A stretch of 46,014 bases of DNA. It comes from Rhizaria sp. SCN 62-66 (lineage: Eukaryota). Positions 1-46,014 of the stretch are shown piece after piece. The translations under genes and the position numbers were made by a program. The stretch spans positions 62,001 through 108,014 of the forward strand of contig MEDY01000048.1 of NCBI GenBank assembly GCA_001724265.1, read 5' to 3'. The notes beneath the pieces are model-generated. The model ran no database searches and had not been told where the DNA came from. It saw only the letters and a list, made by a program, of their open reading frames with translations. Every line of letters starts with the position of its first letter. Position 1 is the stretch's first letter.

Positions 1-3000
1 CGTCGGCGGCGCTGGGGGTGAATGTTGGCGCCGCCGCGTCAAACGGCGACGTCTCCACGCTCGCTTCCAGCACGTCGAGCCGGGGGTCGACGACGACGGT
101 GCCGTGGCCGCTGAGGCGCCGCTTGATGTCCCACTCCAGCATCCCCAGCCGCCGCCACCGGCCGAGCCACGCGCGCGCCGACTCGGCGGGCGGCAGCGCG
201 GCGGCCGCGGCGGCGGCGCGCGCGGCGAGGGCGTCGGCCGAGTCGTCGCTTGGGTCGGGGTCGCTGCGGACCACAGCGGCGCTCACCACGAAAGCACTGC
301 TTGCGCTGCTGCTATCAGCCGTACCGCCTAGGAGATTCCCGCTCGTGCTGCTGGTGATGCTGTTGTTATTGGGGTTGGTGGGGATTGCGGAGAGGTCGGT
401 TGCGAAGAGATCGGCCTCACTGTCGCTCGCATCTGTTCCGGACACAGGATCCCAGTCATAGCCGCAGCCGTCGCCGCCGTTGTCGACGTCGCCGCCAGCA
501 GCAGCGCCCACGCTCTTGCCTCCCCACAGAGCGAGATGGCCGCCGCCGCCGCTCTTGCTGTTGCGGGAGCTGTTCTGCTGTGGGACGGGCGGCAATGTGC
601 GGGGGTAAAAGCCCTGTGTGTGCGTGTTGACGATCTCGGTCACCGCGGCCGGGGTTAAGAACAGCGGGCCGCTAGCGCTCGCAGTCGCGCTCGCACTCGC
701 AGCGGGGGAGTTCGACGACTCAGCGGCACTACTGCTACCACCCTTACCCGCGCCCGCAGTGGCAGCATTAGAACTAGAGCTCGAGCTAGAACTAGAGCTC
801 GAATTAGAGTTGTTGTTGTTGTTGTTGTTGTTGTTGTTGCTGTTGGCGGGTGTGTAGGATTCGATTATGGTGAGCATCGACCGCATGTCGCCGTCACCGC
901 CTTCACCGGGACCCAGAACCACCGCGCCCGCGCCCGCGCCGGGGCCAGCGTCCACATTCGCACTCGCCGTTGCAGTCTTAGCTGTGGAGCTACCGGTGCT
1001 GTTTGGAGTGGGAAGGACTGTGAGGATGGGCGAGCGGCTCGGGCTGCGACTAAGAGCGGCAATAGCGCTGTTACTCGCACTTCCACTAGAGCTAGAGCCA
1101 GTGCTAGAGCCAGGGGGATTGAAGCTGAAGCTGCTCAGAGTCGTCGTTGTCGTAGTGGCACTGTTCCCGTTGCTGAGTGTGATAGGGCTAGGACTGGGGA
1201 TGTCCGAGGGTTTCGGCGTCGGCAGCGTAAACGCGTCGCTTACACCGCGATTAGCATCACTGGCAGCGTTTGCGCGGTCAGACTTCGCGCTCGCGCTCGC
1301 GCTCGCGCTCACGCTGTTGCTCTCATCGCCGTTGTTGTTCTCGCTGTTGCTGCTGCTAGATATGGCCGTGGTAAGCGCGGCAGCGCTGCTCCTGTCGACT
1401 TCGTAGGGGGACTGGGGCGAGGTGGGGCCGCTGGTGAGACCGCAGGAAGCAGCGGAAGACAGTGCAAGCGCTATGGCGTCGGGGCCGTTGTCCGCGTCGT
1501 CGTCGCCGCTGCCACCCGCCCTGCCAGTCTTGGCCTCCGTCTTCGGAGTCGCCCTCGCAATCTCAGCGCTCGCACTCGCGGTCGCGGTCGCGGCGTCGGG
1601 CGGCGTCGTTACGTCGACAGTCTCTGGCGTGGTCACGGTGTCGGTGTCGGTCTCGGCCACAGTCACTGAGGGCGACTGCTGGGTCACAGCATCACTCAGC
1701 GCCGTCGCGGTTGCAGTCGCGGTCGCCGTCTCAGTGGTGGCAGGTGACTGTGCGTCGTCGGCGATGACAGTAACGGCCGCAGTCTCAGTCGCAACGTCAT
1801 TGGCTGAGACGTCGGCATCGCCACTCGACGCAGAATCAGCTGTCTTGTTGCCAGCATCAGCGCTCGAAGCCGTCTTGTTTGACTCACTGTCGGCAGCTGC
1901 AGTCGCTGGGGCACGAACATCCTTGCTCGCCTCAGTTGCGGTCTCAGTCTCAGTCGCTCTAGCGGCCTCGGCATTGCTGTCAACAGCAGCCGCATCCCTA
2001 CCCTCTGCATTGGCAGCACTTTTGCTATCGTCGCCGCCACTGCCAGTGAAGAACGCAGCGAAAGCCGCCAGCGCTCGGCTCATTCCACCCTCGCCTTCGC
2101 TGTTGCTGCTAGCGTCCTCCCTCTCATCTGTCTCAGCCTTCTCCTTCTTGGCATCAGCCTCAGCCTCGGCATCTGCGTCCGCCTTTGCCTTGGCCTCAGC
2201 CTCGGTAGCAGCCTTCTTAGCTTCGGCCTCAGCTTTGGCCTTAGCCTCAGCTTCCGCTGCAGCAGCGGCAGCAGCAGCGGCAGCAGCAGCAGCTTCAGCG
2301 GCCTCAGCCTCCGCCTTTGCCGCCGCCGCCGCCTCCGCGGCCGCCACAGCCCCCGCCAGCCTATACGTCGCCGACCTCCGGCCGACCCCGGGACACCCGT
2401 CCCTGTCTTTCTGCGAGAAGGCCATCAAATCCCCCGGGCGCGGCACGGGCACAAGCACCTCCGCCGAGCCCAGGTAGGCGGTGCCGGTGAAACCGCCAAC
2501 GGCGATGAGTGCGCCGAGACCGGGCAGTGCGGAGAGAGTGAAAGAGCTGCGGCGCTCCAGCAGGGCCGAGCCACGGCGCCAGGTGAGCGAGCGCGGGTGG
2601 AACACCTCCACGGTCTGAACATACAAAGAGAGAGATCACGTCAATCAATTGAGAAGGTTAGTAAAACGATAGAAGTAGATTTAAATATGGAACAAAAACA
2701 TCTAACAAAATGATATATTTTTAGTTTAAAATGTGAACATTATCATCGTCAAATATTAAGCTCTGAGACGTACCCTGTGGGTGGTGTTGCGGTCGTGGCC
2801 GCCGGCGACGTAGGCCCTGCCGTCCAGCACCGCGGCCCCCGGCCACGCGCGGGGGCTCTGCAGCGGCGGCAGCGCTTCCCACTGCCACCGTGGGGTCTGC
2901 ACTGTGGGTAGCGGAGGGAGACCGCCGTTGTAGAGCACGCTGTCGCCAGTATCAGCGGCTCCGGCGCGATCAACAGCAGAGCTCGCAGCGGTGTTAGTCT

Positions 3001-6000
3001 TGCTATTGTTGTGGCTCAGGCGGTGTGTGTGTCCGCGGACGAATGCGTCGTGGTATTGTAAGTAGAGCGCAGTGTAAGGGTATGCCCAGGGCCACATGGC
3101 ACGGCCGTAGCCCTTGGCGTTGCCCCCAGTCATCCGACGATCGCCAACTGTCGCCACATCGCGGTCACTCGCACTAGGGTTCAAAGCCGGGACGAGAGCA
3201 TTAGGGCCAACAGCAGCAGCAGCACTGATGACAGGATCACTGGCAGTAATGGTTGCGTTGGGTCCTAGAGTCACAGTGGTTGTCATGTTATTGTTGCTGC
3301 TGGAGAGAGGCACGGTGGAATTGGACGCACTGTCATACAACTTTGCGAACGCAAACGGGTTCACTGCGACCGGAGGCTTCCATGCACCGGGAGACACCAC
3401 AGTGCTGTTGTTGGTGTTATAGCTCTGAGAACCCGTGACGGCGGTACCCGTGGGGGCACCCGTGACTGTGATGTTGGTCAGAGGTACGCGGTTGCCCGCG
3501 CCGGTGCCACTTGTGTACGCGTACACGGGCACGATGGCAGCGGCCGCGTCTTCGCTCTCAAGCACGGGCGATAGTAAAGAGGCGGGGGGAGCCACCGGCG
3601 GCACGCGCGTCACCGCCGGCGCCGCCGCAGTCTGCGGAGGAGTATTCGTCATACTCGAACCGCTCGTTGCGGCAAGAGCAGTGGAGCCCACAGTCGCGTG
3701 GTGAGGAGTGACGCCATCACTACTAGCGCTATCGTTGGCATTACTACTGCTGTTGTTGTTGTTGCTGTTGTTGTTATGGTGAGAGTCAAGTGCGAGAGCG
3801 AACGTGTCAGGAGCGAGCTTGGGATCGAATGCAAAGCTAAGATCAACCGCACAATCGCACTCGGCAGCAGCGCGCGCGTCGGGAGACGACTCACCAGCAG
3901 CAGTCCCGCTCGCCGCATCAGCGTTCGCCGTGTTAACAGCGTTAGTGGCTTCGCCGTGAGTCAGGGGGCAGAAGCAGAGGCACAATCCAAGTGCAGCAGC
4001 AAGCTCACTGTCACTCATGTCTTGCGGCTTCACCCGCTTCACAGCCGGCTTCACTGTCGCGTCCGGCTTGCTGTTGTTGTTCTCGGAGTGTGACTGGGAC
4101 TGAGACTGAGACTGAGACTGGGGCACTGGGGACTGTGTCGGCGTGAGCACGGTTAAATCCGCGACAGAGCTCGCAACAGGGCCCGCAACAGCAGCGACAG
4201 CGGCGACAGCAGCGGCGACCACGCCGGCAACGGGAGTGACCGCGATCGCAGCGGCAGTGCTACCATTCTTGCCGTCAATGCCGTTATTGCTGCTGCCGTT
4301 GTCGCTGTGACGAGCGTTGTCCTTGTTGCTGGTCGGCCCGTCGTCGTCGACGTCGCCCAAAGCGCCGGATTCTGACCTGGCCCAGCCGGCGACAGTGCCA
4401 GCGACAGCGGCCGTCGCAGCGGCGAGCACGCTCGCAGCAGTTGCCCCAGTGTCACCGCTCGCACTCGCGCTCGCAGCCGCATCAGCAGCAGCTTTGCTGC
4501 GCTTTGAGGCATCGTCGCCGTCGTCATCGTCATCGTCATCATCGTCATCAGCCGCGGCGGCAGCGTCGTCGCTGATGCTATCATTATTGTCATTCTCCGT
4601 CGCACCCGTATCGCTGCTCTTACTGCTGTTGTTGTTGCTGTTGCTGTGGCTGCCTTGGCCAAACCGCGAGTGCGAATGGGACCGGGGCGAACGGCGCGGC
4701 AACGGGGGCTCTGAGTCCGCGACCTCGGACGCAGTCGGCGCACTCCTAACCGCGCCCGCACTCGCATTCGCGCTCGTGCTTGCGCTGGCGTTGGCGATAG
4801 GGCTGGCGGTAGGGCTGGCCTTGGGAGACGTCGTCGTTAGCTCGCCGCCTTCGGTGATCGCGGCAGCAACACTCGCACTGGCGTCGTTCTTGCTATCAGC
4901 GGCACTAGTACTGGCACTATTCGAGGTGGTGCTGTCGGCGGCGGCGTATTGGGCCTTCAGCGCCTTCACGGCAGCCTTGCGCCGCGCAGCAATGCGGCCG
5001 TCACGCTCAGCGCGCTTGGCACTGACCCAGGCACGCAGCACAGCGATAGCACGCCTAGAGATATTTATTATCACAGCACGAAGCGAAGAATAAAATAAAT
5101 ATCCAACAGTATGCGTGAGAGAGATTTAAAAACAGCAACAATAGATTTGAACGACAACAAAAATATAATTCTGTTTCGTGGCATTAAACGCTGTAATACG
5201 ACACGAATCGAGCTAAAATAACAATGATTGTCAAAGCAAAGACTTTAGAAAGCATTTTTCGGTATTGCGTCTGAGATATCTCGATAGATTGACGTACCGT
5301 GCAACCTTCCCGTCAACTGCCGCGGCCGCCTCAGCCCTTTTGCGCGCCATGAACCTGTCCCTGGCGAGGTCCAGCAGCTCGACCGACCGCAGTTCACCGA
5401 GCGAGTCCGCGCCGCCCGCCACTAAAAGAAAGCCGCCTGGGAGGGCCAGCGCGGCGTGCGCGCGCCGCGGATGGCGCAGCGGCGGCAGCCGCGCCCAGCC
5501 CTTGGTCGCCGGGGTCAGCGCAAGGACTTCCCCGGTGAAGTCGGTACCCGTGGTGCCACCGGTGAGGTACACACGGCCCGTCTCGCGAACAGTCGCAGCC
5601 GCCGCACCGGAGCGTTGCGCTTCCAATGAGCACAAAGTGCGCCAGCGGAAAGAGCGGAAGTCGAAGTAGTCGACGTTGCGGAGGTGGGAGCCTGATCGGG
5701 CCATGCCACCGAGAGCGAAGACGAACGGAGCCGGGTGGCCGCCGGGAGGCAGTGTGACCGCAGTGCTACTACTGCCATTGTTGCTGTTGTAGGTCAAGAG
5801 AGAGGAAGGCAGGGGAGCGGGAGCGAGAGCGAATGCGTGGCGGTAACGGCCGGCCGCAAGGTTGACCAGGGGCACGAGTTGGCGGGAGTCGAGGTCAAAC
5901 AACTCGAGGTTCTGTGTGCGTTTGTGCGCGTGTGCGATCAAAGAAGGAAAAACAAGAAAGCAAGTGTAAGAAAGAGAGGACAATATCAAGTGAGTTGATT

Positions 6001-6608
6001 TTCACGTAGAACAGTCAAATCCAAACGCCAAAATATATAAATACTCGTTAAATTCGTACGTCTCACGTAAGTATCGAATAAATATCTAATTTTGTCCTAA
6101 TTTTGTTGAATATATTAAGACGTACGCCTGTGGAAAACATGCCGCCGAAGCCGCCGCAGACGAGGAGGGCCTCTGCATGCATCCAATAGTCCCACACTAG
6201 CTCTAGTACAGCGTCAGACAGCACACACTGTAACTGCTGTTGTGAAAAGGGTGATTGTGACTGGGTGACGGGGAGTGTGAGGGTGCGCTTCAGAAGCATG
6301 AGGCAGTTTTGACGCCAGATCGTGTCGAAAATCGCATCTACAACGCAAAGCCAGACATCACAAATGAAATATATTGTATGTGAGTAAGAATTGAAATATA
6401 TTTCTGAGGTTAAACAATCCTGAGCATTGTTGTTTCGAGATATAGCGGGGAAAAACGTACGGGGCACGTCGTGGATGGTGAGACGGCGCTGAACGACCTG
6501 GTTGGTGCCAGCGGAATCGCCGTTGTCTCCGGGGTCAACGGTGCCGTTGCGGCACGCGTCGACATTGGGGTTGCAGGAGCCGCCGTCGTTGCTGCCGGTG
6601 TTACCCAT
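1..6608 (-). CDS. Kelch-repeat protein with very large low-complexity insertions; 3'-partial. Exons 6608-6461, 6337-6126, 5911-5298, 5054-2774, 2614-<1
   Basis: Splicing at four GTACGT...AG introns keeps the frame and rebuilds kelch motifs across junctions (LVCGGFGGMFSTG|NLELFDLDS and YVAGGHDRNTTHR|TVEVFHPRSLTW). Other kelch motifs are FALGGM..VDYFDFRSFRW, YLTGG, LVAGGAD..SVELLD and IAVGGFTGTAYLGSAEV. I checked by eye that the last exon is open to base 1. The N-terminus MGNTGS fits an N-myristoylation pattern. Confidence 0.85.
809..838. repeat. (GTT)10 microsatellite encoding poly-Asn on the minus strand
   Basis: Directly visible; lies in the coding frame of the last kelch-gene exon. Confidence 0.9.
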
Positions 6609-7829
6609 GGCAGAAACAGAGGGGCACTCAGTGCGGGAAAACTTGCTTCGTGAATAGCGTGGGAGAGAAGCTTCGGGCTAAAGGAGGGTAGAGCTGATGA
6701 ACAAGCAGGGTGACAGGAAGATAATAAGCGACTTAGTTAAGTAATCCATTATATTCTAATATAATCAGTCATATTAACTCGTAAATCCCACTTGTTTTAT
6801 CTCAAATACGTGGTTGAACGCCATATATCGGGATTCGCGTGGGAGGAGCGATGGTATCATCAGGCTGCTATGAGAGCAGATAAGATATCGCCCCGCAGGC
6901 AGTATAAACTGTATCTGAAGAGTAAACTAATTTAGGGGAATACTCTTAAGTACAACGGGATATCGGCGGAAAGCGGTCAGTCGTAGTTACGGAAATTTGA
7001 AGGCACTGCAGCAATTCCAATTCGCCTCTCAGTCCGAATCCTCTCGCTGCGACACTGCTTGTGGTCCCAACCCCAGTTTACGGGTTTATATCAACGTAAC
7101 ATGCGCATCATTAAATTTGACAAGTGTCTATCGGCTTTTATTTGTGCGTTAATTACTTAGTTACGTTTGTACTGTGAATTAACATTCTTGTGACTTGCAC
7201 CACTCAGAAACACATTCTCCGCCCCTCTTGCACGGTCAACAAGACGGACTGAGAATATTGGCGTTACATCATGCAACGTGGTCTGAATCAATTCATATAG
7301 AGAAAAAACGCACGTATCATTGAGATTAAGTTGTACAAAGGTCGCCGTATTGCTTTGAAAACAACGTTGCGCTAGTTTTTTGTCATATCGTCAGTTACAG
7401 CTAAAGCAGTCACGGCAGGATCACGAACAAGCATTGATAATACATAACGCATATGTATGCATAATACGCGGAAGTCTCACTTTCTCCCCCAGTAGAAGAT
7501 AAGCCAACCTCTATGACGCGCTACAATCAAAAAATATCACAGAATACGTAATAGCAACACGGAGCAGTCACTTCGCAGTCTCACGGCAGACTGTCAGAAG
7601 CATCTAAAACACCGCGGTTGGATCTAATATGGACACCATAAGAGACGCCTAACAAAATGAAACAAACGTAGAATACGGTAAAATAAAATCAATGTAAATA
7701 ATTACTGTTATTTAACAAAAAGCAGTTTTGTCGGGTCTCAATCTGTGCTAACTTAGAACCTCAGAAGACAACAACAGAACTCATGCAGCTCACAGTCACT
7801 CAATCAGTCAGTCAATCAGTCACGCGTGC

Positions 7830-10800
7830 TTAGAGCCCGCCCTTGAGCGAGCGCGAGGTCGACGGCGGCGAGTCATCGTCATCATCTCTATCCCCCGCAG
7901 TGCTACTGCTGCCGCTACCACTAGTGCCGCCGGTATTGTTGCTGTTGAGATTGCTGCTGTAGCTGTTAATCCGAACCGTGTCGGGGTATTCGTCGTTGTA
8001 GTCGTCGCCGAGACTGCGGCGCAGCTCCTTGCCGGCGGCAACGCGCGCGCAGTCCCAGTCGTGGTCGTAACCAACGCTGGGAACCTTGCTCATGGTCGCA
8101 CTCAAGCCGTGCTTGGCGTCAAACTCCTGAAGGGTTTAAAGAATAGGATTGGAGATATATGTGAGACTACCTCTTTAAAATGATACAAATCAATTTAAAA
8201 TAACATTTACTGATTGAAAATGATGATATTATGCTAAAATAGTACTATATAGAAGAGATATTTTTGCTTTCATAAACATACCTGGTCCCACATGACCGCA
8301 TTCCTGTGGTCGATATCCTTGTGATAGACCGCGCCGACGCAGATCTCCGGGAGCTCTTCCTCCGCGCGCGCCTCCACCACAAACGCGATCGACATGGCGA
8401 TCTTATCAAACGCCTCGAGTGCGGACTGCGCTGCCTTGCGTGCGATGTAGCAGTACTCGTGGACGTCGACGCAAACTTCGAGGTAGTTACGGCCACGGTA
8501 CCAGCGCTGGTGCACGGGGCCGGTCAGGAACGGAGTGGCGTTGTACTTCTGCAGTGTGTTGGTAACCAGCCCGCCCAGGGGCAGCTCGGACAGGTTATCC
8601 ACGACGGGGATGCCCTTCATGCGGCCCTTAAGCGTATCCTTGGTCGACTTGAGCGAGGGCTCCTCAGCCAGTTGTTCGAGCATATTAACCGTACCGACGC
8701 CGGCGTCACGCTTGGCGGCAAACGCGCGGCGCTTGGCACCGCGGAGAGCAAAAGTGTAGACGAGTTGCAGTGAAGGGCCATCGTACTTGGAGCTGAACAC
8801 CGACGGCGAATACTCAGCGCCCTTGGTTTTGGATTGAACAAAAAGAGATAAATAGAGGCATATATAACATCGATTAGAAACATAAATAAGAAAAAACATA
8901 CAATACACAAATGCAAATTAATGGATTGATTAGAACTCAATAATAGTGCGACAGATAGGAAGTCGTACCTGGAAGTTGATGACGAGGTAGGGCGGGAAAT
9001 ACAGGTCATCGGCGGGCGCCCACAGCTCTGCGATATCCGCCGCCAGATCATCCGGCATCGGCGCCGCCGCCGCACCGGGGCCCGACGCGCGCAGAGCGTC
9101 ACAGCGGTCCTGGATGTCTTTGGGGAGCGCGAGCGGAAGCTTACTGCAGATGTTATCGATCTTGAGAGGCGAGCGGTAGACGTCCATCGCCACCAGCTCC
9201 AACAGACTCTCCTCAGAGGGCGCCTTGAGGCGGTTTGACCGGTAGCCGCGCTGCCGCACGCTGTAGCTGCGCGCATCGTGCTCGCGGACGACGGCGCCCG
9301 GCAGCAGCGACACGGGGCGCCGCGAGGGCCACATGTTCGTCAGCTGCGGCAGGGCGTCCAGCGTCCACTTGGACCGCGGGATGCCGGCCAGGGCGAGGGA
9401 CTGGGACAGACGGGCCAGGGCAGCCGCGCTAGCGCTGGGGGCGGCACCTGCGGCGGCGTTGGCGCGCGGGAGGGCAGAACCCGTGACCGTGGGTGTCGCG
9501 CCGACTGTGGGCACAGAGCCGTTGGGGCCGGTGCTCGTGACTGCGGTACTCGTGACCGTGGGTACTGGTGAGAGAGTGGTGCTCGCGCGCGGGGACGGCG
9601 ACGGCGAAGGCGCGGGCGACACCGTCGCACCTGACGACAGCGTACCGTTCGCGTTCCCACTCGCCCCAGGCGCAGAGGAGGCAGGAGCACCAGCGGTAGT
9701 CACCGCAGGGACGCCAGCGCTATTGGTATTTCCGGCAGCCGCAGACTTGAGGGTGCGGCGGCCAACCAACGGGGTCTTCCCAGTGCCCGCAGCAACGCTA
9801 CTGGCGTTACTGGTACTGCTGGCAGAAGTTATGGGAACGAGAGTGACGGACGCACGGGGAGTCGGCTTCTTAGCGAGGCCTTCGATGCGGAACTCTGCAA
9901 TCGAGCCCATGCCCGCGCGACTGGCGACGAGCAGCCAGAACATCGCCCAGAGACCCAGCATGAGCCGCACGTAGGGGTCCTCCAGTCCCGGTGACAGGGC
10001 CCACGCAGCCGGCACTGCCGAGCCGGCGAGCAGCAGCAGCAGCGGCGCGGCGGGGACACGAATGGCCAGTGTGGGCGACGACGACAGCAAGGTGGTGGAG
10101 CCGCCGGTGCCGGGGCCGGAGCCGGGAACGATCGGCGCTACTGGCACGCCGTTGCTACCGCCAACTCCGGCGTTGTAGTTGTTGTTGCTGTTGTTATTGT
10201 TGAGAGCGTGTGTGTTTGAGACCGTGAGAGTGCCCGCGGACAGCAGCGAGTGGAGGCCCAGCAGCGCCGAGACCTCCCGCGGGTCGAGCAGCTGCAGGCG
10301 CCGTGCCAGCGCGACTGCAGCGGCCGACAGCGGGGGCAAGCCGGTCGCGTTCACGGCCACGCTTGCCGGGGGCTGAGAGTCTTCGCCTGTGGCGGCCATG
10401 GACGCGGAGGCGGCGGCGTTGGTGGCGGCGTAGTAACGGCCGGAGGCGGCGGCAGGGCCGCTGATGTTGTTGTAGTACACCTGATGCTGCTGCTGCTGCT
10501 GCTGCTGGTATTGCTGGTGTGAAGAAGATGAGTGGAGGTGGTTGACAGCGATCATACCGAGAGAACTCGTGCCCATGCTCACGCCCCGGCTGTGGCCAGA
10601 CGGCGACGACGACGCAGACACAGACGCAGCGCCGGCAGCGGCAGCAGAGGCGGAGGCAGCGGCGGTAGCGGAGGCGGCAGAGCCAGCGACGGGGGGGCTT
10701 GAAGTCGAGGCGTAGGGCGGCAGCGTCGATAGAATCGCCAACGGGTGGCCTGAGCTACTCGCCGAGCCGCCACCGCCAGCGGTACTCATGGTACTCGTGA

Positions 10801-12679
10801 TGCTCGCGTTGCTCGTGGGAGAAAAGACAAACGACCCACGGGTGGACGCAGTGGAGACCGGCGTCAGCGGATGTGGCTGCGACTGGGACAGCTGCTGGCT
10901 GTTGGAAGGCACAGGCAGCTGCAGCAGAGGCAGCGCAACCGCAGAGTTGTTAGCGTTGTTGGAGCCAGCACCAGCGCCAGCGCCGGCGTTGGCCGCGAGT
11001 TGTGATGCGGCGGCGGCGTTTGTGAGCGCACCGGTCTGAGACAGGCCGCGCGCCGACAGCGACGGCGACTGCTGCTGCTGTTGCTGCTGCTGTTGTTGCT
11101 GCTGCGAGAAAGTGACACGACGGCCCTTTTGCCCCGAAGTCGGCGAACCCCTGACCGCGCTCGCGCCGTGGCCACTCGCACTACTGCTCGCAGCAGTTGC
11201 ACTCAGAGCAGAACCTGCGACCGGACCCGAGGCACTCGTGCCCGCGGGTCCAAGCTGCAGCGGCGCCAGCGTCAGGGACAGCGATCCGCGGCTAGTCGCG
11301 CTGCCGCCGCCAGTACTCGCGGAACCCGTGAGTCCCGTGGCGGAGGGGGAGTTGGGCGCGGAGGGCTCGCCGGGAAGGAAGTAACTCTCATCAACGATCC
11401 CGCCGCTGACGGCACCAGCACCGGCGGTGTGGAGCTGCGTGTAGCTGAGGCCGCTGTGTCCGTAGCTAATGCCGCCGCTCTGGCTGTGGCTGTGGCCGAG
11501 CCCGAGGCTGCCTAGGGTGACCGTTGCGGGGGCGCCTGGAGCCACGACCAGCGGGCCAAGCACGCCGGAGCCCATGCTTGCATTACCGCCGACGCCGGCG
11601 TTGTTGCTGCTGCTGGAGCCAGCGAAAGACGCGGAGGAGAGAAGTGCTTCGGCGGCACCGACGTAGGCACATGTGCCCGCGGTCGCGCCCCCCGGGGCAA
11701 CGGGAACCCCTGACCCTGCCGCCCCCGTCCCCGCTGCTGCCGTCGCTGAACTGGAGCTAGAGCTGGAGCTGGCGCTCGAGGTGCTGAGATCAGAGACGAA
11801 AGAGTTGAAGTGGCGAGTGTGTCCAACGCTGCCTCCGCCGTGGGTACCACTACTAGAACTGGCGCTCGAACTCGAGCTGTCGGTGGGAGCCCACGTGGCG
11901 TTGTTGTTAGCGGCAGCGTTGTTGTTGTTACTGGCGGCGGCGTTGGGCGCGGTCAGAGGCACGACGAACGAGGGGCGGGCTGAGCGACTAGAGGGCTCAC
12001 TCACGCTCACGGTCATACTCGTGGTGCCAACGGTACCCGTGGGACCCGCGCCTGCCGCTGCGGTAGTACTCATGAGTGCACCCCCGGTCGAGGCGTCGAC
12101 ACTGGGGCCCACGGCAACAGGGAGCAGAGCCAGAGGGCCAGCAACAACTGCACCAGAGCCAGCGCCAGAGCCAGAGCCTGAGTCTTTGTGGTCAAACTCG
12201 GCGCTATTGTTGTAGTTCTGGTCCGAGTTAGAAACGGCGTTCGCATTGGTGTTGTAGCTGTTGGCAACAACAATGGCGGGCTGTGAGGGCGCGAACTCAG
12301 CGCCCACGGCAGTGGCGGCCTCTGCAGCGTTGTAGTTGGGGTCGCCGAGGGCGTACGCGGTGATGACGGAGACGAGCCAGGACTTGACGTTGCTCAGATC
12401 GAGCGTGGGGGGCATCGCCCGTACCAAGTCGACGGTGAGAAAGCGCCACTCGTTGGCGAGGATGTCCTCGTAGCGGTGTCCGTAGGCGACGATGTAGAAC
12501 GGGTGCTCGCCCTTGGTGATGATGCGGAACGCGGCGCGGTGGCCGGGACGAGAAGGCTTGCCGTCCTTGCGCATCTGCAGTGTGTAGTAGTCGGATGTTA
12601 CGGTGGTGACATCTTTGTAGGAGGAGAACCAGGAGGAGCCTGTCACGGTGGTGCGCTCCAGGGGCTGGATCAACGGCAT
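7830..12679 (-). CDS. ~1515 aa protein with a C-terminal EDR2-C (DUF1336)-like domain, a probable TM hairpin and a long disordered middle. Exons 12679-8969, 8821-8282, 8126-7830
   Basis: Motifs match the EDR2 C-terminal domain: YSVRQRGYRSNRLKAPSEESLLELVAMDVY, YLVINFQ|GAEYSPSVF..DGPSLQLVYTF, GRMKGIP, KYNATPFL, YRGRNYLEVCVDVH, AFVVEARAEEELPEICVG. Two phase-0 introns; the first acceptor is AAG and is less certain. Stop is TAA at 7830-7832. Confidence 0.8.
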
Positions 12680-13853
12680 TGTGGGGCGGGGGGGCGTCAA
12701 ACTTGCGTGTTGAACCAAACGAACTGACAAAGAGAAAGGGCGAGAGTCAGCGCAAAAGAGGGGCGATTACGATGAGACAGCAAGTACGCGGAAAGTGCGG
12801 AGGTGTCAAACGCGTAAGAGAACGCTGTGGTGTGCGAGTGAGAGTGTGGCAGCGAGGGCGCTCGAAGTAAAGAGCTGGCGAAAGCGAAAGAGCAAGGGCC
12901 TGTGCTCAGCTCCGGTTCGCACACGCGGAGGAATGTAGCGGGGCGAGAAAGCAAAAGAGCGCGGTGTCGGGAAGAATAACGCGCTGAGAGAAGTGTTGGC
13001 TATGTGGGCAAAATGAAATCGAGAGAATAGAGGCAGAGAATGGGGGGTCGAAAGTGAGTGGGGAGATTCGAAGGGTCGCAGAAACAGACAGTGGCGAAGT
13101 CAAGAAATCGTCCGGCACAGGCGGCACACGCACTGCTAGGAAAACAAATATTCCGAATAGATGGCAGACAAGACGCACAATGCCGCATGACTAAACAGAA
13201 GCGCTTGGGGAATTGGTATCGAAAGCTGGAAGAGAGGAAACACTGGAGCAAGGAAGGGCGGTGTGGGCATCAGCGTGACGCATTGAACGGGCCAAAAACT
13301 ACGCATACGCACGACAGAACCGTGCAGAAATTATTGCCCACATACCACCCTCACGCCCAACAGATCATCCCAAAACAGGACTTCTTGTGCACCACTCTGC
13401 GCCGAGATACACCGCTTTATCGTCCAGCCACTCGCCTTCCTCGATCAATCCCGTCGCCCCCCTCGCAGGCACCAGCAGCTTGTGGATGTGGCTGGCCAAC
13501 CACGATCTTGCTTTGTCACATCAACTTGAGCGCACATTAAAACGCGAACTATGCATCGAAATCGCACAGGAGTGTGCATATAACAAGAAAACCTAGAATT
13601 TGATCATGCCATGCAGAATTTAAAAGCGAAAGCGCACAAAAAAACGGATATTTATTCGTTTCCAACAGTAACAAACAATAAGAAGAATAAGAAATCACAC
13701 AGAAAGTTCCCAGGAGGCCAAGACATATTAAATCAACTCAAACCAACCTCCCTTTTCACTCAAAACCACTTGCTATCACTCAATGCCCACGCAGTCTTGT
13801 TTTCACAGCTGCCCGATAGCATTTCGAGAGCGCATATACCCGCGATATTCCAT

Positions 13854-16547
13854 TCAGATCATGGGAGTGAGCAGGCTCTCCTCGAGCCCAGAGGCCTCCT
13901 CAGCAGCGGCGATAAAGGCGCCGATCAAGTCGCCCGAGCGCAGAGCGGCCGCCGTGCGGGGCATCGCCAGCAGAGCAGCGGCGCGCGCGCGCTCCTGCTC
14001 ACGGTCACTCTGCTGCTCACGGTCACTCTCACTGCTGAAGCCGGCGGCGGTGGCAGCAAGCTCGGACTCGGATCCAACATAAGGAACAATGTAGCCAATA
14101 GTGTCCCACAGCGTGCAGAGCTCCTTGCTGTTCTCAGTGGCAAAACCAGTCTGGAAAACCACGTTCTCACGGGTCTCAGGGTTCCACTTGGGCCAGTTGG
14201 GACTCGCAGTCGCAGTCGGAGTCGCAGCCTCAGCAACAGAGTCCGAGTCGGCGTCAGACTGGTGGTGCTCACAGCCACTCGAGTGCGAGTGCGAGTTGTC
14301 GTGAGAGTTAGCGGACGGCAAGAGGCCAGCGGCGCGGAGGCGGGCAAGCATACTGCGCTGGGACTCAGTGCGGACAAATCGGGCGTCGTTGGCCGCATTA
14401 TCCGCGTCCACAGAGGAGGCCATGTCGGTGTTGGGGTCGCCAGAGCGGGCAAAATTGGCGATGTACTTGACCATTTGGCGCGACAGGGCCTTCTCAGCGG
14501 TCGTCATCTTGACCTTGACCTTGGGGTCCTTCGACTCCTCGAAGTGGAACACGAAGGGCAGCTCGGCGGCATGGCACACCTGAAAACGCACAAACAGTGA
14601 AGTAAAAACAAGTGCACAAGTGAGGGAATGAGCAAAAATTGGCAAAAAGAAAAAGTATTCAAATTGTCTAGAAATCGATGAAATAAGGCTTGAATCGATG
14701 GCAGAGAGCATAAACTAGGTGATTTTGCGGAGATAATGACACGTACCTGGGTGCGGCACTCCTTGGGGAACTCAAAGTAGTCAAACACGTCAGGAGACTC
14801 GAAAACATGCGTGTAGCGGTACACATAGGCCTGCTTGCCCGAGAGCTTCTGCTGCACCGTGACGAACTTCTGCATTGAGCAACGGAACCACATGTCCGTG
14901 ACCGTGCGCGACAGCGCGGCAAAACCGTCGGTAAAGAAGCGCGAGTAGTAGTAACCGAGCTTTGCGCCCTTGTTGGCGCCGAAGATGGCGATGGTGGCGA
15001 GCGAGTACTGCGTCATAGTAATAGCCGGGGGTTTCTCGATCTGGTACGCAAACACGGCGGCCTCGTCGGCAGTCGTGCCGACAATGATCTGCGCGTTCGG
15101 GTTCAGCTTGCTGCTCTCCAGAAGCTCCATGAAGTTGTTGGGTACGATGCTGCCGTCGACAACGGGCTTGAAACCAAGCAGTTGGTCCAGCAGGTGCTCC
15201 TTGTTGGCCTCCGTGACGACGGTAGAGTTGGCGAGAGTGGCAATCAAGTCGCGCTTGACAGCGGCGGACGTGGTGCCCTGGAGACACGAGGTGGAGCACG
15301 TGTATTGGTCACCGGTACCGGGCGTAGTCAGACAGCCCTACAAAACAAAGAGTTTTAACATGATACAATGTGAGGAAAATAGGTTCACATAAACATTAAA
15401 TGTAGATAGAAGATACAAAATACGACAGACATAATTTGATAAAAGTGATATCTTTTGCAGACGTGATATATAAGCGAGACATTCGTCTTTTGTTACCTAC
15501 CTGGAGACGGCAGAACTCACGGCCATAGATCGCGCCGCCCTTCTTCTGCTGCATACGCACGCCAATCGGGTGCGAAAACAGAATCGCCTTGTTATAATAC
15601 GCGTACGACGCCGGGGACGTGAGGTGGATGGCGATCGACCATGCACCAGCAGACTCGCCAAACAGCGTGACGCGGGCGGGGTCACCGTTGAAAGCGGCGA
15701 TGTTGCGCTGCACCCATTGGAGCACCATGCGTTGGTCCAAGATGCCCATGTTACCCGCGATCTCGTTGGTGACGAGGAAGCCGAGCGCAGACAGGCGGTA
15801 GTTAAACGTGACGACGACGACTTCCTCAGCACCGGCCATGAACGAGCCGTCATACATGTTGAGCGGTCCGGGTCCGGAGCCCGTGGAGAAGGAGCCGCCG
15901 TAGAACCACACCATGACGGGGAGCTGTTTGCCCGCGGCCTGACCGGAGTAGTTGCGCGGGGTGAAGACGTTCAGCGAGAGGCAGTCCTCGGACATCGGCT
16001 CGGGGGAGTTTGCACCGGGGTACGCAGAGAAGCAGCCGGGGCCGAATGAAGTGGCGTCAAGCACTCCGGTCCAGCCCTGCTTAGCCACAGGGGGCTTGAA
16101 GCGGTTGGGCGGGGCGGGGGAGTTGGCGTAAGGGATGTTGCGAAAGGCGCGGGAGTTGGACGTCACGTCAGCAAGGCCCTTGACCTAAAACAACGGATAA
16201 GCAGTGCAGAGTGAAGAGTAGAACGGATAATTGCATAGAAGCAGCAAAGTTCAAAAGGTGAAGGAAGAGCAATAAAACGATGCATATAGTGGCATAGATC
16301 GCAGTTTGGGCCAAAGCCACAAGTTAAAGCCAAAAGTATATATAACAAAGTTAGTATATCGTGTGGTTTCAAGCCGTTTATGGGTGATATATATTGTCAA
16401 AATGCGTGTTTGTTGTTTACGAACCTGACCGAGACCGGGAATGATGACCACCTCTGCGCCCTGGGCAGAGGCAAAACCCGCCGTAAATGCAATGAATGCG
16501 AGTGCCGCAGCCAGCAAGAGCGGCGGGAGACGACACATGCGGGACAT
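13854..16547 (-). CDS. Secreted type-B carboxylesterase (cholinesterase-like alpha/beta hydrolase), ~707 aa. Exons 16547-16425, 16184-15501, 15337-14747, 14579-13854
   Basis: Signal-peptide-like N-terminus; FRNIPYA..P..RFKPP, SEDCLSLNVF, VMVWFYGGSF, FNYRL..LGF and GNMGILDQ motifs; catalytic triad GESAG (Ser), GTTADEA (Glu), CHAAEL (His). Three phase-0 GT-AG introns; stop TGA. Confidence 0.93.
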
Positions 16548-17913
16548 GGCTTTCTGTGGGTGGATGTATACAAGTCAATAAGAGTAATGGGTGTGGGTTG
16601 AAGGGCGTTTGAGTGTGGGGAGGGGTGGTTTGGGAGCGACGTCGACCTTCGGGAGGAAGGGGATATACAGTCTGGTATTACCCTGAGAGACAGACGATAA
16701 CTAATGAAAATGTCCACATGTGCGCTGTCGTGCTATTGGTGCAGCTTCATAGACAAAATCAAGTGTTAAGGCCATGAATCCCTGGCCGAAAGCGGATGGA
16801 CGAGTTCAGTCGGTCCTTCGAGCGAAACCAAGTATGCATCGCAGGCATAGATTGCGCTACACACCGCCTTCAGAGACAAAGAAATTTTGCCACACAACAC
16901 AAAGCAACTTGTTCTAATAGAAATCAAAACAATTAATCCGTTTGACGGACATCACGGTCCGTGGCATTGCGTCAACGATACCTCGAGTTGACTCGAGAGT
17001 TGCTGTCCTCGTCGCTCTTTGCTGCTCAGCCAGGTCGTCATAGCCAGATTGGAGAGACCGTGGGCACTCGCTCGCGGCCTGACTTTTTGGACCGAGCTGA
17101 TCGACCGACTGACCGACCGACTGGGACCGAGCAGCGGCCGAAGGGCTCATTAGCCAAGAGGCGAAGGAAAAGAGGCGCGCGCTGCGTTGTGGAGAGGCGA
17201 TATTTAAAATCGAATATTCGGATGAAAAAGAGAAGGTTGAGAGGTATCTTGGTGAAAGCCGCTTGTTGCTGTTCTACGCTTGGATTCCTGTCTACGAACC
17301 TCTTTTTTGACAAATTCGGCAAGGATGAGCGTTGTTCGCACATTCCACTGTTTGCCTCGATCTCGCGCTCTAAACACTCTCACAACGGCTCTTTTGCCCT
17401 TTAACAGAATCTCACCGATATTTTTTCTCTTTTAATAACCGCGTTACTCTACTTTTGTGCTTTTGTCACGCGACACGAACCTTTCTTCGTCGTCCCGCCC
17501 GATTTCTGCCCAACGCCTCTCTCGCGCCCCCCACCGCCCTCGTGCGTTTCCGCGTCACTCTCTCTTTCCCCCAACCTCTCTATATCGCTCTTGCACTCGT
17601 TCTCTGTCTCGACCTTCCCCTTTTGTTTAGTTTCTCCTTCACAAACCCTTCCCTTAGACCGCGCTGACCGTACTCCGTTCTCGCGTTCTTGCCTCACCCA
17701 AAGCTCACTTTCTGTAGTAAGCTCCCCAAGCTCTCGTAAGCTCTCCCAGCCCTCCAGCCTCACTTTCGCATTTGCGCGCTCCTTTGGCCGCCCTTTGCAG
17801 CCGCTTGCCAAAGCAGCGCCGCCGTCTTTGTACCTCACCGCCGAACCGCAACAGTTGACAGCACAACACACAAGCTTGCAAGCATCTTAACACACACAGA
17901 GCTCGTGACCACG

Positions 17914-20900
17914 ATGGATCTCGGTCTCCCTCTTCAAGATCAGCACGCCTCCGCTGCCCCCGCAGCCCTCTCATCCCCCATCATTGCCCCCAACGCTTCC
18001 GGCAGCGGTGCTTTGAGCGCTGACTCTAGCAGTGGCAGCGGTTCGATGCCTCCGCTCTCCCCTCTGGCCGCCGCCGCCGCCGCTGCTGCTGCTGCCCCTA
18101 TGGTCGCCTCCCCGATCTCCGCCCCCGCCGCAGCGCCGGCGGCAGTTTCTGCTGCTGCAATGGACGGCCTCAACGTCCCCGCGCCCCTCATGGACGCTGA
18201 CGACGACAACGGCGGCTTATATTCCGCTCCCTCCGTCTCGGCCGCGACTGACAACTCATCGTTCATGTCAAGCGCTGATGTTGCTCCTGTTGCTGCAGCT
18301 GTGCCTGGGGCGGCTTCGCTTGCACTGGCGCCGCTGTCTCCGATCGCATCCGTCCCTGCTCCGCCCGTCGCCGCCGTCGCCGTCGCCCCTGCCGCCGCCC
18401 CCGCTGCGGCAAGTGAGCCTGCTCCTGCTCCCGGGGCGAGTGCCCCTGCGCCCGTCGCAGCCATCTCAGCCTCCGATGCCTCTGCTGCTCCTGCTCCTGC
18501 TTCGGTCTCAGCCCCGTCTGTCGTTATTGCCGCAGACTCTGACTCAGCCATCACCGCCGCCTCTTCAGCAACGACATCTGCCGACTTCACTGCCGCTGCC
18601 GCGGCTGCTGCGGAGGCTGCCGTGAACGCGACTCCCAGCGCTGCCCACCCCCACATGTCCGAGTCGGGACTCATGATCTCGGGCGTCTACCGCTACGCAC
18701 ACCCGCCTCACCTGCTCGTGCCCTCCACGTTCCCCTCCAAGGACCTGTTTTACACGCGCCGCAACGCCATCGAGCGCGCCGCCCGACTCCCCAAGGGCTA
18801 CCGTCTCTTGCCCACCGACCCTCATCACCCTCTGGGCGCAGCGGCCGCGAACCCGAAGGCCGTGGCGGCCCGCCCTCTGACCGCGTTCGGGGGCCCCGCC
18901 GCCGCTGCCGGCGCAGCCGGGTCTGCGGACGCCGCCGGCGCCGGCGCCCCGGGTGCTGCCGGGGCGGCCGGCGGGGTGTCGATGTCGACGCTCTCGGCGG
19001 CCATGGCCACGCCCACTGTGCAGGTACGCACTTAGACACTTAGATGTCTCCGCAATATGCCCGTGATCTCGAATTAATTGTATTTAATTAAATTTACTTC
19101 TTCACGATCTACTCACACCTTTTTCTTTAGAACAAACCACTCATATATCGCTCTAATATGTTGTATTTTGCGTACTATTGTGTACTTTTGACAGGCGCGC
19201 TCGTCCCGTGCCGGGCGCAACCCCGGCCGCACCTCGCTCTCGGGCTCTATCTCCATGTCTGCCTACTCCGAGGGCGCCGCGTCGCTCGACCCCGTTATGA
19301 CCAAGTGCGAGGTGATCCTGACGGAGCTCAACGACCAGCCGTACTGCCACGTGTTCTCAGCACCCGTGGATCCCCAACGCGATGGCGTGCCGACCTACTT
19401 CGACGTCATCAAAAAGCCCATGGATCTCGGCACCGTGCGTTCTCGTCTCATCACCGGAAAGTACGAAAACGTCGCCCGCTTTGCCGAAGACGTGCGCCAG
19501 GTCTTCGTCAACGCCACGACGTTTAACCCGCGGGAAAACTGGGTTCACGGCCTCGCAGTCAAACTCGCAGAGTTCTTCGAGAGTAAGCTCACTGCTGTCG
19601 AGGCATTCGCAGCGGAGCATGAGGCCGCCAAGGCCCGGCGCAAGGCCGCGCGCAAGTCAGGCGCTGGCGCTGGAGGCAGTTCCGGTACCGGTGGGCAGCG
19701 GAAGCGTGGGTACGGTGACAACGACGGCGACGACGACGACGATGACGACGACGACGGGGCGAGCGTCGCCTCGACCGGCACCGCCGGCCGCGCGAAGAAG
19801 CCGCGCCGTCCGTCGGCGGCGTCGGGTCGCAGCGGCCGCAGCAGCAACGCTGGTGGCGACGATGACGAGGACGGCGGCGCCAGCGACGCGACTGGCGCGG
19901 CTGGCGGTCCGATGATCAACGGCAGCATGATGCAGATGATGAACAACAACAACAACAACAGCAACACCGCCGGTGCCGGTGCCGGTGGTGCGGGCGATAT
20001 GACACAGATGCAGATGATGTGGCAAATGATGCAAATGCAGCAGATGCAGCAGCAGATGGCGATGTTGGCCGCGGGCGCTGGCGTCCCAGACGGCAAGGGC
20101 GGGAATAAGAAGCGCCAGAGCACCGCCGGCGGCGGTGGCAAGGGCGGCGCCAATGCTGCGAACAACATGATGATGAATCCGATGATGATGGGCATGGGTA
20201 TGATGAACCCCATGATGATGAACATGGGCAACATGGGTGGCAACATGATGAATCCCATGATGATGAACATGGGCATGGGGATGAACCCCATGATGATGGC
20301 CGGCGGTGGTCCCAATAACGCTGCTCAGGGCAACGGCGCGGTTTCCAGCAACAGCAACAGCAACAACAAGCGAGCCAGCGGTGTCGGCGTCGGCGGTGGC
20401 GGCGGCAGTAAGACCGGCGTCGGCGCTGCCCCCAGCTCTTCCCGCAAGCCCTCTGTCACCGCCTCCGCGCCCCACTCCGCCGGCGACGCCGACGCCGCGA
20501 TGCATCAGCAGCAACAGCACGCGCAGCAGCAGCAGCAGCATCAAGTCAACACTGCGCATACGCTCCGTGTCGACCAGCTCAAGAATGACATGCAGGGCCT
20601 GACTGGCGACGACCTCCCGGGCCTGGTCAGCACGCTTCAGCGCTACGACCCCAGTTGGCAGCCCACCGACGGCAACATCAGCCTCGACCTGAACGCGCTC
20701 GACGTTGTCGTCATCGACGCACTCGAATGCTACGTCGCCAAATGCCGACAGAAGCGGACGATCGCTCAGCAGCAGCAGTCGTCGGTGTTCCGCTCCCCGC
20801 ACTATGACGCGTCGGCGTCGCGTCTTGCGGGGCTGCATGGCACGCCTGTCGGCGTCGGGGTAGGTCTCGGTGCCATCGCCAGTCCGGGCAGCATGGGCGT

Positions 20901-20946
20901 CTCTGGCGGCGCGCCCCCGTCTGACTCGGACTCGGACTCGGACTAA
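17914..20946 (+). CDS. Bromodomain + extra-terminal (ET) domain protein, BET/GTE-like, ~953 aa. Exons 17914-19023, 19195-20946
   Basis: Bromodomain VFSAPVDPQRDGVPTYFDVIKKPMDLGTV...FVNATTFNP with the conserved Asn; ET-like segment QLKNDMQGLTGDDLPGLVSTLQ..NISLDLNALD..IDALECYV. A phase-0 GTACGC...CAG intron joins the exons in frame; stop TAA. Confidence 0.9.
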
Positions 20947-21877
20947 AGCGGTTACGATGTTAATGCGGGATGGCTATGACTGTGGCTGTGGCTTTTCTAG
21001 AATAACGAGTGAGATTGAGCGATGCGTTTGCTTGCCCGTACGGTTACTCTTAAAATGTGCGACGTTGTTTTTTGTGTGGTTTGATGTGATGTATTCGTGT
21101 CAAATCAAGAAATAACACTAGCTTTGCTGTTTCACACAGTACTACATCTTCTCTCTTCACCGTTGAGACTTTAGTTCAAGCCATCGGTCTTGTCTTCTTG
21201 TCATTTCGAGTCTCTGTTGTTGTTTTTTATGCCTTTCCGTAGCTCTTTGCCTCTCACTCTTCCTGCTCTTTGATAGTCTCGTCTCAAAACCTCACTTCAA
21301 ACTGACTGTGATTGTGTAAGCGCTTGAATCGTGTACCGATGGGGTACAGACTCACACGCGCACGCACTTACAGTAACTCATGTTTTTGGCAACACAAAAC
21401 AACAATTGTGATCTTAAGTCGCAAACCAATCGTGACTGTTGTTTCTATTTTTTTTGTTTTTGTTTCTCTGATCTCTGTAATCTGTTTTGTTTGGATAATC
21501 TTTAATCAACAAATCAACAAATGTATTTTCTACATGTACGCGCCATATCTACTTCAATACGTACAAATGTAAAAGTGTTATTATTATCAACTTGATAAGT
21601 ATTGCTCTATTTTTTTTTTCTTTTTTGTTGTTGAATGTGATCCGCCATCTTCATAGCCGTGATATGCACATGTGCTCGAAGAAAAACCGTTACACTAATA
21701 TAATTAATTAATCACAAATACAATGCACATTCAACACATTTGTATCGCTTGTTTTAAGCCCGTAACGCGGCACGCTCGATGTTAACTGCGCTAACATTGG
21801 AAGTTTCCGTTTGCATGGTTGATCGATCAATCGATTCCCGCGACTCTTTCCCAGGTCATTGTCGAAACAAAACACTC

Positions 21878-22500
21878 TTAGATTAGCGATTTTTCTTTGT
21901 GTGTGGCTTGATATATCTTATCACCGTCGTTCATAGTGCGAGCTTGGTTGTGGCCGTGCGCCACAGGGCTCGTCGTGCAATCACCCACAATGTCGACGAC
22001 AAGCTTGAGCAGCCTTGCTGCGCCGTCCTGTGCCACATCATTCTTTGCTGCCGCTTTCACGAGAGCGCCATAACCGCCCGCCTTCAGGAAATCCGCCAGG
22101 AGCCTGTTGCGCGGCCCAACACCCTCGGCCGCCACGCGGGATCCGGGCTTGTGTCACTCGCATGAGTTGCAACGCGAGACACACCGAGGACGGTAGTCGC
22201 ATGTACTTACTGTTAACAGTGTCGACAAGCAGCAGCGTGAAGTACCGCAGCGCTCCGGACTCGAGCAACGCAAACGCCCTTCCAAGCCTGGCTTTTTTGC
22301 TGACTTTAGAAAGAGAACCGCCCAATGTTGCAATCATAATCTTCGACAAGTGTTCCGCAAACAAACACACCGTGTACTTGTTGGCTATAGTCATCACGGG
22401 GAGACGCGCGACAACTGTCAGCAACACATTTGCCTCAAGAACTCGTGGCACGAGAGCGGGGCGAGCTGACCATATTGCATAGCAGTGACACGAGCTTCAC
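21878..22500 (-). pseudogene. Possible frameshifted remnant of a helical/ARM-repeat gene
   Basis: A coding-like island in AT-rich intergenic DNA. Amphipathic ARM-like segments (VKLVSLLCNMVS / LVPRVLEANVL..LLESGALRYFTLLL / FLKAGGYGALVKAA..AARLLKLV) lie in successive different frames, with no convincing start or splice sites. Confidence 0.3.
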
Positions 22501-22830
22501 ACACAAAGTGACAGTATTAAGAAGTCAGACATATTTAAGCTTTATTGGGCATATACGCGTGCATACTAAATACATTGTCAAACTAATGTAACCGTAAAAA
22601 AAATCTCAAGCTATATAGTTATAACTTCCCATCAAAACAAAGCAACCAAGGTCACGATCACAGAACTCATGACACACAACAACGGATGATGAGTGCGTGG
22701 CAGCGAGTAAGAGCACATGCGAGATGTTGGCAAGACACGTGATTCGCCCGTACTTGTGTTCGTTTAAGTTTTTGGGGCCCCGCATTCACCACATAACCTT
22801 GTGAACAATAATCGATTCTCACTCAGTCAC

Positions 22831-24894
22831 TCACTCGCCATTATCAGCATTATCCTCCCCTTGCTGTGCCTGCAGCGCCAGCAGCGCTTGCTTCTTCCTC
22901 CGCGCACGCTCCCTGGCCCTCGCCTTGACCTCCTCGGACGCCTCCCTCAGGCGGTCATACTCCCTTTTCTTCTGCACGTACTCAGGATCTTTGTACCGCT
23001 CAGCATTTTCCTGCCGCTTCCGCTCCTTGACCGCGGGATCCAGCGTGCGCTGCATGTCGTAAGCGCGCTATTTCGCCCGCACCACGGGATCCAGCCGCCG
23101 CAGCCGCGCCTTTTCGTTCAGCAGCAGTCGGCGTTGTTCGCGCTCTGCAGGGCTCATCTTGTTCAGAGCCTTGGCCGAGTTGATCCGGTCGAGCTCCCGG
23201 CGGCGGTCCAGGCGGGCTATCTCATGGGGCGACATATCTTCACGGCGGCGGCAGCGGCGCCGGACGACGATAGGGTCCCCACTGGCGGCCGCGGCGGCCG
23301 CGGCGGCGGCCTCAGCGGCAGCAACAGCGGCGGCGGCCCTCTCGGCGACGGCAGCAGCAGCAGCAGCAGCAGGGGTGACGGCGGCAGAAGCAGGGGCGAC
23401 GGCAGTCACATCGCCGCTCACGGCGCCGGCGGCAGGGCTAGCAGCGGTGACGGCGCCGGCAGCCGAGACAACTGCGGTCGAGCAAACGCCGTTGTTCCTT
23501 CTGTCGCCCATATTGTTCTTGTTGTTACTGTTGTTGTTGCGGCGACGGGTGCGAGGCTCGGAGTCGGAGTCAGAATCGCTTTCATCAGAGGAGAAGGATG
23601 ACTCGTCGCAGTCTGAGCCGCGGAAATCAGAGTCGGAGTCGGAGGTAGAGAGAGACTTAGACTTTGGTTTTGACCGTGACTTTGCTTTAGACTTGCTCGT
23701 CTTGCTCTTGCTCTTGCTCTCGTCATTGCTCTTGTCACTGTCACTGCTGCTGCTGCCGCTGCTGCCGCTGCTACGCGAGGTAAAAGACTCAGAATCACGC
23801 ACGTACTTGACCGGAGACCGCGTTTCCCGAGCACGCGTCCTGGTACCCGTGGAGGTACCCGTGGGGGAACCAGTAAGGGAACATGTGAGGGAATCAGTGG
23901 GGGTATTCGCACTCGGACTGGCCCTCGCGTTAGGACTCGAGTTCACACTGGCGCTGGCGCTGGCGCTGGCGCTAGCGCTGATGCTGGTGCTGGTGCTGGC
24001 GGCGGCGGCGACTGTGTGTGTGCTGGTGTGAGCGTAGGACGGAGTCTGCCTTCGAGCTTCCTCGACTGCAGTCGGAGTTGCCGCTGCCGCTGCTGCCGCT
24101 GCTGCCGCTGCTGCTACTGCTGCTACTGCTGTACTGTGAGCCTTTGCTGCAGAGGCAGAGCCAGAGCCAAGCGCTGGCCGCAGCTATGACCGGAGAGGTG
24201 ACGCAGACGCAGACTCTACGCCTAACTAGGCGGGATAGCCAGTGGAAATGTTGTCCTCAGAGTCGCCGTGGCAGCCTGCGTAATTGTCACCGACGGTAAT
24301 GTCAGTGTCGAAGTTAGAGTCAGACTGAGTCATATCATCATCATCATCATCATCATCGTCATCATCATCAGAGTCGGTCTCAGAGTCAAAGTCGGAGCAC
24401 ATCATGCTGATGAAAATGTCGCTGTTGAGTATGGTACGATTCGCGAGAGAGCTCGCCTCCATAAGAGCGTTGCTCCTGAGGCTGGCGCTGCTAGAGAGGA
24501 GCAGTGCGCGCGCAAGCCGGTCGCTGAAGCTCTCTTTGGTGTGATGAGAATCACTCGAGCTAAGAGCAAGCGGGTACTGCTGTTGCTGTTGCTTTGAGCT
24601 GTTGCTCGGCGTCTTGCGAGGGCGCTTCGCATCAGCGCCGGGAGCAGCAGAGGCCGCGGCTGATGCGGTCACAGCTTTGACGCCAGCACGACGCCTCTTG
24701 ATCTAGATGTCGGATAAATGCTATGAAAACGTATTAAAATTGTGTGAAATAATACAAAGTGTGAGTATGCTAAGTAGAATTGTTGATCAGTGTTGTCATT
24801 AATGCAATGAAAGTGAACGAACGATAGCGGGCGAACAATAGTGTAGGCATAAAAGAGTTGGAGGTTGCCGAAAAATAAAACGTACCTGCGACAT
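22831..24894 (-). CDS. Unknown ~626 aa basic/acidic protein with C-terminal helical repeats; 3 in-frame TAG codons. Exons 24894-24886, 24702-22831
   Basis: ATG TCG CAG|GTACGT...TAG|ATC AAG AGG gives MSQIKRRR. The track ORFs 24226-24672, 23068-23946 and 22831-23055 share one frame and are separated only by TAG (24226-28, 24184-86, 23068-70). The gene ends in TGA. Confidence 0.75.
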
Positions 24895-26212
24895 ATTGAT
24901 AGCACAGAAACGTAGAACAAAAATACGAGTATATTTCTTTTGCGTGAGATTCGCGCGGCTTGCGCTCTTGTTGCGAAACCAGAGCGGTTAGGGAAGCAAC
25001 TGAGACCGAGACCAAGGTATGGGGGAGGGCACGAGCCGCCTCAAGGCGTGTAGCGCTGTACAAAAGTGTTTACAGAGGTCTAAACTAAGCCTGCTAATTT
25101 TAGCAAGTAAGAGATCGTGAACGATTGACGCGCACGCGTTCGGGGTGAGATTTGATATCAGGGGAGAGCACCGCATATCGTGAATGCACCGTAGAGTCAA
25201 GCGCTCAGAAGCGCACGCATTTCCATGACATGTTCACGCATATTTCCGTCAGATCAAATGTCATTATAAGTTACTTTTAGAATATAACATTTGAAACGAT
25301 ATATATCAACGTGGTCCTTTAGAAGGTCGATTTAGAGCGCACACATTCCATTTTTCTTCGCGATAGGTCGAAGACTGGTGGGCGCTCTCTACCACGAATC
25401 TTGGCAAGAAGTCGCAAAACAACACCCAAAGAGTTGTGATCTTTGATTAGTCAGCTGTATTTCAATTATTATATTTAAATACTATGTTTGTAATAAATAA
25501 ATTGTGTTTGTCCTTTAACTCGGACATTAGCCTGGTATATCTATCTCGATATGCCTGATGTTCGCACCACGGCAGTAGCTCACCATCAAGTATACAGCGC
25601 AAAACACAAGCGCCAGTTTGACAACATAAGCTTAAAAATGTGGGTGGGTGTGATACAACATGTAGAGCAAGTAGATACGCAAAGCCAGCGCTCCTGAGCC
25701 GCGTTTTCCGGCTGAGCTTCGTGGCAGTTGACTAACATATCATGATATCTCAGCTTTGGAACATAAAATTGTTAAGTGGGTATCATCTCTTGCGTTGATT
25801 TACTAAAATATGTTGTTATTAAGTGTCGTGATACTTTAATAATGAGAACGAGCGTTCGCCGATCCATATTTTCACAGTGTAACACTTTTTCAATCGAAGT
25901 CGCAACGGTCAGAGCCTTAACTCTGAAGGATTAGTTTAGGATTAGTTTAGGCGTAGTATTTGCATGCGCTGCTGGCTCCCTACACACTACAGGACGACGA
26001 CAGAGATATGACGTGATGATAATCGATGGGATATATGTATGAATGATACACAGTTTCATTAAACTGCTTGATAAACAAATAAATCAGCGAGTTGGTTAAT
26101 CACATCTGGCCTGACTCTCATAAACAACGAAAAGCTATCAAATACTGTTTTGCTGCTCAGCCAAGCTTAGCTAGCGTCCTCTGTCTTGAGTCAACACAGC
26201 GTCACTTCAGTT

Positions 26213-27422
26213 TCACTTCACTGGCGACGGAATGATCGCAATCGCGAGCAGCACTCCGGCCACACAGAGCCCAAATGACCGTGCGGCAGCCCACGTGATC
26301 GGTCCAGTCATGTGTTCATCGCCGTCGTGACTGTGTCCATGTCCTCCCAGGTGACTACGCCGGCGGTGACCGTGAGTCGCACGCGTACCCTAACCGGTAC
26401 TCATGACACCAGTGCCCGTGACACCAGTACTCGTGGTGTTGTTCGTGCGTTTCCTGTGACGCCGGGGCACCTACATCCCCCGCTCCCGCAGCTCCGCGTT
26501 GCGCTTACGGCGCTCATCGTGGTCCACGTCGCTGTCTTCACTCCCCTCACTGCTGCTTTCGCCGCCGTTGTCGTCGTTGCCGTTGCCGTCGTCAGCGCAG
26601 ACTGAGGCGTCGTGCGTCACAGAGGAGTCGTCACTCTTCACACAGTCACTCTTACTCTTCTTCTCCTGACCGCCACTCTGGTCAGCAGCAGAGCCAGCGC
26701 TGTCCGTTATGTCCGCGACAGAAACAGGGATATCTGCGATCAAAAACGCAAGCACAGCCGCGATCACAGTGAGCAGCAGCCTTCGGTACCACGGCGCCGG
26801 CGGCGGGGGCAGCCGGCCGTACGCCCGGTCGACATTTTCGCGAACCTGCGCGTCGCCCATCCACGGGCACGGCGCGCCGAGCGCGGCGGCGACTTGGACA
26901 GCGCTGGCGACAGCCGTCTCCAGGAGCGGGACGCCGCAGACGGAGTAGGAGCCGACGAACCACAGGGCATGTGTTCCTTGCAGCCGCCAGAGCTCTTGCG
27001 TCGCGCGCAGCGACGCCCACGTCACCACGGGCCGCTCGAACGCCGAGACTGCGAGCGTGTGTTGCGGCGCTGGCGCGACAAGGGGGTTCCAGGTCTGGAA
27101 GATGTCGACGTCGGTGCGGAGCCCGTGCTGCACGCGGTTCATCCAAATGCTCGCCATGCCTTCGCGCTCGAGCGCCGCGATCTGGGCCGCGCGCGCGGGG
27201 GTGAGAACGCCGTCGAGGTTGCGCGGAGGTGCGCTCGCAGAGTTGTGGTCGTTATTGTTGTTGTTAGAGCTGTTATTAGCGCTGTCGGAGTCAGCGATGG
27301 GGGTGGGCAGAGGCGCCTGGGGAGAGCCGGATCCGGCGGAAAAGGGCAGCTGCATCGTCACTTCAAGCTTCAACGCTCCCAGAGCACCCGAGCTCACACA
27401 ACCACCAGCGTCAGAGTTGGCG

Positions 27423-27459
<37 letters not shown>

Positions 27460-29371
27460 AGTTGTGGGCGTTAGTTGCGCTGTTCTGGTCGCTAGTGAAA
27501 GACTGCATCTCCTGGAGCGAGTCTGGCAGGATGAAGTTCACCGAGCGCCAGTCGGCCCTCTTGGCGGGCATCAGGGCCGGGTCCGTGTGAAGCACCAAGC
27601 GCGACGACTCGTAGGGAATGCCACGCAGGGCGCGGTCGAGCGCGGCGCGGTCTGCGTCGTCGCACTTGCCTGTCAACACGTTCGCGGTGCAGCCAGCAGC
27701 GTCACTCACGCTCGCACTGGAACGAGAGCTAGAGGATGATAGTGTTGATGACGCGGAGTCAGGGGTCTTGTTGTCGCCGTTCTTACTGGCGTTAAAGTGG
27801 CCGCCGGCAAGGATGGCAGCGGACTGGTTGGCCTGTGTCGCAAAGACAACGTGGTCAAACGTATCCACGGCGCCCGTCGAGTCCGTCAACGTCACACGCC
27901 ACTTCTTCTCGTGCGTACCCTCACGAGTACCCACGGGTTCCGTGTCGACCCGCGTGATCCTGCGTCCCAGCCGCACGTCACTGCAGCGGCGCACCAGTTT
28001 ATGCACGATGTCCTGGGCCCCGCCGCGGGCACGCCTGACCCCACGCCAGGAACGCGTGACCAAGTACTGCACGACGACCCAAGCCGGGTAGTCGGCGGCG
28101 GCGCGGGAGGAGCACGTGCAGATCGAGGCCATAGTGGGAAGCATGAAGCGGTAGATGAAAGAGGTTGAGTACCGTTGCTGCAGTAAATATTCGAGCAGAG
28201 TAGGACCCTCAACGCCTTCGATCTCAGCAGGAGACTTGCCATTCGCACCCGCACTCGCACTCGCGGCCTTAGAGCTTGTGCTGTTGTTGCTGTTTTTGTC
28301 GTTGTTGGCGACAAGGGCCGACGCGTGGCGGAGACGGTCGGCGGAGGACAGCGTGCCATCGCAGAGATGCTTGTGGGATTCGTTGAGGAAACGCATCAAA
28401 TCACGCAGAATCACCCAGAACTCACCACTCACAGGGCCGTCAGTCACCTGCTGCTGTCGCGCACTTGCTGAGCTAGAGCTGGAGTTGGAGCTGGAGCTGG
28501 CGTTAGGGCTAGAGCGAGAGTTGTGAGAGTGTGCTTTGGGGTTGTATTTAGTCGAAAGTCCGAGGAACGCACGAGTACGCGTGACTGCTGCGGCGGCCGC
28601 CTGTGTGGCAAGCGCGACAGGCGACATGTAGGGCAGCGAAAACGAGCCCAGGAGCAGGTTGCGGTAGGCAAACAGTGTGGCGCCAGAGAGACAGGAGAAG
28701 GACGACTCGTAGTTCTCGGCCTAAAATGATACAACCAACAAATTCAAAGTGTACATGTGAGTTTTTTACAGTAAAGCCAAGGAATCACTGTGTGACAAAT
28801 ATTTAATTGTGCGGATAAATTAGAATTAACTCGGGAGTCACAAATCACATGAAGATATCTTGAGTGCAATTAGACGTACCTGGTACTTGACGCCGACACG
28901 GTCGTACAGCGCAGTCAAATGCGGGTAGTACGACTCCGTGAAAACACGCAGCGGCACGTCAACACGCACACGCGCGTCTAGTCCACTGCAAGAGCTACTG
29001 TTGGCTGCGTTGGGGATGTTTGCTGCGGCCGCGGCGGCGGCAGAGGGCGGGCCGTTAAGGACAGGCTCGTTGTCAGTGTTAGCATCGCCAGTGAGCGAAA
29101 AGGCACCAGAAGCAAAGTTATTGCCCAGCGTGATGCCGTTCGAGTCCATGCCGAGGTGCGAGGCGGCCTCGTAGACGACGACGTCGTGCTACAAAGGAGA
29201 CTCGGCGAGAAGGTAGGCCGCCGTGAGACCTGCGATGCCGGAGCCGACGACGGCGATACGCTGCCGCGAGTGCACGCGCTGCGGCAGGAACGCCGCCGGC
29301 TGCTGCTGCTGCGGCGGCGGCAGCGGCGGCTGCACGGAGGACGCAGCGGGCGCAGATGCAGGGGTGGACAT
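26213..29371 (-). CDS. COG2907-like predicted NAD/FAD-binding oxidoreductase (amine-oxidase fold) with C-terminal hydrophobic anchors, ~999 aa; 3 in-frame TAG codons. Exons 29371-28880, 28720-26213
   Basis: Rossmann motif RIAVVGSGIAGLTAAYLL..(TAG)HDVVVYEA..HLG. Further motifs VDVPLRVFTESYYPHLTALY, FDHVVFATQANQ, LVLHTDPALMP..W, LQG..LWFVGSY..GVPLLETAVASA. TAGs at 29189-91, 26471-73 and 26390-92; terminal TGA at 26213-15. Confidence 0.88.
27422..27457. repeat. (GTT)12 microsatellite encoding poly-Asn on the minus strand
   Basis: Directly visible; corresponds to the N12 tract in the oxidoreductase. Confidence 0.9.
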
Positions 29372-30070
29372 GCGGCTGCGGGGGCTGCTGCGGTGGGGTG
29401 AGGGCGGAGTGCGGCGGAGATGGGGAAGTGAGAAGTGAGAGGCGGCCGTGAGAGGTGTTCGGCAAGGGTTTAGGAGGCATAAAAAAAACAGATATGTGAT
29501 AAATATGTCATGTTTAATAAATTATAAAATGTTGAAAATAGCCCTGAAGTACATATATCGCGTACGACGGACAGTACATGGCTAGATTGACGACGCTAAG
29601 TTGAGGGCGAAAAGCTCGCTGCGTGGTTGTTGACCATCTCTCGATCTGCTCGTGGACCGAAAAATCGAGAGCCCAGTCTGCGGACGGACGGACACATATT
29701 GCATTAATGTCCGCCACCCGCAATCGTCTCGCAGCGCGAATATACGTCGTTAATAACTCTTTTAGCGCTTTGCTATGAAACTTCACGACGTAAAACTTAC
29801 ACTCCAGATTACGCATATTTCCATTCCCTCCGTGTCCTTCGCAGCCCTTCTGGTAAGTTCGCCGACTTCGAACTCAGCAAAGAGTCCAGAACTCCACTTC
29901 CCTTCTCACTCGGTTCCGTCCCCCGCGGTCCTGCAACCAGCTCACCTCTTTAGAACCCTTTCCCGCGTTTCCCCCCGCGCCAACCCCAGTCGCTGATCTG
30001 CAGCGCAGCGTAAGCACAGTCAGCTCACCGCCTCAGCAAGCAAGTCCACAACACACGCAGCCTCAGCACG

Positions 30071-31921
30071 ATGTCGTTCCTCTCCCGGGCCCTGCAAGAC
30101 AGGCTCGACGAATTCAACGGCCGGCCCACCCTGCGTGAGCAGATGCGCGATGCACCCTCAAGGGCCGATGCGTTTTTGGTGCAGGTTAGGAACATGAAGC
30201 GCTCGTGCGTCAAGCGCGGTCTCGGCGACTTTGCGTCCGCCTTTTCCATGGGTCTCGTCGGTGGTTTTGCGCTCCATTTCCTCAAGACAGTCTACTTCTC
30301 GCCCCCCGGCATGGCGCGCTGGATTGAGGGCCTCCGCATGGGCTTTAAGAACGCCCCCAAGACGGGTTTTGCCTTCGGTCTCTGGGGTGGCATCTTTTCC
30401 ATCTCCGAGTGTTACCTCAAGAGGTGGCGTGGCGGCAAAAAGGACGCCCTGACGTCCATCGTTGCCGGTGCTTTCACCGGTGGCGTGCTGGCGTTCCGCG
30501 AGAACTCCAACGGCATCATGCGCGGCGCTCTCATTGGTGGCATGCTGCTCGGTGTCATCGAGGGCATCATCGGCGTCGTGACCTTCTTCGCCAAGGACGA
30601 TAAGGACGCCGAGGTTGTCCCTGTCAAGCTCATCGACGATGACAAAAAGGATGACATCGCCGAAGCCATCTACTTCTACCGTATGTACCGCTCCATGATC
30701 GAAAAGGGCAAAGACCACATTCAAGGCGCCGACAAGCAACGCGCCTTCATGGAAGTCTCCGCTGAGAAGAACGCTGAACGCGCCACAGCTGGCGCGGCTC
30801 GTATCCGCGACTCGATCAACACACTGCGCCAGAACGGCACCCCGTCGACGCTGCCGCCGCCACGCATCGCGCAGATCCTCAACGAGCGCCCTGGCTACGG
30901 CACCACGGCCAGCAGCGCGGCGTTTGATGTCGCCAATGACAACGCGCATCGCCGCGCGCTGGACCAGGCCCGCGAGGAGCACAAGGACTCGCTCAAGCTC
31001 ATGGGCTTCACCTTCGGCGCGCGCCCCGGCACGGCGCACGGCGACGCGTCGAAGAAGGAACGTCCCGACCCGTAGCAGGCGGCCGCGGCGCGCGAGGCCG
31101 CGGGCATCAAGGGCAAGATTATGAGCGCGTTCGGCACTGGCTACCGCGAGCAGTTCTACGACCCTGAGGCCGCGACCGACGAGCTGATGCGCGACGGCGT
31201 GACGCTCATGAATGACTACGACGAAGCCTACCGCGCGCACATCGCCGCGGGCGGTTCCGCCGATCTCGACCGCATGGAGGAGGAGATCTTCGAGCGTGAG
31301 ATGGCGCGCAGCGAAGGCGGCGAGGCCGCTGTGGCGCTGATCGAAGACGCGCTCAAGCGCCGCGAGCAGATGCGGCTGGGCGCGCGGCCGATGGCGCACG
31401 AGCCGTTGCTCGACGGCCCGCTGCCGAGTACCGGCGGGCACGAGTCGGCGTTCCTGGCCGCGCAGGGCAAGGGTTCCACGGCGCCGGGTGGGATCACGGG
31501 CTTCACGCGGGACCCCGTGACCGGGGAGATTACGAGTCTGACCGTAGACCGGCGCGCTGACGGCGGCGAAGACGCGCTGACTGAGGAGGCGATGACGGCG
31601 GCGGCCGGGCGCGCCCTGGAGAAGATTGCTGTGCTGGACTGGGGACGACGCAGGCAGCAACTCGTGCGGGACACGCAGCGTGAGCAGCGCCGCATCGAGC
31701 GCGAGTACCTCGGTAAGGACGACGACGACGGCGATGACGATGACGGCGATGATGAAGGTGGTGTTGACGGCTATGAGGCGAGTCGGAGCGAGGCTGGCGG
31801 CAGTCGGTTCACAGACTTCACCAAGAGCGGCGGCTACACTGCGGCCGAGAGGACGGCGATGCGCGCCAAGCGCAGGGAAGTGCTCGAGAACAAGAGCAAG
31901 AACAGCGGTAGCTGGTGGTGA
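30071..31921 (+). CDS. TIM17: Mitochondrial inner-membrane translocase Tim17-family protein with a long C-terminal extension, 616 aa; 1 in-frame TAG (31073-75); intronless
   Basis: The Tim17 domain is SC..R..GDFASAFSMGLVGG...APKTGFAFGLWGGIFSISEC...RGGKKDALTSIVAGAFTGGVLAFR...IGGMLLGVIEG. ORFs 30071-31075 and 31121-31921 are in the same frame, linked by TAG plus 15 sense codons (QAAAAREAAGIKGKI). Stop TGA. Confidence 0.85.
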
Positions 31922-32785
31922 ATGATCTATCTTTATGAGTGCTTGTTCACAATATCTAAGTTAGAAATCAGAAGGCCGTAGGTAAAATCGGGACAGCTGT
32001 TGTAGCTTTGTTCTGTGTTTCTTTTCTGTGTTTGTGGTTTGTTTACGCTGTTCATGTTTACACTCCGAGCGAAGAGGAAATGAGAGAATAAACAAGTTTA
32101 TATTTATTGTAAGTGATCACCTGATTACATACTTCGGTAAGCATCAGCATAACTGGTCAAACACACGCACGCACACAATTCTTGATCTGTCAGTATTTCT
32201 TCGTATTATTTATCGCCGTCTTGCTATATAATATTTTTTTCTCAAATTTCCACTCATCCCCTCCAATTCCTCAGCGCACATTGTACCATACTATGAGCTA
32301 CACTTCTAAACTATCATACGCGATCGATCTCTCTGTCTGCAAGTCGTCAATCATCGTCAATCAATATCCGACGTGTCAAGCACGACTTCCTAGATTTGTG
32401 TACTATCTACACGGCCAATATAGTATTGGCTGACTGAACGAATGGCCCATGGCTTAAGAGTTACCGCTACTTTCTGTTGCAGATGGCAATACTGTCAGTT
32501 CTTACGCGTTGCGTCATTTGACATCACGCCACGAACGAGCGACCTGGTTTGCCTTCACTTGTTTTTGCTTTGTTTTTGAATGGTTTTCGCTAGTCTTGCT
32601 TCCCAATGCAGCTAAATACAGAATGTTTAAATTCTACTGCGCGCGATGAAACTATCTACAAGTGAGATTGATCCATATAAATAATACAAGCACGACGACC
32701 AGATACACCATGTCGAATGAAATGGAACGTGTTCTATTGTAGTCAAGGGTTGCTAGATAAAATCCGTTTCTTAGTACATGTACAG

Positions 32786-35700
32786 TTATTCGCAAAATAA
32801 ATCGATGTTAAACGTGTCCGCCAACACTTCGAGCGCATGCCCCCACCCTTGCTCCCCCAACCGATACGGCGCCGGATCCGTTGCTGCCCCGGTGCTCGCA
32901 ACGCTCTCAGCATCGCGCTCAGCCTCCGCTGCGGTCGCGGGTGCCGCCGCCACCCCCGCCCTGGCAAGCGCAGCGGCACTGTCCGCGCTCACTGGACACG
33001 TGAACGGCGCGAGCGCTACCGCACTCTCGACCGGCATAGAGGCGTTCGCGCTGGCGCTGACGGTGGGCTCTAATCGGGCAGCAAGGCGAGATACGTAGGG
33101 TTGCAGCGGAGAAGCGGCGCCAGCGCGCAGTGCAGGCTCGAGCCAGTCTTCGAGAGCAGCGGCAGCGCGGACAGCAGGGAGACTGTGCGCACTCGTGGGG
33201 ACACGTGTGCGTGTGTGCGCGAGTGCGCGGGCGAGAAAGCGCGTGTTCTCTGGGAATAGCGGTGTCAGCATCACTCGGCGACCGTTACTTTTGTGCGCTG
33301 CCAGCATCTCAACTGACACTGATAACGGCACCGGGGCTGTTTTGAGGTTGTCATAGGTGATATTGCGCGGGGTCACCAAATAATTCATGTGCCTGGGTAA
33401 GTACCGCGGCTGCGCGTCAAACCACGAACCCATCGTATGACTGTTGCTGTCACCATTGCAGCTCTTCCTGAGATCGCTACTTGTACTGTCGTCATCACCA
33501 CCAAGCACGGCGCTGTGCCGTGCAGCTGCAAGCGCGATAGCGCAGCCCAGCCAGTCAAGCGGCACTGCACTGAGCTTAAACAGCATCGGCACACTGCTCT
33601 CAATCACATAATTCTGCGATTCGCGCGAGTTGCCGCTGTTGCTGCTCGGCGCCCAGTGCAAGTCCCTGCGTGGCAGCGGCGGCGCGAGACCGGTGCGTAG
33701 CGTCTCTGCGAGCGCTCGGTGCGGCAAATCAAGCGCAATCGCGCGCGGCCGCAGCGCCCGCGGGCCACGGTCGGCCAGTGCAGTCAGCACAGGCAGGCCT
33801 GTGTCAGGGTCGCGGCGGAAAGTTAAGCCGCCCCGAGCTACAGAAATGTGACCCGGGCTCAGCACCAGCAGGGGCAGAGCGTAGGCACGCGCGCAGGCAA
33901 CAAGCGCGCGCTCGCCAAGTAGCTTTGTTGCTGCATATCCACTCAGCGCAGACGCAGCAGTCGTTGAGACATGCGCAAAATTTGGCACATCATCAGACTG
34001 AAGTGCGCTGTGCCGATCGCAGTGCGTTGGTAACGCGTACGGCGCTAATGACGGGGACGAGGGATCAACGGTGTCAGTCGTCGATATGTGATACGTACAC
34101 GCCGCACAAGCGATTTCACTCGATACCTCGCTCCCACTCACACTGGCAGTCGCAGTTCCGGTCGCAGCCGCTGTTGTCGGTTGACTGCGCAGTGCGCGTG
34201 CTGAGGCGGCGAGCGCGGCAACCGTGACGCACGCCGCGGCGTTCGCAGCCCTCAGCTCAGGGTCCCAGGCCGGCGCAGCGTGGTCAACCGACGCCGCGCA
34301 ATGAAACACGGCCGTTGTGACCGCGGCCAGAGCGCGCCACTGACTGCGCGGGAGACCGAACCAGGGACGGGAGACGTCGGCGGCCACGGCGGAGACGTGG
34401 GCGGTAAAAGCGCGGCGGCAGACCCACCAACCACACGCGCCTGCGTCCGACTCAACACTGTTTTTCCACTCCGCTCTTGCGTTGGCGTCAGTGTGAGTTA
34501 AGATGCAATCGGTCGGTGCCATAAAGCGCGCTTTGACGAGCGCGCTTTCAAGCCTCGACAAAGCGGCGTGGCTGTAAACAAGCTTGTCGTTGTCACCATT
34601 GTCGTTGTCGCCGCTGCCATTGCCGCTACACCGCACAAGGGCTGTGACAGCCAGCGGCGCGTTCGTAACAGCAGCGAGTCGCAACAGAGCGCCCAGCAGT
34701 GCACCACCGACGGAGCCAGTGACCCCGGTCAGAACAGCGCGCGGTGAGGGACAGCACAACCACGGTGCGAGAGGGCCGGAGGATACTGTGCTCAAGACAA
34801 TGTCAACAGGCTTGTTGATGTTCAGAGCTTGCAGTTCTGCGAAAGAAAGGACAGATGCGAGGAGTGCCGTGAGCGGCGGCGGCGTCCACTGTTGGCAGCA
34901 CGGGAAAGGAAACGGCATCACTAACGCGTCGTTGTCAACGACTGACGCGCCGTTGTCAACGACATCACTCGCGGTAGTGGTAGTCGCATTGCCTGTGCCA
35001 GTGACGGGCGAGTTCATAGAAATGATGGCATCGTGAGTGTTATCTGGTACGGCTGCGTCACTCGCAAAAGAAGAGAAAGCTGCAGTGCCAGCATTGGTCT
35101 CGCCACAGCTCTCTCGACTTTGTGACCCTCGCTGAACACGGTCATCACCCCAGTATCCCAGCCTCCAGAGACACTGCAGCGACGCCTCAGGTGCGGACAT
35201 CACCCGCGCCACCGCGCCCGAGACTGCTGCAACTTCACGAGCGGTGCGCGTGAGTCCTGCGCTCAGGCGCTCAGCACTCGTGATTACAGCGCGTAGGCGC
35301 TGCAGCGCAAACGAGTCCACGCCCAAAGCGCGTAGTGGCGTGCGAGGTTCACGCAACAGCAGCTCAGCGGGACAGCCCGTCGCCTCCTCAGCAGTAGCCG
35401 CAAATAGGGCAAACGGCTCATCGTCGCGATGTAGCTTCACAGTCGTTGCGGCTCCGCCGTGAGCAAGGAGAGGCCAATGCGCAGCAGCAAGTGCAGCTAC
35501 GGTGGCGGGCGCGCGCGCGAGTTTCCCGCTGCCGGTCAGCGGCGGCAGCGCCAGCGTGGCCGTGACCGACAAAGGCAGCATGCGCAGCGCAGCGGGCAGC
35601 GCGTGCGACACACGGGGGGCAGCCACGGGATGCGACAGCGCGCACGCTAGCCGTGCCGGGGGCAGCATGAGACACGAATCAGCTGCGCGCGTTGCAGTCA

Positions 35701-38700
35701 CGCCGCTGTTAATGACATTGCTTGCGCTGTCGCTGCCGCCGGTATTTGGGGCGGAAGCGGCAGTGAGTGCGGTTGCGGCGTCCGTGGCGGCAGCGCGCTG
35801 AAGCAGCAGCGACTGCAGCGGCCATGTTGGTTGCGACGACTCGCTATCAAGCTCTGCCAGCGCAGCCCCAACCGCATCGAGAGTGACTGTCGCATTTTCG
35901 TCGCTCTCAGTGATACTTGAACCAGCGCAAAAAGCGTTGAGATTGCGGCTTGTGTGCTGAAGCCAGATCTGCAAGTCATTGAGCGCACGCTCAGCAGCGC
36001 GGCGCCACTCAGGAGATAGCCACAGCGCCAGCACCAGCCTCTGCCCGTCGCTCGCCTCGCCACGCATGCCGCTGTGGTCGCTGCTTCGACTACCGCCGTC
36101 ACTGCGGGGCGCGAGCAGCAGGGCCGCAGCCGGTGCGGGAACAACCGCCGCGGCGACAGCGGCTTCGGCGGCGTCAACAGCGACAAACTCGCCCGCGCGC
36201 GTGCGCACTGCGGCGGATATGCGGCCTAAGATGATGAGAGGGCGACGGCCGTCGGGGAAAGCAGCGCCAACACGCGCGATGTCACCGGTCGCATGCCAAC
36301 CAGCCCACTTGTCACAAGCAACAGCAGAGTCGTCAACGCAAGAGTCTGTAGTGTCTGCAGCGTTTCTACTGAAATCAGTGTTGCTTTCACTGGTCTTCGT
36401 CGAGTCAAGACAAAGATATCCAGCGCTGCGGCCACGCGAGCGCAGCATCAATTCGCCCACATCGCCCTCGCGCTCCAAAACCGCACTCACTAAAGCGGCA
36501 ACCGCATTAGAGTCACTCTGCGCAGACAGAGGCCGCAGCCGCGCCTCGGTTGCGCGCGCGCCGCCGTCAGGGTCATTCCCGCCCAGCAGCAGCCCGCGGT
36601 CGCCGCTGCTGACGGTGCCGGTCTCGGTTGTGCCGAAGCTCTCCCGCAGCGGCACCGCGGCGGCGGCCCACGCGCGGCGCGCATCGCCGCTGCCGAGAAC
36701 CAGGGACAGCGCGGCGCGCAGGGTGGCGGGCACGGGCGCGGAGCCCGTGGCGGCCTCAGACAGACGCATGCCAAGGGCGCGGCGGGCAAGAAGGCGGGCG
36801 CGCGCACAAGCCAGAGTCAGCGCGGCGGCCGCGTTCGCACCGCGGTACACGGCACGATCACTGACGGCGCGATGAGCTCGGTTTGCCGCGTGATTGGCTC
36901 CGTTGGTGGTGTGGCTGGTGGTGTCGAGCTGCTGCTGCTGCAAAGCGAAGGTGCGCGCGCGGTGAAGCAAGTCTTCCCAGATACGCGGCACTGCAAAAAG
37001 AGACGACGGAGCAAGAGCGGCACAGTGCGCCCACAAACTCAACCCGACGAGACCACCGGTCGACGCAGTCGCACTGTCACTCAGCACACCGCCGTGGACA
37101 CCCGGACTGCCGTGGTCAACATGAGCCCTCGTGCTGCTGCAACTGGCAGCCGCATCGGGGCAGTATAGCGCAACGCGGCCGCCGCGCGCAAGTGCGCGAA
37201 ACAATGCTGACTGTCCATTGTAGTGCGACAGAGGATCGTGCAGTAGACACACCGGAGGCGGGGCGCTCGCGTCGTCCGGCTCCAGACCGCTGTCGCCGTT
37301 CAGCACAGCCACATTCCCCACAGCGGAGTCATCACCGCCCACGGCGACGCTGTTATTCCACGTATTCTTGCATAAATGCGGCGCAACGGACCAAAGGAAG
37401 CCCGCGCGCGTGACCATGACGCCGCGCGGCGCGCTGCCGGAGGTGCCGGATGTCGGCAGCACGGCGTGCAACGACTCGGCCGCAGTGTTGATGCGCGACG
37501 CGGGGTCGCCAGATGACTCTGTGGCAGCGGCGATGCTGGCCACTGAAGCAGTCGTTAGACCTGAGGCTGCAACATTTGATGTAGCTGCTGCCAACTTGGA
37601 TGAAAGAAGAGAGCGCATTGAGAGCACAGTGACGCCACGTGAACTCGCTAGCACATGCACTGCGTTGACAGTGCAAGCGTTATTGTTATGCGTGGCGCAT
37701 GCATCGTGGTCTTCGGAGTCCACATCAAGCAGCAATACCACTCGGGGCAACACGAAGACAGCATTATCGTCGCTGCAACGATTCACACTGCGTTTGCGAA
37801 AGCTGCTATCGTAGCAGTGACAGCGCAGCAGCCGCAGCGCAGCGCCGGCAGGCAGCGCAACTGCAGACACAGCGCCAGTCAGCGTCAAAGAGCGTAGATA
37901 CGCAAGCTCGGGCGAGTGCGGGCATTTGCAACCACGAGCCACGGTCGGCGACTGCGACTGCGCTTGACACCGTGACTGGGACTGAGACTGCGATTGTGAT
38001 TGAACTGCCTGCGGGCTGCAGCAAGGAGGATGTGACTGTGAGAGCGTTGCATCCCACGGCACCCAGTGCGGCACAAAGCACGTCTCAGGAAGTCTGGCCG
38101 CGCCAGGAAGTTTGGCCGCGCCATAAAGTTTGGCCGCATTTGGCGACAGTGTTGGCGGCGAGAGCGACATAGCGACCGTGAGCAGCGCAAGCGCAGGTGA
38201 CGCAGGCGCACACACTGCAACACAGTGCACTTGATCGCGTGCAGTCGGCTGCGCTGCAGCTGTAGAGGGCGTATCATTGCGCGCTTCAGAGCCCGTCATA
38301 CATTGCGTATCGTGCGCCTTCGCGTTAGTGTCCGTGGTGGCAGCTGCGATCACAGCTGTGGTCACAGCTGAGGTCGCGAGTGACTGCGAGAGGGCACTGG
38401 CGAACGACTGGGACAGCGTGGTCGCGAGTGCAAGAACCTCAGCGTAAGACAGCCAGGCAAAGAGCCTGTTCGCAGAGGGCTGCATGGGCAACAGCGACTG
38501 CGGCCGCGAATGTAACTGTGACGACGACACAGTCACATCACGGCCAGCGCCAACGCCGGCGGCTGCGGACGCATCAAGAATGTCCATCGAAGCACTGCTT
38601 GTATCGGGTTTGACATAGGATACATCGCACATCTCACCGGACACTGTGTCGGCCTCTAACTCCTCTAGTGTGCAATTGAGATCGAAAAACGCCCGCATCG

Positions 38701-39823
38701 CAGCCGGCAGCCACCGCGGCGGCGCCTCACGTCCACTCGCACTCGCGCTCGCACACGTTGCGGCACAGATGCTTGCCATGGCGCGATCGCCGGCAAGAAC
38801 ACGCGCGCTACCGGTGGCGCAGGCAGCGTCCCTAACGCCGACGCCGGCCTCGGCGGCACGGACAGCAGAGCTGCGCGCGCAGAGAGCAGAGCCGCGCGCG
38901 CAGCCAGCACTGGCACGGGCCGGGGACGGCACAAGCGCCGCAGCGAGCGCGGGCGCCGTGGCCGCCCTCGGCAGCGGGCGCCAGTGCGCGCCGCAGTCCC
39001 ACGCGCCGCCGGAGCTGTCTTGGCCGACTCCAGCATCGCGCTCCGGCGTACGGTCACCCTGCTACTGCTACTGCTGTTGCTGCTGTTGTTGTTGTCGTTG
39101 TTGTTGCTGTGGTTGTAAATCGCGGTCACTTGCGCTTGGTGTATTGGTGCGGGCCAGAGCACGCAGAGTGGCCATTGCCGCGCGGTCCCCGGCGCCTAGG
39201 CACGGCCTGCCCGGGTGCAGCGCGGCAGCAGCCGCAAACGCAGCGCCAGCCGAGAACGCCGCGAGCTACGAAGCGGGCTAAGATGAAGCAGCCGCCGGCT
39301 CCAGTGGCTCTGGCGAGCAGAGGTGGCCGCGATGCGGCCGCGCGGCGGCGCAGGGCCGGCACAGCCACACGCGCGCGGGCGGAGCGAGCGTCGCAACACT
39401 GGCGCCGAACGCTGGGTCCCACGGGTCGCAGCGCGCGCGCGGCACGAGCAGCGGCGCACGCGCGCCGGAGCAGTCCCAGCAAACGAGCGCGTGGTGGTGC
39501 AGCGGCGCGGCGCAGTCGTGGCAGGGCGCGGTGGCGGCGCGCGCGGCGTGCGCGGCGGCCAAGTCCGTGGCGAGCGCGCCCGCGGCCTCGCGCTGCTTCA
39601 TGGCAGTGTACTCAGCGGCGGTCAGACCCATCATGCGGAGCACTTTCGCGGTCGGCAGCGGGGCGGCGGCGTCCGCAGCTGTTGTCGAGGACGCTGTTGT
39701 CGCAAGCGCTGTTGTCGCCATTAATGTAGCTGTAGAATCCGCGGGTATGGCAGCAGGCGTCGATTCACCATCGTCAAGGTCGAGGCGATGGGCTCCAGCG
39801 CCGGGGCGCTGCCGGGAGAACAT
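32786..39823 (-). CDS. Carboxylic-acid-reductase-like NRPS-type enzyme (adenylation, carrier, thioester reductase) with an N-terminal Cys/His finger, ~2345 aa; 4 in-frame TAG codons; apparently intronless
   Basis: A-domain motifs PTSGTSGSAPRGV, PLSH, AVPRIWE, TGSAP, FGTTETG, GELMLRS, WHATGDI, GR...AGEFV and LTGSGKLAR. Carrier motif LGVDS. Reductase motifs LTGVTGSVG, DVSRPWFGL, HCAASV and GYAATK. ORF 39278-39823 joins ORF 32786-38932 in frame through TAGs at 39278, 39266, 39068 and 39062. Stop TAA. Confidence 0.85.
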
Positions 39824-40281
39824 GCTGAAGATGCCTACCTAGGCGCTGTGTAGATGAGGACGTGATTCTAGAGGGGTATACGAAATTATAAGGTTTATTA
39901 TTAAACATCCGGTGAGAAAAGTTGTAAATAACATAGTATGCATCGTTATACTCTTGCGGACGGATTACACGGACTTCTGCCCATCTGTCTATTCAAGCTA
40001 CATTCTTTCTCTCCCCTCGAGTCAGTGATTTTTTTAGGTACAGGACGAACGGGTGGACTACATGACACGTGAAAATAGCTTCAATTGTGATGTATTCTCA
40101 GCGCCTACATGATAAATATACTGGCGTAGTGCTTTCCATCGTTCATTGCGACAACGCGTGCGCATGCGATTTCTTTTATACGATCTGATCAAAAACTAAA
40201 AACTACAACAAACAACAATAATCTCTCTCCCTCAACTCTCAGCTATCTCTGCATGCTTCACTTCACGAAAGTGCGCGATAC

Positions 40282-41238
40282 TTAGCAGCTGACGATGCCG
40301 GTGTTCTGGTCCTGCATGTCTCCCTCAAGCGACACGACGTCCTTAAAGTGCGTGATGCGCGCAACACGGAAGCGCACAGCCGTGCCGACCTGCAGCGTCT
40401 CGTTGGTTGCCGCATTGACCCACCCGGCGCCGTCGTCCGAGAACTCAAACTCGGCGGGCAGCCCGGCCGCGGCCTTGATCGCCGCGTTGAAAGTGCCGTT
40501 GACGAGGAGACCGACGTGGTCGGCCTCGACCTTGTTGATCGTGCCGGTCACGTACGCGCCCACGGCAGGGCGGAACACCAGCAGACGGGCCTAAACAGGA
40601 AACGAGGGACGAAAGAACAAACAAAAGAAAAAGAGGTATAGATGTGAGTAGTTGGAGTTGAAAATTTCACATAGGATCGCAATATAAGTGTTAATATAAA
40701 ACGTCGTGCAATCTTAACACACACGTATCATCAAAGTCTATTGCCATGTTTATGTGTTGTCGGGTGCAAAGTGTACCTGGATGTTGAAGTGGACGTGAGG
40801 GCGGTCGAAGAAGACCTCGGAGTGAGTGTCGAGGATGTGAAGCTTATCAAACGCCATCACAACGCCGCCGACCTGCGGATTGTACCTGAACAAGGAACAC
40901 GCGAGTGCAACAGAGCGAGATTAGAGTGATCAGGGGTGAGCAATGCGAAACGAGGAGTTAGTATGGCAAGGCGTACATGGAGACAATACTTATGTGGGTC
41001 GCGAAGAAAACGCACGGCCAGAGTTTCCACGCGTAGAGGTACATCATATCAAAGGCTCGAAGAAAGCTGCACATATTGCAATGATCTAGCGCTTGTTTTG
41101 TGAGGGAGTGTTGGAGGAGACGTACTTCATGAGCATCGACGTGAGAAGAGCCTGGACACCCTCTGTGACGTTGCCGAGACGCGAGGGCAGCAGGTGCACC
41201 TTGGTCTCAATAATAACGTTGTGGAAACAGTCAGCCAT
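40282..41238 (-). CDS. RPA43: RNA polymerase I subunit RPA43 (RPB7/RPC25 family), ~176 aa. Exons 41238-41126, 40885-40777, 40590-40282
   Basis: The spliced product VHLLPSRLGNVTEGVQALLTSMLMK|YNPQVGGVVMAF..DRPHVHFNIQ|ARLLVFRPAVG..GTINKVEADHVGLLVNGTFNAAI matches the RPA43 SHS2 and OB domains. Stop TAA; a further small 3' exon cannot be excluded. Confidence 0.85.
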
Positions 41239-41862
41239 TGCGGAAACGGAGTGAAGCGGGGCGCGAAAGCGACGGGAGCTGCACAAGCGCGGAGGCAAAA
41301 AGGCGAGGTGGGTGAGGGACGGGAGCGAGGAGCGGCAGCGCGGCAAGAAAAGCGGCGCAGACTGGTTTTAAAGCAGCGGGGTGGCTACGACAGACAACTC
41401 AGTAGACGGTCGACTGTGCAGCAGAAAGAAATCAGTTAAGCAGGGGCGACTCGGGTGCGATGCCGAACGTCGGAGCGATGAGACCTACGGCGGCAAAGGC
41501 GATACAGCGGAAGTGAATATAACGGCATGAAAACGACAGAACGCAATGTGGCCACAACATATATTAAATCATTAACGCTACTATGTGGCCACTAAAATTG
41601 AAACCTAAACACGATCATTTACCCCTATTACCAGCCAGTATGCGTTCTTGGACCGACCGAGCGCTGCCGAGCCTGCTGCTTTGACGGTCGGCCGAGCTGG
41701 CTAGCCGATAAGGCTGACATGGCTTAAGGAGGCGTCCAACGTCTATTGTTGACCGGACTGGCTCTCGCTCAAACGTCCGCTAATTCGAAAGAGGTGCAGA
41801 TATAGTCAGTGTCCTGCATCTTTCTCGCGTATATTTAACGGATATCTCCGTATCCGCATTGC

Positions 41863-44800
41863 ATGTCGTCCTCTGAGCACGTCGAGCTTAGCGAGGCGGT
41901 GGTTGGGCAGCTCCGCGCCCTGGCCTCCTCTCTTGGCACTTACATTGCCGAATTAGAGGGTTTCAACACCGCCGTCGTGGCGCCCATGCTCAAACTTGCT
42001 AACTCCGAGGACTGCTGGCGCGCAAGCGGCTTTGCTGCCCAAATTCCGCGCGCACGCTACGCCGCCCTGTGCGCTGACGCCTTCGCCAACGTCCAAGCTT
42101 TCTCCGGACTGCACCGGCCGTTGTTTGAGGCCGCCGCAGCAGCTGCAGCCACGGCAGCCACAGCCGGCGACGGCCGCACTGCGTGGTTTCCTCTCCACTT
42201 TGCGCCTGATGCTATCGCTATTGCAAACGCTCCGTTCGCGCACGCCTCGGTCGGCGCCACCGCCGCTGCTCTGCTGAACCAGCCTTTCCCGTCCTCTGCC
42301 GCTGCGTCCTCCGCCTCGGCATCAGCCTCCGATGCGGGGTCCGAACCAGTGACGCAGATGCTGGCGGCGCTGCTGGCGTTTGCTGCACCCGCAAACGGCC
42401 CCGCTGCGCGCGCCTACGGTGACTTTGGCGCCCTCGTCTCCTGCAACGCTGTTGCGGCCCTCGAAACGGTACGTTTTTCACTGCGTATCTCAGTTAAATT
42501 CTAGAACTTCCCAAAGAAACGCCTGTGGTGTTTCATAATGCTACTTGTTTACTAAAAACTGAGGTATTGTGCTGACTTGTGTTTTTTGCGTCGCTTTGCG
42601 CCTTGCTCTTCCCTCGTCCATAACGCAGGAGTCCGCCGCGGTGTCAGAGTTCCTGACTGCCTCGCTCGCGCGCGCGTCGCTGCCATCGCTCCCCGCGGCG
42701 CTGCTGCTGCCCGCGCAACACCTCGCCGCCTTGCGCGCCCACGTGCTTGCGTTTGCGCCCGCAGCCGCTGCCTCAGCCGCAGCCGCGCTGCCCGCTCTCT
42801 TATCACCTGCCAGTCGCAGTCCGAGTAGTGCGAGCGCTGACGGCGGTGTCGACGCTCTCTCAGCGTGGCTCACGCCGCTGCTTACTGCGCTGTGCAACGA
42901 TCAAACCGCCAGTGCGACTGCCAGTGCGAGCGCGAGTGCGAGCGTGACTGTGAGCAACGCTCAGCGTGCCGCGGCCGCCGCGCTAATGGCCGCTCTCGGC
43001 CTCCTCCGCCTCGCTAATGCGGCGCCCGACTCGCACCCCCACGCCGCCGCTGGCGCGGTGTTGCCGCTAGAGACCGTGGCCGATATTGTGCCTTTCCTTC
43101 GCATCGGCGACTCTGGCGCCGGCGGCGCTCACGGTCACTCCCACGCAAGCGCCGCTGGGGTGGCGACTGTGAGCCTGGGGGAGGCGCGTGCGCTGTCGTG
43201 GCATCTGGCGCGCGCGGCGCTGCTGCTGTCCGCCGCGGCCGCGCTCTGCGCTCTGCCCAACGCCGATCCCACCGCAAGCTGGCGCGGCGCGAGCGAGTCC
43301 GCGAGTGCAACCGCACATGGGCCCGTCGTCGCTGCTCACGGTCACTCTCCTGCTCACGGTCACGGACAGGGTCACACTGGCGCGTTTGTGAGGCCCGCGG
43401 TGCTGACCGAGGCCGCGTCCGCCGCAGCCGCCGCGGCCGCGGAGGCCGGTCTTGCGCCCCCGCACGGCGGCTTCCTCGCGGCCCGCTTCTCCACCGCCAA
43501 CAGCTCTATCCACAGCAGCAATCATGGCAACAGTGGCAGTAGCAGTGCGAGTGCGGGTGTCGCGGCGCTTGCGTCGGCCGCGGCCGCCCCGTTGGAGCGC
43601 GCGCTAGGGGCCTTCCCCTCCACCACGACGCCCATCGCTGCCGGATGGCTCTCAAAGCGCTCGAACGCAGTCAGCAACACTGGCACTGGCACTGGCAGTG
43701 GAGCGCAGCAGCAGTCAGCGCAGCGGTACTTTGCGCTGTTTCCGCTGCTGTTGGCGTGGGGCGACGGCGCCGTGCTGCGCGGCAGCGTGGCCTTCTCGCG
43801 CGTCACCGTGGCCGAGCCGGTACCGGGGCTGCCGCGCGCGTTCAAGCTCACCGTCGCCGTCGAAGAGGAGATCGCCGACAGCAACGGCGGCGACGGCGGC
43901 AGTGACTGGAAGGACGATGACGGGAGCAGTAACGGTGCGCTCAGTGCTGCTGGCCCGCTGTCGCCGCTGCCCGGCCAGCGTCTGCAGCGCCGCAGCAACT
44001 ACGCACACTCGCAGTCTCTAAACGGCAGCTCTGGCTCTGGGGCCGGGGTGCGGACGCGGACGCTGATGCTCACTGCGAGCACCGAGCGCGAGGCCAAGGC
44101 GTGGCTGGCTGCGCTGACCGCAGCGGCCGACGCAGCCGCGGAGGCGTTCGCAGCGGCCGAGGCAGTGCTGGGCTCGGCCGCTCTGGTGAGCAATCGCTAC
44201 GACCACAGTCGGAGTCACAGTCAGATTCACAGTCACGCTGAGGGGCACGGCGGCGACGGCGCGGGCGATGAGCACAAGGACTACCCCTCCCCGGCCGGCG
44301 CCCGCAGTCGCACCCACGCCCACGGGCACAGTCACAGTCAGTCAGGCCCTGGCTCAGACTCTGGCTCTGGGTTTGTGAAACACAGTGCACTGGGCATGCC
44401 GCCGTTGCCCGACGCCGCGCTGGGGGAGGCTCGCGCCCGCGCGGCCGCCGCGCTGGCGCGCGCCGGGCTCACCCCGACCCCCGGCCAGCCTGCCGCTGCG
44501 CACGGTCACTCGGCTGCGGCGGAGACTGAGGTGCGGGCGCGTCCGCCCCGTGGTCCGTCTCGCGGTCCGCCACTGTCGGACCCTGCTCACGGCCACTATT
44601 ACTACAACCATAACACGCCGCAGACGGCTGCGACTGGGGGGCGGCTGCGCGCGTCGTCACTCACACCGGGCGCCGGCGGCTTAGCTTCCGCCGGCGGCTT
44701 AGCTTCGGACAGCAACAGTGGCAGCACGCACCTCTCACAGTCGCACTCGGGCCACTTGCAGTTTCCGCAACAGCACCCACAGCAACAGCACCCACAGCAG

Positions 44801-45106
44801 CAACACCCACAGCAGCAGCACTCGCAGCAGCAGCAATTGCGTTCGCGCGCGCCGTCTCGCGCCGACGCTGCCGGCAGCCACGGCACGGGCGGCCGCGCCA
44901 GCGCTGGCCCCGGCGGCCGGCGGTCGCCCTTCCTCGAGGTCGCGGCTCGCGTGCGCGCGAGCGTGCAATCCGCCGAGCGCCGGCTCGCGGCGCTGGCGCG
45001 GATTGAGGACGACGCCGCGCGCGCAGTGCGGACGGCGCTGGAGGATGTCCGCGGCAAGGTCGCCGCGCTTGTGGCCGCGGCAGCGGCGCCGCTGCCCGCC
45101 GAGTAA
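41863..45106 (+). CDS. PH-domain protein with a degenerate N-terminal DH (RhoGEF)-like region, ~1027 aa. Exons 41863-42468, 42629-45106
   Basis: PH motifs PIAAGWLSKR..QRYFALFP..RAFKL..RTLMLTASTEREAKAWLAAL. DH-like pattern TYIAELEGF..VVAPM, AFANVQAFSGLHRPLF, EFL..SLPAALLLPAQHL. Phase-0 GTACGT...CAG intron; stop TAA. Confidence 0.72.
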
Positions 45107-45548
45107 TCACCACTTGGCCGCAATGTGAGAGCGGATTCAATTTCCAGATGATACCTAGTTTACGAACCGACTATGATAATGACCACTTTTTTTTCGACCA
45201 ATTTATTGTTTTGTGATGTTTTCAATGAACTTAGGACCGTCATTTATATTACGTAATAAATCGGATCTCAACTCCATCAACAGACCACCAATTCACTTGT
45301 TCCAGTTTAGCTCTAAGGGTATCTTTACTAGGCTGGTGGCTGGCTGTACCAAGAAGCTCGACTAAGTACCCGCTTAGAATCTTGACTAATTACCCTCTTT
45401 TGATGTTAGACTAACCCCTAATCACACTTACTAAGTACAGCTCAGAACTCTTATTAGTACTAGTACTAGGATTTAGTATATAATGTCACCGCCGACATTC
45501 TGCATTAAATTCCCTCTGACAGCAATTTCCGGCCGCGATTTAAAGCGT

Positions 45549-45677
45549 TGTGAACACAGACTCTCTTTTTCTATGAAAACAATAAGAACCAAGTATAGAA
45601 TTCGAATTGTATGCTGTGTCTCTGATAGTATAAATTGTTATTGTTGTTTTCACAGAAAATAGAAGTCTGTGTTCACA
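45549..45677. repeat. Imperfect inverted repeat (~40 bp arms, ~45 bp loop)
   Basis: TGTGAACACAGACT at 45549 is the exact reverse complement of AGTCTGTGTTCACA ending at 45677. Pairing continues inward with a few mismatches (TTTTCT.TGAAAACAA / TTGTTTTCA.AGAAAA). Confidence 0.8.
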
Positions 45678-46014
45678 GGAAAACGCCACCTTTATATGCC
45701 CGCCCCAAAACGACCGTGGGTGGTGTTTGCCCCAGTTTGAGCCTGTGAAACTCGGTATTTTATGCCAAATGTCGGTTGTAACATAGAATAATACTACAAC
45801 AAACAATAACAATAACTCGTACGCTTACTACGTAGGTCTATTCCAAGTATGAATCATGACAAGTAAGATGTGTGTAAGTTTGCGAGCTGTCACTCCGTCT
45901 CTCAGCCTTGACTGATTAACACGGGGGTCGCGAATTGGGCCGTTTGCTGTTATTGACGAAATCTTGATGGATATGTCGTAAAACTGGGTTTTAGTTCGTG
46001 CACAACATTTCAAT

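Follow-up and report, generated by a model that had tools for sequence, protein, structure and literature searches.

The window, 46 kb of nuclear DNA from a GC-rich eukaryote found repeatedly, across several studies, in metagenomes of bioreactors, wastewater and activated sludge, holds ten gene models amounting to ~10,349 codons (a total in which the start clips of two models are too generous, by 1 and 9 codons); nine of the models have their 3' ends inside it. Spliceosomal GT-AG introns, which are AT-rich, and genes of eukaryotic type, with Tim17, bromodomain/BET, EDR2_C and Kelch domains, identify this DNA as part of a eukaryotic nuclear genome. A carboxylesterase gene is likewise interrupted by AT-rich introns with AG ends; yet the biggest gene in the window is a single exon of ~7 kb, and the original prediction of an intron-rich organism was overstated. 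Intergenic DNA of the window is AT-rich, and long shadow ORFs occur, e.g. on the strand opposite the Tim17 gene, where one runs to 600 codons. ARAGORN and Rfam searches, confined to the 46-kb window, found no tRNA genes, and the same 46 kb contains no eRF1 gene. No marker gene turned up, and searches for another contig of the organism gave none.

Four mutually adjacent genes are at issue here: P0003, an FAD amine-oxidase-like gene and an adenylation/reductase-type gene on the minus strand, and a Tim17-domain gene on the plus strand (Table 1). The P0003 product is low-complexity, basic and coiled-coil-like, and no Pfam family matched it. The amine-oxidase-like gene encodes a COG2907-type "NAD/FAD-binding protein" with a Pfam Amino_oxidase match and a hydrophobic C-terminal tail; it has 1363 homologues at E<=0.001, of which P0007 is the best, at 61% identity. 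The junction of its two exons is gap-free against P0007, P0008, P0009, P0011 and P0012. A second splicing event, one that would take out the TAG at 29189, was considered and rejected: from the sole upstream GT, 41 bases would be cut out, which would break the frame and remove the FAD-binding helix. The large adenylation/reductase-type gene specifies 2,3xx residues, with a Cys-rich N-terminal part and a Pfam NAD_binding_4 match (E 6.9e-16).

Table 1. Features of the four TAG-bearing genes, in window coordinates.
Feature	Coordinates	Strand	Details
P0003	22831..24462	-	ATG 24460-24462; TGA stop 22831-22833; TAGs 24226, 24184, 23068
In-frame TAG of P0003	23068..23070	-	residue 573 of frame; followed by 78 coding-like codons up to TGA
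Two in-frame TAGs of P0003	24184..24228	-	24226-24228 and 24184-24186; a coding-like stretch on either side
Exon 2, FAD amine-oxidase-like gene	26213..28720	-	TGA stop 26213-26215; TAGs 26471, 26390
In-frame TAG, amine-oxidase-like gene	26390..26392	-	variable stretch; the 58 codons that follow are the conserved C-terminal tail
In-frame TAG, amine-oxidase-like gene	26471..26473	-	conserved acidic/basic stretch, alignment A1 columns ~1040-1060
Intron, amine-oxidase-like gene	28721..28879	-	159 bases, AT-rich, GT-AG
Exon 1, FAD amine-oxidase-like gene	28880..29371	-	start ATG 29369-29371; GxGxxG Rossmann FAD-binding motif; TAG 29189-29191
Tim17-domain gene, long C-terminal extension	30071..31921	+	Pfam Tim17 E 1.1e-19; TAG 31073-31075; TGA stop 31919-31921
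Adenylation/carrier/thioester-reductase-type gene	32786..39823	-	single exon; ATG 39821-39823 after leader; TAA stop 32786-32788
Two TAGs of large gene (39068, 39062)	39062..39070	-	one CAG between them; end of a CAA/CAG poly-Gln run
Two TAGs of large gene (39278, 39266)	39266..39280	-	three codons apart; Ala/Ser-rich linker

What sets these genes apart is TAG, which occurs 11 times in frame in the ten models; TAA and TGA never do. The nine complete genes end in TGA (five) or TAA (four) and none in TAG; UAA and UGA are thus the sole terminators within the window, which is the whole scope of this test and whose nine genes are a small sample. Translations and codon context place all 11 TAGs at the positions and in the frames that the original prediction had given, and its claims that the genes lack in-frame TAA, TGA (both zero in ~10,349 codons) and frameshifts (none in the ~4513 codons of the four TAG-bearing genes) hold as well. 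It was right, too, that every complete gene ends in TAA or TGA, and off by one in the split (TAA 5/TGA 4) because the gene models differ slightly. Leaving out further same-frame TAGs, which lie in 5' leaders (39839, 24703, 24721) or, at residue 15 of one frame, inside an intron just upstream of the acceptor, was the correct choice. Counted on both strands of the window, TGA outnumbers each of the other two stop trinucleotides (1398, with 684 TAA and 629 TAG), and in the non-coding frames of the same genes TAA and TGA together come at 0.0201 per codon. TAG stands at 1.06 per 1000 codons in frame versus 6.5 per 1000 off-frame and makes up 3.6% of CAG+CAA+TAG; use as rare as this suggests a reassignment that is young or weakly used. 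TAG is found in 4 of the 10 models, the other six comprise 5836 codons, and the heterogeneity among genes has p = 0.023.

The best evidence that TAG would be read as sense comes from the comparison of the amine-oxidase-like protein with P0007. The TAG at 29189 falls within the Rossmann FAD-binding motif, across which P0007 and four other homologues run uninterrupted; it faces Gly in P0007, and the column reads G, N, K, K and D in the five homologues. A Pfam NAD_binding_8 match (residues 91-133 of P0005, with the TAG as residue 111; E 7.1e-14) and alignments to solved Rossmann proteins in the PDB also cross this codon. Further downstream, the TAG at 26471 is opposite a His of P0007, and the 58 codons past the TAG at 26390 align with P0007 residues 868-913 of 913, its final 46, at a score of 77 that 0 of 3000 shuffles reach (z 9.7, as against 1.1 and -1.8 in the two remaining frames), and both proteins have the same C-terminal end point. 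The codon-usage score of these 58 codons is -0.106, and it is homology that carries this stretch. As these alignments show, UAG lies in frame inside conserved coding sequence, and conserved protein continues past it.

In the Tim17 gene and P0003, the evidence is codon statistics, expressed as a codon-usage log-ratio trained on the six TAG-free genes only (4836 codons). GC3 stays at 0.70-0.92 through and past the Tim17 TAG, and the 281 codons that follow have a coding score of 0.233 (0.248 with the TAG-free training), whereas none of the other five frames exceeds 0.051; the maxima of the controls are 0.047 for 195 off-frame windows and -0.153 for 42 intergenic windows. From the rate of 0.0201 per codon, the chance of 281 codons free of TAA and TGA is ~0.003. 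P0003 scores 0.506 over residues 109-186, 0.262 over residues 202-425 and 0.118 over the 78 codons past the TAG at 23068, with frame 0 the best of six in all three stretches; no ATG is available to the 224 codons of residues 202-425, unless translation begins upstream of the two TAGs before them. An internal repeat across the TAG at 23068 lends P0003 weak support (P 0.03-0.04). The four TAGs of the large gene, all within the first 301 residues of the frame, are the least secure of the 11 cases. GC3 upstream of them, in residues 91-210, is 0.88-0.97, the log-ratio of residues 48-228 is just 0.014 (still the best of six frames), and that of the stretch between the two TAG pairs is -0.102.

The same letters recur in contigs of other studies, sampled from 2016 to 2025. 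Contigs from runs of three other studies bridge 4 of the 11 TAG sites unchanged: 23068 (X4 record 9, X6 record 25), 26390 (X2 record 2, X4 record 10), 26471 (X2 record 2, X4 record 10, X6 record 26) and 31073, which is spanned unchanged and unspliced both by X2 record 4 and by a contig from a polyA-RNA library (X5 record 20). Assembly error is not the source of the TAG at these four sites. Because DNA may be present in the RNA library, X5 record 20 is no proof of transcription through the TAG at 31073. The TAG at 29189 is unchanged in X4 record 11, a borderline case with 30 letters past the codon where the bridging rule needs one more. Among the 32 listed pieces none bridges any of the other six TAGs, including the 24226/24184 and 39278/39266 pairs; the 12 places listed as differing between the window and other contigs do not include a TAG site.

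How would an organism read these genes? The reading we favor, at a probability of roughly 0.8, is that an uncultured GC-rich eukaryote decodes UAG efficiently as an amino acid and uses UAA and UGA as its only terminators. This division between TAG as sense and TAA/TGA as stop had been proposed at the outset, and it is supported by homology in the amine-oxidase-like gene and by codon statistics in Tim17 and P0003. A dedicated tRNA could decode UAG through a CUA anticodon, which would pair with UAG but not with UAA, and recognition of UAG by eRF1 would have been lost or weakened; were the amino acid glutamine, CAG would turn into TAG by a silent C-to-T change.

Under the standard code, some of the TAGs would be the true stops of P0003, the amine-oxidase-like gene and the Tim17 gene, the rest would fall in 5' leaders, and the surrounding open frames would be products of chance in GC-rich DNA. 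Most TAGs do lie near the ends of standard-code ORFs, shadow ORFs such as the one antisense to Tim17 show how long an open frame can grow here, and TAG ending 3 of ~10 genes would be an ordinary share. But the TAG at 29189 would then cut the Rossmann motif off from the rest of its domain, conservation runs past two TAGs to the C-terminus of P0007, the post-TAG stretch of Tim17 scores above every control window (195 off-frame, 42 intergenic), P0003 would be left without 224 coding-like codons for which there is no start codon, and the true intergenic DNA of the window is AT-rich; the standard code is largely refuted and now has very little probability. Just as improbable is that the TAGs are nonsense mutations (in pseudogenes or a local C-to-T region) or sequencing or assembly errors, or are spliced or edited out of the mRNA. 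The TAG-bearing genes are adjacent, flanked by genes without TAG, and CAG is a single transition away from TAG; however, decay or error would have to spare the ~4513 codons from any frameshift, TAA or TGA, coding statistics and protein conservation persist past the TAGs, and contigs from other studies have identical letters. The sequence offers no GT-AG intron, AT-rich like the local ones, that could remove the TAGs, and the polyA-library contig retains the one at 31073. A more serious contender, if still an improbable one, is an ambiguous code or widespread programmed readthrough instead of a clean reassignment: a suppressor or near-cognate tRNA, e.g. tRNA-Gln(CUG), would read through UAG in weak contexts, and UAG would terminate elsewhere. 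C follows 8 of the 11 TAGs (p = 0.0007 against a C share of 0.232 at codon position 1), which is also how a leaky-termination context looks, and a purine follows 7 of the 9 real stops; the rarity of TAG in frame and its uneven spread point the same way. CAG codons, however, also have C next at 0.487, and against this background the excess after TAG is insignificant (p = 0.097). Nor does TAG end any of the nine genes, and with 3-4 TAGs per gene almost no full-length protein would be made unless each were read efficiently.

If TAG is a sense codon, which amino acid does it specify? Glutamine is the best guess and a reasonably probable one. A CAA/CAG run includes two TAGs, and another TAG adjoins CAG. 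Of the 11, 3 have a Gln codon as neighbor; the same fraction is 0.345 for Gln codons themselves and 0.118 for Met, no other residue exceeds 0.075, and at 3/11 the test favors Gln ~8-fold over Leu and ~33-fold over Glu. A residue other than Gln, be it Glu, Lys, Asn or Leu (the last being the meaning of UAG in exLh, a rhizarian, and in the TARA phyllopharyngean ciliates), is possible at odds well short of even. In its conservative form (2/10), the neighbor test sets Gln (0.182) barely apart from Met (0.229), His (0.136) and Leu (0.115); in the homologues no TAG is opposite Gln, and the two reliably alignable sites of the 11 face Gly and His. The Rossmann-loop column suits several polar residues as well as it suits Gln. 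The polar columns (G/N/K/K/D; H) argue against Leu, Tyr and Trp, hydrophobic and aromatic residues in general being a poor fit when scored with BLOSUM62 values. The original "probably Gln" thus stands as the favored assignment, through the CAA/CAG run and the neighbor test, and is short of proof.

Which known code does the window resemble? We take NCBI translation table 15, in which TAG encodes Gln while TAA and TGA terminate, to be the best-fitting formal code; such a table is a label that carries no information on lineage or mechanism. A multi-gene contig of >46 kb, GC-rich and with AT-rich introns, is unlike a ciliate. The organism is likely a new lineage with a known, rare type of code. 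UAA and UAG nearly always change meaning together, and separate meanings for the two are known in just a handful of lineages, namely Iotanema, the rhizarian exLh, a few phyllopharyngean ciliates and one oligohymenophorean (PMC5304391, PMC11687900, PMC10553269). In the fornicate Iotanema spirale, UAG alone is reassigned, likely to Gln, UAA and UGA remain stops, and it is argued that no anticodon other than CUA reads UAG without also reading UAA, making a tRNA of this kind the expected mechanism in both organisms; unlike the GC-rich window organism with its Tim17-domain gene, I. spirale, for which a transcriptome is the source, is an anaerobic metamonad, and its Gln assignment has many conserved columns behind it as well as a likelihood test, whereas that of the window draws on context, with TAG rare (PMC5304391). 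The phyllopharyngean ciliates Hartmannula sinica and Trochilia petrani also read UAG as Gln and keep UAA and UGA as stops, but UAG makes up 18.5% and 31.8% of their Gln codons, respectively, as against 3.6% here, it is present in 78-84% of their genes as against 4 of 10 models, and they strongly prefer UAA as a stop, in contrast to TGA 5 and TAA 4 in the window (PMC11687900). For exLh, a member of the Sainouroidea, and for three TARA phyllopharyngean MAGs, a UAG-only change, to Leu, is reported in poorly known or uncultured protists and from sequence data alone, as in the present case (PMC5304391, PMC11687900); exLh also uses UAG very unevenly between gene groups, but with 384 in-frame UAGs in 71 genes, far more densely than the window does (PMC5304391). 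Leu is a poor fit to the homologue columns of the window. In the ambiguous codes of Condylostoma, karyorelicts and Blastocrithidia, as in the window, genes contain a stop codon in a sense role that may depend on context; in those codes, however, the reassigned codons also terminate, whereas in the window the sense codon and the two terminators do not overlap.

Each code that splits UAG from UAA shows that evolution can bring release factor and tRNAs to discriminate between the two codons; a GC-rich non-ciliate with TAG at ~1 per 1000 codons would be a further, independent instance. A speculative extension, which we regard as unlikely, is that this undescribed, non-ciliate lineage is at an early stage of UAG capture, in which UAG is a rare, partly disfavored Gln codon of weakly constrained regions, followed at +4 by a C that is poor for termination. 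If true, the window would show, in nature, a codon midway from stop to full adoption as sense, and the organism might serve for testing how stop codons are captured. Standard-code gene calling was predicted to fragment these genes, and public protein sets already contain them split or truncated: P0006 (1952 aa), in the protein database, is the standard-code version of the large gene, starting from a Met past its TAGs, and in the ESM Atlas the post-TAG part of the Tim17 gene is a separate protein entry.

The decisive case for TAGs inside translated sequence is the FAD amine-oxidase-like gene, which carries one such codon in exon 1 (TAG 29189) and two in exon 2 (TAGs 26471 and 26390). An exhaustive HMMER search found 1363 relatives of exon 2, the best of which, P0007 (913 aa), is 61% identical, comes from a 5391-base JGI contig, and has the source label 'jgi: predicted NAD/FAD-binding protein', as does P0009. 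In an alignment of the gene with five homologues (A1), the exon 1/exon 2 junction is gap-free; the intron was read from its GT and AG sites (Table). In A1, TAG 29189 falls in the Rossmann motif, in the loop that links the GxGxxG helix to the strand after it, opposite Gly in P0007 and N, K, K, and D in the other four homologues; TAG 26471 stands within a conserved run of charged residues, where P0007 has His. The Pfam NAD_binding_8 match runs across TAG 29189 (E 7.1e-14), as do alignments to solved structures. The 58 codons past TAG 26390 align to P0007 residues 868-913 of 913 with a score of 77, which none of 3000 shuffles reached (z 9.7; the other two frames give 1.1 and -1.8), and the two proteins share the same end point. 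Translation must therefore pass at least the TAGs of the amine-oxidase-like gene.

Coordinates of the features discussed (window positions)
Feature	Strand	Position	Remark
Block of adjacent TAG-bearing genes		22831-39823	Four genes
P0003, low-complexity basic protein gene	minus	24226, 24184, 23068	In-frame TAGs
Amine-oxidase-like gene, intron		28721-28879	Between exons 1 and 2
Tim17-domain gene		31073	In-frame TAG
Post-TAG part of Tim17 gene		31121-31918	Entry in ESM Atlas
P0006, standard-code version of large gene		32786-39061	1952 aa
X5 record 20, polyA RNA library contig		30982-31388	Crosses TAG 31073
X4 record 12, contig		31072	End of contig; 1699 bases
Stretch compared with sequencing runs		22831-32000	0.79-0.99 of sampled words present in runs from three studies, 2015-2025
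ORF with TAG near its end	plus	17740-19077	Ends in TGA
Region of a probable intron at end of this ORF		19024-19192	GTACGT-type donor
BET bromodomain exon		~19192	
Small split gene	minus	40282-41370	Ends in TAA

All eleven TAGs of the original prediction are found where it placed them and in the frames it implied, as checked by translations, codon context, and coordinates, and all fall in four neighbouring genes. Ten gene models (~10,349 codons) contain 11 in-frame TAGs and not one TAA or TGA; the commonest of the three stop trinucleotides in the window is TGA. The TAGs are spread unevenly among the models (heterogeneity p = 0.023): the four genes that bear them are adjacent, and the six models on both flanks (5836 codons) are TAG-free. 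None of the nine gene ends is a TAG; they divide into five TGA and four TAA, slightly different from the five TAA and four TGA first reported.

The other three genes were assessed with a codon-usage log-ratio trained solely on six TAG-free genes (4836 codons). In the Tim17 gene, the log-ratio is 0.248 over the 281 codons after the TAG, close to the value of 0.328 before it, with other frames at or below 0.016; none of 195 off-frame or 42 intergenic windows of the same length approached the post-TAG score, and GC3 is 0.70-0.92 throughout. A search with the Tim17 protein for relatives of 349-1112 residues returned none, and ESM Atlas gave no usable match for the extension, whose model is poor (pLDDT 0.46). 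In P0003, the start must lie upstream of TAGs 24226 and 24184, because residues 202-425 are coding-like (log-ratio 0.262) and contain no ATG; the 78 codons past TAG 23068 score 0.118, the best of six frames, and an internal repeat across this TAG is weakly supported (P = 0.04 and 0.03). The evidence for the TAGs of the large adenylation/reductase-type gene is weaker: upstream of its four TAGs, GC3 is extreme (0.88-0.97) but the log-ratio only 0.014, and the core of the gene itself scores only 0.066. The sole match of the protein in a search is P0006, its own standard-code version, which a 170-kb contig of a public assembly carries. As had been anticipated, annotation with the standard code fragments these genes: P0006 begins at a Met past the four TAGs, and ESM Atlas has a separate protein entry for the post-TAG Tim17 part, starting at its 16th residue.

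Could these frames arise without a change in the code? Introns do not account for them: none of the TAGs can be removed by a GT-AG excision that keeps the frame, and introns in the window are AT-rich, of the GT-AG type, and locally ~160 bases long. The Rossmann motif, the conserved C-terminus, and the coding statistics all contradict a standard code in which the frames are open by chance. An origin of the TAGs in pseudogenes, in a mutated region, or in errors was rejected on (i) the ~4513 codons of the TAG-bearing genes, which hold no frameshift, TAA, or TGA, as originally claimed; (ii) conservation past the TAGs; and (iii) the same letters in other studies. Independent contigs, from four runs of three other studies, bridge TAG sites 23068, 26390, 26471, and 31073 without a differing letter; TAG 29189 is covered unchanged, with 30 letters past the codon, one short of the bridging rule, and the remaining six sites are unbridged among the 32 pieces listed (there are 845 further pieces). 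The 12 listed places with differing letters all lie outside the TAGs. A polyA-RNA-library contig (X5 record 20) crosses TAG 31073 unchanged and unspliced, which argues against editing or splicing of this codon, although such libraries can contain DNA; stretches that lack RNA-library cover carry no evidential weight. Contig joints that skip 101 to 16,264 bases have sides 20-28 letters long that lie at low-complexity repeats, and were read as repeat artefacts rather than splicing. One contig from another run (X4 record 12) stops one base before TAG 31073, where contigs from X2 and X5 continue through; this break could reflect polymorphism at the codon, e.g., CAG/TAG.

It may also be that the meaning of UAG is dual or depends on context. 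Eight of the 11 in-frame TAGs are followed immediately by C (p = 0.0007 relative to codon-position-1 composition), and seven of the nine real stops, TAA or TGA, by a purine; however, the excess of C is not significant against the context of CAG (p = 0.097), which has C next nearly half the time.

If TAG is a sense codon, which amino acid does it specify? None of the 11 sites falls on a conserved Gln column. Two of the large gene's TAGs are enclosed in a run of CAA/CAG codons, and another TAG adjoins a CAG. The fraction with a Gln neighbour is 3/11 for TAG, 0.345 for Gln codons, and 0.118 for the next residue, Met; in this respect, TAG resembles Gln codons and no other residue. CAG becomes TAG by a single transition. 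The homologue columns at the TAGs (G/N/K/K/D and H) are polar, a poor fit to Leu, Tyr, or Trp; Glu, Lys, and Asn suit them about as well as Gln does. Gln, the original assignment, has an estimated probability of about two in three on condition that TAG is sense.

This type of code, with UAG as sense and UAA and UGA as stops, is already known. UAG-only reassignment has been described in Iotanema spirale (Gln) and rhizarian exLh (Leu) (PMC5304391), and in three TARA phyllopharyngean MAGs (Leu), Hartmannula sinica, and Trochilia petrani (both Gln) (PMC11687900); in one ciliate, UAA and UAG encode different amino acids (PMC10553269). UAG makes up 18.5% of Gln codons in Hartmannula and 31.8% in Trochilia (PMC11687900), whereas TAG here, at 1.06 per 1000 codons, is 3.6% of CAG+CAA+TAG. 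Its uneven spread has a precedent, since UAG use in exLh also differs sharply between gene groups (PMC5304391). The carrier appears new, with GC-rich, multi-gene contigs and AT-rich introns; among the papers listed by full-text literature searches, none concerned a sense UAG in a eukaryote that is GC-rich and not a ciliate or that comes from wastewater, and one may still be in print.

The window is a metagenomic contig from an uncultured eukaryote, since its DNA recurs in runs from bioreactors, wastewater, and activated sludge that belong to several studies (2015-2025). The DNA runs that contain 22831-32000 (X1-X4) are labelled as bioreactor or wastewater metagenomes, with one unlabelled, and an activated-sludge polyA RNA library contains part of this stretch; the habitat reading leaves out runs X7-X10, which have small word shares. 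The 46-kb window has no lineage marker gene, and tRNA and Rfam scans of it gave no match. Scans of metagenome contigs with P0004 and P0007 found no locus of relatives or further contigs, and no locus was found in genome contigs scanned with P0006 and P0007 or in viral contigs scanned with P0006. GC-rich stretches (~0.6-0.68 GC) alternate with AT-richer spacers across the window, and eukaryote-type genes lie on both strands, encoding Kelch, EDR2_C, type-B carboxylesterase, BET bromodomain, Tim17-domain, FAD amine-oxidase-like, very large adenylation/reductase-type, and PH-domain proteins. Throughout, the GC-rich coding sequence is packed with homopolymer runs (poly-Asn, poly-Gln, poly-Ala, poly-Asp, and poly-Ser), which swamped word-based protein searches. 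A further TAG lies 13 codons ahead of the TGA of a plus-strand ORF, after a splice donor, and is probably intronic; the putative intron would connect this Ala-rich ORF with the exon for the BET bromodomain, and on this reading the two ORFs would form one gene. The small split gene on the minus strand has translations suggestive of an Rpa43/Rpb7-type RNA polymerase subunit.

Follow-up and report, generated by a model that had tools for sequence, protein, structure and literature searches.

The presence of a stop-like TAG codon in a flavoenzyme gene is confirmed; the gene is intact and conserved, and the codon falls within its cofactor-binding motif. The gene lies in a stretch of 46,014 nucleotides (the window) that is probably nuclear DNA of an uncultured, GC-rich and intron-poor eukaryote of wastewater and bioreactors, in which UAG would be a sense codon and UAA and UGA the stops. 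If so, ribosomes would read the TAG codons 61, 914 and 941 of this oxidoreductase gene and stop at its TGA, presumably with a dedicated tRNA of anticodon CUA and an eRF1 that would not recognise UAG.

Structure and family of the oxidoreductase gene

The gene lies on the minus strand; it starts at ATG 29371, has one intron and ends at TGA 26215-26213, giving 999 codons when spliced. That it carries three TAGs and one intron had gone unmentioned in the preliminary description. A homologue search with 8000 scored candidates yielded 18 homologues, the top one being P0001 (913 aa; E 8.2e-205, query cover 100%), named 'predicted NAD/FAD-binding protein' in its source. The features of the gene are:

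28880..29371, minus strand: exon 1, 164 codons, with the Rossmann FAD/NAD motif; NAD_binding_8 E 4.8e-14; 71% identity to P0001
29189..29191, minus strand: TAG#1, codon 61, in the loop from the GxGxxG helix to strand beta-2; Gly opposite in P0001
28721..28879, minus strand: spliceosomal GT-AG intron of 159 nt, GTACGT...TTTTAG, AT-rich, phase 0
26216..28720, minus strand: exon 2, 835 codons, with amine-oxidase-like body, low-complexity inserts and C-terminal hydrophobic tail
26471..26473, minus strand: TAG#2, spliced codon 914; His opposite in P0001, homology goes on past it
26390..26392, minus strand: TAG#3, codon 941, in a low-complexity stretch ahead of the conserved tail
26213..26215, minus strand: terminator TGA, with a second in-frame TGA two codons on; same aligned end as P0001

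Read in frame, the intron (28879-28721) contains a TGA, three TAA and one TAG; it starts 310 nt downstream of TAG#1, which it leaves unaffected. P0001 is continuous over the splice junction, with ...EYQ running directly into AENYESSF, and this reading across the junction shows that the TAG at 28723 is the intron acceptor. The junction (28880/28720) was not seen in the RNA contigs of the independent sequencing runs.

Matches to Pfam NAD_binding_8 and, in exon 2, Amino_oxidase (23.6 bits, cut-off 19.8) both exceed their gathering scores. The GxGxxG motif and the acidic residue ending strand beta-2 are present, as is full-length collinearity with P0001. By these sequence features the gene encodes a COG2907/amine-oxidase-like flavoprotein, with predicted FAD binding and oxidoreductase activity. 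With COG2907-type flavoproteins, which have bacterial and eukaryotic homologues, it shares the N-terminal GxGxxG...E and both Pfam domains. Bacterial COG2907 members, however, have 421-452 aa, and the window protein is about double that length because of its low-complexity inserts and C-terminal hydrophobic tail, both common to P0001.

A TAG codon within the cofactor-binding motif

The plus-strand CTA at 29189-29191 is a minus-strand TAG (29191-29189), in frame as codon 61 of 999 when numbered from ATG 29371. The translated context runs from RIAVVGSG through SHLG, and the TAG is flanked by L60 and H62. The motif G43-x-G45-x-x-G48 lies at 29245-29228 on the minus strand and Glu68 at 29170-29168; none of the 18 aligned sequences differs at G43, G45, G48 or E68. 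The AlphaFold2 model of exon 1 has a strand at residues 38-42, a helix at 46-56, a loop at 57-62 and a strand at 63-67 (block pLDDT 82-90 for residues 41-70), and thus places residue 61 in the loop. Model and motif alignment agree with the preliminary description, which had located the TAG in the loop of the beta-alpha-beta unit.

The NAD_binding_8 match spans the TAG (residues 41-83, 52.8 bits, cut-off 21.9), and on this match chance is ruled out as a source of the predicted coding across TAG#1. Six PDB sequences were found at E <= 0.01, and all four alignments displayed cross TAG#1.

The sequence TTGTAG at this site resembles a splice acceptor. An intron here was rejected, as it had been in the preliminary description: P0001 can be aligned here one residue to one, with a single Gly facing the TAG, and any intron at this place would delete the GxGxxG helix. 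It had also been said that a stop here would leave just 60 aa of an enzyme of ~1000 aa, and the position of the TAG as codon 61 of 999 bears this out.

Homology across the three TAGs

The P0001 gene itself is without TAG. Its alignment with the window protein runs from first to last residue, with 429 of 866 aligned positions identical, and crosses TAG#1, the splice junction, TAG#2 and TAG#3; homology thus continues past the TAG at all three TAGs of the oxidoreductase. The two proteins have the same final residue and share the C-terminal hydrophobic tail beyond TAG#2 and TAG#3. Because this homology passes every one of the TAGs and reaches the C-terminus that both proteins share, predicted translation of the gene through all three is supported. 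The earlier claim that TAG#1 must be decoded likewise gains support, as there is conservation on both sides of it and homology crosses two more TAGs to the common C-terminus.

Read with the standard code, the gene has three premature stops and could be a pseudogene, an oxidoreductase recently inactivated by nonsense mutations. Of the single-step changes that create a stop codon in these genes, 0.57-0.60 create TAG, so three TAGs out of three would be expected by chance at ~0.2, which is not improbable in itself. Against it, the 999 codons contain no frameshift and no in-frame TAA or TGA, and identity to P0001 is ~85-91% on either side of TAG#1 (32/35 upstream and 28/33 downstream, by hand count). 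The end-to-end alignment with P0001 includes long identical blocks downstream of TAG#1 and the conserved tail after TAG#2 and TAG#3, and the TAG-only pattern recurs in other genes. We consider recent inactivation very improbable.

In-frame TAGs in other genes

There are at most 12 in-frame TAGs in the ~9000 codons of the window, and these affect four of the 10 gene models. Four of the 12 are well supported, three by homology (those of the oxidoreductase) and one by coding score; the eight TAGs in two low-complexity genes are less certain. The sites outside the oxidoreductase are:

31073..31075, plus strand: TAG of a Tim17-like gene (30071-31921, ends TGA)
22831..24462, minus strand: low-complexity gene with three TAGs (24228, 24186, 23070), ends TGA
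39062..39841, minus strand: five TAGs, in a probable N-terminal extension of an NRPS-like reductase gene (32786-39943, ends TAA)

The TAG of the Tim17-like gene has a same-frame coding score of 0.45 upstream and 0.60 downstream. In an exhaustive HMMER search (best 150 of 616) the only match of the C-terminal half was the window's own fragment, and the gene had no match among 8000 candidates of 338-1078 aa. The TAG may instead be a genuine stop that separates two neighbouring genes. The TAGs 24228, 24186 and 23070 are plausible in-frame sense sites. The N-terminal extension of the NRPS-like gene is probably coding; it is GC-rich with high GC3 and a mixed coding score, and two of its five TAGs fall within a CAA/CAG run (CAG CAG TAG CAG TAG CAG).

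Terminators and coding signal

The seven genes without an in-frame TAG end with TAA (six) or TGA (one) and never with TAG. Over all 10 genes there are six TAA and four TGA terminators; the count of zero TAG among 10 is partly circular, as three of the 10 ends (three of the four TGA) were set by reading through TAG. The TGA end of the oxidoreductase is supported by its homologue P0001. We trained a codon model on TAG-free genes only. The in-frame score downstream of TAG was 0.87 (29191), 0.60 (31073) and 0.20 (26473), whereas after the 10 TAA/TGA terminators the values lay between -0.54 and +0.14. TAA does not appear to be reassigned, because it ends six of the 10 genes and the coding score falls after it.

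Several further TAGs were set aside in the course of this survey. At 19033 and 42502 a TAG seems to end a gene, but each belongs to a GTACG...AG intron. Those at 40593, 16187, 14717 and 6680 are read as acceptors, since the frame changes there and the surrounding sequence is rich in pyrimidines.

UAG might also have a dual role, as sense within genes and as stop near transcript 3' ends. The TAG of the Tim17-like gene is readable both ways, with an orphan as its downstream half, and would suit such a code. Yet no gene end in the window requires TAG as a stop, and every apparent terminal TAG is either in an intron or followed by a frame that is still coding-like. We regard a dual role as very improbable.

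A more serious alternative, though still unlikely, is leaky or programmed read-through, in which UAG remains a stop and some ribosomes pass it at particular sites by means of near-cognate tRNAs. In its favor, the in-frame TAGs number 12 in ~9000 codons and fall in four of 10 gene models, and the base 3' of the TAG is C at eight of the 11 sites inspected; C directly after TAG weakens termination. Also in line with read-through, we found no tRNA genes of any kind, tRNA(CUA) included, in the 46-kb window, where an Rfam scan gave no matches. However, to make the oxidoreductase ribosomes would have to pass three TAGs, of which TAG#1 is inside the cofactor-binding fold. Inefficient passage at each would leave almost no full-length enzyme. 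The absence of TAG from the ends of the seven TAG-free genes likewise speaks against UAG as a stop. The motif for programmed read-through of the TMV type is UAG-CARYYA; CARYYA is absent after both TAG#1 (CACGAC) and the Tim17-like TAG (CAGGCG).

Independent sequencing runs

DNA of this eukaryote turns up nearly unchanged in metagenomes from wastewater and bioreactors in five studies, 2015-2025; runs X1-X4 are among the metagenomes that contain the contig. We compared four independent runs from three studies (X2, X5, X6 and X8), for which only 11 differing places are listed in 18 kb, none of these at a TAG. In the DNA run X2, record 3 (26024-27405) matches the window at TAG#2, TAG#3 and the TGA stop without any difference, and TAG#2 is also covered by X6 record 18 and X8 record 25, with 0 other letters. 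A contig from polyA-RNA (X5 record 12, 30982-31388) spans the Tim17-like TAG, again with 0 other letters, although contigs of RNA runs may stem from DNA carried over into the library. For TAG#1, depth in the surrounding bin (29111-29711) is present in three runs, X5, X6 and X2, and absent in X8.

These comparisons bear on whether TAG#1 could be due to a single wrong base from sequencing or assembly, or to RNA editing of that base. Such an explanation would draw on the fact that no contig piece among those listed for the independent runs lies directly over 29189-29191. It is contradicted by the agreement of all four runs wherever a TAG is covered, with TAG#2 and TAG#3 unchanged in X2, X6 and X8 and the Tim17-like TAG unchanged in the polyA-RNA contig. 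A single error would, moreover, leave two further TAGs of the same gene unexplained. We judge error or editing to be highly improbable.

The amino acid probably encoded by TAG

The mapping of TAG to a residue rests on two alignable positions, the TAG#1 column and TAG#2. The residues of P0001 that face them are Gly (TAG#1) and His (TAG#2), neither of which is Gln. The preliminary description had called for the homologue column at TAG#1 to be read; it is GKDNARRSSTQKRKRQK, with polar residues in 17 of 17 and hydrophobic ones in 0 of 17. In BLOSUM62 comparison with this column Ser has a mean of 0.41, and Leu is near the bottom. Judged by this column, Gln, Lys, Arg and Ser would fit and Leu would be disfavoured, and the residue encoded by TAG is probably polar. 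The earlier suggestion that a polar residue suits the loop thus stands, and its choice of Gln in particular is compatible with the column and goes no further, the P0001 residue being Gly. Gln is our leading candidate, at roughly an even chance. The TAGs within the CAA/CAG run of the NRPS-like extension are also compatible with Gln.

Comparison with known codes

Reassignment of UAG alone has precedent, and the window would add another case to a rare known type of code. Few lineages are known to have UAG as sense with UAA as stop: one rhizarian, Iotanema, Protocruzia and Scotinosphaera, besides some phyllopharyngean ciliates and one further ciliate (PMC5304391, PMC11687900, PMC8271138).

In the nuclear code of Rhizaria sp. 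exLh (Sainouroidea), UAG encodes Leu and the stops are UAA and UGA; 71 genes have 56 UAA and 15 UGA terminators and contain 384 UAGs, which fall on conserved Leu (PMC5304391). The window resembles exLh in that UAG alone would be sense, the gene ends as read here are all UAA or UGA, and in-frame UAGs occur in conserved genes. It differs in that UAG is much rarer (<=12 in ~9000 codons) than in exLh, and in its TAG#1 column, where hydrophobic residues are absent (0/17) and Leu scores near the bottom.

Iotanema spirale (Fornicata) and Protocruzia tuzeti are reported to have UAG as Gln with UAA still a stop (PMC5304391; PMC11687900). Their code type is that proposed for the window, where both the polar column and the TAGs in the CAA/CAG run would allow Gln; however, a GC-rich multi-gene contig with ~160-nt introns would suggest no particular tie to either organism. 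In Scotinosphaera (Ulvophyceae), TAG is Ser and TAA and TGA are stops (PMC8271138). This too is a TAG-only reassignment, and Ser is compatible with the one column at TAG#1, but none of the genes recognised in the window is green-algal or plastid-related.

Among ciliates, UAG is Leu or Gln in phyllopharyngeans (PMC11687900), and UAA is Lys and UAG is Glu in PL0344 (PMC10553269), with reassignment of UAG via tRNA(CUA) in two of these genomes (PMC11687900; PMC10553269). There, as is proposed for the window, UAG is reassigned independently of UAA. The window differs from ciliates as a 46-kb contig of >10 genes with ~58-60% GC and introns of 159-171 nt. Ciliate macronuclear DNA is not known to take the form of a GC-rich, multi-gene contig of this size with such introns. 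Codes in which UAR is Gln are listed for many ciliates, Dasycladales/Cladophorales/Trentepohliales, Hexamita, Streblomastix and Amoeboaphelidium (PMC11687900); UAG is sense in those codes, as it would be in the window, but UAA still terminates in the window.

The chances appear evenly balanced that the window comes from a non-ciliate GC-rich eukaryote with an independently evolved UAG-only code, in which UAG is Gln or another polar residue and UAA and UGA are stops. If true, UAG and UAA would have come to mean different things in one more lineage beyond the handful known, and this lineage would be accessible in engineered ecosystems. Each further case tests the mechanistic separability of UAG and UAA through tRNA(CUA) and eRF1 specificity.

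Searches for relatives and effects on annotation

A metagenome scan with the oxidoreductase found 35 loci, all at 26-45% identity; the five inspected comprised two bacterial-looking loci, two distant eukaryotic-looking ones and one without the Rossmann motif. Scans of genome contigs (protein and DNA-pattern) and of viral contigs gave no match, and the organism itself turned up in none of these collections. A homologue search with protein g8930 found no homologue. Atlas clusters for the oxidoreductase are bacterial or plant. Those nearest the BET-like protein of the window are haptophyte (0.87) and chlorophyte (0.83), a weak lead only.

Gene callers that apply the standard or bacterial code cut the genes of this organism at TAG. 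Public protein sets split the Tim17-like gene into a 334-aa and a 266-aa fragment, and the Atlas record of the oxidoreductase begins only at exon 2 residue 32. Because its genes are split at TAG, wastewater metagenomes carry a systematically mis-annotated proteome of this organism.

Structure of the oxidoreductase gene

The CTA at 29189-29191 of the plus strand is a TAG on the minus strand and, counted from the ATG at 29371, forms codon 61 of the oxidoreductase frame; translating the window reproduced the peptide context quoted around it in the preliminary description. The same frame holds a cluster of stops at 28840-28721 (one TGA, three TAA and one TAG), after which it is open to a TAG at 26473, then a TAG at 26392, then a TGA at 26215. 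The cluster falls within an AT-rich segment with edges CAG/GTACGT at 28879 and TTTTAG/ at 28721, and we therefore take this segment as a 159-nt phase-0 GT-AG intron (28879-28721). The spliced gene has 164 + 835 = 999 codons. This model is supported by the closest homologue, P0001, which aligns unbroken across the proposed junction; splicing itself was unseen in the RNA data, which are contigs with no joint listed at 28880/28720. The gene end and the three introns sharing one signature (159-171 nt, AT-rich, phase 0) are:

26207-26215, minus strand: terminator, tandem in-frame stops TGA AAC TGA, the second TGA two codons past the first
28721-28879, minus strand: intron
19024-19194, plus strand: intron
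42469-42628, plus strand: intron

All three introns open with a GTACGT or GTACGC donor that immediately follows a G-ending codon, and close with a YAG acceptor. Once they are recognised, the BET-like gene becomes 17914-19023 + 19195-20946 and the PH-domain gene 41863-42468 + 42629-45106. TAGs 19033 and 42502 were rejected as gene ends, as both lie within introns with GTACGC or GTACGT donors whose excision fuses the adjacent ORFs in frame.

Probable decoding of the oxidoreductase TAGs

Exon 1 residues 41-83, which span the first TAG, match Pfam NAD_binding_8 (E 4.8e-14; 52.8 bits, cut-off 21.9); exon 2 matches Amino_oxidase (23.6 bits, cut-off 19.8) and falls among 'NAD/FAD-binding protein' clusters of the ESM Atlas. 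By sequence, the oxidoreductase is an ordinary flavoprotein of COG2907 type apart from its lineage-specific inserts. At E <= 0.01, exon 1 has six sequence matches in the PDB, and the four alignments printed of these cross the TAG position into the Glu-ending strand. Modelled with AlphaFold2 from an 18-row alignment (mean pLDDT 66, with blocks of 82-90 over residues 41-70), exon 1 shows a strand at 38-42, a helix at 46-56, a loop at 57-62 and a strand at 63-67, borders that make residue 61 the final loop residue ahead of beta-2. G43, G45, G48 and E68 are invariant in all 18 aligned sequences. The PDB alignments and the model thus bear out the earlier placement of this TAG in the loop between the GxGxxG helix and the Glu-ending strand.

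Of 8000 candidates scored against exon 2, 18 were homologues, headed by P0001 (913 aa, labelled 'predicted NAD/FAD-binding protein' at its source; E 8.2e-205, query cover 100%). Identity between P0001 and exon 1 is 71%; the first TAG faces exactly one residue of P0001, a Gly, and by our count from the alignment 32/35 residues before the TAG and 28/33 after it are identical, which indicates constraint on both flanks. Internal restart past this TAG was rejected, since the cofactor motif would be lost. For exon 2, with TAGs as X, BLASTP gave 429/866 identities to P0001, starting at exon 2 residue one and reaching the last residue of both proteins. P0001 has His opposite the TAG at 26473, and a hydrophobic C-terminal tail common to both follows the TAGs at 26473 and 26392. 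Homology to this shared C-terminus requires that all three TAGs be read and that translation end at the TGA. The claim that the first TAG must be decoded is supported, as homology is kept on both its flanks and continues through the other two TAGs to the C-terminus of P0001.

A possible objection is that three nonsense codons mark a pseudogene. This is unlikely: besides them we find no frameshift and no TAA or TGA, and conservation reaches the last residue. Leaky UAG read-through is also improbable, as passing three sites would leave almost no full-length enzyme. CARYYA is a read-through motif, and it is absent after both tested sites, the first oxidoreductase TAG and the TAG at 31073 of the Tim17-like gene.

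Other TAGs and gene ends in the window

We trained a codon model solely on five genes without TAG issues and scored the 40 codons downstream, in frame. TAGs 29191, 31073 and 26473 scored 0.87, 0.60 and 0.20, and ten TAA/TGA terminators -0.54 to +0.14. Within the Tim17-like gene at 30071-31921 (plus strand), TAG 31073 stands between a Tim17-domain ORF and an ORF of 266 codons that share one frame. From this TAG to the next ATG the third position is G/C in 14/15 codons (our count); introns and intergenic DNA in the window are AT-rich. Public protein sets split this Tim17-like gene into fragments of 334 and 266 aa. TAG may have a dual meaning in the Tim17-like gene, whose C-terminal half (~280 aa after the TAG) matches only the window's own fragment, in the best 150 of 616 hits among 1.84 billion representative proteins; overall we give that reading very little weight.

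Neighbouring genes are:

32786-39943, minus strand: NRPS-like gene, 2091-2385 codons, sole Pfam match NAD_binding_4 (thioester-reductase-like), ends TAA
22831-24462, minus strand: low-complexity gene, acidic, Ser-/Ala-rich, three in-frame TAGs
13854-16184, minus strand: type-B carboxylesterase, Pfam COesterase, E 5.9e-75 (first exon)
40282-41300, minus strand: RPA43-like gene for a subunit of RNA polymerase I, OB domain at E 5e-12

The carboxylesterase gene has at least two introns, no in-frame TAG and a TGA end; the RPA43-like gene is intron-split and ends in TAA. The low-complexity gene matched no Pfam family, and its C-terminus is basic with DP-x-V-basic repeats.

Nine gene models, 9000 codons, contain 12 TAG and no TAA or TGA, partly by construction, since models were allowed past TAG. 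The ten terminators are six TAA and four TGA; the seven genes without in-frame TAG end in TAA (six) or TGA (one). Of the 12 TAGs, eight belong to genes of low complexity, three of them to 22831-24462 and five to the NRPS-like gene, within its N-terminal extension; these are less well supported as coding sites than the other four. TAGs 40593, 28723, 16187, 14717 and 6680, all at ORF edges, were rejected as sense codons and read as intron acceptors; this role is established for 28723 and probable from context for the other four, 40593 in the RPA43-like gene looking like an acceptor and no sense codon.

The amino acid probably inserted

At the first TAG, the column of 17 homologues reads GKDNARRSSTQKRKRQK, with hydrophobic residues in 0/17; mean BLOSUM62 scores are K 1.47, R 1.29, Q 0.82, N and S 0.41, E 0.35 and L -2.18. 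The column is compatible with the suggestion that a polar residue such as Gln suits the loop; Gln ranks after Lys and Arg, and P0001 has Gly there. At the probable N-terminus of the NRPS-like gene a Gln run is broken by two TAGs (CAG CAG TAG CAG TAG CAG), as expected from synonymous C-to-T changes in a CAA/CAG run if TAG is Gln; the stretch is probably coding. One TAG of gene 22831-24462 appears, by eye, to line up with Lys of two neighbouring repeats. Together, the first column, the His opposite 26473, the Gln run and the repeats favour a polar residue. We put Gln at roughly even chances and disfavour Leu, the rhizarian assignment.

Comparison with known codes

Codes that reassign UAG alone and still stop at UAA and UGA are known: UAG is Leu in Rhizaria sp. 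exLh and Gln in Iotanema spirale (PMC5304391), and Ser in Scotinosphaera (PMC8271138); Protocruzia and phyllopharyngean ciliates are further cases (PMC11687900). By analogy with such cases (PMC11687900), a putative tRNA with anticodon CUA, unable to read UAA, would decode UAG, and a putative release factor would ignore it. The window holds no tRNA genes and no Rfam matches. A full-text literature search for a UAG-only code in activated-sludge protists or amoebae returned nothing relevant. As to lineage, the top oxidoreductase homologue is just 52% identical, homology searches found none for two other window proteins (the Tim17-like gene among 8000 candidates of 338-1078 aa) and the Atlas leads are algal and weak; neither this organism nor the contig of P0001 was recovered when collections of metagenomes, genomes and viruses were scanned. 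We file the finding, a probable UAG-only code, as a further case of an already known, rare type.

Independent samples

Eight listed runs from five studies contain the window stretch; they date from 2015 to 2025 and are metagenomes of bioreactors, wastewater, activated sludge and fuel cells. The window may derive from one of these runs. Four runs compared with 22500-40500 gave 11 places with other letters, none at a TAG. A DNA run of another study (X2, record 3) covers 26024-27405, spanning TAGs 26473 and 26392 and the TGA stop, with no differences; TAG 26473 is also unchanged in X6 record 18 and X8 record 25. A polyA-RNA run (X5, record 12) covers 30982-31388, spanning the Tim17-like TAG, again with no differences. 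At the first oxidoreductase TAG the runs show depth only, in its bin and also at position 29102, none of the listed pieces covering the codon itself; it goes uncontradicted rather than positively confirmed in independent runs. A single-base error or RNA editing at that codon is very improbable: no run has a different letter, and three TAGs in one gene would be left unexplained.

X6 and X8, from one sample, carry five close differences from the window in the NRPS-like gene (38678, 38831, 38832, 38839 and 38840), none of which occurs in X2; these resemble strain variation, the population being otherwise almost unchanged over 2015-2025.

Follow-up and report, generated by a model that had tools for sequence, protein, structure and literature searches.

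In the 46,014-nucleotide stretch of DNA analysed in this work (hereafter the window), UAG is, with high confidence, a sense codon, and UAA and UGA serve as stops. An earlier note on this DNA, made from the sequence alone, had drawn attention to two TAG codons in a poly-glutamine tract within a large minus-strand ORF and had read them as Gln; strong support for a translated TAG comes mainly from outside that tract, chiefly from a flavin-oxidoreductase gene. The complete reading, which takes TAG as sense, the tract as translated and the residue as Gln, we consider somewhat better supported than not.

Genomic context of the window

The window is eukaryotic nuclear DNA, as judged from its spliceosomal introns and from its gene set, in which Pfam identifies bromodomain/BET, Tim17, Kelch, EDR2_C and carboxylesterase genes. 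The GC content varies from 0.46 to 0.68 per 2 kb, with AT-rich spacers between GC-rich coding sequence. Three introns could be defined in the window, all of them 159-171 nt long and AT-rich, with a 5' start GTA(C/G)G; the RNA contigs reported no splice joint at these introns. Neither a tRNA gene nor an Rfam family was found in the window, and a gene for eRF1 is likewise absent from it. The public runs that contain the stretch are bioreactor, wastewater and activated-sludge metagenomes, and, apart from the probable source, near-identical DNA is present in runs from two further studies. The features on which the analysis relies are the following:

17905..20946, plus strand: bromodomain/BET gene, exons 17905..19023 and 19195..20946
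19024..19194, plus strand: intron of the bromodomain gene, 171 nt, in-frame, CAG/GTACGC ... TTTTGACAG/G (slashes mark the exon boundaries), with an AT-rich interior
22831..24672, minus strand: low-complexity gene, its C-terminal part an array of basic repeats 17 residues long, ends with TGA
26213..29371, minus strand: NAD/FAD-binding amine-oxidase-like (flavin-oxidoreductase) gene, exon 1 29371..28880, exon 2 28720..26213, ends with TGA
28879..28721, minus strand: intron of the amine-oxidase-like gene, 159 nt, GTACGT...TTTTAG
30071..31921, plus strand: gene of the Tim17/22/23 family (Pfam Tim17, E-value 1e-19) bearing a long C-terminal extension, ends with TGA
32786..39823, minus strand: large ORF, 2,345 codons long with its TAA stop counted, from ATG 39823 to TAA 32786 with TAG read through
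39058..39115, minus strand: CAR/TAG tract of 19 codons in the frame of the large ORF, Q P Q Q Q Q R Q Q Q Q Q Q Q Q TAG Q TAG Q

Evidence that TAG is read as sense

Eleven exonic in-frame TAG codons, among about 9,500 codons, occur in four genes; in-frame TAA or TGA is absent from these genes. The earlier note had likewise counted 11 sites, of which one presumable member did not hold up: the TAG at 19033..19035 lies inside the intron of the bromodomain gene and is neither a sense codon nor a terminator.

The amine-oxidase-like gene contains three of the TAG codons, at 29191..29189 (in a conserved Rossmann loop), 26473..26471 and 26392..26390. The homologue search with this oxidoreductase reported 54 proteins, with a metagenomic protein of 913 aa (P0009) as the best match. 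This orthologue aligns to exon 1 with 74% identity and no gap at TAG 29191, and to exon 2 with 50% identity over 866 aligned columns, up to the extreme end of both proteins; the alignment runs uninterrupted across all three TAGs and includes a shared C-terminal membrane tail. At the TAG sites P0009 exhibits G (29191), H (26473) and a gap (26392). The tail of 58 aa that follows the last TAG (26392), used alone, aligns to the hydrophobic C-terminal tail of P0009 with an E-value of 5e-7. The named relatives of the oxidoreductase are mostly from fungi, which for the lineage of the organism is only a hint. A second metagenome-contig scan, carried out with the oxidoreductase alignment, found 80 loci, the best of which were L001 and L002 (37% identity in the best segment; for L001, an environmental relative, 47% was also obtained); the close relative P0009 itself was not represented among these 80 loci. 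The organism of L001 uses the standard code, with TAGs only at ORF ends and with long Q runs devoid of TAG, and thus this locus supplies no TAG columns. The genome-contig scan yielded only a bacterial homologue.

The low-complexity gene at 22831..24672 has in-frame TAGs at 24228, 24186 and 23070. The last of them splits a conserved 17-residue unit (DPVVRAK-TAG-RAYDMQR) that matches units such as NPEVRERERAYDRARR in the protein P0007. An exhaustive HMMER search with the C-terminus of this gene returned six matches with E-values up to 0.001, namely the database copy of the protein itself (P0003), which stops at TAG 23070, and five weakly related repeat-sharing proteins (P0004-P0008), in which the 17-residue unit is found intact 26 times. 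No homologue of the C-terminus was found among the proteins of near length that were searched.

The Tim17/22/23-family gene contains a single in-frame TAG, at 31073..31075, with CAG directly 3' of it. The 282 codons that follow score +0.53 bits/codon in frame, vs -0.41 and -0.67 out of frame, and the GC content is 0.73 after the TAG vs 0.35 after the terminal TGA. The space at this TAG is insufficient for an intron. A 407-base contig from a polyA-RNA run matches positions 30982-31388, the TAG included, without any gap or change; the same run also covers some intergenic stretches and may for this reason contain DNA, so that we count the contig as weak support. No homologue of the long C-terminal extension was found among the near-length proteins searched, and the ESM Atlas entry of the Tim17 protein is a 334-aa form, truncated at the TAG.

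The ends of genes show a different distribution of stop triplets. The window contains 10 gene ends, a small sample, five of which are TAA and five TGA; none is TAG. In the out-of-frame readings, TGA outnumbers TAG by a factor of 3 to 6. Composition follows the same division: the first 60 nt past the TAA and TGA ends have a GC content of 0.20-0.52, with a drop at all nine ends measured, vs 0.62-0.73 in the 60 nt past the exonic TAGs, with a drop at none of the eight measured. The sole TAG located at a GC drop is the intronic one at 19033. The TAGs at 23070, 26473, 29191 and 31073 are carried unchanged by contigs from other runs and hence are not assembly errors. Altogether, the alignment with P0009, the interrupted repeat unit, the continuation of the Tim17 gene and the tally of gene ends strongly support the premise of the earlier note that TAG is translated.

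The glutamine tract

The tract lies in frame with an ORF of 2,048 aa (32786..38932) predicted with genetic code table 11, which reading through TAG extends to the likely start ATG at 39823. The resulting ORF (32786..39823) contains four in-frame TAGs, at 39280, 39268, 39070 and 39064; a fifth, at 39841, lies in an AT-rich leader upstream of that ATG. The ORF comprises an N-terminal low-complexity extension of ~348 aa, a divergent adenylation-like region, a PP-binding region and an NAD_binding_4 domain of the thioester-reductase type. The last was identified by Pfam with an E-value of 3e-18; the PP-binding match is weak, and an AMP-binding domain was not found by Pfam in the ORF. No relative emerged when metagenome contigs were scanned with the 2,385-aa ORF.

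The minus-strand sequence given in the earlier note for 39110..39058, including its TAG CAG TAG CAG end, agrees exactly with the DNA. It consists of CAG, three CAA, CGA, three CAA, two CAG, CAA, two CAG, and finally TAG, CAG, TAG, CAG; the two TAG codons are at 39070..39068 and 39064..39062. Ahead of the stretch given in the note come two further codons of the run, CAA CCA at 39115..39110. Tandem Repeats Finder identified a perfect 6-base tandem at 39059-39075 (2.8 copies, 100% matches), the unit of which is CTGCTA on the plus strand, i.e. TAGCAG on the minus strand. The pair of TAGs is most simply explained by one C-to-T change that was copied by slippage, and because the tandem is perfect, the two codons count as about one event, not as two independent ones. 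The poly-Q context, which the earlier note had regarded as the best clue to the amino acid in the window, is a plausible but weak pointer to Gln.

The tract is also the only CAA-rich in-frame Gln run in the window. Among the other in-frame runs of at least four Q (n = 10), eight are CAG-rich, the exceptions being a run in the gene at 22831..24672 (2 of 5 codons CAA) and the neighbouring AR run (3 of 4 CAA). The enrichment of TAG in poly-Q relative to other homopolymers, by which the earlier note had proposed to check its reading, was determined for the window: of 78 homopolymer runs of at least four residues, a single one carries TAG, and this run belongs to the 11 Q runs. It is a single event and on its own not significant.

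Which amino acid does UAG encode?

Two TAG sites could be aligned with homologous positions. The column of TAG 29191, in the loop that precedes Rossmann strand 2, contains E10 R10 K8 G3 T3 N2 D2 H1 Q1 in 40 homologues (40 of the 54 matches were aligned, the set being reduced by a long fusion and by 13 partial matches that were the weakest). The column of TAG 23070 contains K12 E9 H2 M2 R1 D1 Y1 in 28 repeat units, 26 of which are from the five weakly related proteins and two are other units of the window protein itself. The summed BLOSUM-based log-odds are 2.30 bits for E, 2.08 for K, 1.69 for R, 0.94 for Q, -0.87 for S, -3.72 for L and -3.78 for W; the value for H (5.12 bits) stems from a single residue of the orthologue. 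Judged from these alignments, the columns appear polar and argue against Leu and Trp, and they lean slightly towards Glu or Lys relative to Gln. Both are variable surface positions, so they indicate a polar residue but not which one.

A Q neighbour is found for 99 of the 269 Q residues (36.8%), vs 1.6-10.8% for other residues, among them E with 3.5%, K with 4.0% and S with 5.9%. Three of the 11 TAGs have a Q neighbour, two of these being in the tract and one in the Tim17 gene. If the tract pair is set aside, the neighbours of the remaining nine sites favour no residue clearly (Q: -0.85 bits). We note that mutation of CAG to TAG could produce a poly-Q context whatever the meaning of TAG. Finally, Gln is the commonest meaning among the published UAG-only nuclear codes covered in PMC11687900.

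Taking together the prior from published meanings, the columns and the Q context, we estimate that, given a sense UAG, Gln is the probable residue; Glu has an outside chance, Lys and Ser have a slender one each, and for Leu it is smaller still. The alternative that UAG is sense but encodes another polar residue (Glu, Lys or Ser), the TAGs of the tract being tolerated missense changes in a disordered region, is the most serious rival of this reading. The column scores listed above, with E and K ahead of Q, speak for it, as do the publication of UAG=Glu and of UAG=Ser (PMC11687900) and the origin of the tract pair, one event in a repeat rich in CAG, which a single transition turns into TAG. We nonetheless regard it as unlikely, as variable surface columns reveal polarity and not identity, the share of Q neighbours among the TAGs is far from that of E, K or S, and Gln leads among the published meanings. 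The proposal of the earlier note, TAG = Gln, thus stands as the likeliest meaning, but it receives little help from the columns, which contain Q once in 40 and never in 28 with E, R and K in the lead. That note had itself cautioned that none of the sites is at an invariant alignment column, and both alignable columns are indeed variable. It had further suggested that conserved TAG columns dominated by Leu, Glu, Tyr or Trp would contradict Gln; both columns have Glu among their most frequent residues, but a conserved column is found in neither case. Better handles on the residue than poly-Q are the Rossmann-loop TAG at 29191, which is the best alignable site, and a genome-wide tally of columns.

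Reading frame of the tract

We find it very likely that the tract is translated in the frame of the large ORF. The competing interpretation, by which it is not read as Q...TAG...Q but belongs to an unrecognised intron or a long 5' leader or encodes an Asn/Ser run one base over, draws in part on codon usage. Taken alone, the tract scores +37.4 bits one base over (as NHSNNNDNNNSSNSSSSS) vs -24.5 in the ORF frame, which reflects the fact that CAA is the minor Gln codon, while AAC and AGC are favoured. Read in that shifted frame, the alternating pair becomes AGT/AGC, which are true synonyms. CAA-rich runs elsewhere in the window do not share the frame of their genes where this was checked by hand. 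In addition, the coding score in the ORF frame is below zero (-15.2) for the segment 39559-39283, the TAGs at 39280 and 39268 are preceded by pyrimidine-rich sequence reminiscent of 3' splice sites, and for the N-terminal 348 aa neither a family nor a homologue nor an RNA contig was found in the homologue, metagenome-contig and RNA-contig comparisons; none of the RNA contigs listed covers 39058-39115.

The flanks of the tract tell against a shift. The coding score of the upstream flank (39265-39116) is +10.5 bits in the ORF frame vs -30.3 and -19.5 in the others, and that of the downstream flank (38900-39058) is +7.2 bits vs -24.2 and -26.6, so that both are positive in the ORF frame and strongly negative one base over. 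To translate the 57-base tract in the shifted frame, a frameshift precisely at one edge would have to be compensated by a second precisely at the other. As for an intron, nothing like the AT-rich introns of 159-171 nt defined in the window occurs in 38780-39823, where the GC content is 0.53-0.87 per 60 nt and no AT-rich intron-like stretch was found. The score of the segment 39559-39283, while negative, exceeds those of the other two frames, and 14 of the 96 windows in the body of the large ORF also score below 0. The distribution of stop triplets in 38932-39850 is also one-sided: the ORF frame contains five, all of them TAG, and the other two minus frames together contain 2 TAG, 1 TAA and 8 TGA; this amounts to no TAA or TGA in the ORF frame over 306 codons vs nine in the other two frames. 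On this evidence a reading of the tract outside the frame of the ORF appears quite improbable, less likely than a polar residue other than Gln.

Leucine and the standard code

A reassignment of UAG alone to Leu, with UAA and UGA kept as stops, is known from the rhizarian exLh and from one phyllopharyngean ciliate lineage (PMC5304391), and a Leu codon is found directly 3' of three of the 11 TAGs; nevertheless Leu is very improbable here, being absent from both alignable columns (0/40 and 0/28), with G and H at the corresponding positions of P0009 and with a log-odds sum (-3.72 bits) about 25-fold below that of Q. The standard code, under which each TAG would be a genuine stop, a pseudogene lesion or an assembly error and the open frames past the TAGs would be due to chance, can appeal to the long chance ORFs, many of them antisense, that are expected in GC-rich DNA and to the short forms called by public pipelines (P0003 and the 334-aa Tim17 protein), but hardly any credence is left to it by the alignment of P0009 across three TAGs (with the tail matching on its own), by the choice of TAG for all 11 supposed lesions when TGA leads among the out-of-frame stop triplets, by the recurrence of the TAGs in contigs from other runs and by the restriction of the GC drop to TAA and TGA ends.

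Comparison with known variant codes

The pattern seen in the window matches the UAG-only type of variant code, which would be NCBI code 15 if the residue is Gln (the code is named in PMC9523058). UAG-only assignment to Gln is described for Iotanema spirale, Protocruzia tuzeti and two phyllopharyngean lineages, and assignment to Leu for exLh and one phyllopharyngean lineage (PMC11687900; PMC5304391); PMC11687900 further describes UAG=Ser in Scotinosphaera and UAG=Glu in the ciliate PL0344, where UAA=Lys. The closest parallel is Iotanema, for which 204 UAG codons in 126 genes and gene ends of 104 UAA and 15 UGA are given in PMC5304391. As in the window, in-frame UAG is rare in this type, roughly one per gene, and UAA and UGA are the sole terminators. 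Whereas Gln is the meaning in the code 15 type, it is the probable one here, as neither of the two alignable TAG sites of the window is at a conserved Gln column. The window, a GC-rich 46-kb contig with multiple genes and spliceosomal introns, is also unlike the gene-sized chromosomes known from ciliates.

The rhizarian exLh resembles the window in that it is a non-ciliate protist with a UAG-only reassignment. The spread of UAG among its genes is uneven, with few in ribosomal proteins and many in proteasome genes (PMC5304391); this may be likened to the window, where the five long genes free of TAG show the strongest codon bias. In contrast to exLh, in which UAG=Leu, the alignable columns of the window contain no Leu. 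The UAR=Gln codes (the code 6 type, known from many ciliates, Hexamitinae, ulvophytes, Streblomastix and Amoeboaphelidium) have in common with the window that Gln is the likely meaning here too, and for ciliates the occurrence of reassigned Gln codons in Q-rich tracts is described in PMC10942620. Unlike in these codes, TAA terminates five genes of the window, each followed by an immediate drop in GC, and is never found in frame, so that the window does not belong to the UAR=Gln type. Scotinosphaera and PL0344 share with the window a meaning of UAG that is separate from that of UAA (PMC11687900). PL0344 differs in that UAA is also reassigned; Glu nonetheless fits the two polar columns of the window. 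The Ser of Scotinosphaera fits them less well (-0.87 bits), and the context of the Q run points to neither Ser nor Glu.

Our search of the literature on code changes in eukaryotes of activated sludge found nothing relevant, and in the papers on altered codes that were covered we found no GC-rich non-ciliate organism from wastewater. We tentatively suggest, at somewhat less than even confidence, that the window represents an undescribed and independent UAG-only reassignment in a non-ciliate lineage that recurs in wastewater and bioreactor communities and whose public proteins are truncated at TAG.

Proposed explanation and implications

The observations would be best explained by an uncultured GC-rich eukaryote of wastewater and bioreactors that reads UAG as sense and still terminates translation at UAA and UGA. 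At 39115..39058 there would then be a translated Gln run, its frame being deduced as set out above, within the N-terminal extension, a disordered region, of a large protein of the adenylation/reductase type. One CAG in this run may have mutated to TAG, after which slippage may have duplicated the TAGCAG unit. UAG would most likely be decoded as Gln by a tRNA whose anticodon is CUA, one base away from tRNA-Gln(CUG); according to PMC5304391, such a tRNA(CUA) has been put forward for Iotanema and demonstrated in Tetrahymena.

As predictions are cut at TAG (the database copy P0003 and the 334-aa Tim17 protein), metagenome pipelines both under-call and mis-call the genes of this organism, which occurs in engineered water systems. 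If UAG proved to be Glu or Lys with UAA as a stop, the code would be one so far unreported for any nuclear genome. UAG-only nuclear reassignment is described for a handful of lineages (PMC5304391; PMC11687900), and each new case tests the decoupling of UAG from UAA.

Reading frame of the CAG/TAG runs

In the cases for which the frame was derived by hand, the other CAA-rich "Gln-like" runs of the window are Asn (AAC) runs read out of frame, while the in-frame Q runs are for the most part CAG-rich; the in-frame CAA-rich exceptions are the tract under study and the short run that precedes it (CAG CAA CAA CAA).

CAA-rich "Gln-like" runs
810-845, 3747-3773, 27417-27464 and others: CAA-rich runs
39058..39115, minus strand: in-frame CAA-rich tract with two TAG codons

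A second "CAG CAG TAG CAG CAG TAG" pattern, at 24078-24131 (minus strand) within the low-complexity gene 22831..24672, is an Ala/Val run (GCA GCA GTA GCA) read out of frame, and therefore CAG/TAG alternation can arise without any Gln. The C-terminus of this gene (22834..23310, minus strand) carries basic 17-residue repeats, DPxV[RK]xx-x-RxYDxxR, which are found in tandem also in five database proteins (P0004-P0008), some of them with putative HNH-nuclease C-termini.

In 4234..6642 (plus strand) and 6660..9050 (minus strand), L001, an environmental relative that uses the standard code, encodes Q runs of more than 40 residues without TAG and, in a neighbouring ORF, a putative fungal-type Zn2Cys6-like motif.

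Introns and TAG near ORF starts

A single gene, 17905..20946 (plus strand), comprises the bromodomain/BET ORF and, ahead of an in-frame intron, the Ala-rich ORF 17905..19023. The 5' splice sites observed in the window are GTAGGT, GTACGT and GTACGC, and five of the six recognised 3' splice sites consist of a T-rich stretch followed by TAG; therefore the TAGs close to ORF starts are mostly intron ends rather than sense codons.

Splice sites and intron
15338, 16187, 28721, 40593 and 6680, minus strand: 3' splice sites, T-rich stretch before TAG
19194: 3' splice site ending in CAG (one of six)
19024..19194, plus strand: bromodomain/BET intron, 171 nt, CAG|GTACGC ... TTTTGACAG|G

For the Tim17 gene, the contig of record 4 in X4, a public DNA run covering the window, stops at 31072, one base before the in-frame TAG (31073), which could reflect a variant at that position in the X4 sample, or chance.

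Codon bias and TAG use

Codon bias amounts to 0.39-0.66 bits per codon in the five long TAG-free genes, mostly the strongest of the window, and to 0.23-0.53 bits per codon in the TAG-bearing genes.

Long TAG-free genes
2..2626
2756..5074
8930..12730
19195..20946
42569..45106

The absence of TAG from genes of mostly the strongest bias is reminiscent of the uneven use of UAG described for exLh, a rhizarian with UAG=Leu.
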